A stretch of DNA of 32,000 nt, from the NCBI RefSeq assembly GCF_000009965.1, contig NC_006624.1:150001-182000 (forward strand), given 5' to 3'. Positions 1-32,000 of this stretch are shown piece by piece. The position numbers and the translations under genes were made by a program. Under the pieces are notes generated by a model that ran no database searches, was not told where the DNA came from, and worked only from the letters and a program-made list of their open reading frames with translations. The DNA is from Thermococcus kodakarensis KOD1. GTDB lineage: Archaea; Methanobacteriota_B; Thermococci; Thermococcales; Thermococcaceae. Within the stretch, counting starts at the first letter, position 1, and each line of letters opens with the position of its first letter.

Positions 1-868
1 CCGTGAAGGCATCGTGAACCTCGAAGAAGTCGATGTCCTTAGCCGTTACCCCCGCCATCTTGTAGGCCTTCTCGGCCGCGACCTTGGCGGCTTTGAGCGT
101 CAGGAAGTCCTCTCTGTTTGCAAAGTTTATGGTGTCGATTGCCCTCCAGAATCCAGCGAGCTCGACCATCTTGTCCTTCGGGACACCGAGCTCCTTCGCC
201 TTCTCCTTTGAGGTTATTATCACAGCGGCTGCACCGTCGCACATTGGCGCAGCATCGAAGAGCTTGAGCGGGTCTGCAACGTAGGGACTCTTGAGGACGG
301 TATCAACCGTTATCGGCCTCTTGAACATAGCGTAGGGGTTCTTGGCACCGTTTGCGTGGGCGTTGACGGCGAAGTGGGCCAAGTCCTCCTCGGTGTAGCC
401 GTAGGTCTTCATGTAGAGCCTCATGATGAGAGCGTTAAGTGCCACGAAGCTAGCCCCGTGGAAGAGCTCGTACTCGGCGTCGGCCGCGTAGGCCAGATAT
501 CTGGTAGCGTCGCTCGGCCAGGCGTCGGTCATCTTCTCGACGCCGACGACGGCAACGATGTCCTCAAGGCCGGCCATTACGGCCTTTGCTCCTTCCTGAA
601 CGGCCGCACCGCCGCTTCCACAGGCGGCCTCAACCTTTACCGCTGGGATGTTTCCAAGGCCTGCCCAGTCGGCTATAAGGGCACCCAAGTTCTCCTGCTC
701 GATGAATGAGCCTGAGGCCATGTTTCCAACGTAGAGCGAATCAACCTTGTCTATTCCAGCGTCGTCCATCGCATTGAGAAGGGCCTCAACGGCCATGTCC
801 CTGAGTGAGACTCTCCAGTGCTCGCCGACGGGAACCATACCAACTCCAATTATGACGGGCTTCTCCAT
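1..868 (-). CDS. acetyl-CoA C-acetyltransferase (archaeal thiolase), partial; C-terminal end runs off the window
   Basis: The minus-strand frame is open from the window edge to the ATG at 868. My translation reads MEKPVIIGVGMVPVGEHWRVSLRDMAVEALL...KVEAACGSGGAAV, with the thiolase nucleophile-Cys context EAACGSG. It starts 10 nt after the HMG-CoA synthase stop, the usual archaeal mevalonate gene order. It is absent from the ORF track because it is truncated by the edge. Confidence 0.85.
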   Translation of the reverse strand, partial: MEKPVIIGVGMVPVGEHWRVSLRDMAVEALLNAMDDAGIDKVDSLYVGNMASGSFIEQENLGALIADWAGLGNIPAVKVEAACGSGGAAVQEGAKAVMAGLEDIVAVVGVEKMTDAWPSDATRYLAYAADAEYELFHGASFVALNALIMRLYMKTYGYTEEDLAHFAVNAHANGAKNPYAMFKRPITVDTVLKSPYVADPLKLFDAAPMCDGAAAVIITSKEKAKELGVPKDKMVELAGFWRAIDTINFANREDFLTLKAAKVAAEKAYKMAGVTAKDIDFFEVHDAFT

Positions 869-878
869 TTCAACCACC

Positions 879-1931
879 TCACAGTATGTACTTGCCCCTG
901 TGCTTCGCGTAGAGGGCGTAGTCTATGTACTTCTTTCTGTTCACGTAGTCCATGGTCTTTGGAGCCAGGTCCCTCTTCTCCTCTATCGCGTCCTGGACGA
1001 CGAGGCTGAATGCGTCACTTCCAGCTCCTGAACCAAAGCTTACCCACAGAATCCTGTCGCCGGGCTTGGCTATGTCGAGAACCGCCGATACACCCACGAG
1101 GGTAGCGCCGCTGTATGTGTTGCCTATTATTCCGCTGAGGAGTCCTGGAAGGACCTTCTCCTTCGGGAAGCCGAGGATTTTGGCGGCGGTGAGCGGGAAC
1201 TTGACGTTCGGCTGGTGGAAGACGGCGTAGTCGAAGTCGTTCGGCGTGTAGCCGAGCTCCTCCATGAGGGTCTTTGCGGCGTTTATTATCTGGTGGAAGT
1301 AGGCGGGCTCACCTGTGAAGCGGTTACCGTGCCTCGGGTAGTGCTCGTGCTGCCTCCTCCAGAAGTCGGGGGTGTCGGTGACGTATGAGTAGCTCGCCTC
1401 GAAGTAAGCCAGGGTCTCGGAGCTCTTTGGAGCGAGAATGTAGGCGGCTCCTCCTGCCGCGGCCGTGAACTCAAGGTGGTCGCCGGGCCTGCCCTGCGAG
1501 GTGTCTGCACCGATAGCCATCGCGTAGTCGGCCATTCCCGAACCGACGAAGCCAATAGCTGCCTGTATAGCCTCGGTTCCGGCCTTGCAGGCAAACTCAA
1601 AGTCAGCGGCATCTAAATCTGGCGTTGCACCAATTGCCTCGGCTATAACCGTTCCGCTCGGCTTGACGGCGTAGGGCTTGCTCTCGGTTCCGAGCCAGAT
1701 GGCCCTGATAAGCTTAGGGTCGATCTGGGCCCTCTTGAGGGCGTTTCTCGCGGCTTCAATGCCGATTGTTATCGTATCCTCATCAAGACCGGGGACGGAC
1801 TTCTCCTGGATCGGGAAGCTGCTAACTCCCCAGACCCTTCCTATCTCCTCTGCCTTGATTCTATACATCGGCACGTAGGCGCCGTAGCCGATAATGCCGA
1901 CCTCCCTCTTGGGCTTCAGGAGTTTGCTCAT
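879..1931 (-). CDS. hydroxymethylglutaryl-CoA synthase
   Basis: 350-aa ORF of the thiolase-fold condensing-enzyme type ([26 protein letters not shown] active-site Cys region). A GGTGAT SD sits 5 nt before the ATG. It is adjacent to the thiolase gene. Confidence 0.9.
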
Positions 1932-2078
1932 ATGACATCACCTTCAAACTTTGAAAAGTCCCTGGGGACTGTGAGAAAGGGCCTTATAAAAGTCTTTCGG
2001 TAAAAGTGAAAGAGTTTTTAGACGATTGTCGAGAAAGGGTATATAAGGGATGAGACCTATTCAGCTTGAGGTGTTTTT

Positions 2079-2747
2079 ATGAAGTATGAGATAATCCACA
2101 GGCCGAGCTTTTCTCTCCTTGAGATCGAACTTGAGAGGGGAGAGGCGGTACAGGCGGAAGCCGGGGCCATGGTGCACATGAGCCCGACTATAAAGCTGGA
2201 GACCAAGGCTAAGGGCGGCGTTTTTGGTGCGCTTAAGCGCTCAATGCTCGGGGGAGAGAGCTTCTTCGTGAACACGTTCAGGGCGGAAGACGGACCTGGG
2301 AGCATCGGTCTTGCTCCAGCATATATGGGAGACATTGAGGCCTTTGAGCTTGATGGAACTCTCTACGCCCAGAGCGGTGCCTTCCTGGCGAGCTATGGTG
2401 ACATCGACATAGATACCAAATGGGGCGGCGCTAAAACCTTCTTCGGCAGGGAAGGTCTGTTCCTCCTTAAGATGAGCGGAAGGGGAATCGTTTTCCTTTC
2501 GAGCTTCGGGGCAATCTACAAGAAGGAACTCCACAACGAGCGCTTTATAATAGACACCGGTCACATGGTGGCCTTCAGCGAGGGTCTTGACTTCAACGTG
2601 AAGCGCGTCGGCGGTCTTAAGAGCACCCTCTTCAGCGGAGAGGGTCTTGTGGCGGAGTTCTACGGAACTGGAACGCTCTACATCCAGACGAGGAGCATGG
2701 ACAGCTTCCTGAGCTGGCTCGTTCCACATCTGCCGAAGAGAGACTGA
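2079..2747 (+). CDS. AIM24 / DUF124 (TIGR00266-like) family protein
   Basis: 222-aa ORF (MKYEIIHRPSFSLLEIELERGEAVQAEAGAMVHM...) whose repeated beta-rich pattern is typical of the family. GAGGTG SD, with the TATA-like GGTATATAAGG about 35 nt upstream. Confidence 0.6.
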   Translation: MKYEIIHRPSFSLLEIELERGEAVQAEAGAMVHMSPTIKLETKAKGGVFGALKRSMLGGESFFVNTFRAEDGPGSIGLAPAYMGDIEAFELDGTLYAQSGAFLASYGDIDIDTKWGGAKTFFGREGLFLLKMSGRGIVFLSSFGAIYKKELHNERFIIDTGHMVAFSEGLDFNVKRVGGLKSTLFSGEGLVAEFYGTGTLYIQTRSMDSFLSWLVPHLPKRD

Positions 2748-2804
2748 AGTCTTCTCTTCTTTTTTGTCTTGCTTTAACACAGAAAAAACGTAGAAGAGGA
2801 AAAA
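2748..2804. terminator. bidirectional oligo-T terminator region between convergent genes
   Basis: T6 run at 2760-2765 on the plus strand. T5/T6 runs on the minus strand (reverse complement of agaaaaaacg...gaaaaatc). This matches the archaeal oligo-T termination signal. Confidence 0.4.
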
Positions 2805-3485
2805 TCAAGGCTTCCTCACAACAAAGAGTGCGTGGTCCTTCTCGTAGGGCTCGAGCGAAAGCCTCTCGACGACCTCGAAGTAGGTCGAAAGCTCTTTCTC
2901 GACCTCCTTGAAGACCTGCTCCGGCTCCTTGGTGACGTCTATGCTCCTGCTCTTGACGGATATCATTCCGTAGCCGCCGCTCTTGAGGTAGACCTTGGCG
3001 TTGTCTATTAGTATCTTCGCCTGCGTCGGCTGGGCAACGTCCTCGAAGATAACGTCCACCTTCGGAACGAGCGCGCGGTAGCCTTCGGGCTTGGTGGCAT
3101 CGCCAAGGATTGGCACGATGTTCCTCCTCTCCTCGACGAGCGGTACGAGCTCCCTGAGAACCCTCGGCGAGAACTCGACGCCAAAGACCTTGCCCTCCCA
3201 GCCAACGATGTCGCTGACGTGGGAAGCGGTGGTTCCGCTCGCGACACCGAGGTAGAGTACCGTTGAGCCCGGCTTTATCGGGAAGTTCTTGAGGCCGTTG
3301 AGGATGGCCGCTCCAAGCTTTGACCTCGTCGGGTTCCAAATCCTGTACTCTTCGCCTTCGAACTTGACCACCCTCTCGCCGTAGACCCTCTGGCCCGGAA
3401 CGAGGTTCTTGGTCGCTATCTTCTCGCTACCGTCGTCATCAATAACTATGTAAACGCCCGGGAACCTGTGCTTCTTAACCTTCAT
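2805..3485 (-). CDS. flpA: fibrillarin-like rRNA/tRNA 2'-O-methyltransferase
   Basis: Sequence [39 protein letters not shown]...[14 protein letters not shown] (SAM-binding motif). I prefer the ATG at 3485, which has the AGGTGATC SD overlapping the nop5 stop, over the GTG at 3494 given in the ORF track. Confidence 0.95.
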
Positions 3486-3490
3486 CTTGA

Positions 3491-4756
3491 TCACCTCTTA
3501 CCGCCCTTACCCTTCTTCTTTTTCTTTTTGTCCTTCTTTCCGCCGAAGCCCTTGCCCTTCTCGTGCTTTCCTTTTCCTTTGCCCTTGAACTTCTTCTTTT
3601 CCTTCTTTTTCTTCTCGGGCTTGGCCTTCCTCTTCGGCGGGTTCGGGTACTTCTCCTTGATCTCCTGAATCCTCTGCTCAAGCTCCTTCTTCAGCTCCTC
3701 ACCTATGTATTCGCCGGAGAAGTAGTCCACCCTTGCCGCTATCGCGAGCTTTCCTGCCAGAGCGCGGGCTATCTTACCCCTCTGCCACCAGGGTGAGCGG
3801 TTTATAGCCGGATACTGGAAGATGACACCGTGCTTGGGCGGCTTTGCACCCGTCCTGAGGTGCCTGAAGAGGGCTTTTTCGGCTCCGAGAACCTGTATGG
3901 TCGATGCCGGCATCATGGCGAGCTCTTTCAATCCACCTGCGAGGCTCATGAGTCTGGCAGCAAGCTTCGCCCCGACGAGCGCCTTGAGGTTCGGAGCAAC
4001 TTCGTCCATGGCAGTCTCAAGGTAGTCCTCTATCTGCTCCCTCAGCTTGTAGAGGTCGTGTATCTCGCTGGCCAACTTCTGGATTATGGCGCTGTCGAAC
4101 TTGCCGAGCGGGGCGCCCATTGACTTCTCGGCCGCTTCAAGGATTTTCTCTATCTTGCCCTCGGAGAAGCCGAGCTTCTCAAGCTTCTCCCTGGTCGCGT
4201 TCTCCCTCGGGCCGATCTCCTTAACGAACGCAACGTACTGAGGGTGCTTCGGGAGGAGTTCATCGAGCTCCGGGAAGTGGAGACCGTACCACTCCCTAAG
4301 ACGAGAAACGAGGAGGTTTATGACCTTGTCAATGTCGTCGAGGGCCTCGATGGCCTGGATGATCATCTTATCGCGAGCGCCGCTCTGCTCCTGTATGCGG
4401 AGCCTGGTCAGGGCAACACCAACGCTGAAGTACTCGTCGAACCAGTTCTCGCCCAGGAACTCCTCGGGGCTTGAGCGGAGCTTTTCGCCAGCTATGTTCG
4501 GGAACTCGGCTGTGGCGTTGTAGCCGAGCTCCTTGAGGTTTCTGCTCAGCTCGGAGTCCTCGACCACGAACTCGGTGTAGCCTTCGCTTCCAAGCTCGTC
4601 GAGAAACTCTATGAGCTCGTCGCTCGGCTCGCCCTTGAGGAGCTTGTCAAGGCTTACCTCCGGCTTCCCGCTGAAGGGTTTGCTCCCTATGAGCTTCCCG
4701 CTCTCGTCAAAGGCGTAGATGCCCCTGACGTTCTCGGCTATGTAAGCTTTCATCAT
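3491..4756 (-). CDS. nop5: Nop5 (Nop56/58) C/D-box sRNP core protein with Lys-rich C-terminal tail
   Basis: 421 aa containing a NOP domain ([20 protein letters not shown]). The C-terminal tail is KKE/GKG-rich. It lies immediately upstream of fibrillarin, to which it appears translationally coupled. Confidence 0.95.
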
Positions 4757-4847
4757 TAACCACCCCTTTGTTTTTGTCGCTGGAGTATAAAAGGCATACT
4801 CCTTTTAAGCCATACCGTTGAGCTCGAAAAGAAAAGGAAGAAAAGCC

Positions 4848-5993
<1,146 letters not shown>

Positions 5994-6059
5994 TTAATTC
6001 CGATGTATATGTTTGATGACGTGAACTGATGTGTTCATTAGGTTTAGGTGGTGATGGTA

Positions 6060-7313
6060 ATGCAGGAAAAGCTTGAGAACAAACTCGCGGCCCAACCCCT
6101 GGACTTCGAGTCATTTTTCTCACAAAAGGCTATGGAGATGAAGGCTTCTGAGGTTAGGGAGCTCCTCAAACTCGTTGAAACGAGCGACGTTATAAGTCTC
6201 GCGGGGGGTCTCCCCGCCCCCGAGACGTTTCCCGTTGATATTATAAAGGAGATCACTATGGAAGTCCTCTCAAAGCACGCGGACAAGGCCCTCCAGTACG
6301 GAACGACCAAGGGCTTCACTCCGCTCCGCCTTGCCCTGGCTAGGTGGATGGAAAAGCGCTACGGAATCCCAATGAGCAAGGTCGAGGTAATGATAGTCGC
6401 AGGAAGCCAGCAGGCGCTTGACTTGATAGGAAGGGTCTTCATTGATCCGGGAGACATCGTGGTGGTTGAGGCGCCGACCTACCTTGCCGCCCTCAACGCC
6501 TTCAAGTTCTATGATCCTGAGTTCATCTCAATCCCTCTGGACGACGATGGAATGAAAGTCGACGTCCTGGAAGAGAAACTTAAAAAGCTGAAGGCCGAAG
6601 GAAAGAGGATAAAGTTTGTCTACACTGTCTCAACCTTCCAGAACCCCGCTGGAGTGACGATGAGCCTCGAGAGGAGAAAGCACCTAATAGAGCTGGCTAA
6701 CGAGTACGACTTCCTCATCGTTGAGGACAACCCGTACAGTGAGCTCCGTTATTCGGGCGAACCGATACCCCCGATAAAGCACTTCGACGATGAAGGTCGT
6801 GTTATCTACCTAGGCACGTTCTCGAAGATATTCGCCCCCGGCTTCCGCCTTGGATGGGTCTCGGCTCACCCGCACTTCATCAGGAAGATGGAGATTGCAA
6901 AGCAGGCCGTTGACCTCTGTGCGAACCCGTTCGGTCAGGTCATAGCTTGGAAGTACGTGGAAGACGGCCACCTCGACAGGCACATTCCAAGGGTCATCGA
7001 GTTCTACAAGCCGAGGAGGGATGCGATGCTCGAGGCCCTCGAAGAGTACATGCCAGAGGGGGTCAGGTGGACGAAGCCAGACGGAGGCATGTTCATATGG
7101 GTGACCCTTCCTGAGGGCATCGACACCAAGCTAATGATGGAGAAGGCGGTCGCCAAGGGAGTTGCCTACGTCCCGGGTGAGGCTTTCTTTGCCCACAGAG
7201 AAGTTAAGAACACAATGAGGCTCAACTTCACCTACGTCCCGGAGGAGAAGATTAGGGAAGGAGTCAGGAGGCTCGCCGAGGTAATAGAGGAGGAGATAAA
7301 GAAGCTCAAGTGA
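6060..7313 (+). CDS. PLP-dependent aminotransferase, class I/II
   Basis: Motifs NPYSELRY and TFSKIFAPGFRLGW (PLP-lysine region). The AGGTGGTGAT SD favours the ATG at 6060; GTG 6048 and ATG 6054 remain possible. Confidence 0.85.
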   Translation: MQEKLENKLAAQPLDFESFFSQKAMEMKASEVRELLKLVETSDVISLAGGLPAPETFPVDIIKEITMEVLSKHADKALQYGTTKGFTPLRLALARWMEKRYGIPMSKVEVMIVAGSQQALDLIGRVFIDPGDIVVVEAPTYLAALNAFKFYDPEFISIPLDDDGMKVDVLEEKLKKLKAEGKRIKFVYTVSTFQNPAGVTMSLERRKHLIELANEYDFLIVEDNPYSELRYSGEPIPPIKHFDDEGRVIYLGTFSKIFAPGFRLGWVSAHPHFIRKMEIAKQAVDLCANPFGQVIAWKYVEDGHLDRHIPRVIEFYKPRRDAMLEALEEYMPEGVRWTKPDGGMFIWVTLPEGIDTKLMMEKAVAKGVAYVPGEAFFAHREVKNTMRLNFTYVPEEKIREGVRRLAEVIEEEIKKLK

Positions 7314-7380
7314 ACTCTCTTTCATGTCTGCTACCTATACTTTTTTATTTGCTTGTCCCTAGTTTTCTCCGGTGAGACTT

Positions 7381-8232
7381 ATGCGTCCAATCATAGCCAT
7401 AATCGGTACTTCCAGAGATGGATACACCCTGGCGAATACACATCACTTCAGGAAGGTTCTTGAGGCGGGCGGTCTTCCAGTGCTATTCAGCCCTGAGGGA
7501 GATCCCGAGGACGTTATAGAGGTCGCGGACGGCATACTCCTCGTTGAGGGCCCGGACATTCATCCCAGGTTCTACGGCGAGGATCCCTCACTCAGCCTCA
7601 GGGATGTGGACGTTGCCAAGGACGAGTTCGAAATAACCCTGGTCAAACTGGCGATTGATGGGGAAATTCCAATTCTCGGCGTGGGCAGGGGAATGCAGAT
7701 AATAAACGTCGCCCTCGGGGGGACGCTGTACCAGGACGTATATGAAATTCCGAAAGCCATAAAACACGACTGGGAGATCGGCAGGGTCAGGCCTGACCAG
7801 AAGCTCCACACGGTAAGGGTAAAAACGGACTCAAAGCTCTACAACATCCTCAAAGACGTCCTGGTCATCGAGGGCACGAACGATGCCTGGACCTGGGTAA
7901 ACAGCTTCCACCACCAGGCCGTTAAGAAGGTTGGAGAGGGTCTCAGGCAGGTGGCCTTTTCCGTCGATGGTCTCATAGAGGGCATTGAGTCCACCGACGA
8001 GAGCTTCGTTATTGGCGTTCAGTGGCAGCCCGAGTATCTGGATGAGATGAAAGTCCTGTATGAGGCGCTGGTGAAGGCGGCTCTCGGTCATCAGGAGAGG
8101 AAGCACGAGATTGAACTGATTCAGCTGGAAGAAGAAGCAAAGAAGAGGCTTGCCCAGGAGACTACGGAACAAGATGAGACCCATCACACGTCGGAAACGA
8201 GCGATAACCTTCCCGACACGACCCAAACGTGA
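7381..8232 (+). CDS. class I glutamine amidotransferase / peptidase C26-like protein, predicted catalytically inactive
   Basis: Fold motifs are conserved (PILGVGRGMQIINVALGGTLYQD, NSFHHQAV, GVQWQPE). However, the nucleophile position is Gly (GGC 7684-7686) and the triad His position is Gln (CAG 8026-8028). Start taken at ATG 7381 after GGTGA. Confidence 0.75.
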   Translation: MRPIIAIIGTSRDGYTLANTHHFRKVLEAGGLPVLFSPEGDPEDVIEVADGILLVEGPDIHPRFYGEDPSLSLRDVDVAKDEFEITLVKLAIDGEIPILGVGRGMQIINVALGGTLYQDVYEIPKAIKHDWEIGRVRPDQKLHTVRVKTDSKLYNILKDVLVIEGTNDAWTWVNSFHHQAVKKVGEGLRQVAFSVDGLIEGIESTDESFVIGVQWQPEYLDEMKVLYEALVKAALGHQERKHEIELIQLEEEAKKRLAQETTEQDETHHTSETSDNLPDTTQT

Positions 8233-9001
8233 TTCCCTTCTCGGTTATCTTCTTTTCTGCTTCCCTCAGGATGGGCATTCTGACGTCCTTTGGGAGGTAG
8301 TAGTAGCCCCCTATCCTCTCTCCCCTCTCGTAAAGCGGCCACAGCTTTTCCATAAGCTCCGGGAACTTTGCAAACATCCTCTTTTTTGAGTCGGGCCTGA
8401 GCTTGAGGGTGGAGACCGTTATGTGGCTCACAAAGGAAAGTGCATCAAGCGTCTCGTCGAAGTCTTCCCATGTGTAGTAGGGGATTATCGGGTCTATCCG
8501 GGCGTAGACAGGAATGCCTGCATCTTTCGCTTTTTTCAGTGCCTTCATCCTTCTCTTTGGAGATGGGGCGTTGGGTTCAAGGAGCTTTGCCTTCTTTTCG
8601 TCCACAGTCGTTACAGTTACTCCAACAGCGCACCTCAGCTCGCTCAGGATGTCTATATCCCTCTCAAAGATGTCGGACTTCGTCAAAAGGAGGCAACGGA
8701 CGTTGTACCCCCTAAAAAGCTCGAGGACCTTTCTGGTAATCCCAAGCTCCCGTTCTATGGTTGGATACGGATCGGATGAGTATGAAAGTGCCACTATTGC
8801 GTTTTTGTCGAGCTTTCTGAGTTCCTTTTCAAGCTTGGGGAGAAGACCCTCTTTAGTCCTCACGCGGAAGGCGTTGGGAATGTAGCTGGTTATGTAGCAG
8901 TAAACGCATGCATGGTCGCAACCGGTGTAAGGGTTGAGGGTGTACTTGAAGGGGCAGGTACAGAGGGGGCTTTTCCAGGGGTCGAATGGCCTTATGTACA
9001 T
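8162..9001 (-). CDS. radical SAM protein (COG1533 / SPL-like family)
   Basis: Has the CxxxCxxC cluster motif GCDHACVYCY. The start is either ATG 9001 (MYIRPFDPW) or ATG 9022. The 3' end overlaps the convergent gene by 71 nt. Confidence 0.8.
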   Translation of the reverse strand: MYIRPFDPWKSPLCTCPFKYTLNPYTGCDHACVYCYITSYIPNAFRVRTKEGLLPKLEKELRKLDKNAIVALSYSSDPYPTIERELGITRKVLELFRGYNVRCLLLTKSDIFERDIDILSELRCAVGVTVTTVDEKKAKLLEPNAPSPKRRMKALKKAKDAGIPVYARIDPIIPYYTWEDFDETLDALSFVSHITVSTLKLRPDSKKRMFAKFPELMEKLWPLYERGERIGGYYYLPKDVRMPILREAEKKITEKGITFGSCREGYRSFPTCDGSHLVP

Positions 9002-9057
9002 GGTCTCCACTTGGAAAGACATTTAAAAAAGTAAACCTTAGCGCTCTCGGTGGTCTC

Positions 9058-9468
9058 ATGGTCAAAGGGGCAGTAAAGTGGGTTCCTGGTGAGGAGTTTC
9101 AGTTCATCGGAAGGATGGAAGACGACAAGTGCTCCGTCATCCTGGGTGATGGCGGTATAAGTCCAATGAAGCTCCTCCTCCTGAGCGTGGCCGGGTGCAC
9201 GGCCTACGACGTCGTCATGATCCTTCAAAAGATGAGGGAGCAGATAAAGGGGCTGGAAGTCGAGATTTCTGGAGAAAGGCGCGAGGAGCACCCGCGCATC
9301 TACACCAAAGTCCATATCCACTACAAGATATACGGAAACGTTAAAGAGGAGAAGGCTAGAAGGGCCATAGAACTCAGCCAGGACAAATACTGCTCGGCAT
9401 CAGCACACGTAAAGCTCAGCGGTGCCGAGCTTACATACTCCCTTGAGATAGTCCCTGATGATGAGTAA
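9058..9468 (+). CDS. osmC: OsmC/Ohr family peroxiredoxin-like protein
   Basis: Both family cysteines are present (LLSVAGCTAYD and QDKYCSASAHV). ATG 9058 follows a GGTGGT SD, and the upstream extension in the ORF track is unlikely. Confidence 0.85.
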   Translation: MVKGAVKWVPGEEFQFIGRMEDDKCSVILGDGGISPMKLLLLSVAGCTAYDVVMILQKMREQIKGLEVEISGERREEHPRIYTKVHIHYKIYGNVKEEKARRAIELSQDKYCSASAHVKLSGAELTYSLEIVPDDE

Positions 9469-9513
9469 ACCCGTTGCTGAGAAAAAGATGATGATGGATG
9501 GACCAGCTGACCT
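9455..9513 (+). ncRNA. C/D-box sRNA (2'-O-methylation guide)
   Basis: Full canonical architecture. C box ATGATGA 9458-9464; 12-nt guide GTAAACCCGTTG 9465-9476; D' box CTGA 9477-9480; 7-nt spacer; C' box ATGATGA 9488-9494; 12-nt guide TGGATGGACCAG 9495-9506; D box CTGA 9507-9510. A T-run follows. It overlaps the osmC stop codon (9466-9468). Confidence 0.75.
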
Positions 9514-9520
9514 TTCTTTT

Positions 9521-10087
9521 TTAAAGCTCCCCACACAGCTCCGCGAAGTTGCGGTAGATGTCCGCTCCGTGTTCGGTGTGGGCAACCTCCGGGTGGAACT
9601 GAACGCCGTAGATAGGGAGGCTTTCGTGCTTCATTGCCTCGACGGGACAGGTCTCGCTCCTGGCTAAGAGCTTGAAACCTGGAGGGAGCTCCTTGACCTC
9701 GTCCATGTGGCTCTCCCAGACCCTCAGCTTCCTCGGAAGCCCCCTGAATATATCATTCTCGTCGAGTATCTCTATCTCGACGAGGCTGTATTCGGCCTTC
9801 TCTCCCCTTCCGACCTTTCCTCCGAAGTGCTTTGCTATGAGCTGGTGGCCGAGACAGATGCCGAGTATCGGAACGTTGAACTCGTCGTAGTGCTCAAGGA
9901 TGGCGGAGCAGTTTCCTGTTTTATTTATGTCCGGGCCTCCCGAGAAGATTATCCCCTTCGGCTTCATCGCCTTGATCTCCTCAAGCGGCGTCGTGTTCGG
10001 GATTATCTTCGCCTCAACGCCGAGGTAGCGAAGGGTTCTCCAAATCCTGTGGACGTATTGGCCCCCGTTGTCCATTATGACTATCAT
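9521..10087 (-). CDS. guaA: GMP synthase (glutamine-hydrolysing) subunit A, amidotransferase
   Basis: [23 protein letters not shown]. Nucleophile elbow GICLGHQ and triad FHPE are intact. The ATG overlaps the vapC stop (ATGA). Confidence 0.95.
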
Positions 10088-10533
10088 CCATTCACCCCCG
10101 CGAGCTTGAAAAACTCATCGGCCTCTTCAGTGAGGTAGAAAGCTTTCACACCGGCAGACCTGGCCATTTCGGCCATTTTTCGGTCGTTGGTCAGGAGAAG
10201 GGCGTTGATATGTTGTGCAGTCGCAACGAAGTAGAGGTCAGGAATGCGATGACCGGTTGAAAAGGCGAGTTCAAGGATCCTATCGGACAAAAGGCCTTCT
10301 CCCACAAAGTCTGCAACGAGTTCCATATATATTTCGTGAGCTTCCCTCACCATCTCTTGGGAAAGGAATCTAGATAGAACTGATACGAACTCGAACTCCC
10401 CGAGCCGCGGAGCATAGATTTCAAGAATGCCCATTTCCGAGAGCTTGGCGATCCTTTTGGCGACTTCAGACCTGTCGGGATAAAAACTGGAAAAAAGATT
10501 AACCACAACAGAGGTATCGAGGACAACTTTCAT
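10084..10533 (-). CDS. vapC: PIN-domain ribonuclease toxin (VapC-like)
   Basis: 149 aa. PIN acidic residues are in the expected contexts ([11 protein letters not shown]..., ...LLTNDRKM). It overlaps the upstream small ORF by 4 nt. Confidence 0.85.
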
Positions 10534-10748
10534 AGCCGCTCCTCCCTGAGCTTCTGGAGGTACTCTTCGGGGCTTTCTTTGAAGTTCTCAGGAGATATTA
10601 TTTTTCTAAATTTTTCCGTTTTCTCAACTATGTCCTTCCTGTAGAGCTTTATTACTAGATGCTCCCCTTCCTTCAGCTTCAGCGGCTTAAGCGGCTTCAG
10701 CACACCGTTCTCGTAAACCGCTTCAACGACCTCGACGTTCTCTCCCAT
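10530..10748 (-). CDS. DUF104/AF2212-type antitoxin
   Basis: 72 aa. VEAVYENGVLKPLKPLKLKEGE is the signature of the small antitoxin family usually paired with archaeal PIN toxins. GGTGGGAGA SD. Confidence 0.7.
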   Translation of the reverse strand: MGENVEVVEAVYENGVLKPLKPLKLKEGEHLVIKLYRKDIVEKTEKFRKIISPENFKESPEEYLQKLREERL

Positions 10749-10790
10749 TCTCCCACCGCTCTAGCTTAGTCGTCAAAGTAAATAAGGGTT

Positions 10791-11714
10791 TCACTCGAAC
10801 TCTATCGTCGCCGGAGGCTTGTTCGTGATGTCGTAGAGCACCCTTCCAACCTCTGGAATCTCGCTCGTTATCCTGAAGGCTATCCTCTGGAGTACCTCCC
10901 AGGGGACGTTCATCGCGTTGGCAGTCATTCCATCGAGGCTCTCAACAACGCGAACCGCTACCGTCTCCTTGTAGGCCCTTATGTCGCCCTGAACGCCGAC
11001 GGTTTTAACCCCGAGCAGAACTGCGAAAGCCTGCCATGGCTTAAGCCCGGCCTTCTCAATTTCCTCTTCAACTATAGCGTTTGCTTCTCTCACGATTGCG
11101 ACCCTCTCAGGTGTAACCTCTCCGAGAACCCTAACGGCCAGCCCCGGCCCCGGGAAGGGCATGCGGTTGTATATCTTCTCAGGAAGACCGAGCTCCTTCG
11201 CCAGCTCCCTGACCTCGTCCTTGTAGAGGTCCCTCAAGGGTTCGATCAGCTTGAGGTTGAGCCTCTCAGGCAGTCCCCCAACGTTGTGGTGGCTCTTTAT
11301 CTTGCCATGGCTCTCTATCCAGTCAGGGGCTATCGTCCCCTGGATCAGGAAGTCGGCGTTTATCTCCTTCGCAACTTCCTCAAAGACCTCGATGAATACT
11401 CTTCCGATTATCTTCCTCTTCTCCTCCGGGTCGGTCACGCCCTTAAGCTCCCTGAAGAATCGCTCGCTCGCGTCAACGTAGTGGAGGTTCAGTCCAAACT
11501 CGTCCCGGAAGGTCTTGACTACGAACTCGGGTTCGCCCTTGCGCATGAAGCCCGTGTTCACGAAGACAGCGTGCAGTCTGTCGCCTATAGCCCTGTGCGC
11601 CAGAACTGCGGCGGTTGAGCTGTCAACACCACCAGAGAGGGCTATGATGGCCTTTCCATCACCGACAGTCTCTCTTATCTCCTTAACCTTCTCCTCGATG
11701 AAGTTCTCCCACAT
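10791..11714 (-). CDS. guaA: GMP synthase subunit B (ATP pyrophosphatase)
   Basis: PP-loop motif ALSGGVDSS and the C-terminal dimerisation domain ...[11 protein letters not shown] 11714 with the GGTGGTGCTC SD is preferred over GTG 11723. Confidence 0.95.
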
Positions 11715-11723
11715 GAGCACCAC

Positions 11724-11789
11724 CTTTCAACATTATCTTGCTAATTTTAGCTTAAAAATTTGTTGTTTTTGAGTTAAAAATGTTGAAAG
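11724..11789. promoter_or_regulatory. perfect 11-bp inverted repeat flanking the guaA-B promoter region
   Basis: CTTTCAACATT (11724-11734) and AATGTTGAAAG (11779-11789) are separated by a 44-nt A/T-rich spacer. On the minus strand that spacer contains the BRE/TATA-like AACAAATTTTTAAGC. Confidence 0.45.
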
Positions 11790-11798
11790 TGGGAGCCC

Positions 11799-13274
<1,476 letters not shown>

Positions 13275-13365
13275 TCACCCTTTTTGACTTGAGAATGATG
13301 AGGGCTTTTAAGGCTTGCGGAAAAAGGGTTAAATATCAGGACAAAGTACTTTACCCGGTGGTACC

Positions 13366-17535
<4,170 letters not shown>

Positions 17536-17563
17536 CGTGACACCTCCTTTATTATCAGAAAAA

Positions 17564-17614
17564 TGTAAAAATTTTGAGTTTTTAAGGTTTATTTTGACGA
17601 AAAAATGTCAATAC
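17564..17614 (-). promoter_or_regulatory. purL promoter with shared pur element
   Basis: The minus strand reads ATTGACATT-N17-CTTAAAAA-ctcaaaa-TTTTTACA, lying 28 nt upstream of the purL ATG. The same block occurs upstream of purD, purC and purT. Confidence 0.5.
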
Positions 17615-17624
17615 ACGTTTGCTT

Positions 17625-18146
17625 CTAAACTCTTAAATCACGTTTAAAATAGGCTACAAGCCAGAATGCAGAGACCGCTATGGCCAATTCCATGATGCCT
17701 GCCGTGAGGAGCACGAAACTGACCCCCATTTTGTCTGCGAGCACTCCTCCCCCTGCCATTGAAACAAGGGAGAATGCCGAAGTCAGAAAGTACTCAAAGG
17801 ACAAGACCCTCCCTAAAAGATCAGAGGGAACCGTCTTTTGGAACAGCGTCTGTAGGGAAATGTTGAGAACGCTGTTAGCGGCGCCGTTAAAGACTCCTAT
17901 CGCTGCCGCCAGGGACAGATAACCCACCTGGCTCCACATTATTGGGGCGAGTGCCGTCATAAAGAGGCCAGCGATGAACGTCGTCTCATCAGAGAACCTG
18001 TCCCCAAGGAGGCTCATCAGAAAACTTCCTATGAAGAATCCCGCACCGAGGGCCGTGAGCAGGACGCCGTAGCCGACCTCGGCCGAAGCTGACAAGCCCG
18101 CCGAGTAGGGAACCAAAAGCACGTTTATTATTCCCCCGCCTATCAT
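17625..18146 (-). CDS. MFS transporter, C-terminal half (split gene)
   Basis: 173 aa and about 6 TM segments. Its ATG overlaps the stop of the N-terminal-half ORF (TTATGATAG). The two ORFs together make one ~410-aa MFS protein. Confidence 0.7.
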   Translation of the reverse strand: MIGGGIINVLLVPYSAGLSASAEVGYGVLLTALGAGFFIGSFLMSLLGDRFSDETTFIAGLFMTALAPIMWSQVGYLSLAAAIGVFNGAANSVLNISLQTLFQKTVPSDLLGRVLSFEYFLTSAFSLVSMAGGGVLADKMGVSFVLLTAGIMELAIAVSAFWLVAYFKRDLRV

Positions 18147-18856
18147 AAGCCCCCGGAGATTAAAAGAAGAGTTAGCACAGGCCTGGACGTTTTAACGAAT
18201 GCCAGGCCTAATTTAACCTCCTCCAGAAAGCTGTCCTCCATGTCGGAGGACGGCTCTTCAACCACATCAAGCTTCTTTAGGAGTATCACCGAGATCCCAA
18301 AGATTATGGCCGCTAAGAGGGGCGTGCGTTCCCTACCAATCGCAAGGATCATGAGGGAAGCGAGCGTGGGGCCCAGAGTATCTATCAGGTCATCGGCTAA
18401 TGTCAACAGCGAATTGGCTGTTTTAAGCTGGTCAGTTTTGACTATTGAGGGGATTATTGCGGAGCGGGCAGTTCCAAAAAACAGCGAACAGGCATCGAGC
18501 AGGAAGGTGACAAAGTACAGATACAGGAGAAGATAGATGCTGATGGAGGAGTTAAAAACCGCGGCGAGAGACAGCACGAAAACCGCTTTGAGAAGGGTTG
18601 AGGTTACCATAACCTTTTTTCTGCCGTGTCTGTCCACGATCACTCCAACTACTGGCGAGAGTAGTAAAAGCGCCAGTGTTTTTGCAATGAACACCCCCGA
18701 AGTGTCCGCTGTGGAAGACTGGTTGTAAATGTAGAAGACTACGCCGATGAAGAAGAGGTATTCGGCGATTCTTGAGATTAGCTGGTTGATAAGCAGATAG
18801 GGGAAGTTCTTCCGCGTAAGGAGGTCTTTTTTGGAGTTTAGGCTTGGAACTTCCAT
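18143..18856 (-). CDS. MFS transporter, N-terminal half (split gene)
   Basis: About 6 TM segments and the MFS loop motif VDRHGRKKVM. ATG 18856 after GGTGCTGATT is preferred over TTG 18877. The frame ends at 18143 next to a C5 run (18150-18154). Confidence 0.7.
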   Translation of the reverse strand: MEVPSLNSKKDLLTRKNFPYLLINQLISRIAEYLFFIGVVFYIYNQSSTADTSGVFIAKTLALLLLSPVVGVIVDRHGRKKVMVTSTLLKAVFVLSLAAVFNSSISIYLLLYLYFVTFLLDACSLFFGTARSAIIPSIVKTDQLKTANSLLTLADDLIDTLGPTLASLMILAIGRERTPLLAAIIFGISVILLKKLDVVEEPSSDMEDSFLEEVKLGLAFVKTSRPVLTLLLISGGL

Positions 18857-18884
18857 AATCAGCACCACACGCTCCAACCCTGCC

Positions 18885-20381
18885 TTAGACTCCGAACAGC
18901 AACCTTGGAATGTCCCTAACCCTCTCGTCCGTGTAGTTTATGAATGCCTTGAGGAGCCGGTAGATTTCGAAGAGCCTCTCCTCCTCATTGGTTCTTGGCT
19001 TTTCTCCCCTATCCGCGCGCGAAAAGATGTCTATAACATCGAAGCGCTTAGCTAAAAGCCTCGGCGTTTCCTCCTCCATAAGCCAGTTTATGAAGTAGTA
19101 GACGTTGAAGGCCTTTTCTCTGTCCATTAGATAATGCTCTCTAACGAGTGAAAAAGCCCCCACAATGACGTTCTCCAGTTCCTCCGACGAGAGTTTTTCC
19201 AGGGCCTTCAGGTACTCCTCTTTTAGCTCCCTCACGGTTTCATCCTCGCGGTAGCTTGATTTCCAGAGTTCAACACCCTTTAGCACCCTCTTTGGGTTCC
19301 TGACGTAAACAGCACCTTTATTTCCGTCGACGATTACCTCATCGCCGTCCCTTATCGCTTCAACGTCAACCCCGACCACGCAGGGAATTCCGAGCTCCCT
19401 CGCTATTATCGCCGGGTGGGAGAGAATGCTATCCACCTTCGTCACTATTCCTGCGGCCTTCGCGAAGAGGTTGTAGTGCTCGGCGTGGAGAACGTAGGTA
19501 ACGAGAACCTCGCCTTCCCCAAAAATCATCTCGGCCTCTTCTGGGGGCTGGTCGTCCAGCACAAACCGCGCCCTACCTCTCGCCACTCCAGGGCTCGCCG
19601 GGATGCCCTTTAGAGCGTACCAGTTCTCGGTTTTTATATCTCCTGCTTCTCTGTTTTGCCCGAGCACCGTTATGTCCCTCGACTGGAGTATCCAGAGCGT
19701 CCCGTCGTAGGCCCACTCTATATCCTGCGGCCTTCCGAAGAGGGACTCAACTTCAAGACCCACGGTGAGAAGCTCCCTCATAAGCTCGTCATTAACCTCT
19801 TCCGGGTTTCTTGGAAGCAAAACCCGCTCAGCGCTTTTTCTACCACCCACAAGCTCCTCGCCGCTTCCTCTTACGAACTCGACTAAAGCTTTTTCCGGTT
19901 CTGTGGACGAGCGTGTAAAGAGCACACCAGCGAACTCGGGTGTTATCTCCCTCTGGACTATCGCCGCCATCCTCGACTGTCCACTTAGGCCCATCCGCTC
20001 CATGTAAGTCCTAACTCTCTTCGAACTGGCGCTCTTAAAGACCCTCTCTATTCCTTCGATTAAGTCGTTGAAGGAGTTTATCCCCGTAACGCTCTCGAAA
20101 ACCCCTGCAAAGCTTGCCTTGGAGCTATCCTCGACTGTCGCGGAACTGCGCACGACTACTGGAAACTCTCCTTCGAGGAGGTAGGGAGAGGTGAAGTAGT
20201 CCTTCACTTCTTCCACGACTTCTTGGGGGAGCTTTCCTTCCTCTTTCCAGAGGTCGTAAGCCCTCGTGGTCACCACGAAGCCAGTGGGGACGTTGAAGTA
20301 CCTTGCGAGGATCGAAAGACGGTGGGCCTTGTTCCCAATTTCATTCACGCTGCCCCCAGCGGAAAGCGAGCGGACGAACAT
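18885..20381 (-). CDS. PEP-utilising-enzyme family phosphotransferase (PPDK_N ATP-grasp + swivel phospho-His domain + unknown helical C-terminal domain)
   Basis: The N-terminus reads IGNKAHRLSILARYFNVPTGFVVT...DIEWAY (PEP/pyruvate-binding ATP-grasp type). The mobile domain reads SILSHPAIIARELGIPCVVGV with the His retained. The last ~150 aa are helical, with no motif I recognise and no TIM-barrel PEP domain. Confidence 0.75.
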   Translation of the reverse strand: MFVRSLSAGGSVNEIGNKAHRLSILARYFNVPTGFVVTTRAYDLWKEEGKLPQEVVEEVKDYFTSPYLLEGEFPVVVRSSATVEDSSKASFAGVFESVTGINSFNDLIEGIERVFKSASSKRVRTYMERMGLSGQSRMAAIVQREITPEFAGVLFTRSSTEPEKALVEFVRGSGEELVGGRKSAERVLLPRNPEEVNDELMRELLTVGLEVESLFGRPQDIEWAYDGTLWILQSRDITVLGQNREAGDIKTENWYALKGIPASPGVARGRARFVLDDQPPEEAEMIFGEGEVLVTYVLHAEHYNLFAKAAGIVTKVDSILSHPAIIARELGIPCVVGVDVEAIRDGDEVIVDGNKGAVYVRNPKRVLKGVELWKSSYREDETVRELKEEYLKALEKLSSEELENVIVGAFSLVREHYLMDREKAFNVYYFINWLMEEETPRLLAKRFDVIDIFSRADRGEKPRTNEEERLFEIYRLLKAFINYTDERVRDIPRLLFGV

Positions 20382-20460
20382 TTATAATCCCCTTTAGTGA
20401 AGGGAACACTACACTAAAAAGGTTTTTGGCAAAGAGTGCAAAGAAGGAGAATTTGAGAAG

Positions 20461-21132
20461 TTACTTCCTCGCCCACTCCACCATGCTCCTGAACAGCTTC
20501 AGCCCGTCCTCACTGCCCAAAAAGCGGTCGCTCGCCCTCTCTGGGTGAGGCATCGTTCCGAGGACGTTGCCATTCTCGTTTGCTATCGCCGCTATGTTGA
20601 GGAGCGAGCCGTTCGGGTTCGCTTCCTCCGTGATGTTGCCTTCCTCGTCGCTGTACTGGAAGGCGATTCTGACCTTTGAGGGGTCGTCAGCGTAGTAGTT
20701 GCCCTCGGCGTGGGCTATCGGCATCCTGATGACCTCTCCGGGTTCGTAGAACTGGGTAAATGGGGTTTCGGTATCGGCGACCCTGAGGTGCACCCACCTG
20801 CAGATGAACCTCGGAACTTTGTTCGGCCTCAACGCCCCGGGTAAAAGGCCGGCCTCAGTCAGAACCTGAAAGCCGTTACATATCCCGAGGACGGGCTTCC
20901 CATCTCGGGCGAACTCCTTCACTTCCTCAATTATCTCCTGACGAGCTGCTATAGCCCCTGCCCTTAGGTAGTCGGCGTAGCTGAAGCCCCCGGGAAGGAC
21001 GACGCCGTCAAAGTCCTTAAGCGAGGTCTTGTACCACACTCGCTCAGCTTCCGCCCCAGCCTTCCGTATAGCTCTCTCAGTCTCGAAGTCGCAGTTCGTT
21101 CCCGGAAAGACAACGACGGCAAACTTGACCAT
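20461..21132 (-). CDS. purQ: phosphoribosylformylglycinamidine synthase subunit PurQ (glutaminase)
   Basis: Nucleophile elbow GICNGFQ and triad MPHPER are both intact. Confidence 0.95.
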
Positions 21133-21133
21133 G

Positions 21134-21376
21134 TCAGCTCACCGGCTCTATGCTGTACTCCCACTCGTGGATGAGGGGATTGGCGAGTAGCTTCCTGCAC
21201 ATCTCCTCGACCTCTTCCTCCGGCCTTTCGCTCTCAAGCTCGAACTCGAAGTACTTGGGAACGCGCAGGTTCTCCACGCTGAACCCGAGGTTCTTCAGGG
21301 CGTTTCCTATGACCCTTCCCTCTGGGTCGTTGAGACCTTCCTTGAGCCTTACGATGACCTTAACCTTCCACTTCAT
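21134..21376 (-). CDS. purS: phosphoribosylformylglycinamidine synthase subunit PurS
   Basis: [32 protein letters not shown]. The start is ATG 21376 (SD GAGGTGAT) or ATG 21382. The longer ORF-track version would overlap purP-2. Confidence 0.85.
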
Positions 21377-21386
21377 CCTCATCACC

Positions 21387-22538
21387 TCACGTAACGACCT
21401 TCTCAAGCTCGTCCAGCTCAATTGCCCTCTTGATTTCGAGCGCAACCCTTCTTCCCGTGCTCATCTCCTTCCGCCAGAGGGCGTTGCCGTAGGGATGTCC
21501 CATCGCCATGTGGATGTTAGTTCCTCCCCCAGTTCTTGGTGCCACATCGTAGATGTAGAAGTTCAGATCCTTGTCCACAGCGGTCTGGAGCGTGAACGGC
21601 CCGATTATTCCGGGTGGATAGTATCTCTTTGTTGCCTCGACGTACTTCTCGGCCATGTCGAATACCTTCTCCAGAAGGGACTCACGGAGAGTTGAGGATG
21701 CATGACCTGTGACGGTATATTCGGGCTCGAACTGCCACTCTGGAAGTGTGAGCTGCTGGCTCGCTGGAAGCCTAACGTGGCCGTCAAGGCTCGTCTCGAA
21801 GCGCCAGTCTATTCCGAGGAGCTCTATCTCCTCATCGAGCGGCGAGTAGAAGAAGTCGAAGTTGAAGACCGGGCCGATTATGTAGCGCTCTATTCTAGCC
21901 TTGGCGAGATCTTCCTCTGTGATGACGCCAAGCTTCATTAAGCGCTCTGACTTCTCCCTGAACTCCCTGTAGGAAGCGGCCGTGAAGAAGCCCCTCTCAA
22001 GCCTCTTCTTTGCGTGGGGGAGCTTGACTATGACGAGGCCTACCTCGTCGATTTCTTCCGGCTTAACGGGTTCTGGGTAAGGCAGCCCTGCCTTCTCAAG
22101 GAGCCAGTAGTAACTCTTCTCCTCGCTCCTCTCCTCGCTTCTCAGAAGGTTTCTGCTCCCGAAGAGAGGCACAAGGAACTCGTTCTCAACCCTGTCAATG
22201 CCAGTGTAGACAACAAAGGAGCGGTTCGGAACGAAGATAACGTTCCTCTTCCTCAGCTCTTCCTGAACCTCGATTATCTGACCGAACTTCTCAAGAACGA
22301 TTACATCATCAATGAAGCCCTTAGTCAGGCCGTCTCTCGTCTTCTTCTCCTTAAAGTACTCCGCATAAGTCCTGTGCCGCCCCCTCTGGGCAACCACGAT
22401 TGTCTTAAAACCTTCGGCCTTGGCGCCATCGGCTATGTCAAGGGCCGAGTGGCTCCCGATGACGCCCACCTTTATCTTATCCTTCTCATACCCTTCAAGA
22501 ACCTCAAGAATTTGCTTCCGTTCGATCATTTCACTCAC
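21387..22538 (-). CDS. purP: PurP paralogue 2 (FAICAR synthetase family, divergent)
   Basis: 383 aa, clearly homologous to the 14402-15397 product but divergent (GSHSALDIADGAKAEGF, GPFTLQT, DVAPRTGGGTN). It overlaps the purD 3' end by 8 nt. Confidence 0.8.
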   Translation of the reverse strand: MSEMIERKQILEVLEGYEKDKIKVGVIGSHSALDIADGAKAEGFKTIVVAQRGRHRTYAEYFKEKKTRDGLTKGFIDDVIVLEKFGQIIEVQEELRKRNVIFVPNRSFVVYTGIDRVENEFLVPLFGSRNLLRSEERSEEKSYYWLLEKAGLPYPEPVKPEEIDEVGLVIVKLPHAKKRLERGFFTAASYREFREKSERLMKLGVITEEDLAKARIERYIIGPVFNFDFFYSPLDEEIELLGIDWRFETSLDGHVRLPASQQLTLPEWQFEPEYTVTGHASSTLRESLLEKVFDMAEKYVEATKRYYPPGIIGPFTLQTAVDKDLNFYIYDVAPRTGGGTNIHMAMGHPYGNALWRKEMSTGRRVALEIKRAIELDELEKVVT

Positions 22539-23838
22539 CCCTCATAGCCCTAACAAGCTCTATTCTCCTTGCTATGCTCTCCCTCGTCCCCACGTCCTTC
22601 CTGTAGAAAATTTCCCCCCTTACGTGCCTTATTCCAGCTGAGGCTATTCTCTCGGCCTCCTCCAGCGAGTCAGCAATTCCAACAACGGCCAAAGCCCTTG
22701 AGCCGAGCATCCTGAAGTTCTCGTCGAGGGAAGCGTAGTAGACTCTAGCCCCTTCCTCCCTAATTTTGGCCTCATCCACGTGAAGCTTTATTCCCCTTAC
22801 CGGGTTGGTTGGGTAGCCTTTTGGAGCGATGTACTTCACAACCGTTGCCTTCCGCTCAAATTCTGCTCCCTTCAGGTTGCCGTCCACTATTTCCTCGCCG
22901 ATCTCAACGAGAGAACGCTTCAGAATCGGCAGGACGTTCATTGCCTCTGGATCGCCGAAGCGGGCGTTGAACTCTATTATCTTCGGCTCGTCCTTGGCGA
23001 GCATGAACTGGCCGTAGAGGATGCCCTTGTAGGGGGTTCCGTTCTTCCTCATGGCTTCCACAGTGGCTTTGAGTGTCTCAAGAGCTTTCTCGTAGTCTTC
23101 TTTAGTTATAAACGGTAGTCGGTGGTCTTCGCAGGAGTAAGAACCCATACCCCCTGTTATCGGTCCTACGTCGCCCTCGTATGCGTGGGGGTAGTCCTGT
23201 GCGAGGGGCATTGGGACGACTCTCTTCCCGTCGGTGAAGACCTGGAAGGTAAACTCCACGCCGTCGGTGCGCTCCTCGATGAGGACTTTTCCGTCCCTCT
23301 TTATCAGCTCCTCGGCGTAGGCTTTAGCCTCCTCGTTGTCCTTCAGCTGGTAGCCGACGACCTTGACACCCTTTCCACCCGTGAGGCCAAGGGGCTTGAC
23401 GACAACTGGCCTTCCAAAGTCGTCGATCCAGGATTTCATCTCTGAAACGTCGTCGAAGACCTTGAAGAGCTTCCTTCCGGGAATCTTGTACTCTTCCATC
23501 AGCCACCTCGCGAAGGCCTTGTTGGTCTCGAGCATGGCCGCTTCCCTTGTGGGTCCTACCGTTGGAACCCCGTTCTCTTCCAGAACGTTGACGATGCCCT
23601 TCTCAAGGGGCGCCTCCGGACCGATGAAGGCCATATCTACTCCCCACTTGAGGGCAAAGTCGAGGACTCTCGGGACGTCGGTTTCCTTCGCGAGGGCGTA
23701 GTCCTTTGCGAGCCTCGCGATTCCGGGGTTTTTGTGGCCTGCCACAACGTAAAGCTCAGCATCTCTGGCAAGGACTTCAGCGATCGCGTTTTCTCTCCCA
23801 CCTGCACCCACGAGCAGAACGCGCATGAGTTTCACCAT
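22531..23838 (-). CDS. purD: phosphoribosylamine-glycine ligase
   Basis: ATP-grasp enzyme (VLLVGAGGRENAI, EFNARFGDPE). ATG 23838 lies about 25 nt from the TATA, suggesting a leaderless transcript. ATG 23826 is an alternative start. Confidence 0.95.
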   Translation of the reverse strand: MVKLMRVLLVGAGGRENAIAEVLARDAELYVVAGHKNPGIARLAKDYALAKETDVPRVLDFALKWGVDMAFIGPEAPLEKGIVNVLEENGVPTVGPTREAAMLETNKAFARWLMEEYKIPGRKLFKVFDDVSEMKSWIDDFGRPVVVKPLGLTGGKGVKVVGYQLKDNEEAKAYAEELIKRDGKVLIEERTDGVEFTFQVFTDGKRVVPMPLAQDYPHAYEGDVGPITGGMGSYSCEDHRLPFITKEDYEKALETLKATVEAMRKNGTPYKGILYGQFMLAKDEPKIIEFNARFGDPEAMNVLPILKRSLVEIGEEIVDGNLKGAEFERKATVVKYIAPKGYPTNPVRGIKLHVDEAKIREEGARVYYASLDENFRMLGSRALAVVGIADSLEEAERIASAGIRHVRGEIFYRKDVGTRESIARRIELVRAMRGE

Positions 23839-23843
23839 TTTTG

Positions 23844-23879
23844 TGTAAAAAATTGAGGTTTTTAAGCTTTATTTTTACA
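23844..23879. promoter_or_regulatory. purD promoter: palindromic TGTAAAAA...TTTTTACA around the TATA box
   Basis: TGTAAAAAATTGAGGTTTTTAAGCTTTATTTTTACA. In purD orientation this reads CTTAAAAA-cctcaat-TTTTTACA-caaaa-ATG. Confidence 0.5.
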
Positions 23880-23939
23880 TTTAATTGGCAAAAAACTGTT
23901 TAATAGAAGTTGCTCCTAACTACTGGAGAGGGGACACCT

Positions 23940-24605
23940 ATGGGGCTTTCAAGGTTGGTTGATTCTGTTCCTGAAAACGGAGTACTCACAGTTATTGCGA
24001 GGGGGCCCGATTCCAACGGGGACGTTATTGGGGTAAGGCTTCTCAAAGAGCTTATAAGGCGTGAAGAGCCTGTCTTTGTGGTTCTCTACGAGCCACTCCT
24101 CGTTTTCAGGTCTAACCTGGAAAGAGTAGGGATTTCTCTGGAAGATGTGCTTGGGGAGAAGTTTGTAGTTTTTGATGTCTTCGGGAGCTTTAAGGGGATA
24201 GATCGGAATCTCCCCCACGTTTATCAGCTGAGCGGGTACCTTGACGACGGTGTTTTTGTCACCAAGTACAGTGATTTTGTAAGAACTCTATCCGAGAAAA
24301 TATCGGCCAGCCGTATCTGGCTCTTTACGTATTTGAGTTCTGGGACCTGCAAGCTCTTCAAGAACCCCAGGAAGACCTACCAGTTGGTATGGAGTACAAA
24401 AACTGAAGTGACGAGTAAAATCCCAGACATTAGGGCCATACTGGTCTATGACAGTACAGACTGCCCCGAGATAGAGGACTTTATCTACACGTTCTCCGAT
24501 ATTGTGGTCGAGGTTACGAGAGAGATGTTTAAGAGAAAGGCATACGTAACGAAGGGACTTGAACCCGAGGTTTTCGATCCTTTTGAGGGTGATGAACATG
24601 ATTAA
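23940..24605 (+). CDS. RecA/KaiC-like superfamily protein lacking a Walker A P-loop (paralogue 1)
   Basis: 221 aa. Where KaiC/RadA-like proteins have GxPGxGKT it reads VIARGPDSNGDVIG. There is a Walker-B-like strand FVVFDVFGS. GGAGAGGGG SD before ATG 23940. It is homologous by eye to the next ORF. Confidence 0.6.
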   Translation: MGLSRLVDSVPENGVLTVIARGPDSNGDVIGVRLLKELIRREEPVFVVLYEPLLVFRSNLERVGISLEDVLGEKFVVFDVFGSFKGIDRNLPHVYQLSGYLDDGVFVTKYSDFVRTLSEKISASRIWLFTYLSSGTCKLFKNPRKTYQLVWSTKTEVTSKIPDIRAILVYDSTDCPEIEDFIYTFSDIVVEVTREMFKRKAYVTKGLEPEVFDPFEGDEHD

Positions 24606-25353
24606 ACTCGGGATAAAGCCTCTAGACGAGGCCCTTGGTGGGGTTAAGGAGCACTCATACATACTGCTTCACGAGGAAGACCCTCGCTCCCTCGGCCGTG
24701 AGCTAGTCTTTGAGTTCATGAAGAATAAGCTTGAGAACGATAACCTGGTAGGGTTCTTCAACATCAGCCATGCTCTTCCAATCCTCATTGAGATCATGAA
24801 AAAGAGGGGCATTAATGTTGATGAGTACCTTGATTCGCTCAACCTAGCAATAGTGGATACCTTTGGAAGTCTTTACGGCCCGAGGATAGAGAGGCGCGGT
24901 GTCTGGTACCTTTCAGGTTCCCTCTCCTATGAGCTTCTGTCCAGGAAATACGCTGAGGTCGTCAGGGCACACAAGGAGCTCTGGAAGAAGGAGAACATGT
25001 TTGAGGGCAGGGAGCTATGGGGAGTGGCTATGGACCTTTCGGAGTATTCAAATATTTTCGGGGAAGCCAACGCCCTGAGCTACTTCGAGGTCTCTGCTGA
25101 GATTAGGAGACGCCACAGGGCCTACAGAGAATACCCAACGGGCACTAACATATGGGTCTTTTCTGGAAAGCCCGATCGTGTGTTCTCGTCCCTTTACAGG
25201 AGGGTCGATTACGTTGTGAGAACGAGGAGCGAGCTCACCGAAGAGGGGGTAAAGCGCTATATGTGCATACTCAAGGCCCCGGGGGTGTCTGATGTTATAT
25301 CATTCGAGTACTCATTCACCCGGAATGGCATTGAGATGAAGAGGACTGATTAG
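24598..25353 (+). CDS. RecA/KaiC-like superfamily protein lacking a Walker A P-loop (paralogue 2)
   Basis: 251 aa. The N-terminus GIKPLDEALGGVKEHSYILL mimics the KaiC-like TGIxxLDxxLGGGxxxGxxxLI lead-in. The P-loop position reads HEEDPRSLGREL, and the Walker-B-like strand reads LAIVDTFGS. The C-terminal RYMCILKAPG...FTRNGIEM resembles the KaiC-like tail. The start overlaps the upstream stop (ATGATTAA). Confidence 0.6.
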   Translation: MIKLGIKPLDEALGGVKEHSYILLHEEDPRSLGRELVFEFMKNKLENDNLVGFFNISHALPILIEIMKKRGINVDEYLDSLNLAIVDTFGSLYGPRIERRGVWYLSGSLSYELLSRKYAEVVRAHKELWKKENMFEGRELWGVAMDLSEYSNIFGEANALSYFEVSAEIRRRHRAYREYPTGTNIWVFSGKPDRVFSSLYRRVDYVVRTRSELTEEGVKRYMCILKAPGVSDVISFEYSFTRNGIEMKRTD

Positions 25354-25558
25354 GATTTTGAATTTTTATCTCGAGCCTTTTAATCGGCAAAAACAAAGAA
25401 GAATTAAGAGTGGGGGAGGATCCCCATTCTCAATTTTACCTTCCTCTCCCATTCCACTCTCTTATTCGAACTTGATTCCTGGTTACATCCCCTTTACTTA
25501 ACCCTGCTGATTTTAGTACACCCACGTAACTTACCAGCGTGTAGTGCTATTCTCCGGA

Positions 25559-25575
25559 CTATTTAAATTTTTCGG
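25559..25575 (-). promoter_or_regulatory. orphan BRE/TATA-like element in a long non-coding spacer
   Basis: The minus strand reads CCGAAAAATTTAAATAG (purine-rich BRE plus TTTAAATA). No ORF of 60 aa or more lies downstream. Two perfect palindromes sit just upstream, at 25581-25596 and 25602-25613. Confidence 0.3.
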
Positions 25576-25743
25576 ATATTGTCCAAATCATTGGACTAAT
25601 CAGCATATATGCTCATTTTGTTAATGGCCAGAACCGTATCTAAGGAATGCCCACATCACTTAATTTTTGCCATAGGTGTTCATAACTTTGTAATAACATT
25701 CAACAGTTCGAAGCGGAAGAAAATTGAAGAATCAAAACAGGCG

Positions 25744-27033
25744 TCAGAGTAAGTGCTTTCTCTTCTCGTAGTCCTGGGAGTGCCAGTTAGCTGATCTCGT
25801 CCTCAGCTCTATCGAGTGGGCCACCATTTCGGCCTTCCTCTTTGCCTCTCCCACGTCTTTGTCCCACGCTATTGCAACGCCGAGCCTCCTTCCAGGGTAG
25901 GCCTCGGGCTTGCCGAAGAGCCTCACTGTGGCGTTCGGGACGCTGAGAGCCTTTGCCAGCCCCCTAAAGCGCGGTGAATAACCGGAAACGTTGGCCTTTA
26001 TGACGTGAGTGGCCGCTGGAGTAAGCATAGGGAAGAGCCTGTAACCGTCTACCCACTCGCCTGGAATCGGGAGTCCGAGAACTGCCCTAAGGTGAAGTCC
26101 AAACTCCGAAAATCCAGTGGGGTGAGATGCCAGAGTCACCATGCCGGTGTCGTGGGGCCTCGGGGAGACCTCGTTTGCCCATACCTTATCGCCTTTCACG
26201 AACATCTCGACGCCAAAGATGCCCAGTCCGCCGAGAACGTCCGTTATGCGCTTCGCTATCCTGTAAACTTCCCTCTCGGCCCTTTCGCTTATCTCGGCTG
26301 GCTGCCAGCTCGAGTGGTAGTCGCCGTCAATCTGATAGTGGCCAACGGGCTTGGGGAAAGTAGTTACTACCTCACCGTTTTCGTCGTAGTGCCTCACAGC
26401 TAACTCCGTAATCTCCACATCGAAGTCTATGTGCTCCTCCACGATGAGTTTCTCGGCACTTCCCCTGGCTTTCTTCTTGGCCTCCTCCCAGGCTTTCGGG
26501 ACGTCCTCAGGGCCTTTGACGAAGTAGGAGCCCTTCCCCGAGGAGCTCATTATGGCCTTGGTGTGGCAGGGGTAGCCTATCTTTTCACAGGCCTCGTAGA
26601 GCTCGTCGAGAGTTGAGGCATAAGTGTATCTGGAAGTTGGAACCTTCGCTTCCCTTGCCAGGGTCTCCCTCGTCCTCTCGCGGTGCATTGCTATCCACGT
26701 TGCTTTGGCGTTCGGAACTACGAAGTAGCCGTCTTTCTCAAGCTCGAAGAGGGCATCTAGATTTATAGCCTCGATCTCTGGAATTATCGCATCCGGTTTC
26801 TCCCTCTCGACGACTGAAAAGAGAAAGTCTGCTTTCCTCATGTCTCCCACGTAGGAGCGGTGGGCAATCTGCATAGCTGGGGCGTTGGCGTAGCGGTCAA
26901 CGGCGATGACCTCAACTCCCAGCCTTTGGGCCTCGATCGCTATCTCCTTCCCGAGCTCTCCGCTCCCGAGGAGGACTATCTTCTGAGCGGAATCAGTCGT
27001 GGCAGTTCCAAGTTCATCGCGGGGCCTTATCAT
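25744..27033 (-). CDS. purT: formate-dependent phosphoribosylglycinamide formyltransferase (GAR transformylase 2)
   Basis: ATP-grasp enzyme (VLLLGSGELGKE). ATG 27033 follows the GGGGTGGTGCTC SD. Confidence 0.95.
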   Translation of the reverse strand: MIRPRDELGTATTDSAQKIVLLGSGELGKEIAIEAQRLGVEVIAVDRYANAPAMQIAHRSYVGDMRKADFLFSVVEREKPDAIIPEIEAINLDALFELEKDGYFVVPNAKATWIAMHRERTRETLAREAKVPTSRYTYASTLDELYEACEKIGYPCHTKAIMSSSGKGSYFVKGPEDVPKAWEEAKKKARGSAEKLIVEEHIDFDVEITELAVRHYDENGEVVTTFPKPVGHYQIDGDYHSSWQPAEISERAEREVYRIAKRITDVLGGLGIFGVEMFVKGDKVWANEVSPRPHDTGMVTLASHPTGFSEFGLHLRAVLGLPIPGEWVDGYRLFPMLTPAATHVIKANVSGYSPRFRGLAKALSVPNATVRLFGKPEAYPGRRLGVAIAWDKDVGEAKRKAEMVAHSIELRTRSANWHSQDYEKRKHLL

Positions 27034-27052
27034 GAGCACCACCCCTTGTTTT

Positions 27053-27122
27053 AACGTTTAAATGTTAAAAACTTAAGATATTTAAGCCTTTTTAGTCATG
27101 AAAATGGCAAACTTTTTAAGCC
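27053..27122. promoter_or_regulatory. divergent purT / purM promoter region
   Basis: purT orientation: CTTAAATA-tcttaag-TTTTTAACA (plus-strand 27063-27086). purM orientation: GGCAAACTTTTTAAGCC (27106-27122). Confidence 0.4.
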
Positions 27123-27150
27123 GTTTCTCCAACTCTCCCCGGTGGTGCTC

Positions 27151-28155
27151 ATGCTGACCTACGCTCAGGCGGGAGTCGATGATGAAAAGACTTCGAGGGC
27201 CTTGAAAAGCATAATCTCTCTTGCCAAGGGGACTTTCGAGTTCAGAAGGGGTAAGCTCGGAGAGCCGGCCGAAGACCTCGGCCACTACGCGGCCTTAATG
27301 GACTTTGGTGACTTCTATCTTGCCATTACTACGGACGGAGTTGGGACGAAGGTTTTGGTGGCTGAGGCCGTCGGGAAGTTCGACACGATAGGAATAGACA
27401 TGATAGCGATGAACGTAAACGACCTGCTCTGCGTTGGGGCCGAGCCGGTCGCTTTGGTTGACTATCTTGCCGTTAAAGAGCCGGATGAAAGAGTGTTCGA
27501 GGGGATAGCGCAGGGCCTATACGAGGGGGCAAGGCAGGCTGGAATAGCTATCGTCGGAGGCGAGACCGCTGTGATGCCTGATCTAATCAACGGCTTTGAT
27601 CTGGCTGGAACGGCCATCGGAGTCGTTGAGAAGAGGAAGGTGATTACCGGGAAGAAAATCAGGCCGGGGGATGCTGTGATTGGAATAAAGAGCTCGGGAA
27701 TACACTCCAACGGTCTTACTCTTGCTAGAAAGCTCCTCATCCCCAAGTACGGTCTCGACTACGAGTACGAGGGGAAAAAGCTCTGGGAGTGGCTCCTCGA
27801 ACCTACGAGGATTTACGTCAAGGCCGTCCTTGAGCTTATCGAGAACGTTAAGGTGCACGGCTTGGCACACATAACAGGAGGGGGCCTTCTCAACCTCAAG
27901 CGCCTTACTTCCTTCGGCTTCTCCATTGAGATGCCGCCTATTGAGGGAATCTTCAGGCTAATCTATGAGAACGGCGTCCCTCTTGAGGAGATGTTCCGCG
28001 TTTTCAACATGGGCGTCGGGATGGTTGCCGTTGTCCCGCGGGAGGAGAAGGAAGAGGCCCTCCAGCTCCTAAACAGACACTTCGAGAGCTTCGAGCTCGG
28101 AAAGGTTGTGGGAGAGCCTGGAATAAGGGTCGAGAATTATGGGATAAAACTTTAA
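27151..28155 (+). CDS. purM: phosphoribosylformylglycinamidine cyclo-ligase (AIR synthetase)
   Basis: Motifs TTDGVGTKV and [13 protein letters not shown] 27151 follows the GGTGGTGCTC SD. Confidence 0.95.
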
Positions 28156-28187
28156 CGTCTCATTCCTCTTTTTTCTTCGGTGATATC

Positions 28188-28352
28188 ATGGAGCTGACGG
28201 TTAGGAAGAAGGCATTCCTTGAGGAGCTTCCGGACGTTGTTAAAACGGCCGTTGAGGAGTACGGCACTGCCCTGAAAGGCATAGAAATAAAAGAGGACGA
28301 TAAGGGCTGCTACACCGTCATGATTACCTACGAACGGGAGCTTCGCCTGTGA
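28188..28352 (+). CDS. small hypothetical protein (54 aa), not in the ORF track
   Basis: ATG 28188 follows a GGTGAT SD, 32 nt after the purM stop. My translation is MELTVRKKAFLEELPDVVKTAVEEYGTALKGIEIKEDDKGCYTVMITYERELRL. Codon usage matches the neighbouring genes (AGG, AAG, GAG, G/C-ending codons). It fills an otherwise unexplained gap. Confidence 0.5.
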   Translation: MELTVRKKAFLEELPDVVKTAVEEYGTALKGIEIKEDDKGCYTVMITYERELRL

Positions 28353-29043
28353 TCCTCTCATAGAGCCTCTCGTAGGCGGAGATGAGATCGCCCTTGCCGA
28401 AGCGGAAGACGTCCTTGTCGAGGCTCTCCTTGGTTTCGGCATCCCAGAAGCGGCAGGTGTCGGGGCTTATCTCGTCGCCGAGGACTATTTCGCCCCTCGT
28501 GTTCTTTCCGAACTCCAGCTTGAAGTCAACCAGGATTATCCCCCTCTCCGCGAAGTACTTTCTCAGGACATCGTTCACCTGAAGGGCAATTTTTTCCATC
28601 TCTTTAAGTTCGCTCTCACCCACACCCAGGACTCTGGCGTGGTACTGGTTTATCATGGGGTCCCCAAGGTCATCGTTCTTGTAATAAAACTCTATTATCG
28701 GCTCTGGGAGTTCAGTGCCCTCCTCAAGCGGGAGGCGCTTCTTTAGACTTCCAGCAACGACGTTCCGCACCACAACCTCAAGGGGATACATCTTCAGCCT
28801 CTCGACTATGAGCCTGTTGTCTCCGGCAACCCCAATGAAGTGTGTCTTTATGCCGCTCGCCTCAAGAACCCTGAAAAGATGGGCGCTTATCTGGGCGTTG
28901 AGCCAGCCCTTTCCTCTGAATTGGGCCTTCTTCTCGCCATTAAAAGCGGTCGCATCGTCCTTGAACTCCATAATGACCTTACCGTCATCGAGAGGGATTA
29001 TTTTCTTGGCCTTTCCTTCGTAGACGTCCACGCTAATCACCAT
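28324..29043 (-). CDS. purC: phosphoribosylaminoimidazole-succinocarboxamide (SAICAR) synthase
   Basis: YEGKAKKIIPL..., LEVVVRN and GDEISPDTCRFWD. ATG 29043 lies about 25 nt from the TATA, suggesting a leaderless transcript. Confidence 0.95.
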   Translation of the reverse strand: MVISVDVYEGKAKKIIPLDDGKVIMEFKDDATAFNGEKKAQFRGKGWLNAQISAHLFRVLEASGIKTHFIGVAGDNRLIVERLKMYPLEVVVRNVVAGSLKKRLPLEEGTELPEPIIEFYYKNDDLGDPMINQYHARVLGVGESELKEMEKIALQVNDVLRKYFAERGIILVDFKLEFGKNTRGEIVLGDEISPDTCRFWDAETKESLDKDVFRFGKGDLISAYERLYERITGEAPVRR

Positions 29044-29048
29044 TTTTA

Positions 29049-29101
29049 TGTAAAAACTTTGTTCTTTTTAAGAATTTTTTTGCCATTAGAATGTCAATCA
29101 C
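29049..29101 (-). promoter_or_regulatory. purC promoter with shared pur element
   Basis: The minus strand reads ATTGACATT-N17-CTTAAAAA-gaacaaag-TTTTTACA-taaaa-ATG. Confidence 0.45.
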
Positions 29102-29207
29102 TGGGCAAAGTTTTTAAACTTGAATCTGCAAAAGACTATCGCATGAAACGTTTAAATTAGCATGTTTAAATCAAAAACCCCTTTCAAGAAGGTGCCCGGT
29201 GAGAGCA

Positions 29208-30557
29208 ATGCGCGAAAAGTGCGGGGTCTTTGCAGCACTCTCAGAGAACGCGCCGAAGAAAGCATACTACGCCCTGATAGCCCTCCAGCACCGCGGCCAG
29301 GAGAGCGCCGGAATAAGTGTATGGAAGCACAGGATAAGAACCGTCGCTGGCAGGGGGCTTATCCAGGACGTTTTCAATGGGAAAACCCTCTCATCCCTTC
29401 GCTCCAACCTCGCGATCGGTCACGTCCGCTACTCCACATCCGGCTCTCTCAGCGAGACTCAGCCTCTTGAAACGGAGTGCTGTGGAAAGAGGATAGCAGT
29501 TGCCCACAACGGCACCCTCACGAACTTTCTCCCTCTGAGAAAGAGTTATGAGAATAGGGGGGTTAGGTTTCACCACTCCGTTGATTCTGAACTTCTTGGG
29601 ATTTCGTTTCTCTGGCACCTGAATGAGACCGGCGACGAGTTTGAGGCCATGAGAGAAGTCTTTAACGAGGTTAAGGGCGCTTATTCGGTTGCTCTGCTCT
29701 TCGACGGCAAAATCCTCGTAGCGAGAGATTCCGTAGGGTTCAGGCCCCTGAGCTATGGGATTGGAGACGGCCACTACTTTGCGAGCGAGGATTCGGCTTT
29801 GAGGCTTTTCGTTGACGAGACTGAGGGCGGGGAAATAAGGGACGTTCGGCCGGGTGAGGTCTTTCTACTCTCGGAAGGGAGTGTGGAGAGTAGAGTTCTG
29901 GCGAGGGAGAAGCACCACCACTGCGTCTTCGAGTACATCTACTTCGCCCGGCCAGACAGCACAATAGACGGCGTGAACGTCTATCATGCGAGGGTGAAGA
30001 TGGGAAGGGAACTTGCTAGGGAGAGTCCCGCCGATGCAGATGTTGTGATAGCGGTTCCCGACTCTGGGAGGGCAGCAGCGTTGGGCTTTTCGATGGAAAG
30101 CGGGATACCCTACTCGGAGGGGCTGATAAAGAACCGCTACATCGGGAGGACTTTCATAACCCCCGGCCAGTTCTACAGGGAGCTTAAGGTAAAGCTCAAG
30201 CTCTCGCCCGTGAGGGAGGTCATCAACGGAAAGAGAGTCGTTCTCGTTGATGATTCCATAGTCAGGGGGACGACCATGAGGAGACTAGTCTCCCTTCTGA
30301 GGAAAGCGGGAGCGAAGGAAGTGCACGTGAGAATAGCGTCGCCGCCTATAAGGCACCCCTGCTACATGGGTATAGACATCCCGACGAGGCACGAACTTAT
30401 AGCTGCCTTCGGGAGCGTTGAGAAGGTGAGGGGAGCGATAGGTGCTGACAGCCTGGCATATTTAAGCGTTGAGGGCCTTATCAGGGCTGTTGGCAAGAAA
30501 GACCTATGCCTGGCGTGCCTCACAGGGGAGTACCCTGAGTGGGCCTTCAGGTTTTAA
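29208..30557 (+). CDS. purF: amidophosphoribosyltransferase
   Basis: Short propeptide followed by the Ntn Cys (MREKCGVFA). PRTase motif [14 protein letters not shown]-terminal Cys ligands ([18 protein letters not shown]). ATG 29208 follows GGTGA. Confidence 0.95.
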
Positions 30558-31035
30558 TGAACCGCTTCCTCAAAGCTTCAACAACCTTATCGCTGAAGCG
30601 GACTCCTTTGGTCCTGAGCTCAAGCAACAGGGGTTCGAGGTCTTCTTTTAGGAGGCCCCTTTCTTTGGCGATGAAAAGCAGCGCCAGGGTTCCCGCAACC
30701 TTTATTCCGAGGGACTTCGCTATGATCCTCGGGATCCTCTCATCGAGAACCAGCAAATCCGCGTTCAGCTCCCTGGCGAGCACTATGGCCTCGGCCTCTC
30801 CAATCTCGATCTCCTTCATGAGGATTTCAACGCTCAACCTGTCGTTTACGTCCTGAACCTTTATCCATTCTGCTTCGCTCACTTCCCGGGAGCCAGGACG
30901 GCCTCTGCCCTTCTCTACTACCTCTGCCCATACGGCTCGGGGGATGACAATCTCACCAAACAGCTCTCGTAGAAGTTCCAGTTTTTCAATCTTTGCAAGG
31001 GCTATTAGCGGTCCGGAGTCGGATACAACTATCAT
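30547..31035 (-). CDS. DUF3368 / COG2405 PIN-like nucleic-acid-binding protein (putative toxin)
   Basis: [22 protein letters not shown]...[11 protein letters not shown]...[10 protein letters not shown]. It overlaps the upstream UPF0175 gene by 4 nt. Confidence 0.8.
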
Positions 31036-31292
31036 AGTAACCTCTCCAGGGTTTCTATGTCCTCCTGGAGATCTTCCTCAGTGTAGTTCAAAGGAACGCC
31101 CTTGGAGGCCAGAATTTCCATCATCTCTGCTTTGGTGACCCCAGCAATCTCTGCCGCCTTTCCAAGGCTAACTACGCCCTCCCGATAGAGTTCAACGGCG
31201 AGGTATATCCTGACAAGCTTTGGTAGCTGTTTCTCATCGACTCTGAGGATTCGCGAGAGGTCTGAGGGAATGACAACGGTGACTTCTCCCAT
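31032..31292 (-). CDS. UPF0175 (COG2886) family putative antitoxin
   Basis: 86 aa. LAVELYREGVVSLGKAAEIAGVTKAEMMEIL has the helix-turn-helix-like core typical of the family. GGTGGG SD. Confidence 0.8.
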   Translation of the reverse strand: MGEVTVVIPSDLSRILRVDEKQLPKLVRIYLAVELYREGVVSLGKAAEIAGVTKAEMMEILASKGVPLNYTEEDLQEDIETLERLL

Positions 31293-31348
31293 CTTCCCAC
31301 CATATCCAGTTGTTTTTGAGCCCTAAAAATATGTCGGCGACGGGGCGA

Positions 31349-32000
31349 TTAGACTTTCCTAACCCTAGCCGCCGCGAACTTAAATTCTGGCGTTCCGGCC
31401 TTGTTTAGCGCATGGCTCGTCAGCTTGTTGGCCTTGAAGTGGAAGGGGACGGCGATAACTCCTTGGGGCACGTCCCCAATCTCCGCCGTCATTCTGATCT
31501 TCCCGCGCCTCGTCTCCACCTCTACCCAGTCCCCGTTCTGTATCCCGAGTCTCTCAGCATCTTCACGGCTTATCAGTGCTTTTGGCTCGCCCATGAGTCT
31601 GACAAGTGACGGGCTCCTCAGCGTCATCTCCCCGGTGTTGTAGTGACCTATAAGCCTGACCGTCGTGAGGACAAAGGGGTACTTATCGTCTGGGCCCTCC
31701 CAGGGAGGTATCCACTCAACTGCCATGAAGCGGGCTTTTCCATCCGGCGTTGCAAACTCCCAGGTGTGAAGCCTCTTCTTCGGCAGGAAGATTCCGTCCG
31801 AGTTCTTCAGCTCCTCTACGCTCTTCTCCTCAAGCTCCGGGAATAACCTGAAGTACTCGGCGGTTATTTCCTCAACTGAGGTGTAGTTAAAGCCAGGCAG
31901 ACCGAGTGCCTTTCCGAGCATCGTCAGTATCTCCCAGTCGGGCTTTGAGTCGTATGCTGGCTCGCAGACTTTCTCGCTCCATTGAATTCTCCTCTCGCTG
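31349..32000 (-). CDS. molybdopterin oxidoreductase catalytic subunit, formate-dehydrogenase-like; C-terminal part only (5' end beyond the window)
   Basis: The frame stays open upstream of the listed Met to the window edge (...SERRIQWSEKVCEPAYDSKPDWEILTMLGKALG). It has a C-terminal molybdopterin-dinucleotide-binding domain (GDWVEVETRRGKIRMTAEIGDVPQGVIAVPFHF). Confidence 0.8.
   Translation of the reverse strand, partial: SERRIQWSEKVCEPAYDSKPDWEILTMLGKALGLPGFNYTSVEEITAEYFRLFPELEEKSVEELKNSDGIFLPKKRLHTWEFATPDGKARFMAVEWIPPWEGPDDKYPFVLTTVRLIGHYNTGEMTLRSPSLVRLMGEPKALISREDAERLGIQNGDWVEVETRRGKIRMTAEIGDVPQGVIAVPFHFKANKLTSHALNKAGTPEFKFAAARVRKV

What the first reader, a model, noticed from the sequence alone, without database searches (positions are those of the whole stretch)
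23940..25353. Translationally coupled pair of paralogous RecA/KaiC-like proteins that have lost the P-loop, embedded in the pur cluster
The two ORFs (221 and 251 aa) overlap by 8 nt (ATGATTAA) and are homologous to each other. Compare RVGISLEDVLGEKFVVFDVFGS...VYQLSGYL with KRGINVDEYLDSLNLAIVDTFGS...VWYLSGSL. ORF2 opens like KaiC/RadA-family ATPases (GIKPLDEALGGVKEHSYILL). Where GxPGxGKT should follow, the two ORFs read HEEDPRSLGREL and ARGPDSNGDVIG, with no Lys/Thr. They look like nucleotide-hydrolysis-dead derivatives. A published comparative-genomics proposal holds that KaiC-like ATPases and their inactivated homologues act as signal-transduction hubs in archaea (Makarova, Galperin and Koonin, mBio 2017, cited from memory). 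Here the pair is transcribed divergently from purD across the palindromic pur promoter element. Its own promoter uses the same GGCAAA-type BRE as purM, purF and purC. A third possibly related domain (7TM-DUF835, 13366-14409) lies in the same cluster. Codons are visibly more A/T-ending than in the flanking pur genes. My hypothesis is a pseudo-ATPase sensor/adaptor module tied to purine metabolism. No DNA-binding motif is evident, so any regulation would be indirect.
Basis: partly seen in the sequence, partly recalled or inferred. Interest (0 to 1): 0.7.

Follow-up and report, generated by a model that had tools for sequence, protein, structure and literature searches.

The report
Dead KaiC-like protein pair beside purine genes
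Two overlapping genes of Thermococcus kodakarensis (TK0205/TK0206) encode a pair of related RecA/KaiC-fold proteins that have lost the ATP-binding loop; the pair always sits next to purine-nucleotide genes in Thermococcales, so it is probably a non-enzymatic sensor or regulatory partner for purine metabolism, but its function has never been tested.

Summary
ORF1 (23940-24605, TK0205) and ORF2 (24598-25353, TK0206) overlap by 8 nt. They are full-length paralogues (hhalign probability 97.5%). Both fold as KaiC/RecA-like domains without a Walker A Lys/Thr. The ORF2 orthologue PH0321 already has a crystal structure of unknown function (3BS4).

The family is confined to Thermococcales. Both genes are under purifying selection (dN/dS 0.05-0.21), and no orthologue has an intact P-loop.

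The stop/start junction overlaps or abuts in all 13 loci scored. In 10 further loci from Pyrococcus, Thermococcus and Palaeococcus the pair lies divergent from purD, and in 9 of them purE follows directly. In three other loci (two M39 assemblies, one MAG) it lies between ribonucleotide reductase and a phosphoribosyltransferase.

Two things were not anticipated. The pair is a swappable cassette: a relative with 96%-identical PurD has ORF1/ORF2 only 35/45% identical. In rich medium its mRNA is roughly 15-35 times more abundant than that of neighbouring pur genes.

Best reading: a heteromeric pseudo-ATPase sensor/adaptor for purine metabolism. The mechanism is inferred.

The parts
23874..23891 (.). 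Degenerate copy (TTTAC-N8-GGCAA) of the conserved pur-promoter palindrome TTGAC-N8-GTCAA. It lies between the divergent TATA boxes of purD and ORF1.
   Evidence: The same element sits 36 nt from the purD start in L005 (perfect copy) and L015. Across 14 loci there are 28 hits with at most 1 mismatch, against 6.45 +/- 2.43 in shuffles.
23898..23928 (+). ORF1 promoter: TATA-like tgTTTAATAg (23898-23907) and the mapped primary transcription start at 23928, giving a 12-nt 5' UTR.
   Evidence: Table S2 of PMC4247193 lists a primary TSS at 173928(+) for TK0205. Window coordinate = genome coordinate minus 150000. Sequence.
23940..24605 (+). ORF1 = TK0205, 221 aa. Inactivated KaiC/RecA-fold protein and the fast-evolving partner subunit. 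Its ex-P-loop region varies between clades, while the DxFGS motif (D79, G82, S83) is retained.
24598..24605 (+). 8-nt overlap ATGATTAA (ORF2 start codon / ORF1 stop codon). Overlap or abutment (spacer of 3 nt or less) is found in all 13 loci with an intact pair.
24598..25353 (+). ORF2 = TK0206, 251 aa. Inactivated KaiC/RecA-fold protein and orthologue of PH0321 (PDB 3BS4). It has a remodelled ex-ATP site whose core residues are invariant or nearly so (E26, D28 and G33 invariant; R30 and S31 in all but one locus; D87, F89 and S91 invariant).
25354..25743 (.). AT-rich spacer (38% GC) with no ORF, at the position where purE sits in most relatives. It is part of the replaced cassette. It contains an orphan minus-strand TSS at 25538.
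22531..23838 (-). purD, the conserved divergent neighbour of the pair (context).
13366..14409 (+). Membrane protein with a C-terminal DUF835 domain, described in the literature as an inactivated KaiC domain. It is a possible third component. Its position within pur clusters varies between species.
   Evidence: No sequence similarity to ORF2 was detectable.

Best explanation
TK0205 and TK0206 are transcribed from one promoter and translated as a coupled pair. They most likely assemble into a hetero-oligomer of two paralogous KaiC/RecA-fold subunits that cannot hydrolyse ATP.

ORF2 keeps a strictly conserved, remodelled pocket at the former nucleotide site. That pocket holds acidic and polar residues (E26, D28, R30, S31) in place of GxxGxGKT, together with the Walker-B-like D87. 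I propose ORF2 is the ligand-binding subunit, sensing a purine nucleotide or pathway intermediate. ORF1 has a variable ex-P-loop region and far fewer invariant residues, so I propose it is the structural partner.

The complex has no DNA-binding domain. It would therefore act through protein contacts, either on the unidentified factor that binds the TTGAC-N8-GTCAA pur box or on an enzyme of purine metabolism. The closest analogies are pseudoenzyme regulatory subunits such as HisZ and PyrI.

Shown here: the fold, the loss of Walker A, paralogy, purifying selection, conserved coupling, conserved purine-gene neighbourhood, and expression. Inferred: heteromer formation, ligand binding, and the regulatory output.
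For: - Fold and dead P-loop.
- Paralogy.
- Stop/start overlap or abutment in all 13 loci scored, and the same three clades for both proteins. This suggests co-evolution of two subunits.
- ORF2 has 36 invariant residues across 13 loci, including the ex-P-loop and Walker-B positions. ORF1 has 15, and its ex-P-loop region varies.
- dN/dS is 0.05-0.21, similar to purD at 0.04-0.11.
- Neighbourhood, type 1: purD <-> ORF1-ORF2 with purE following in 9 loci (L001-L004, L006, L013-L017); the same arrangement without purE in this window and L005.
- Neighbourhood, type 2: class II ribonucleotide reductase, then ORF1-ORF2, then a 153-aa phosphoribosyltransferase, in L007 and L011/L012. A pur-box-like site lies upstream of the transferase gene.
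- The pur box lies in the shared purD/ORF1 promoter.
- One TSS at 23928 and none for TK0206. In the non-TEX library, reads are 964 and 808 for TK0205/TK0206 against 26-59 for purD, purT and purM in purine-rich ASW-YT medium. A sensor should be present when the pathway is off.
- TK0206 protein was detected and rose 3.7-fold in stationary phase.
- 3BS4 was crystallised with an unknown bound peptide, which suits a protein-binding adaptor.
- Other inactivated KaiC-type genes sit beside guaB: TM-DUF835 here, and the soluble P0067 in P. pacificus.
Against: - There is no direct evidence for ligand binding, heteromer formation or any regulatory effect. A heterodimer model could not be computed.
- No partner protein or DNA-binding factor was identified, and no transcription factor is encoded in the window.
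- The high expression comes from unreplicated dRNA-seq read counts in one medium type.
- More distant relatives of the family (P0058, P0099) sit among translation and transcription genes with no purine link. The purine association may therefore be specific to this subfamily.
- A cluster of invariant acidic residues would also fit a metal-dependent catalytic site.
- Cassette replacement and fast evolution are unusual for a core regulator.
Confidence: 0.5

Rival explanations
1. Non-catalytic scaffold or assembly/stabilising factor for purine enzymes, especially PurE. A KaiC-like ring would hold enzymes together so that heat-labile intermediates (phosphoribosylamine, N5-CAIR) are channelled at 85 C.
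For: ORF1-ORF2-purE lie on the same strand, 67-100 nt apart, in 9 loci. KaiC-like single-domain proteins are oligomeric by established knowledge. 3BS4 carries a bound peptide. The instability of N5-CAIR and the lack of PurK in some Thermococci are noted in PMC3261824.
Against: purE has its own TATA box and pur box between ORF2 and purE. The pair persists, under purifying selection, where purE is not adjacent (this window, L005) and where no pur genes are within 10 kb (L007, L011). Its mRNA is about 15-35 times that of the pur genes in rich medium, which does not fit a stoichiometric scaffold. It evolves much faster than its supposed clients.
Confidence: 0.2
2. A new enzyme on a RecA scaffold that fills a missing purine step. 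Candidates are the unidentified IMP cyclohydrolase of Pyrococci, or an ATP-independent substitute for PurK that feeds class I PurE.
For: PMC3261824 reports that three Pyrococci and T. sibiricus have no known IMP cyclohydrolase, that some Thermococci have class I-like PurE without PurK, and that almost any NMP-binding protein could act as a cyclohydrolase. ORF2 has invariant E26, D28 and D87 at the old nucleotide site. P. horikoshii carries the pair next to purE.
Against: T. kodakarensis has an active PurO (TK0430, per PMC3261824) yet keeps an intact pair, apparently acquired by transfer. The M39-type loci have the pair with salvage and reductase genes and no pur genes nearby. The family is absent from Crenarchaeota, which share the same gap. 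Between-clade identity of 36-50% is low for a pathway enzyme whose neighbours are 70-96% identical. Expression is uncoupled from the pur genes.
Confidence: 0.1
3. Accessory or selfish cargo (for example a conflict or defence cassette) that merely occupies a recombination-prone site between purD and purT and has no role in purine metabolism.
For: Whole-cassette replacement occurs between near-identical flanks: DNA is 91% identical up to 23882 and from 25716, with nothing alignable between. GC3 is lower than in the neighbours. The clade pattern does not match the PurD identities, and T. kodakarensis/T. profundus ORF2 is 82% identical against 78% for PurD. PIN-domain genes are also inserted in the cluster.
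Against: The same position and orientation are kept in three genera. Where the pair has moved, it is again next to nucleotide genes. It shares the pur-box promoter. There are no PADLOC hits. There are no toxin, nuclease or mobile-element domains. Purifying selection is steady.
Confidence: 0.07

Closest known systems
PH0321 of Pyrococcus horikoshii (PDB 3BS4, structural-genomics entry, 'uncharacterized protein ... in complex with an unknown peptide')
   Same: Orthologue of ORF2: profile E 6e-109, 46-47% identity, model-to-structure TM 0.94. It has the same gene context, purD <-> ORF1-like (219 aa) - PH0321 - purE.
   Different: Nothing functional is known. No paper on it was found.
Inactivated KaiC-like domains (iKaiC: DUF835/PF05763, MEDS/PF14417, iKaiC-REC), as used by Galperin et al. 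2018 (PMC5847659), citing Makarova, Galperin and Koonin 2017
   Same: KaiC/RecA fold with a destroyed Walker A, proposed to act in signal transduction.
   Different: ORF1 and ORF2 are stand-alone proteins with no fused REC, PAS or membrane domain. They form a tandem paralogue pair and match neither the DUF835 model nor any other Pfam model above threshold. They have their own motif set (HExDPRSLG / DTFGS). They are tied to purine-nucleotide genes rather than to two-component or motility genes. The 2017 paper is not in the held library, so I could not check whether this family is listed there.
Single-domain archaeal KaiC-like ATPases (PH0284/2DR3, PH0186/2ZTS, SSO2452/2W0M, ArlH(FlaH)/4YDS) and the KaiC CI domain
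   Same: Best structural matches after 3BS4, at TM 0.6-0.73. They share the N-terminal LDxxLGG motif and the Walker-B-like aspartate.
   Different: By established knowledge, those proteins keep GxxGxGK[ST] and bind ATP. In the exhaustive profile search, intact-Walker-A relatives appear only at E of about 1e-4 (P0088, P0089).
Wider 'YDxxSxGW' family of about 250-aa archaeal proteins (P0055, P0058-P0079, P0067 and others)
   Same: Nearest sequence relatives outside the two subfamilies (E 1e-15 to 1e-3). They share S31, G33, P59, D87, F89 and K226 and also lack Walker A.
   Different: They are single genes, not pairs. Most sit among translation or transcription genes. Only the P. pacificus copy lies beside guaB.
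Pseudoenzyme regulatory subunits encoded with biosynthetic genes (HisZ with HisG; PyrI with PyrB). Functional analogy only, from general knowledge.
   Same: A catalytically dead, or purely ligand-binding, protein encoded with pathway genes that confers feedback control.
   Different: There is no sequence or fold relationship, and the analogy is untested here.

Membership tests
KaiC/RecA-superfamily ATPases (Pfam PF06745 KaiC) | RecA-like alpha/beta core fold | tested here: met
   Foldseek TM 0.6-0.73 to PH0284, PH0186, SSO2452 and KaiC CI for both models.
KaiC/RecA-superfamily ATPases (Pfam PF06745 KaiC) | Walker A P-loop GxxGxGK[ST] | tested here: not met
   ORF2 reads HEEDPRSLG and ORF1 reads ARGPDSNGD. 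No orthologue in 21 + 8 database sequences or 13 loci has Lys-Ser/Thr here.
KaiC/RecA-superfamily ATPases (Pfam PF06745 KaiC) | Walker B aspartate after a hydrophobic strand | tested here: met
   D87 (LAIVDTFGS) in ORF2 and D79 (VVFDVFGS) in ORF1 are invariant.
KaiC/RecA-superfamily ATPases (Pfam PF06745 KaiC) | Score above the curated Pfam/NCBIfam threshold | tested here: not met
   ORF2 scores 13.6 bits against a cut-off of 26.6. For TIGR03877 it scores 12.1 against 307. ORF1 has no hit.
KaiC/RecA-superfamily ATPases (Pfam PF06745 KaiC) | ATP binding and hydrolysis; hexamer formation | not testable with these tools
   Needs biochemistry.
Inactivated KaiC-like (iKaiC) proteins, in the sense of Galperin 2018 / Makarova 2017 | KaiC-like fold with disrupted nucleotide-binding motifs, retained under selection | tested here: met
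   Fold. Motif loss. dN/dS 0.05-0.21.
Inactivated KaiC-like (iKaiC) proteins, in the sense of Galperin 2018 / Makarova 2017 | Role in signal transduction (fusion to, or operon with, sensor or output domains) | tested here: inconclusive
   There are no fused domains. The neighbours are enzymes. A TM-DUF835 gene is in the same cluster but at variable positions.
DUF835 (PF05763) | Match to the Pfam model or detectable homology to the DUF835 domain | tested here: not met
   ORF1 and ORF2 have no PF05763 hit. hhalign of the ORF2 family against the DUF835 domain of this window gives probability 0.3%. The gene at 13366-14409 is itself a member (E 3.5e-34).
PH0321/TK0206 family (3BS4) | Full-length orthology to PH0321 | tested here: met
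   E 6e-109 over residues 2-249. TM 0.94. Same synteny.
Anti-phage defence systems (PADLOC) | Match to a defence-system protein model | tested here: not met
   No hits at E <= 0.1 for ORF1, ORF2 or the DUF835 protein.

The most novel reading that the evidence does not exclude
The TK0205/TK0206 heteromer is the purine-sensing component of an undescribed archaeal feedback system. A pseudo-ATPase would bind a purine nucleotide or intermediate in its remodelled ex-ATP pocket. Through protein contacts it would then control the still-unknown factor acting at the TTGAC-N8-GTCAA pur box, or directly control a pur or salvage enzyme. This would be the first functional assignment for a stand-alone inactivated KaiC protein and the first regulator of purine synthesis in Thermococcales. 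A rarer and more radical alternative, the missing IMP cyclohydrolase or a PurK substitute, is not excluded; I put it at about 0.1.
Probability: 0.25. Interest if true: 0.75.

Novelty: new variant of a known kind. Interest (0 to 1): 0.55.

Why it matters
Inactivated KaiC-like proteins are abundant in archaea and have been proposed as signalling hubs. In the literature I could search, I found no stand-alone member with an assigned function or ligand. This family is small and lineage-specific. One subunit already has a crystal structure, and it occurs in a genetically tractable organism. Its conserved, specific metabolic neighbourhood (pur genes, purE, a salvage phosphoribosyltransferase, ribonucleotide reductase) makes it directly testable.

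I also found no description of how Thermococcales regulate purine synthesis. The conserved palindrome found here, together with this pair, gives two concrete handles on that question.

If the minority enzyme reading were true, it would bear on the missing IMP cyclohydrolase and PurK steps noted by Brown et al. 2011.

The cassette replacement between near-identical genomes is an unusual evolutionary pattern for genes embedded in a core biosynthetic cluster.

Tried and rejected
- Pfam, NCBIfam and PADLOC scans of both proteins gave only a sub-threshold KaiC hit for ORF2.
- hhalign of the ORF2 family against the DUF835 domain of this window gave no signal. The 'third related domain' rests on literature only.
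- Literature searches for PH0321, 3BS4, TK0205/TK0206 and guessed Pyrococcus locus tags returned nothing functional, apart from a proteome table and the transcriptome supplements. The Makarova 2017 mBio paper is not held.
- The genome-contig scan returned only 7 loci, all MAGs. A full presence/absence census across Thermococcales, including whether M39-type genomes lack de novo pur genes, could not be made.
- A search for a purE remnant in the 390-nt spacer found none. Rfam and repeat scans of 23700-25900 found nothing meaningful.
- The palindrome with 2 mismatches in the window alone is not above chance (12 against 11.1). Only the 1-mismatch-or-fewer, cross-locus analysis is significant.
- 'Decaying ATPase' is rejected because of purifying selection and family-wide loss of Walker A.
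- A heterodimer structure prediction was not possible with the tools.
Full report
**Identity of the locus**

The window is Thermococcus kodakarensis KOD1. ORF2 is 100% identical to BAD84395.1 and ORF1 to BAD84394.1, that is TK0206 and TK0205. Gene coordinates in a published table show that window coordinate = genome coordinate minus 150000.

ORF1 runs 23940-24605 (221 aa) and ORF2 runs 24598-25353 (251 aa). The ORF2 ATG lies inside the last codons of ORF1, giving the 8-nt overlap ATGATTAA.

Pfam scans confirm the neighbours, listed below in window order:

| Gene | Coordinates | Strand |
|---|---|---|
| guaA subunit (GATase) | 9521-10087 | - |
| guaA subunit (C-terminal) | 10791-11723 | - |
| guaB | 11799-13259 | - |
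| membrane protein with DUF835 | 13366-14409 | + |
| purP-like | 14402-15397 | - |
| purL | 15394-17535 | - |
| purQ | 20461-21132 | - |
| purS | 21134-21445 | - |
| purP | 21387-22538 | - |
| purD | 22531-23838 | - |
| purT | 25744-27042 | - |
| purM | 27142-28155 | + |
| purC | 28324-29043 | - |
| purF | 29199-30557 | + |

**What the proteins are**

Curated profile libraries barely see them. ORF2 scores 13.6 bits against Pfam KaiC (cut-off 26.6), and ORF1 has no hit.

Pairwise BLASTP between the two is weak (24% identity, E 5e-5). Alignments of their homologues (A1 with 21 sequences, A2 with 8) match each other over 204 columns with hhalign probability 97.5% and E 8.6e-12. They are full-length paralogues.

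A profile of the ORF2 family hits one solved structure at E 6e-109: 3BS4, 'uncharacterized protein PH0321' of Pyrococcus horikoshii, crystallised 'in complex with an unknown peptide'. The ORF1 profile hits the same chain at 7e-7.

The AlphaFold2 models are confident, with pLDDT 93 and 87. Foldseek places both in the KaiC/RecA fold. ORF2 matches 3BS4 at TM 0.94, then PH0284, SSO2452, PH0186, KaiC CI and FlaH at TM 0.6-0.73. ORF1 matches 3BS4 at TM 0.79, then the same set.

In the strand-loop-helix where Walker A belongs, ORF2 reads H25-E-E-D-P-R-S-L-G33 and ORF1 reads A-R-G-P-D-S-N-G-D. Neither has the Lys-Thr/Ser. The Walker-B-like aspartate is kept in both (D87 in ORF2, D79 in ORF1).

**Not a decaying ATPase**

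An exhaustive HMM search of 1.84 billion representatives found only 52 proteins at E <= 1e-3. Every close relative lacks Walker A. True GxxGxGKT KaiC proteins appear only at E of about 1e-4 (P0088, P0089).

Nei-Gojobori dN/dS for four locus pairs is 0.05-0.21 for ORF1 and 0.06-0.16 for ORF2, against 0.04-0.11 for purD.

Across 13 loci ORF2 has 36 invariant residues:
- D10 and G14 of the KaiC-type LDxxLGG motif.
- E26, D28 and G33 at the ex-P-loop, with R30 and S31 conserved in all but one locus.
- D87, F89 and S91.
- N184, W186, R201, R220 and K226.

ORF1 has only 15 invariant residues, and its ex-P-loop segment differs between clades (ARGPDSNGD, DRDLESMLY, ERDSRSLGY). The former nucleotide site is therefore remodelled and conserved in ORF2 but relaxed in ORF1.

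**Coupling**

In all 13 loci with an intact pair, the ORF1 stop overlaps or abuts the ORF2 start. The junction types are ATGA, ATGnnTGA/TAA, an 11-nt overlap, and spacers of 0-3 nt.

In KOD1 a single primary transcription start was mapped at 23928, which is 26 nt downstream of TTTAATA. None was mapped for TK0206 (PMC4247193 Table S2). The non-TEX library gives similar read counts for the two genes, 964 and 808.

Both proteins fall into the same three clades. Together these points argue for a stoichiometric heteromer. That step is inferred, not shown.

**Gene neighbourhood**

I obtained 13 related loci beyond the window and mapped window proteins, purE, the phosphoribosyltransferase and the reductase onto them.

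- Nine loci have purD divergent from ORF1-ORF2, followed on the same strand by purE and then convergent purT. They are five Thermococcus MAGs, a T. eurythermalis-like contig, T. stetteri, T. profundus (where other genes replace purT), Palaeococcus pacificus and P. horikoshii.
- KOD1 and one MAG (L005) have the same arrangement but no purE.
- L007 and the Thermococcus sp. M39 assemblies (L011/L012) have no pur genes within 10 kb. There the pair lies between a class II ribonucleotide reductase and a 153-aa phosphoribosyltransferase, all on one strand.

The common denominator is purine-nucleotide metabolism, not one particular enzyme.

More distant single-gene relatives with a YDxxSxGW motif mostly lie among translation and transcription genes. 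One in P. pacificus sits divergent from guaB, where KOD1 has the TM-DUF835 gene.

**The promoter element**

This is a degenerate copy of a palindrome, TTGAC-N8-GTCAA.

With at most 1 mismatch, the palindrome occurs 28 times in 254,698 nt of 14 loci. Local-composition shuffles give 6.45 +/- 2.43, with a maximum of 13.

Of the 28 hits, 24 lie in promoter regions of pur genes or of the salvage transferase, at fixed distances:
- 36 nt from the purC and purD start codons.
- 7-18 nt from purT.
- 11-12 nt from purE.
- 55 nt from the transferase.

In the divergent purD/ORF1 and purC/purF regions it lies between the two TATA boxes. At purT the mapped start (27055) falls inside it. This looks like the operator of an unidentified dimeric regulator. 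The window encodes no candidate transcription factor.

**Unexpected: a swappable cassette**

Pur enzymes are 70-96% identical among these loci, whereas ORF1 is 30-71% identical and ORF2 36-82%.

The MAG L005 has PurD, PurT and PurP 95-96% identical to KOD1, but its ORF1 is 35% and its ORF2 45% identical. At the DNA level the two are 91% identical up to 23882, the centre of the palindrome, and again from 25716. Nothing is alignable in between.

The KOD1 cassette instead resembles that of T. profundus:
- DNA is collinear from purD to the ORF2 stop at 76% identity.
- ORF2 is 82% identical against 78% for PurD.
- ORF2 dS is 0.84 against 1.40 for purD.

This explains the low GC3 of 53.6% and 63.5%, against 66-78% in the pur genes.

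**Expression**

In ASW-YT medium, which contains yeast extract and tryptone, raw counts in the untreated library are as follows:

| Gene | Reads |
|---|---|
| TK0205 | 964 |
| TK0206 | 808 |
| purD | 26 |
| purT | 35 |
| purM | 59 |

The pair is therefore abundant when the pathway genes are low. TK0206 protein was detected and rose 3.7-fold in stationary phase (PMC4870337).

**Interpretation**

The best-supported reading is a heteromeric pseudo-ATPase, an inactivated KaiC-like pair. ORF2 would bind a small ligand in the remodelled pocket, and ORF1 would be the structural partner. The complex would act through protein contacts on purine metabolism. I put this at about 0.5.

The expression pattern, the persistence of the pair without purE or pur genes, and the fast evolution all favour a sensor or regulator over a scaffold (0.2) or an enzyme (0.1).

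The enzyme idea deserves mention for three reasons. Brown et al. 2011 (PMC3261824) document a missing IMP cyclohydrolase in Pyrococci. They also document class I-like PurE without PurK in some Thermococci. Their paper does not mention this gene pair. Against the idea, KOD1 has an active PurO and the family is absent from Crenarchaeota, which share the gap.

A purely selfish or defence cassette is unlikely (0.07). Position and context are conserved, and there are no defence-model hits.

**Novelty**

The proteins are annotated as hypothetical or 'KaiC-like domain-containing', and one has an orphan structure. Inactivated KaiC domains are a known concept (PMC5847659).

I believe the following are new:
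- The demonstration that this is a two-paralogue, translationally coupled family specific to Thermococcales.
- Its conserved embedding in purine-nucleotide neighbourhoods and in a pur-box promoter.
- The asymmetric conservation of the two subunits.
- The cassette replacement.

I could not read Makarova et al. 2017, so prior mention there cannot be excluded.

Noticed in passing
window 17594-17611, 23874-23891, 27051-27068, 29080-29097; also L001-L017: A conserved palindrome, TTGAC-N8-GTCAA, lies in the promoters of purL, purS, purD/ORF1, purT, purC/purF and purE, and of a salvage phosphoribosyltransferase, at fixed distances from the start codons. It is a likely operator of an unidentified purine regulator in Thermococcales. 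There are 28 hits against 6.45 expected.
   Followed up: partly
window 23883-25715 versus L005 9274-10998: The whole ORF1-ORF2 cassette, including half of its promoter and the downstream spacer, is non-homologous between KOD1 and a MAG whose flanks are 91% identical in DNA. One breakpoint falls at the centre of the palindrome. The KOD1 version is T. profundus-like.
   Followed up: yes
window 25354-25743: purE, which follows ORF2 in 9 related loci, is absent here and has left no remnant. The spacer is 38% GC. It carries an orphan minus-strand transcription start at 25538 (PMC4247193) with a TATA-like TTTAAATA about 26 nt upstream. A 124-nt stretch (25495-25615) is 76% identical to DNA downstream of purE in T. 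stetteri. It may be a small RNA or a promoter relic.
   Followed up: partly
window 18885-20381 (-): A 498-aa protein with a PPDK_N ATP-binding domain and a PEP-utiliser mobile domain is embedded between purQ and purL. It is conserved at this place in T. profundus and in the T. eurythermalis-like contig. Its role in a purine cluster is unknown.
   Followed up: no
window 17625-18877 (-): An MFS transporter gene is split into two overlapping ORFs (243 + 172 aa). T. profundus has one intact 401-aa gene in its pur cluster. This is a probable frameshift or pseudogene in KOD1.
   Followed up: no
window 13366-14409; L003 16571-17326; L006 10365-11390; L014 11792-12904; L019 10001-10771: Genes for the membrane DUF835 (inactivated KaiC) protein occur inside pur clusters, but at different positions in different species. 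In P. pacificus a soluble inactivated KaiC paralogue (P0067) occupies the position divergent from guaB that DUF835 has in KOD1.
   Followed up: partly
window 10084-10533 (-) and 30547-31035 (-): PIN-domain genes, typical of toxin-antitoxin modules, are inserted between the two guaA subunit genes and directly after purF. Their GC3 is lower than that of their neighbours (53% and 61%).
   Followed up: no
window 14402-15397 and 21387-22538 (-): Two PurP-like genes (DUF1246/DUF1297) are in the cluster. Brown et al. 2011 note that their activities are unresolved and that one might be the missing IMP cyclohydrolase.
   Followed up: no
window 23940-25353, expression: In published dRNA-seq tables, TK0205/TK0206 reads are about 15-35 times those of the adjacent purD, purT and purM genes in rich medium. 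The pair's promoter is therefore active when the divergent purD promoter is nearly silent.
   Followed up: partly
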